Shown here: positions 1 to 15,214 of the stretch, piece after piece | How positions within the stretch are numbered: position 1 is the stretch's first letter | Layout: the number at the start of each line of letters is the position of its first letter | Source: Candidatus Iainarchaeum sp. | Lineage (GTDB): Archaea > Iainarchaeota > Iainarchaeia > Iainarchaeales > 0-14-0-20-30-16 | Length of the DNA stretch: 15,214 nt | NCBI GenBank assembly: GCA_903916665.1 | Contig: CAIWXP010000146.1 | Coordinates: forward strand, 1-15,214 | Reading direction: 5' to 3' | The notes under the pieces: model-generated | The model's input: the letters and a program-made list of their open reading frames with translations, nothing else | Databases searched by the model: none | What the model was told of the DNA's origin: nothing | Position numbers and translations under genes: made by a program

Positions 1-2
1 AA

Positions 3-3000
3 ATTGAAAGAAATAAAATTAGAGATGAACAAAGAAGACTGCAAGAAGATGCTAAAAAAAAAAATGAATTGGTAAAACAAAAAGTTAGAGCAGAGGACGC
101 AAAAAAATTAGCTGAAGAAAAAAGAAAAGCATTGGAAGAAGCTAGAAAAAAAGCCGATGCTGAATTAAGATTACAAAAAGCAAGAGAAGAAGAACAACTA
201 AAAATAAGACAATCAGAATTGCAAACAACATTAGACAAAAAGCCAAGATCAAAAGAAGAATTAAAACGAATAATAAAAGAATTAATTGAAGAAATAAAAA
301 ATGGTTTAGGTTCAGCAACAGTAAAAGAAACATTTAGTGAAGATGAAATTTCTAAATTAGCAAATTATTTTTATGAAATTGAAAAAAGAACCGGTGCTCA
401 AATTGATTTATCAAAAATATTTTATAGGAGTTCTGCAAAAAATATTTTAATATTATTAAATAATGGTTTAGAATATTTTTTACCTAATGCTGTTGAAAAA
501 GTTAATGAAGACACTAAATATTTTACCTGTCCAATAGTTGAATCAAGTAGAAAGTATTGTTTGATTTATGTGGTTAAGAATGGAGAAACTAAACCAGCTG
601 TATATTATACTTCGAATTCATCTGTAAGTTGGAGATTGGTTGCACAAAGAGGAACAGCAAATCCAGAACAATTTGATCCTAGTTATTTAAATAAATCAAA
701 TAGGGGAGAAGATGCCTTAGCATTACCTTGGGAATTACAAAAGAAATTAGATGCTCAGAAACCAGTTAATAAAATAATTAATATGAAATATATCTCTCCA
801 TTTTTGGGAGATATATATACCGAATCTCCAGATATAGAAAGAAAATTAATTAAAAGTAAAGATTTGAATAGCTGGGAAGATATTAAAGAAGTTGAAGATG
901 TTATTAATAGTAGTATTAAAGCAGGGCAAGCTAAAAGACCAATTATTGATATTAAGAAAATAGAAAACCAACCTAATTTTTCAAAAGTATTAGAAGTATG
1001 GAATATTCATTCTTCAATGTATGGAGACATGAAAAAAGTAAGTGTTGAAAGTAACGATGGTCAATTGGTTTGGATTTTTAATGTTACTAAATATGGTTCC
1101 TTTGTTAATACAATACAAACAAAAAAACATATTTTATCAAAATATGGTTTGGCAACGGTTCCTGAATTCTCAACAGAATATGATGATTTAATGATGACGA
1201 TGCCAGCTTTAGAGTATCACATACAACCATTGAGACAAATAGCATCTAGATTATTATTAGAAAGATTAGATACTCATTTTTATGGCACCCACAATAAACA
1301 ATTTGTTGATTTATTAGAAATACATGTAAAAGAAATTGTTGAAAATATGAGGCCCGAACATATTGTTGAATTAAAAAAATTAGGTGTTGGTTTAGGACTA
1401 ACAGATCCTGCATTAATAATAAAAAATTATGTTTTAAAATCGATTAAAAAAATGGCAGATGCAAAACAATCAAATGATAAAAATGGCTATGATAATGAAA
1501 GAAAAAAATGGGATAAATTTAAAGAAGATATTGAAAATGCATTGATAATTTCTTCAAAATCTGTTGGATCCTATATGCCAGTAACAAAAACATTATTATC
1601 TCATCCTTTTTTAGCAAGTATTCAAGATCCTTTGAATAGAATTGCAAATGTAGAAAAAATTACGCAAACTTCAAGAAATCCAATTGTTTCACCATTAAAA
1701 ACAGAAGTAAGAGAAAAAAGTATAGATATTTTTAGAATATTTAATAAATACGAAGGTACAGAAAATGGTTTTGTATTTAGTAGATATTTACAATTGTTAA
1801 ATGTAATTGGTAAAAGACAATCAGAAAGAACTTTTGGGGTAACTTCAGAATATATTGATATAGCAGATAAAGCTAATAAAGCAATAGAACAATTTGAAAA
1901 AAAAGAAATTAATGAAAAGTTTTTTAATCATGTTTTTGATGATTTAATTGATATTGCTAATAAACGAAAAAATAGTAATCTTCCAAAACCTAAGGCACCT
2001 GAACCACCTAGACAAAAACCAGGTGAGCCACGAGTAATAAAAGTAAATGTACCTACAGCTCCAAGAAAAAAATTATTAAAAGAAGTTGAGCCAATTGGTG
2101 AACAAGAAAGCGAACCAATAGGAACAAAATCAGATTTAAAAAGATATGTTGAAGAACCATTATTAGCAGCAGCAGAATTATTCTATGATTTAAATATTTC
2201 AACAGTTACAGGTTCTGCAAATAAAAAACATGTTAAAGGATTTAATGTTTATTTAGGAATTGACGGAAGTAAATTAACTCCTGAGAATTTAGCAATTGCA
2301 AAAAGATTGGGTGCATTAAATGGTGGACCACACGCATTGGATAAAGATAAATTAGTATTTAGTATTCCTGTAACCGGAGAAGAAACAGTCGAAGAAATTA
2401 GCAATAAATTTTTAGTAATAGCAAAACAATTTAAAAAACAAGAACTTTCAAAGCCAACACCAAAAAAAGGACCCGAATCTCCAAAACCAAAAGCGCCAGA
2501 ACCACCAAAACCTAATGGTTCAAAAGGACCAGGCCCTATACTGCCAGGCGAACCTAGAGTTATTTTAAATGGTCCAAGAGTAAAATTAACGGGACCAGAT
2601 GCAGCAATAGTTGATTTAGGAAGAATGGATGGTGTTAGTCAAAAAGGTCCAACACGATTAAATGATGAAGATTGGACAACTAGGCCAACAAATTCAAAAG
2701 AATTAAGTCTTTTAGAATTAGAAATTTTAGAAAATTTAAAAAATAGGGCAAGAAAAAAATATGGTGAATTTGGGGATAATTTAGTTTCTGAAATTGCGAA
2801 AAAATCAAAATTAAATATATTAAAGAATGGTGGCGAAGAATTAACAAAAAATGAATTGCAATATTTAGAACGAGAATACAATGAAAGAATACAAGCCTAT
2901 GAACTATTAAAATCATTAAATAATTATGGTTTGGGCGAATATTTTAGCATTGGTGATGCACAAAGAATAATATTTAATATGGTTAAATTTGGATTATTTA

Positions 3001-4028
3001 AAGATGGTTCAGAACTAAAAAGTGTAACTCAAAAAGAAGGCAAAACAGTTTTAACATTATTTCCTGAAATGAAATTAAATTTACCCTTTGATAAAAAAAC
3101 AATTTATTTAGTTTTAGATGATCATTCAATTTTAGAATTAACCCCAAGATTTGCATCGGGTGCTAATTTTTTAGGATTTGCAAGAAAGAAATATTCTAGT
3201 GAAATTTCAAAAGACAATCCAAAAGTAATGGGATTTGTTTTTGTTGATAAAGATGCACATGGTTTTGGTTATCAAAGCTATAGTTTAGAAGAACCAAAAA
3301 AAGAACCAGTATTTGAGCATCCAAAAATAAATTCACAAACAAATGAAAGATTAGTAACTGCAATTAAAAGTGATAATATTGATGCAATTGGAAAACTTTT
3401 CGAACAAAAAGTAGATTCAGGAGAAGTATTGGGTATGCTATTTGTTTTAGAACATGGTTTAGCAGAAATTGATTTCCCTAGTAGAGGAGGATTTGCTGCT
3501 GCAAAAGCTAATTTTCCAGATAAATTTAAACAATTGGGGGAATTTTTAAAACAAATGTTAAAATGGAATTTGACAGCTCAAGAAATTGTAAAAATAAAAC
3601 AAATATTAACAAATCATTTTGATTGGAAAGAAACTAAACCTGCTCAACCAAGGCCTCCCACACCACCTAAGGAAGGACCACAAAGAATTAGAGTAGCGCC
3701 AGGAAATATTGTAGATGAAGAAGTTGAACAATTGGACATTCCTAGAACCCATTCTCCAATGCCAATTAGTGAAACTAGTTTATCTGGTCAAATATTAAGA
3801 AAATATTTAGAATTAAAATTTTATGGATTAAATACAACAAATAGCAATAATTTTGTTATTGCCTGTGAAATAAGATTTATTCATTTAGCTTTTAAAGAGG
3901 GTTTAATTAACGAACAAAAACTATTAGAAGATTGGGATAGATTATTAAAATTAGCAGTTCAAAGAAAAGTAGTTAAAACAGACAGCGCACCAATTATTTC
4001 AAAACCAGTACAAAAAGTAAATGTATAG
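3..4028 (+). CDS. Giant hypothetical protein, 5'-truncated by the window edge (1341 codons visible). It has a K/E/R-rich helical N-terminal part, three proline-rich spacers and several globular modules. No recognisable enzymatic motif.
   Basis: The frame is stop-free from nt 3 to TAG at 4026-4028. The ORF-track start at 69 is a TTG. There is no in-frame ATG and no SD-like motif in 3-68. The 22 upstream codons (IERNKIRDEQRRLQEDAKKKNE) continue the same charged-helix composition. A 4-kb open frame in ~30% GC DNA, where stop codons are AT-rich, cannot be chance. Confidence 0.85.
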   Translation: MERNKIRDEQRRLQEDAKKKNELVKQKVRAEDAKKLAEEKRKALEEARKKADAELRLQKAREEEQLKIRQSELQTTLDKKPRSKEELKRIIKELIEEIKNGLGSATVKETFSEDEISKLANYFYEIEKRTGAQIDLSKIFYRSSAKNILILLNNGLEYFLPNAVEKVNEDTKYFTCPIVESSRKYCLIYVVKNGETKPAVYYTSNSSVSWRLVAQRGTANPEQFDPSYLNKSNRGEDALALPWELQKKLDAQKPVNKIINMKYISPFLGDIYTESPDIERKLIKSKDLNSWEDIKEVEDVINSSIKAGQAKRPIIDIKKIENQPNFSKVLEVWNIHSSMYGDMKKVSVESNDGQLVWIFNVTKYGSFVNTIQTKKHILSKYGLATVPEFSTEYDDLMMTMPALEYHIQPLRQIASRLLLERLDTHFYGTHNKQFVDLLEIHVKEIVENMRPEHIVELKKLGVGLGLTDPALIIKNYVLKSIKKMADAKQSNDKNGYDNERKKWDKFKEDIENALIISSKSVGSYMPVTKTLLSHPFLASIQDPLNRIANVEKITQTSRNPIVSPLKTEVREKSIDIFRIFNKYEGTENGFVFSRYLQLLNVIGKRQSERTFGVTSEYIDIADKANKAIEQFEKKEINEKFFNHVFDDLIDIANKRKNSNLPKPKAPEPPRQKPGEPRVIKVNVPTAPRKKLLKEVEPIGEQESEPIGTKSDLKRYVEEPLLAAAELFYDLNISTVTGSANKKHVKGFNVYLGIDGSKLTPENLAIAKRLGALNGGPHALDKDKLVFSIPVTGEETVEEISNKFLVIAKQFKKQELSKPTPKKGPESPKPKAPEPPKPNGSKGPGPILPGEPRVILNGPRVKLTGPDAAIVDLGRMDGVSQKGPTRLNDEDWTTRPTNSKELSLLELEILENLKNRARKKYGEFGDNLVSEIAKKSKLNILKNGGEELTKNELQYLEREYNERIQAYELLKSLNNYGLGEYFSIGDAQRIIFNMVKFGLFKDGSELKSVTQKEGKTVLTLFPEMKLNLPFDKKTIYLVLDDHSILELTPRFASGANFLGFARKKYSSEISKDNPKVMGFVFVDKDAHGFGYQSYSLEEPKKEPVFEHPKINSQTNERLVTAIKSDNIDAIGKLFEQKVDSGEVLGMLFVLEHGLAEIDFPSRGGFAAAKANFPDKFKQLGEFLKQMLKWNLTAQEIVKIKQILTNHFDWKETKPAQPRPPTPPKEGPQRIRVAPGNIVDEEVEQLDIPRTHSPMPISETSLSGQILRKYLELKFYGLNTTNSNNFVIACEIRFIHLAFKEGLINEQKLLEDWDRLLKLAVQRKVVKTDSAPIISKPVQKVNV
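1983..2072 (+). repeat. Proline-rich spacer copy 1 in giant protein 1 (PKPKAPEPPRQKPGEPRVIKVNVPTAPRKK)
   Basis: It shares KPKAPEPP and PGEPRVI with copy 2 at 2451-2597. The DNA differs at synonymous positions (cct aag gca cct gaa cca cct vs cca aaa gcg cca gaa cca cca). Confidence 0.7.
2451..2597 (+). repeat. Proline-rich spacer copy 2 in giant protein 1 (KPTPKKGPESPKPKAPEPPKPNGSKGPGPILPGEPRVILNGPRVKLTGP)
   Basis: Same KPKAPEPP...PGEPRVI motif order as copy 1. A third, more diverged spacer (KPAQPRPPTPPKEGPQRIRVAPG) lies at 3636-3704. Confidence 0.7.
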
Positions 4029-4035
4029 TTTACTA

Positions 4036-4064
4036 TTTTTCATTTTACATTTTTATCTCTTTTT
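4036..4064 (+). terminator. Cluster of oligo-T tracts downstream of giant gene 1 (candidate archaeal-type terminator)
   Basis: Four T4-T5 runs (4036-4040, 4043-4046, 4050-4054, 4060-4064) lie within 40 nt of the TAG stop. Archaeal RNA polymerase is known to terminate at oligo-T. The AT-rich background weakens specificity. Confidence 0.4.
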
Positions 4065-4146
4065 CATTATTGTTATTTAATGATATATATTTAAATATAC
4101 TCAATCATATATTTGTTATATATAAGTAATGAGTATAATTTTACAA

Positions 4147-4155
4147 TTTATATAT
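4147..4155 (+). promoter_or_regulatory. TATA-box-like element (TTTATATAT) upstream of valS
   Basis: It resembles the archaeal TTTAWATA consensus and is centred about 30 nt upstream of the ATG at 4182. That spacing would give a leaderless or near-leaderless valS mRNA. An exact TTTAAATA also occurs at 4090-4097. AT-rich intergenic DNA gives many TATA-like strings. Confidence 0.35.
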
Positions 4156-4181
4156 TATAATTATGTTTAAAAGTGATACTA

Positions 4182-6626
4182 ATGGAAACTAATGTTAATA
4201 CTGAAAAATCTATTGAAAAAAAGCAAGAAATTAATCAAAAACCTGCTGAGCCAAAAAAAGATTATAAAGAAACTGAAAAAGAAATTTGGGATTTCTGGCA
4301 AAAGGAGCTGGTATACAAATACGATCCAAAATCAACTAAACCTATTTTTAGTATTGATACTCCTCCTCCAACAGTTTCCGGAAAAATGCACCTGGGTCAT
4401 GCCTATTCCTATGTGTTACCAGATTTTATTGCTCGTTATAAAAGAAAAAAAGGATTTAATGTTTTTTATCCTTTTGGCTTAGATGATAATGGCATTCCAA
4501 CTGAGATATTGGTAGAAAAATTAGCAAATGTAAGAGCAAAAGAAGTAGGAAAAAGTAAATTTATTGAATTGTGTTTAAAACATACAAAAGAATCCGAAGA
4601 AGAATTATATGCTGATTTTAAAAGTTTAGGAATATCCTGTGATTGGAATTTATTATATAGAACCATATCCCCAGAAGTAGTTAAGGTTGCGCAATATTCA
4701 TTTTTAGATTTACATAAAAAAGGAAAAATATATAGAGAAAAGGGACCAATATTATGGTGCACTAAATGTCAAACTGCCATATCACAAGCAGAATTAGAAG
4801 ATCATAATAAAGATACTTATTTTAATGATTTAATTTTCAAATTAGATAATGGGGAAAATATAATTATTGCAACCACTAGACCTGAATTTTTAGCTGCCTG
4901 TGTTGCAATATTTGTTCATCCTGAAGATGAAAAAAATAAACATTTAGTTGGTAAATACGCAACTGTACCTTTATTTAATTTCAAAGTAAAAATATTGGCC
5001 GATAAAAGAGTTGCTCAGGACAAAGGAACTGGTATTGTAATGTGCTGTACCTTTGGTGATCAAACCGATATGGAATGGTATAAAAGTTATAAATTAGAAT
5101 TAAAAGAAGCTATTTCAATTGATGGCCGAATGACTAGTATTTGTGGAAAATATGCAGGAATGAAAATTGAAGAAGCAAGAAAAGAAATTATTGAAGAATT
5201 AAAACAACAACATTTAATTGTTGAACAAAAGAAAATTTCACACGCAGTTAATTGCCATGAAAGATGCTCTACTCCTGTGGAAATTATTGTTGAATCACAA
5301 TGGTACATTGATTACATGAACGACAAAAAATTATTTATTGAAGAAGCAAATAAAATTGATTGGAAACCAAAACATATGAAAGTGAGATATGATAATTGGG
5401 TAAATAATTTACAATGGAATTGGTGTATCTCAAGACAAAGATACTATGGTGTTCCTTTTCCTGTTTGGTTTTGTAAAAAATGTGGTAAAACTATTTTTGC
5501 AGAAGAAAAAGATCTACCAATCTATCCTGAAGAAACTATGCCAAAGCAAAAATGTTCCTGCGGTTCCGAATCTTTTATTGCAGAATCATCGGTAATGGAT
5601 ACTTGGTCAATTAGTGCATTAACTCCTTTGATAAATTTAGGTTGGCCAAAAAAGAATATTGATGGCACATTACCTATGAGCATGAGACCTCAGGGTCAAG
5701 ATATTATTACATTGTGGGCATTTAATACCGTTGTAAAAAGTTTATATCACACAGGAAAAATTCCTTGGAATACATTAATGATTAACGGCTATGTTTTAGA
5801 TCCTAAAGGAGAAAAAATGTCTAAGAGCAAAGGTAATGTAATTGGGCCACAAGAAACTTTAACAAAATGGGGCAAAGATCCATTTAGATATTGGAGTGCT
5901 CAAATGACATTGGGAAATGATATTGCCTATTCCGAAAAAGAAATGCAAGCTGGACAAAAATTAATTATTAAATTGGATAATGCAATGAAATTTGTAGATA
6001 TCATGTTACAAAATTATAGCACCATACCAAAATTAAAAGAAATAAAAAAATTAAATGCAACTGATGCATGGATTTTAGCAAAATTAAATAAAATCATAAA
6101 AGAAAATACTGAAGATTTAGAAAAATTTGATTATACACATGCTATTCAAAGAATTAGAGATTTTTTCTTTATTGATTTTTGTGATAATTATATGGAATTT
6201 GTAAAATATAGAGTTTACGGAAATGACGAGGAATCAAAAAAAGCATTGGCCTATACTTTGTTTAATGTTTCATTTCAAATTGTAAATCAATTAAGTATCT
6301 TTATGCCTTTTATTTGTGAAGATGTTTATTTGAAATATTTCAAAAAGCATATAAATACAAAAAGTATAACATCATGCGATTGGCCAAATTCGGAAAATTA
6401 TTTAGAAGAAGATTTAACTAATGGAGAATTATTAAAAGAAATTGTTGGGCAAGTAAGGAAATATAAGAGCCAAAAAGCAATGTCTATGAAACAAGAATTA
6501 GCCAATGTTATAATAAGTTCACCCAAATCTTTACATATTGATTTAAAAAGTGAATTATTATATATAATGTTTATAAAGAAAGTAAATATAATTGAGGGGC
6601 AAGATATAACAATCTTGGAGGAATAA
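4182..6626 (+). CDS. valS: Valyl-tRNA synthetase (class Ia aminoacyl-tRNA synthetase, archaeal type, about 814 aa)
   Basis: PPPTVSGKMHLGHAYSY carries the HIGH-type motif HLGH at 4389-4400. The KMSKS motif lies at 5814-5828 (GEKMSKSKGN). CP1 editing-domain motifs TTRPEF and GTGIVMCCTFGDQTD are present, as is WCISRQRYYGVPFPVWFC. There are Cys pairs (CTKC, CKKCGK, CSCGS). The track start at 4173 is GTG; the ATG at 4182 (METNVNTEK...) fits the TATA spacing better. Stop TAA at 6624-6626. Confidence 0.9.
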   Translation: METNVNTEKSIEKKQEINQKPAEPKKDYKETEKEIWDFWQKELVYKYDPKSTKPIFSIDTPPPTVSGKMHLGHAYSYVLPDFIARYKRKKGFNVFYPFGLDDNGIPTEILVEKLANVRAKEVGKSKFIELCLKHTKESEEELYADFKSLGISCDWNLLYRTISPEVVKVAQYSFLDLHKKGKIYREKGPILWCTKCQTAISQAELEDHNKDTYFNDLIFKLDNGENIIIATTRPEFLAACVAIFVHPEDEKNKHLVGKYATVPLFNFKVKILADKRVAQDKGTGIVMCCTFGDQTDMEWYKSYKLELKEAISIDGRMTSICGKYAGMKIEEARKEIIEELKQQHLIVEQKKISHAVNCHERCSTPVEIIVESQWYIDYMNDKKLFIEEANKIDWKPKHMKVRYDNWVNNLQWNWCISRQRYYGVPFPVWFCKKCGKTIFAEEKDLPIYPEETMPKQKCSCGSESFIAESSVMDTWSISALTPLINLGWPKKNIDGTLPMSMRPQGQDIITLWAFNTVVKSLYHTGKIPWNTLMINGYVLDPKGEKMSKSKGNVIGPQETLTKWGKDPFRYWSAQMTLGNDIAYSEKEMQAGQKLIIKLDNAMKFVDIMLQNYSTIPKLKEIKKLNATDAWILAKLNKIIKENTEDLEKFDYTHAIQRIRDFFFIDFCDNYMEFVKYRVYGNDEESKKALAYTLFNVSFQIVNQLSIFMPFICEDVYLKYFKKHINTKSITSCDWPNSENYLEEDLTNGELLKEIVGQVRKYKSQKAMSMKQELANVIISSPKSLHIDLKSELLYIMFIKKVNIIEGQDITILEE
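6617..6621 (+). promoter_or_regulatory. Shine-Dalgarno-like GGAGG for the 2009-aa gene, embedded in the last codons of valS
   Basis: The sequence reads ttGGAGGaataattATG: GGAGG at 6617-6621, a 7-nt spacer, then ATG at 6629. The valS stop TAA at 6624-6626 lies between the SD and the ATG. Confidence 0.6.
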
Positions 6627-6628
6627 TT

Positions 6629-9600
6629 ATGCCAGTATTAGCTGAAAAACCAAAACCTTTAGCAAACAACAAATTTAGAGAAATGAAAGAAGTTCATAGT
6701 GCCAAAGGTAGAGAAGTAGCATATAAAAGATTATATAACATTGATAATCCTAAATTTGCAGATGTTTTCGGCAAGGCATTGGAAGAAACTCAAATCCCTC
6801 AAAGAAGTTTAATGATATTAAATGCTAATCTGGATAAAAATCAAAGACTGGATATGTTAAGAAAAGAAATCCTAGATAATTTATATGTAACTGCTAATTT
6901 TCAAGTTAAGGAAATGTCTCCCAAAGATAGGGAAAGAACATTTCGTTTTATTTTAAGTGTTATTGTTAGAAATTTAAGAATTAAAGGACAATTAACTATT
7001 AATCCATTTACAGGTAAACCATTACCTCCAATTGGACCAAATCCTACACCTTCAGCACCGCAAGGAAATCCTCAAGGACCTGCACAAAGATCTACCGGAC
7101 CAACTCCTTCTGTTACTTCAACAAGACCAGTAGCACCAACTCCTGGTGTACCTAGTTCTAGAGCAAGACCCGCACCTTCGCAAGTTGCTCCTACTCCTTC
7201 TGGACCTTCGAGACCAGAAACTAGAAGACCTGAAGAAATTGTTAGACCCACTGAACCAAGTATGGCCGATGCTCAAAGAGAAGTTATTAATGTTTTAAGA
7301 GCAAGAACAAAACAAGCAGAAATTGATGAATCCTATAGACAAAGACAAGCTGAGCAAGATGAATTAAAAAGAAGACAAGAAGAAGAAGCTTGGAATAGAA
7401 AAAATGCACAGGATAATCAAAATAAAGAAACATTAAGATTACAAGAAGACAGAGAGAAAAAACTATTTACAAAATCAAGAATAAATATTGCTGAAATTTT
7501 TAATGATTATGAAAAACATTTGGATTTTATGATAAGTATTGGACAAATGACTGAAAAAAGAAAACAAGAATTATTAAACACTTTACAAAGACAAATACCT
7601 AGATTAGGTGCAGAAAAAGCAAGAAATATGATTACTAAAATTTTAGAAAATGACAGAACAAGAATGACTCCTCAACAAAGACAACAAGAAGTTAATGAAA
7701 GACCAACACCGGGACCTGTTACTGCTCCTAGTCAACCAATTGTAAATATTGGTGCAGATAGAATAGGAGCAGAACCAATAGCAACTATATCAACAACACC
7801 GTCTAAAGGAATTGGCGCAGATAGAATTGGTGTTACTCCCGTAAGATCTAGTGAAAGAGGATCAGTTGCAATAACTGCTCAAGAAGAAGCAGCTAAATCT
7901 GCAAGAGTTGCTTTAACCGCAGAAAGACAAAAATTAGCAAATACTTTAGCAGCAAGACAAGCAGCATTGAGTAGAGATGGTAGTGTAAAAATAACAGAAA
8001 GAGATGCAGTAGCAAGAGCTGCTAGGGAAGCACAAGCCCCTAGTGTAGCACCTAGACCTTCTGAAGATAGAAGTGTTGGAATAACTGCAAAAGAAGAAAA
8101 AGCAAGAGCTGCAAAAGAATTAGAATTGCAAAAAGCAAAAGAAGAAGCAGCTAGAATTGCAGAAGCAGGAAGAAGAGAACATGAAATTGTTACCTATAGT
8201 TTATTGGCAAATGAATTAAGTAGAATTAGAAATACATTGGATATTTCTGATGTTAAAACAGCACAGGATTTAGAAGCTAAATTAAAATTGGGACAATTAA
8301 AAATGGACATTAGAATGGTTCACAATATGATTGCAGAAAATATAGATGTAATGAAACAACCTGAAATTGATAATTACACTAAGCAATTATATGATGCAGA
8401 AGATTTATTATATAATTTAAAAAGATTTGAAGAAAATATTGATAAATTCTCACCACAGAGTACTCAAGAATTATTATTTTGGTTAAAAACAGATGTGGAT
8501 AGAAATTGGTTAGGTAATTATATTACATTTGTAATTAATGGTGAAAAAGGAATAAGACCTTTGCCCGACTTTTTTGAAAAAATTGGTGGCGATGCAAAGG
8601 ATTGGGGAATATTAAATAAATATGCTAACGACCATGACATTGTTGGAGAACAAAGAGTTAAATTTTTATTTGATTGGCAAGATGAAACACCAGAAAACCT
8701 AAGGAGTTTTATAGAAGATTTTTCTCCAGAAACACCAGAATCATTGGAAATGCCAAATCCTGTTCCTTTAGATGTATTACCAGAACCAGAAGTTCAATAT
8801 GAAGATCCAGAACTAGAAAGAATCAGAAAAGATAACGATAGAAGAAGAGATATGCTAGATTTAATTGAACGAGAATCTGATGTTTTGGGTACAGTGTTTA
8901 TGCCAACCAATATGTCTGAATTTGATCTACAAGCAGATAAATTAGCAAGTGATAGAGTTGCACAATTAAAAGAAAATATACAAAAACAATTAAAAGAATC
9001 TAGAGCAAATAAAAGTGCAGAAGATGAAAAATTAGAACCTTTAAGAAAGCAAATTAAAAAAGATTATAATGTATTACAAAATATTGTTAGATTAGTTTCT
9101 TTATTAAATCCAGAAAGAAGAAAAGAATATTATGATGCATTGGATAAAATAATGAGAGATACAAAATCTTCAGATTTAGAAACAAATGTTGCGGCTCATA
9201 GAACTGCTATTATTGTATTTAAAAGTTTTTTAGAAACTGCAATAGACAAATTAATTTTTGAATATGGCGACTATGAAAAAGTAATTAAAGAAAATAAAAA
9301 GACACCTTTAGAATGGGTTACAAATTCATTGGAATCAATAAAATCAAGATTAGCAGAATTACCAGAATATAAAGATGTTTTACCAAAAATTGAACAGGCA
9401 TTACAAGCAAAACATAATTATGTAAGTTTAAGAACCGCAAAAAGAATAACTCACGATATAGAAACATTAACAACAATGGATCTAAGAGATGTTGAAACTG
9501 TTTTTGCATTAAGATCAAGATACAGATTTCAACAAATGGAAGATAGATTATTAGAATTTGATAGGTTATTAGCTGATTTAACAGTAAATGGAAATTTATC

Positions 9601-12600
9601 TTATCAAAATACATTAGAATTATTAGATGCACAACTATCTCCAAATAGATTCCATAAAGCAATGAAAATCATTTTTGATAATCCTATGTTATTTAATTCT
9701 AAAATAAATGAATTATTAACTATTTTAAAAACTAGCTACACTTCAACTAGTGGAATAGACGCAAAAACAAGAGAGGTAGATTTATTAGAAGAATTTGTTA
9801 ATACAACATTACAAGCAAATCAAAGAAAGACATTACCAGCACCAGGCTATTCAACAATTACAAATGAAGATATTGCAAAGGATGTTGCCCAAATGTTAAT
9901 TGATTTAAGAAATAAAAGTGCAAGAACAAGATATGAAGCAGGATTAGTATTACAAGCAGATATTGATGCTAGAGATGCTAAAAGACAAGCACAACAAGCA
10001 AGATTAGCTGGAAAAGAAACACCAGAAGAAACATTAAGATTAGATAGAATTGCAAGAAGACAGGCAAGATCAAATAAAAGAATTAATGATCCAAAAGTTC
10101 AAGCAAGAATTGCACAACAAGGTAAAAGAACAAAGGTAAGAGGAGAAGTATTAGAACTAGATGGTAATGATAGTTCTCATTCAGCAATAGCAGAAGAAGA
10201 ACCAGTTGTATTAAAAGATCCAAATCAAACAGAATTTGATTTTAATAATGATGTAAATGCAAAAATAGGTCCAACAAGACTTGCAAAAACAGAAGCAGTA
10301 ATTAGTGAATTACAAATTCAAGAATCTTTTAGCTATGAAAAAATACCTGCAAAACAAGAAGAACAAGAAAAAAGAAAAATTAATAAAGCATTAAGTAGAA
10401 TAAGTAAAAAATATGGAATGGATATTAATGCTGCAAATTTAGAAAGAATTGTTATTAGAATAGATGGTATTGTTAAAATTGGAGATTTTACATTAAAACC
10501 AATTGCAAATATTAGCGATGGAGTATATGTTGAAGAAACTAGTGCTGATGGCAGTAAAAAAATGGTAAAATTAAAATCTAATCAATTAGGAGTTTATTCA
10601 ACCAATAGATTATTTACCTATAATATTGGTACTTTATATGATTCGATTTCAGTTAGAAATCATGGTAAACAATTTGTAGAAAATCTATTAGGTTTATTAA
10701 TACCTCAAAAAGATGGATCTATGGTTGTTTATAGACCCAAAAAACAATATTTAGAAAGAAAAAAAAAAGATGAATCTTCAAGGATAGCAGCATCTACAGA
10801 ATTACCAAAAGGTCAAGTTGATTTATTTGGTGGTAATTCAGAATCAGTTCCTGAAAGAGATGCTAACGAATCAGAAATAAATGAAAATACAGAAGGTCAA
10901 TTAGATTTATTTACAGAACAACAAAAAAAAGATGAAACTGAAAAATCCTATGGCGAAAGATTAGCACAACAAGAAGTACAAAAAATAAGAACTGAAGAAG
11001 AAATGTATAGACAAAGAGATGCTGATGAATTATTAGATCAAACTGAATTAAAATCTTTAGAGCAAGAAGAAGCTGCAGAAGTACAACAACAAGCAGCATA
11101 CAGAACAGCAGCAGGTCAAAGAGATGAAATAAATAGACAAAGAGCAGTTTTTCCTAGCACAGACTATGCAGGACCCGTAACTCAAGGAAAAGAATTAGCA
11201 AAATATGTTGACAAAAAAACATTATTATTAGATAAACTTTCAAAAGCACCAACTATTTTTAATACATTAAAAAATACATTAGAAAATACTACCCCTGAAT
11301 TAGCAAGAAATCCAGAGATAAATCCAATTATTGAAGGAGAAGTATTAAACAATCAATTTGTTATACCTGCAAACGTTCTAGGCCCTAATACAATAGGTTT
11401 TCCCAAAAATCATTTGGTAATTTTAGGACGAAATAATTATACTGTTATTGATTCTTTTGGAAAAGTAGAAACATTTAATCTAGATAAACCTTTGGTTAGA
11501 GATATATCAAGATACAATGGAATATTTATGTTAACCGATGAAGGATTGGTTTGTTGGAGATTGAGTAAATACAATAATAAAATAACAAAAATTAATTCAG
11601 AAGACCCAAATTCTGGTTCTGAAAAAGCATTAACAAGAGAAGCAATTGAAGCAGCAAGACCAAAGGAAATTATAACACCTTTACAAATATTAGAAGATCC
11701 TAGAGCACAAATATTTGCAGCCATAGATAGATTACCCACTGAATTGAAAGATGCTATAAATCTTAGAATTGGAACATTATCAGAAGAAGAAAGAAAACCT
11801 AAATTAATTATGGATCCTTTAGTTTTAAATGATTTAATAGAATTAAGAAAAGAGCCTTCGGCTTTAAGAGAAGACGGAAATACATTGGGAAATAATTATT
11901 ATATTCCTGCAGGTTTATTAACACAGGAACCAATAAATATTTTTGAAAACCATTTATATGTTATTGGAAGAAATAAATTAACAATAGTGAAACCAGATGG
12001 AAAAATTGAAATTGTTAATTATCCTCGATTACCAGAAAATGTATCTGGCGAACAGGGTGCATTTATGTTAACAAGTAAAGGATTTGTATCTTGGAATTTT
12101 GGTTTAAATAAAAATGTAAAATTTGATTTAGAATTAAGATCTAAGCAAATGGATTTACCTGTAGATGCACAATTAGCCTATGACGATATTTTTAAAACGG
12201 CTAAAAGAAAAGGATTAACAAAAACAGCAAATAAATCAGCAATAGAAGCTAAAAAACAAGGATTATTAGATACAAAACAAATAAGAAGTATATTACAAGC
12301 AGAATTTCAAGATAGATCTAGAGTTGCAAAATATTTAGATGATGATTTTGCTAGTAATACAACAAGAACTGTTTTAAGAACAAATGTAAAAGGTTCTGCT
12401 ACATTTAATATGAATGGTTATCAATTAACAGTAACTGATAATGGAATAACTGTCGATGATTTTATGGGCACACACATAATAAACAACCTCACATTAAATG
12501 AAGGCCAAACATTGGTTGCTAACGGAAAAATAAAACTATATACTGAAAGAGCATTTGGTGCTTTTGAAACAAGTAGATTTGTAGGAACTGCAATAGCCGT

Positions 12601-12658
12601 ACCTAAATTTTATATAACTAGATTTGGAGATCGTTTGGTAATACATACATTACCCTAA
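6629..12658 (+). CDS. Giant hypothetical protein (2009 aa). It has an N-terminal globular domain, a P/S/T-rich spacer, charged coiled-coil/Ala-rich repeats, a long helical middle and a duplicated beta-rich C-terminal module. No recognisable enzymatic motif, signal peptide or TM helix.
   Basis: ATG with a GGAGG 7 nt upstream. The frame is open for 6 kb in AT-rich DNA, and all overlapping ORFs are short antisense artefacts. Stop TAA at 12656-12658 is followed by an oligo-T tract. Confidence 0.9.
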   Translation: MPVLAEKPKPLANNKFREMKEVHSAKGREVAYKRLYNIDNPKFADVFGKALEETQIPQRSLMILNANLDKNQRLDMLRKEILDNLYVTANFQVKEMSPKDRERTFRFILSVIVRNLRIKGQLTINPFTGKPLPPIGPNPTPSAPQGNPQGPAQRSTGPTPSVTSTRPVAPTPGVPSSRARPAPSQVAPTPSGPSRPETRRPEEIVRPTEPSMADAQREVINVLRARTKQAEIDESYRQRQAEQDELKRRQEEEAWNRKNAQDNQNKETLRLQEDREKKLFTKSRINIAEIFNDYEKHLDFMISIGQMTEKRKQELLNTLQRQIPRLGAEKARNMITKILENDRTRMTPQQRQQEVNERPTPGPVTAPSQPIVNIGADRIGAEPIATISTTPSKGIGADRIGVTPVRSSERGSVAITAQEEAAKSARVALTAERQKLANTLAARQAALSRDGSVKITERDAVARAAREAQAPSVAPRPSEDRSVGITAKEEKARAAKELELQKAKEEAARIAEAGRREHEIVTYSLLANELSRIRNTLDISDVKTAQDLEAKLKLGQLKMDIRMVHNMIAENIDVMKQPEIDNYTKQLYDAEDLLYNLKRFEENIDKFSPQSTQELLFWLKTDVDRNWLGNYITFVINGEKGIRPLPDFFEKIGGDAKDWGILNKYANDHDIVGEQRVKFLFDWQDETPENLRSFIEDFSPETPESLEMPNPVPLDVLPEPEVQYEDPELERIRKDNDRRRDMLDLIERESDVLGTVFMPTNMSEFDLQADKLASDRVAQLKENIQKQLKESRANKSAEDEKLEPLRKQIKKDYNVLQNIVRLVSLLNPERRKEYYDALDKIMRDTKSSDLETNVAAHRTAIIVFKSFLETAIDKLIFEYGDYEKVIKENKKTPLEWVTNSLESIKSRLAELPEYKDVLPKIEQALQAKHNYVSLRTAKRITHDIETLTTMDLRDVETVFALRSRYRFQQMEDRLLEFDRLLADLTVNGNLSYQNTLELLDAQLSPNRFHKAMKIIFDNPMLFNSKINELLTILKTSYTSTSGIDAKTREVDLLEEFVNTTLQANQRKTLPAPGYSTITNEDIAKDVAQMLIDLRNKSARTRYEAGLVLQADIDARDAKRQAQQARLAGKETPEETLRLDRIARRQARSNKRINDPKVQARIAQQGKRTKVRGEVLELDGNDSSHSAIAEEEPVVLKDPNQTEFDFNNDVNAKIGPTRLAKTEAVISELQIQESFSYEKIPAKQEEQEKRKINKALSRISKKYGMDINAANLERIVIRIDGIVKIGDFTLKPIANISDGVYVEETSADGSKKMVKLKSNQLGVYSTNRLFTYNIGTLYDSISVRNHGKQFVENLLGLLIPQKDGSMVVYRPKKQYLERKKKDESSRIAASTELPKGQVDLFGGNSESVPERDANESEINENTEGQLDLFTEQQKKDETEKSYGERLAQQEVQKIRTEEEMYRQRDADELLDQTELKSLEQEEAAEVQQQAAYRTAAGQRDEINRQRAVFPSTDYAGPVTQGKELAKYVDKKTLLLDKLSKAPTIFNTLKNTLENTTPELARNPEINPIIEGEVLNNQFVIPANVLGPNTIGFPKNHLVILGRNNYTVIDSFGKVETFNLDKPLVRDISRYNGIFMLTDEGLVCWRLSKYNNKITKINSEDPNSGSEKALTREAIEAARPKEIITPLQILEDPRAQIFAAIDRLPTELKDAINLRIGTLSEEERKPKLIMDPLVLNDLIELRKEPSALREDGNTLGNNYYIPAGLLTQEPINIFENHLYVIGRNKLTIVKPDGKIEIVNYPRLPENVSGEQGAFMLTSKGFVSWNFGLNKNVKFDLELRSKQMDLPVDAQLAYDDIFKTAKRKGLTKTANKSAIEAKKQGLLDTKQIRSILQAEFQDRSRVAKYLDDDFASNTTRTVLRTNVKGSATFNMNGYQLTVTDNGITVDDFMGTHIINNLTLNEGQTLVANGKIKLYTERAFGAFETSRFVGTAIAVPKFYITRFGDRLVIHTLP
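11351..11584 (+). repeat. C-terminal module copy 1 of giant protein 2 (NQFVIPANVLGPNTIGFPKNHLVILGRNNYTVIDSFGKVETF...GIFMLTDEGLVCW)
   Basis: It aligns by eye with copy 2 at 11891-12118: IPA, NHL, GRN, T[VI][IV], GK[VI]E and G.FMLT..G.V.W occur in the same order and spacing. Confidence 0.7.
11891..12118 (+). repeat. C-terminal module copy 2 of giant protein 2 (NNYYIPAGLLTQEPINIFENHLYVIGRNKLTIVKPDGKIEIV...GAFMLTSKGFVSW)
   Basis: See copy 1; the two copies start 180 codons apart. A degenerate third copy starts near 12401 (NGYQLTVTDNGITVDDFMGTHII...). Confidence 0.7.
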
Positions 12659-12659
12659 A

Positions 12660-12675
12660 TCTTTTTCTTTTTTTA
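12660..12675 (+). terminator. Oligo-T tract (tcTTTTTcTTTTTTT) immediately after the giant gene 2 stop, in a 24-nt convergent gap
   Basis: T5 and T7 runs begin 4 nt after TAA. This fits an archaeal oligo-T terminator. I could not find a convincing stem-loop. Confidence 0.4.
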
Positions 12676-12682
12676 AACTATT

Positions 12683-12958
12683 TTAAATTAAAACTAGAAT
12701 TAAAAATATAATAAAACAAATTATTGCAAAGGTTCTGTGATAGTAGGCTATTAAACTTAATAGTGGTGGAACTAAAAGCAATAAAATTGCTTCTTGCTTT
12801 AATATAATATGCATTGCAATATAGTAACCAAACAGACTACCCAATGCAAATATCATGAAAATAACGGCGACTAATAAAGATATTGATTTACCAACATATA
12901 ACCAAATTTTATCAAATAATTTTTCAAAAGGGGTACCTATAGTTTTCCAATCAACCAT
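12683..12958 (-). CDS. Small integral membrane protein (91 aa, about 3 TM helices)
   Basis: ATG is preceded by GGTGAG (12964-12969) with a 5-nt spacer. Three hydrophobic stretches are visible: SISLLVAVIFMIFALGSLFGYYIAM, AILLLLVPPLLSLIAYY and FAIICFIIFLILVLI. It is the last gene of a tightly spaced minus-strand cluster. Confidence 0.6.
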   Translation of the reverse strand: MVDWKTIGTPFEKLFDKIWLYVGKSISLLVAVIFMIFALGSLFGYYIAMHIILKQEAILLLLVPPLLSLIAYYHRTFAIICFIIFLILVLI

Positions 12959-12963
12959 AAAAT

Positions 12964-12969
12964 CTCACC
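12964..12969 (-). promoter_or_regulatory. Shine-Dalgarno-like GGTGAG for the 91-aa membrane protein gene
   Basis: The minus strand reads TAATTGGTGAGATTTTATG. GGTGA is complementary to the conserved ...UCACC... near the 16S rRNA 3' end. The spacer is 5 nt. It lies in the 18-nt gap after the 69-aa gene stop. Confidence 0.45.
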
Positions 12970-12976
12970 AATTAAA

Positions 12977-13186
12977 TTATATCATTTTTTTTGCCATCTT
13001 CTTTGCTTTTCTAAAACAACCTGTATGCCACATTTGACCTAACCATTTCCTATCGGGATTATCACCCTGGCAAAAAGCACATTTTTCTCCTGATGCTTTT
13101 GAATTTTCCTGAGCAATAACCTCTGGTGTTTGTTCTTCTTTACCTACTTTAGGAATTAATTTCTTTAAAAAATCTTTCATTGTCAT
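12977..13186 (-). CDS. Small zinc-finger protein (69 aa), C36-x2-C39-x14-H54-x2-C57, with a Lys-rich tail
   Basis: ATG start. KCAFCQGDNPDRKWLGQMWHTGCFRKAKKMAKKMI provides four metal ligands. It lies 24 nt downstream of the 546-aa gene and 18 nt upstream of the 91-aa gene on the same strand. Confidence 0.65.
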   Translation of the reverse strand: MTMKDFLKKLIPKVGKEEQTPEVIAQENSKASGEKCAFCQGDNPDRKWLGQMWHTGCFRKAKKMAKKMI

Positions 13187-13210
13187 TTAATCGCCCTATA
13201 TTAAATTAAT

Positions 13211-14851
13211 TTATTTTTGCCAATTCTTAATATCAAACTCACTGTCTGTATTATACCCTTGGAATGTTTGCTTCAAATCCTCTTGATTTGGTTTTTCTTC
13301 TTTATTAGTTTGTTTTTGATCTTCCTTTGGTTCATTCTCTTTCTTGGGTTTTCTTTTAAACAAATTTTTCCAAAATGTAATAAATCCATTTTCCTTTTTT
13401 GGTTCTTCTTGAGATATGTCGTGTTTTTCTAATTCTTTTGTATAATTATTTATACTTTCATCACTAATGTGTGCTTCATCAACACTTAAATCTTCATCGT
13501 TTACTTGTACTTTTTCTTTATTATCTGAAAATATTGCATTCATTAATTCGCTTGAAGGTTTATTAGCTTTATAATTATTTGTATCTTTTTCTTCTTTAAT
13601 GGTTTCATCAAATGTTTGTTTAGGCTCTTTTTTTCTAGTCGTCAATATTCTTTCATTTAAATAGGATACTTTTATACTATATTCATTTAATTTAGACTCA
13701 AATTCCCTTTTGTTTATATCGCCTTGTAAATATTTTTCTTTTATTTCCTTAAGTTTTGTTTTATAATTATCTCTTTCTATTGTAAGATCTTCCATGGTTT
13801 CTCTAGAAAATATTGCCCTAAGTATTAATATAATATTTATTAAAATAAAAATTCCTACTATAATTAAAAATAAAGTCCAATAGGTACCTGGATTTAAAGG
13901 CTCGGTAATTTGAGCATAGTAAATTTTATTATTAAATGAAAATCCTAAATTTTCATCTAAATTTGTAAATGGTATTAAAAGTTTATTATAACAAAATGAA
14001 TTATTTCTAATATAATATTCTTTTTCAGAGTCATTTAAATTTATTTTAAATATCCCCATATCATTAACTGAATCACCATTTGTGTATAAAACAGTAAAAC
14101 ATAGTTCAAAAGGATTACTAATAACAGTATTTTTAGGATTAGTTACTTCACCTATTTTTAATCCTTCTAATAAGGTTGAATTAATGATTAAATTTAAAGG
14201 ATATGTTTTTGTACCTTTTATTGTTTTATTAAATGTACAATAAATAGGAATTGTATTTGTATCTTCTTTAACAGTTAATAAATAATTACAATTATTTGAT
14301 TTAGAACAATCAAAACTAGTTTCAGAATCATAGGAGTTTAATGAACATTTTAAATCAGATATTTGTTGATTTTTCAAATCTTCAAAGTTTAATAATATTT
14401 CTTTTTGTTCACCAATTGTTAATGTTTTATAATCGTCTAAAGGATTATTTTTTAATTTAATGATTTCAGTTATATCCCCAATGGGATAGGTTTGCTTTGT
14501 ATTGGTAAAGCTACCTTCTAAAGAAGTAATAATGGATAATACTAATTTACCATCGGTTAACATATCTTTTGTTATTATTGTATTTTGCAAATGATATATA
14601 TTTCCTGAATCTTTAGAAAAAGTATATTTATTTGTTCCAATTTTAACAGACAAATTATTTATATTTGGATAATTTAATATCTGTTTGTTACTATCAACCA
14701 ATAAAATTTTCAAATCAACTATATTGGTTCCAATATAATAAGGACTACTATTTGGATATTGAGTATTTATTTCATAGTTTATTTGGTTAGAATATGCAAA
14801 ACCAAATAATAATAAAATAAAAAAGATGGAAAAGAAAATTTTGGAGTTCAT
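13211..14851 (-). CDS. Type I membrane protein (546 aa). It has a signal peptide, an ectodomain of about 300 aa with Cys and N-x-S/T sequons, one TM helix, and a K/E-rich cytoplasmic tail of about 200 aa with a SHOCT-like helix.
   Basis: The N-terminus MNSKIFFSIFFILLLFGFAYS/NQ is signal-peptide-like (14789-14851). The TM helix YWTLFLIIVGIFILINIILILRAIF lies at 13808-13882. The tail contains LKEIKEKYLQGDINKREFESKLNEY (13679-13765). It is a long ORF in AT-rich DNA. Confidence 0.85.
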   Translation of the reverse strand: MNSKIFFSIFFILLLFGFAYSNQINYEINTQYPNSSPYYIGTNIVDLKILLVDSNKQILNYPNINNLSVKIGTNKYTFSKDSGNIYHLQNTIITKDMLTDGKLVLSIITSLEGSFTNTKQTYPIGDITEIIKLKNNPLDDYKTLTIGEQKEILLNFEDLKNQQISDLKCSLNSYDSETSFDCSKSNNCNYLLTVKEDTNTIPIYCTFNKTIKGTKTYPLNLIINSTLLEGLKIGEVTNPKNTVISNPFELCFTVLYTNGDSVNDMGIFKINLNDSEKEYYIRNNSFCYNKLLIPFTNLDENLGFSFNNKIYYAQITEPLNPGTYWTLFLIIVGIFILINIILILRAIFSRETMEDLTIERDNYKTKLKEIKEKYLQGDINKREFESKLNEYSIKVSYLNERILTTRKKEPKQTFDETIKEEKDTNNYKANKPSSELMNAIFSDNKEKVQVNDEDLSVDEAHISDESINNYTKELEKHDISQEEPKKENGFITFWKNLFKRKPKKENEPKEDQKQTNKEEKPNQEDLKQTFQGYNTDSEFDIKNWQK

Positions 14852-14858
14852 ACGAAAC

Positions 14859-15173
14859 CTACATTTTCCTCAAACTTTCCAAACACTCATTACAAATAGT
14901 TATATTTTTAAAATTTGTAAAATTTTCTGTAACTAAACCGCAAGAACTACATCTTACTTCTTCTGCATCATCCAATGCCCAATCTCTTAAAAATTCCCAA
15001 GTAATCCAAGAAGGCATAATTAGTTCTCTTAAAACTGATTTATCATTTTCTACTATTCTTTTCTTAAATAAAGCAGGTATTTTTTGATCTATTGTTTGCA
15101 ACCATCTTGCCCTATCTGATTGTCCAGTTCTTTGCAATTTCATGGCCATTTCTTCAATTTGTTTTTTGTCCAT
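14859..15173 (-). CDS. Small protein (104 aa) with a C-terminal C4 zinc finger (C75-x2-C78-x15-C94-x2-C97)
   Basis: ATG is preceded by GGGGTG (15179-15184) with a 5-nt spacer. The C-terminus is RCSSCGLVTENFTNFKNITICNECLESLRKM. The TAG stop lies 7 nt before the ATG of the 546-aa gene. Confidence 0.7.
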   Translation of the reverse strand: MDKKQIEEMAMKLQRTGQSDRARWLQTIDQKIPALFKKRIVENDKSVLRELIMPSWITWEFLRDWALDDAEEVRCSSCGLVTENFTNFKNITICNECLESLRKM

Positions 15174-15178
15174 ACAAA

Positions 15179-15184
15179 CACCCC
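15179..15184 (-). promoter_or_regulatory. Shine-Dalgarno-like GGGGTG upstream of the 104-aa gene
   Basis: The minus strand reads TTATTGGGGTGTTTGTATG, one mismatch to GAGGTG, with a 5-nt spacer. That is the same spacing as the GGTGAG site at 12964-12969. Only 41 nt of upstream sequence is visible, so the promoter cannot be judged. Confidence 0.35.
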
Positions 15185-15214
15185 AATAAATTCTAAATAA
15201 TTATAATCTAATGC

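Follow-up and report, generated by a model that had tools for sequence, protein, structure and literature searches.

The window analysed here is a whole contig of 15,214 nucleotides from Candidatus Iainarchaeum sp. Two giant genes flank valS on it and cover 66% of its length, in agreement with the first estimate of about 10 kb out of 15.2 kb. The left one is cut by the contig edge. What kind of gene is it, does it have relatives, and how is it connected with its large neighbour? We call the left-edge giant gene g1 and the 2009-aa giant 3' of valS g2. Related proteins carry P numbers and related loci L numbers. The window contains the following features.

3..4028, + strand: g1, last 1341 codons with stop of a giant gene that the contig end truncates (open frame, codon usage, 270 homologues)
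4182..6626, + strand: valS, archaeal-type valine--tRNA ligase (NF009687, 1000 bits against a cutoff of 738; alternative GTG start at 4173)
6629..12658, + strand: g2, the 2009-aa partner giant, starting 3 nt after the valS stop
6629-7003, + strand: g2 N-domain, aa 1-125
11303-11596 and 11873-12133, + strand: g2 R modules, aa 1559-1656 and aa 1749-1835 (internal duplication, E 8e-15)
12683..15173, - strand: conserved downstream block of four small genes, with counterparts in L013 and L018
12683-12958, - strand: 91-aa TM protein of this block
12977-13186, - strand: 69-aa Cys-rich ORF of this block
13211-14851, - strand: 546-aa signal-plus-TM protein of this block
14859-15173, - strand: 104-aa Zn-ribbon protein of this block

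Extent and relatives of the left-edge gene

The g1 frame is open from nt 3 and ends with a stop at 4026-4028. It has 1341 codons and this single stop; the remaining plus-strand frames contain 140 and 172 stops. The probability of an open frame of this length arising by chance in DNA of 28% GC is about 3e-56. The codon usage is like that of the neighbouring genes, including valS (RSCU r 0.94-0.97; GC3 0.11). Since the window is the whole contig, the true start lies beyond its end. Homology to P0002 is already present from g1 aa 16, which corresponds to P0002 aa 295, so the first-pass annotation was right that the protein is longer than its visible part. If the two are collinear, about 280 residues would be missing from g1. 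By extrapolation from P0002, P0006 and L018, they would include the N-domain of the family (~125 aa).

The gene had also been called an ORFan, and this label does not hold. An exhaustive HMMER search of 1.84 billion cluster representatives gave 270 relatives at E<=1e-3, 32 at <=1e-10 and 3 at <=1e-30. The best match was P0002 (3228 aa; E 4e-105). Earlier word-indexed searches for these homologues were false negatives. The relatives, together with the conserved pairing in related genomes, show that g1 is not an ORFan. Pfam, NCBIfam, PHROG, PADLOC and PDB sequences gave no family match to g1. Its sole PHROG match (E 0.0024) is located on the charged helix and is not significant. An AlphaFold2 model of g1 from the single sequence was unusable (pLDDT 38).

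As first described, g1 is poor in Cys (3 residues, 0.22%) and has no TM segment, with no 19-residue window at a Kyte-Doolittle hydropathy of at least 1.6. The same window search found none in g1, g2, P0002, P0006 and the second giant of L013, complete N-termini included where present (maxima 0.97-1.44). Cys makes up 0.05-0.4% of these five giants, versus 2.2% in ValRS. We conclude that g1, although truncated, is a real gene; its giant product is modular, rich in linkers and evolves fast.

Modules, charged helix and spacers

The visible part of g1 can be divided as follows.

21..203, + strand: ER/K-rich segment, aa 7-67, predicted single alpha-helix type (composition, charge-pair statistics)
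330..1670, + strand: module A, aa 110-556, conserved core of g1 counterparts (homology to P0002-P0008)
513-1238, + strand: widely conserved core of module A, aa ~171-412 (sequence conservation)
1671..1949, + strand: segment aa 557-649, predicted helical (from the pLDDT-38 model only)
1950..2066, + strand: Pro/Glu/Val/Lys-rich spacer 1, aa 650-688 (Pro 17-30% per 30-aa window)
2067..2450, + strand: module B, aa 689-816, unannotated alpha/beta domain (HMMER matches, AlphaFold2 model)
2451..2669, + strand: Pro-rich spacer 2, aa 817-889 (composition), holding a conserved island at aa 859-885 (nt 2577-2657)
2670..3314, + strand: module C, aa 890-1104, predicted helices and then a predicted beta-rich part
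3315..3632, + strand: module W, aa 1105-1210, predicted helical unit (matches to P0009 and P0002)
3633..3737, + strand: Pro-rich spacer 3, aa 1211-1245 (composition)
3738..4025, + strand: C-terminal module D, aa 1246-1341 (exhaustive search)

Module A is found in about 10 clusters. Its identity is 40% to P0002 (E 1e-104), 47% to P0003 and 28-34% to P0004-P0008 (E 1e-33 to 1e-43, with 1e-43 for P0004 and 1e-34 for P0006). The core is also present in the single-domain-size proteins P0160 and P0135. Its conserved columns are R, Y, S, S, W-R, K, E, Q, G, P and E-Y, and the alignment contains no invariant Asp, His or Cys. Module A matched nothing in Pfam, and its profile nothing among PDB sequences. 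The conserved polar residues of the core may nevertheless make up a site for ligand binding or catalysis.

Most of the 270 matches fall on module B, among them almost every one of the 150 listed. For the most part these are stand-alone proteins of 190-200 aa, and the module is seen in Woesearchaeota, Minisyncoccia and Kaiserbacteria. Module B is a widespread, undescribed domain common to CPR bacteria and DPANN archaea. With g1 as target and an alignment of 89 sequences, AlphaFold2 gave a model with pLDDT 91 and pTM 0.85. This model matched no fold in PDB or BFVD, and the profile found nothing among PDB sequences. Resembling no solved structure, the model carries no information on function.

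Module W has two copies in P0009 (E 5e-21 and 1e-5) and one match in P0002 (residues 1575-1683; E 3e-7). The segments of P0002 and P0004 aligned with module C were picked by eye, without statistical support, and hhalign of module C against the R module was not significant (E 0.29). The segment aa 557-649 has no homologue among the 150 listed of the 270 matches. No match of the exhaustive search, whose query ended at aa 1294, covers module D.

The E/K/R-rich helix proposed at the visible start of g1 agrees with both composition and charge pairs of aa 7-67. Charged residues are 37 of the 61 (at least 60%), hydrophobic ones 9 of 61 (at most 15%), and Pro and Gly are absent. Opposite-charge pairs number 20 at i/i+4 and 20 at i/i+3, versus 10.5 +/- 2.4 in shuffled sequences, and none of 2000 shuffles has as many. 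By eye, the hydrophobic residues at 13, 23, 24, 28, 36, 44, 55, 57 and 66 show no clean heptad.

ER/K single alpha-helix (SAH) spacers occur in myosin VI/X, caldesmon and other proteins. The predicted g1 helix resembles them as a stretch of 61 residues made of E, K, R, A and Q, lacking Pro and Gly, with i/i+4 pairs at twice the shuffle expectation. It is likewise placed between an upstream part and a globular module. The equivalent stretch of P0002 is shorter and interrupted by prolines. So, the ER/K stretch is not a conserved feature of the family. The claim that g2 begins in the same way has to be corrected. It opens with a globular N-domain of ~125 aa followed by a Pro-rich linker, and a charged helical stretch comes only after these. 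No window of g2 qualifies as ER/K by the limits applied to g1.

The alternation of globular modules with proline-rich spacers is borne out by three spacers, at about aa 650-688, 817-889 and 1211-1245. Spacer 1 reads KPKAPEPPRQKPGEPRVIKVNVPTAP. The island within spacer 2, GPRVKLTGPDAAIVDLGRMDG, is 75% identical to P0006 residues 613-634. An island common to both proteins points to a motif for binding and less to a plain spacer. Extended Pro-rich spacers are known from titin PEVK and from proteins of the TonB type. The three g1 linkers are similarly rich in P, E, V and K (e.g. KPKAPEPPKP, GEPRVI) and lie between folded modules. However, they have no sequence homology to titin PEVK or TonB, and an elastic or spanning role would be an analogy only.

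Pairing, mosaic make-up and gene order in relatives

The first-pass annotation suggested that both giants are built on one plan and might be paralogues. The visible parts show no direct similarity. BLASTP of g1 against g2 gave E 0.19, the profile-profile comparison (hhalign) of homologue-enriched profiles E 0.1, and hhalign at the module level E 0.02 to 0.5. The connection is found instead in relatives. P0002 and P0006, the positional counterparts of g1, combine g1 module A with the N-domain and R module of g2. The order in P0002 is N-domain, Pro-rich linker, charged helix and modules, and the visible start of g1 aligns to the charged-helix step. The common plan is therefore upheld. Three regions of similarity (E 2e-12, 1e-16 and 5e-8) link the two giants that lie side by side in L013, and from these sequences they are clearly paralogous. 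Paralogy of the giants thus stands indirectly, through the mosaics and the L013 pair, and not as similarity of visible g1 to g2.

The N-domain alignment covers g2, P0002, P0006, P0004, the second giant of L013 and the gene 3' of valS in L010. In this family the N-terminus is conserved, and the C-terminal modules vary. Rapid module turnover and the near-absence of Cys would suit a scaffold, but equally a protein that is exported or faces a host.

R modules accompany the N-domain in g2, P0002, P0006 and the second L013 giant, and visible g1 has none. FHA domains (PF00498), such as Rad53 FHA1 and GarA, bind phosphopeptides and fold as an 11-strand beta-sandwich. In P0135, a canonical FHA domain (24.3 bits; gathering score 20.7) is fused with the A core. 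Most R copies keep GR and SRxH. Aligned by hhalign to a 3-sequence FHA profile, the R profile gave E 0.008 at 5% probability, with GR...SRxH in register in g2, P0002 and P0006; control modules gave 0.3-0.5. Nevertheless, the R modules lack the usual S-x-N-G motif and stay below the Pfam gathering threshold, the best E being 0.12 in one of seven copies. The R modules of the partner giant may be divergent phosphopeptide binders of the FHA type.

Compared with L013, L010 and L018, the window shows the locus of this family, with g1 next to the partner giant and upstream of the block of 91, 69, 546 and 104 aa. In L010, P0002 is followed by valS, whose product is 76% identical to the window ValRS (47% to Woesearchaeota MAGs), and then by a gene opening with the N-domain. 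So, the giant-valS-giant order recurs. In L013, P0006 is directly adjoined by a 1457-aa counterpart of g2, with no valS between them, and then by four downstream genes of the window type. L018 has a compact g1-like gene and no g2 between it and the downstream block. The block counterparts keep their order, with identities of 59%, 44% and 72% in L013 and of 48% and 37% in L018. The bracketing of valS, correct for the window and L010, is thus a local arrangement and not a special link. In contrast, the pairing of the giants recurs in L010 and L013 as had been proposed, and gene order indicates that g1 and g2 are a conserved neighbouring pair, kept in relatives.

Giants at the same locus range from 1216 to 3228 aa. 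Against L010, only about half of g1 aligns to P0002, at 27-40%, compared with 76% for ValRS. Against L013, the alignable parts of the giants are 23-33% identical and the neighbouring genes 44-72%. By these identities, the giants evolve faster than the neighbouring genes.

A proposed scaffold role and its alternatives

The best overall explanation, to which we give an even chance, is that g1 is the 3' part of a genuine chromosomal gene of a low-GC archaeon, probably of the DPANN / Woesearchaeota type, and that it would encode a non-enzymatic scaffold. It belongs to an undescribed family of Cys-poor giants without TM segments, built from a shuffled pool of modules (N-domain, A, B, R, W and others). 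Modules from the shared pool are joined by Pro/Glu/Val/Lys-rich spacers and charged helices. The most likely role of such a giant would be an extended, beads-on-a-string scaffold or tether. Its globular modules would do the binding, with the reach set by the ER/K helix and the polyproline-like spacers. The shared N-domain could be a common docking or oligomerisation site for both partners. By their lack of hydrophobic windows the giants look cytoplasmic, and Pfam, NCBIfam and PADLOC revealed no enzyme family in them. No PADLOC model of an anti-phage defence protein matches g1, g2, P0002 or P0006.

Other giants offer partial parallels. At least 4 TM helices are predicted in each of the eight large Ca. 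Sukunaarchaeum proteins, and the SPEAREs known from Nanohaloarchaeota are described as surface proteins (bioRxiv 10.1101/2025.05.02.651781). Like these, g1 and g2 are very large, have no assigned function, occupy much of a small, low-GC region of an archaeal genome and lie side by side on one strand, with suspected importance for a host-dependent life style. Unlike them, the g1/g2 family has no TM segment, signal peptide or known domain, and no sequence similarity was seen. CPR giants (e.g. Kaiserbacteria OGG53553.1, 4029 aa) have module B in common with g1, at 32-40% identity, and are also multi-kilobase mosaics. However, they are bacterial and carry known domains (DPBB, sigma-70, GT9, DnaJ, mTERF). 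The search with g1 gave no module A match in them.

The alternative that survives best, although we consider it unlikely, is export or exposure to a host. As adhesin- or effector-like interaction proteins of an episymbiotic archaeon, the giants would arrive at the surface or the host without a classical signal peptide, and conflict between host and symbiont would diversify their modules. Their extremely low Cys content, their fast evolution and size range at one locus, and the constant N-terminus with variable C-terminal modules are in favour. So are the giant surface proteins of other reduced symbionts (bioRxiv 10.1101/2025.05.02.651781) and the presence of module B in both ultra-small episymbiont radiations, CPR and DPANN. 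However, all complete family members are without signal peptide or TM segment, and Pfam shows no adhesin-type (Ig, cadherin, beta-helix) or toxin domain. The genes also sit among housekeeping genes, with g2 starting 3 nt after valS.

It is improbable that g1 is a multi-functional, polyprotein-like giant whose unannotated modules are divergent enzymes. The model would be the CPR giants with module B, which also carry Sigma70_r2/r4, GT9, HEAT, DnaJ, mTERF and DPBB domains, and the A core does keep R, S, K, E and Y residues. Nevertheless, no known family appears in g1 or g2 at E up to 0.1, or in P0002, P0004, P0006 and the second L013 giant at up to 0.01. A Pfam search of whole g2 and P0002 likewise gave no match, and the module A and B profiles find nothing among PDB sequences.

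It is very improbable that the pair belongs to the cargo of an integrated virus or mobile element and not to the host. L010 and L013 both carry a tyrosine-recombinase gene a few kb upstream, and the giant genes have no annotated function. However, in two genomes the same integrase belongs to a stable block with DTD2, a class II aaRS, valS and TBP, as expected of a chromosomal recombinase of the Xer type. Codon usage is the same as in valS. No relatives were found in a scan of IMG/VR or by tblastn in GenBank phages, and no PHROG family is significant.

Finally, a decaying remnant, either low-complexity filler open by chance or a recently inactivated gene, is the least credible reading: in three samples, module A of a close relative is interrupted by an in-frame TAA, and large parts of g1 have no detectable homologue, but so long a frame would hardly stay open by chance, the modules are conserved across several genomes (E 1e-33 to 1e-105), and module B yields its pLDDT-91 model with g1 itself as target.

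The pair brings no new mechanism and is a moderately interesting uncharacterised sequence. From its modules and linkers, each giant would most likely be a non-enzymatic scaffold or tether built of shuffled binding modules.

The open frame at the contig edge

GC content is 27-30% throughout the window, and six ORFs of at least 80 aa were taken as genes in it. One of them is the truncated giant g1 (3-4028, plus strand). As the first-pass annotation described, its frame is open to nt 3. Plus frame 3 runs to the stop at 4026-4028, with 1341 codons and a single stop, whereas the remaining plus frames have 140 and 172 stops. The chance probability of an open frame of this size at the composition of the window is about 3e-56. 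Codon usage is the same in g1, the 2009-aa giant g2 (6629-12658, plus strand), valS between them (4182-6626, plus strand) and the 546-aa gene downstream (RSCU r 0.91-0.97). g1 is a real gene. The two giants fill most of the stretch, as had been remarked (66% of the contig). The window is the entire contig, and the 5' end of g1 lies beyond its left edge. Exact-product look-ups with g2, ValRS and the 546-aa protein returned no other contig, and upstream g1 sequence was not recovered.

The earlier description of the g1 protein agrees with our measurements. An E/K/R-rich stretch is present at aa 7-67: charged residues make up at least 60% of it and hydrophobic ones at most 15%, and Pro and Gly are absent. 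Opposite-charge pairs at i/i+4 and at i/i+3 number 20 there, against 10.5 +/- 2.4 in shuffles, and none of 2000 shuffles reached 20. The protein has three proline-rich spacers, three Cys and no 19-residue window hydrophobic enough for a TM helix. No family was recognised in it by significant matches in Pfam, NCBIfam, PHROGs, PADLOC or PDB sequences.

A conserved pair of neighbouring giants

The giants had been taken for possible partners, and the pair does recur in three related genomes: the window and the loci L010 and L013. At L010, P0002 (3228 aa), the positional counterpart of g1, lies directly 5' of a valS whose product is 76% identical to the window ValRS. The gene starting 20 nt after this valS extends past the contig end. 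The first 130 residues that it encodes can be aligned both to the N-terminus of g2 and to that of P0002 itself. Upstream of P0002, on the opposite strand, is a class II aaRS gene. At L013 (JGI metagenome), a minus-strand class II aaRS gene is followed by P0006 (1216 aa, also a g1 counterpart) and then by a second giant of 1457 aa, which is the g2 counterpart (N-domain E 1e-22). Minus-strand genes of 90, 65, 536 and 104 aa follow. The window has the same downstream block (12683-15173, minus strand), with identities of 59% (91-aa), 44% (546-aa) and 72% (104-aa protein). g1 is one of a conserved neighbouring pair. The statement that the giants bracket valS stands for two of the three genomes with the pair (window and L010) and fails at L013.

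The giants evolve much faster than their neighbour genes. Relative to L010, where ValRS keeps 76% identity, g1 can be aligned to P0002 over just about half of its length, at 27-40%. In the comparison with L013, the neighbours have identities of 44-72%, whereas g1 and g2 each align over no more than about a quarter of their length, at 23-33%. The size of the giant at the same locus varies from 1216 to 3228 aa.

A fourth locus (L018-L020) has a compact g1-like gene, composed of the N-domain end, a short linker and module A. It stands directly before the downstream block, with no g2 between. An in-frame TAA (L018:619-621) falls within module A, at the conserved Gln of an 'ALALPWE[LI]Q' motif. It is identical in L018, L019 and L020, which are three independent samples; a nonsense mutation that became fixed, a gene split in two or read-through could account for it. 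The downstream block also holds a small ORF:

12977-13186, minus strand: 69-aa ORF, MTMKDFLKKL...CAFCQG...WH..C..., Cys- and His-rich

The 91-aa TM gene flanks this ORF on one side and the 546-aa membrane-protein gene on the other; it has counterparts at L013 (65 aa) and L018 (72 aa). The residue pattern of the ORF makes a zinc-binding product possible.

The syntenic loci hold TBP (PF00352) and DTD2 (PF04414), and further proteins with module A are located amid archaeal ribosomal, exosome and proteasome genes. The valS product is a clear archaeal-type valine--tRNA ligase (NF009687, 1000 bits vs a cutoff of 738). Its closest relatives in GTDB are from Woesearchaeota MAGs (47% identity), and a ValRS-based scan of GTDB genomes, with relatives at 47% identity or less, gave no giants adjoining valS. 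From the gene content and these ValRS relatives, the window comes from an archaeon, probably one of DPANN type. Archaeal-type ValRS with 43-45% identity to that of the window also occurs in Cloacimonadota and other bacterial MAGs (L002, L003, L004, L005 and L008), which suggests inter-domain transfer of this type of valS. The g2 ATG lies 3 nt past the valS stop (6624-6631); therefore, the two genes are probably co-transcribed. The spacer between g1 and valS is AT-rich and 153 nt long (4029-4181); within it, TTTAAATATA looks like an archaeal TATA box. Translation of valS could begin either with the GTG at 4173 or with the ATG at 4182.

Homologues, modules and the relationship of the two giants

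The label 'ORFan' has to be withdrawn for g1. Exhaustive HMMER, with g1 aa 95-1294 as the query and 1.84 billion cluster representatives as the target, matched 270 proteins at E<=1e-3. Word-indexed homology searches had returned no match for whole g1, only g2 itself for whole g2, and nothing for the N-domain alignment. Since the exhaustive search detected these relatives, the empty results were false negatives. The charged and Pro-rich segments probably swamped the candidate lists. No Pfam family covers the g1-matching region of the relatives. There were no g1 relatives in IMG/VR and none by scan in JGI metagenome contigs, and tblastn of g1 against a phage collection was empty. P0127, which had 17 weak matches, is made of cadherin-like repeats and was rejected as spurious. 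A 'PRVxV' motif recurring in the linkers failed to hold beyond g1. The single-sequence AlphaFold2 model of g1 aa 95-1294 was set aside (pLDDT 38).

The pair can be divided into modules that recur and lack annotation, at least five in number (N, A, B, R and W). Module A (aa ~110-556) matches P0002 with E 4e-105 and 40% identity, P0003 with 47% and P0004 to P0008 with 28-34%. Two smaller proteins, P0160 and P0135, contain its core (aa ~171-412) as well. For module W (aa ~1105-1210), the matches are P0002 and two copies in P0009. Most of the 270 matches fall in module B (aa 689-816). The list gives this module and a conserved island in spacer 2:

2067-2450, plus strand: module B, an unannotated domain of ~125 aa, also in P0010-P0151
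2577-2657, plus strand: conserved island in spacer 2, g1 aa 859-885, KLTGPDAAIVDLGRMDG

The module B consensus is EPI..VE.PLL.ACE.FYDKNI.T..SSANKKD...IDF..LS.EN..IA...IP...T..E...IA..FKKQ. The matches are mainly stand-alone proteins of 190-200 aa; a small number are giants (2420-4765 aa). The ~195-aa proteins form hundreds of clusters, drawn from both CPR bacteria and DPANN archaea; cluster members from Woesearchaeota, Minisyncoccia and Kaiserbacteria are annotated as hypothetical. For the g1 copy, AlphaFold2 with an 89-sequence alignment gave an alpha/beta model (pLDDT 91, pTM 0.85). Foldseek found nothing significant for this model in the PDB (best E 0.17, TM 0.36) or in BFVD. Profiles of A, B and R had no match in PDB sequences, and no module B turned up when viral contigs were scanned for it. 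Module B is a real, widespread and undescribed domain. Its stand-alone copies have no consistent gene neighbours. The CPR giants with module B additionally hold sigma-70, GT9, HEAT, DnaJ, mTERF or DPBB domains. Four module B giants from CPR and other metagenomes (P0119, P0032, P0044 and P0102; 3231-4765 aa) show odd fusions: sigma-70 r2/r4 with GT9, HEAT and HTH in a single ORF, mTERF with HEAT, DnaJ, and DPBB.

The spacer 2 island, written also as GPDAAIVDLGRMDG, lies in an otherwise low-complexity, Pro-rich spacer. A 24-residue stretch of it (GPRVKLTGPDAAIVDLGRMDG) has 75% identity to P0006, where the matching stretch likewise lies before a globular module. The island may be a linear binding motif.

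Paralogy of the two giants had been proposed, and the evidence for it is indirect. Visible g1 and g2 do not match directly: BLASTP gave E 0.19, fragment BLAST no match, and hhalign with homologue-enriched profiles, the profile-profile check, E 0.1. At the level of modules, hhalign gave E 0.02 for W vs the N-domain, and E 0.29 when the beta-rich portion of module C (aa 890-1104) was compared with R. However, the relatives connect them. P0002 shares A and W with g1; with g2 it shares the N-domain (E 4e-7) and the R repeat, of which it has three copies (E 3e-33). P0006 likewise has A in common with g1 (E 1e-34), and the N-domain (E 5e-14) and R (E 1e-8) in common with g2. The neighbouring giants of L013 match one another in three regions (E 2e-12, 1e-16 and 5e-8). 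Therefore, the family is a mosaic built from one module pool, and g1 is a member of this undescribed family. By these alignments, neighbouring giants are paralogous where both are complete.

P0002 has the order N-domain, Pro-rich linker, charged helix and module A. The earliest visible residues of g1 align to the charged-helix step, so the idea of one plan for both giants is reasonable. If g1 is collinear with P0002, it probably lacks ~280 N-terminal residues.

Possible function of the giants

g2 carries an internal duplication, the R units (39% mutual identity, E 8e-15):

11303-11596, plus strand: first R unit, g2 aa 1559-1656
11873-12133, plus strand: second R unit, g2 aa 1749-1835

P0002 has three R copies, P0006 one and the second giant of L013 one; visible g1 has none. 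The repeats of these four proteins conserve G-R and S-R-x-H. An R profile matched a small FHA profile in the GR...SRxH register (hhalign E 0.008), compared with 0.3-0.5 for the other modules. The Pfam FHA model reached at best E 0.12, in one of seven R copies. P0135 (497 aa, ENA metagenome) combines the module A core with a canonical FHA domain (PF00498), which scores 24.3 bits vs a gathering score of 20.7 and has Rad53-like PDB matches. No other known domain was seen joined to a module of this family. R could be a divergent module that binds phosphopeptides. The FHA link is a lead and not a finding.

We infer that the most likely role of g1 is that of an extended scaffold or tether without enzymatic activity. 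No enzyme family was detected in it, and none of the invariant residues of the module A core is Asp, His or Cys. The globular modules would be strung like beads, joined through a putative ER/K helix and PEVK-like spacers. The N-domain that the pair probably shares, and the phosphopeptide-binding repeats that relatives may carry, also argue for this role.

The main rival is that the giants are exported or face the host. Their Cys depletion (0.05-0.7% in complete giants) and rapid module turnover favour this, as do the giant surface proteins known from other reduced symbionts (bioRxiv 10.1101/2025.05.02.651781), which are a precedent. However, no complete member has an export signal, and hydrophobic segments are absent from every complete giant. 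Mobile-element, polyprotein and pseudogene readings find little support.

A scaffold or tether could be part of a larger scheme, which we consider improbable as a whole. It would be an undescribed archaeal system of two paralogous, cytoplasmic, spring-linked mega-scaffolds with a common, dedicated N-terminal docking domain. Divergent FHA-like repeats would build phosphorylation-dependent complexes. Modules, including B, which is common with CPR bacteria, would be swapped between the two ultra-small episymbiont radiations, and would diversify quickly through acting at the symbiont-host interface.

The nearest parallels are ER/K single helices (the charged stretch), PEVK- or TonB-type spacers (the Pro-rich linkers), FHA scaffolds, and the giants in Sukunaarchaeum, Nanohaloarchaeota and CPR bacteria to which no function is assigned. 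Neither g1 nor g2 has the TM helices or reaches the Pfam thresholds that would place it in these classes. Ca. Sukunaarchaeum itself was rejected as the source: its large proteins are all multi-TM (bioRxiv 10.1101/2025.05.02.651781), and the syntenic loci here hold non-minimal genes (MscS, a PALP enzyme and GT2). g1 and g2 are large, lineage-specific proteins as known from ultra-small symbionts. Their soluble-looking, paired and module-shuffled design is distinctive.

In practical terms, both giants are a warning, because word-indexed searches made them orphans and exhaustive HMMER gave hundreds of relatives. Giants without assigned function make up a large share of small DPANN and CPR genomes, and they are a main gap in grasping how these archaea and bacteria live on their hosts. 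Module B is common in both radiations, confidently modelled and unlike any solved structure. As a conserved two-gene pair, divisible into recurrent modules, the locus of g1 and g2 is a concrete handle on that gap.
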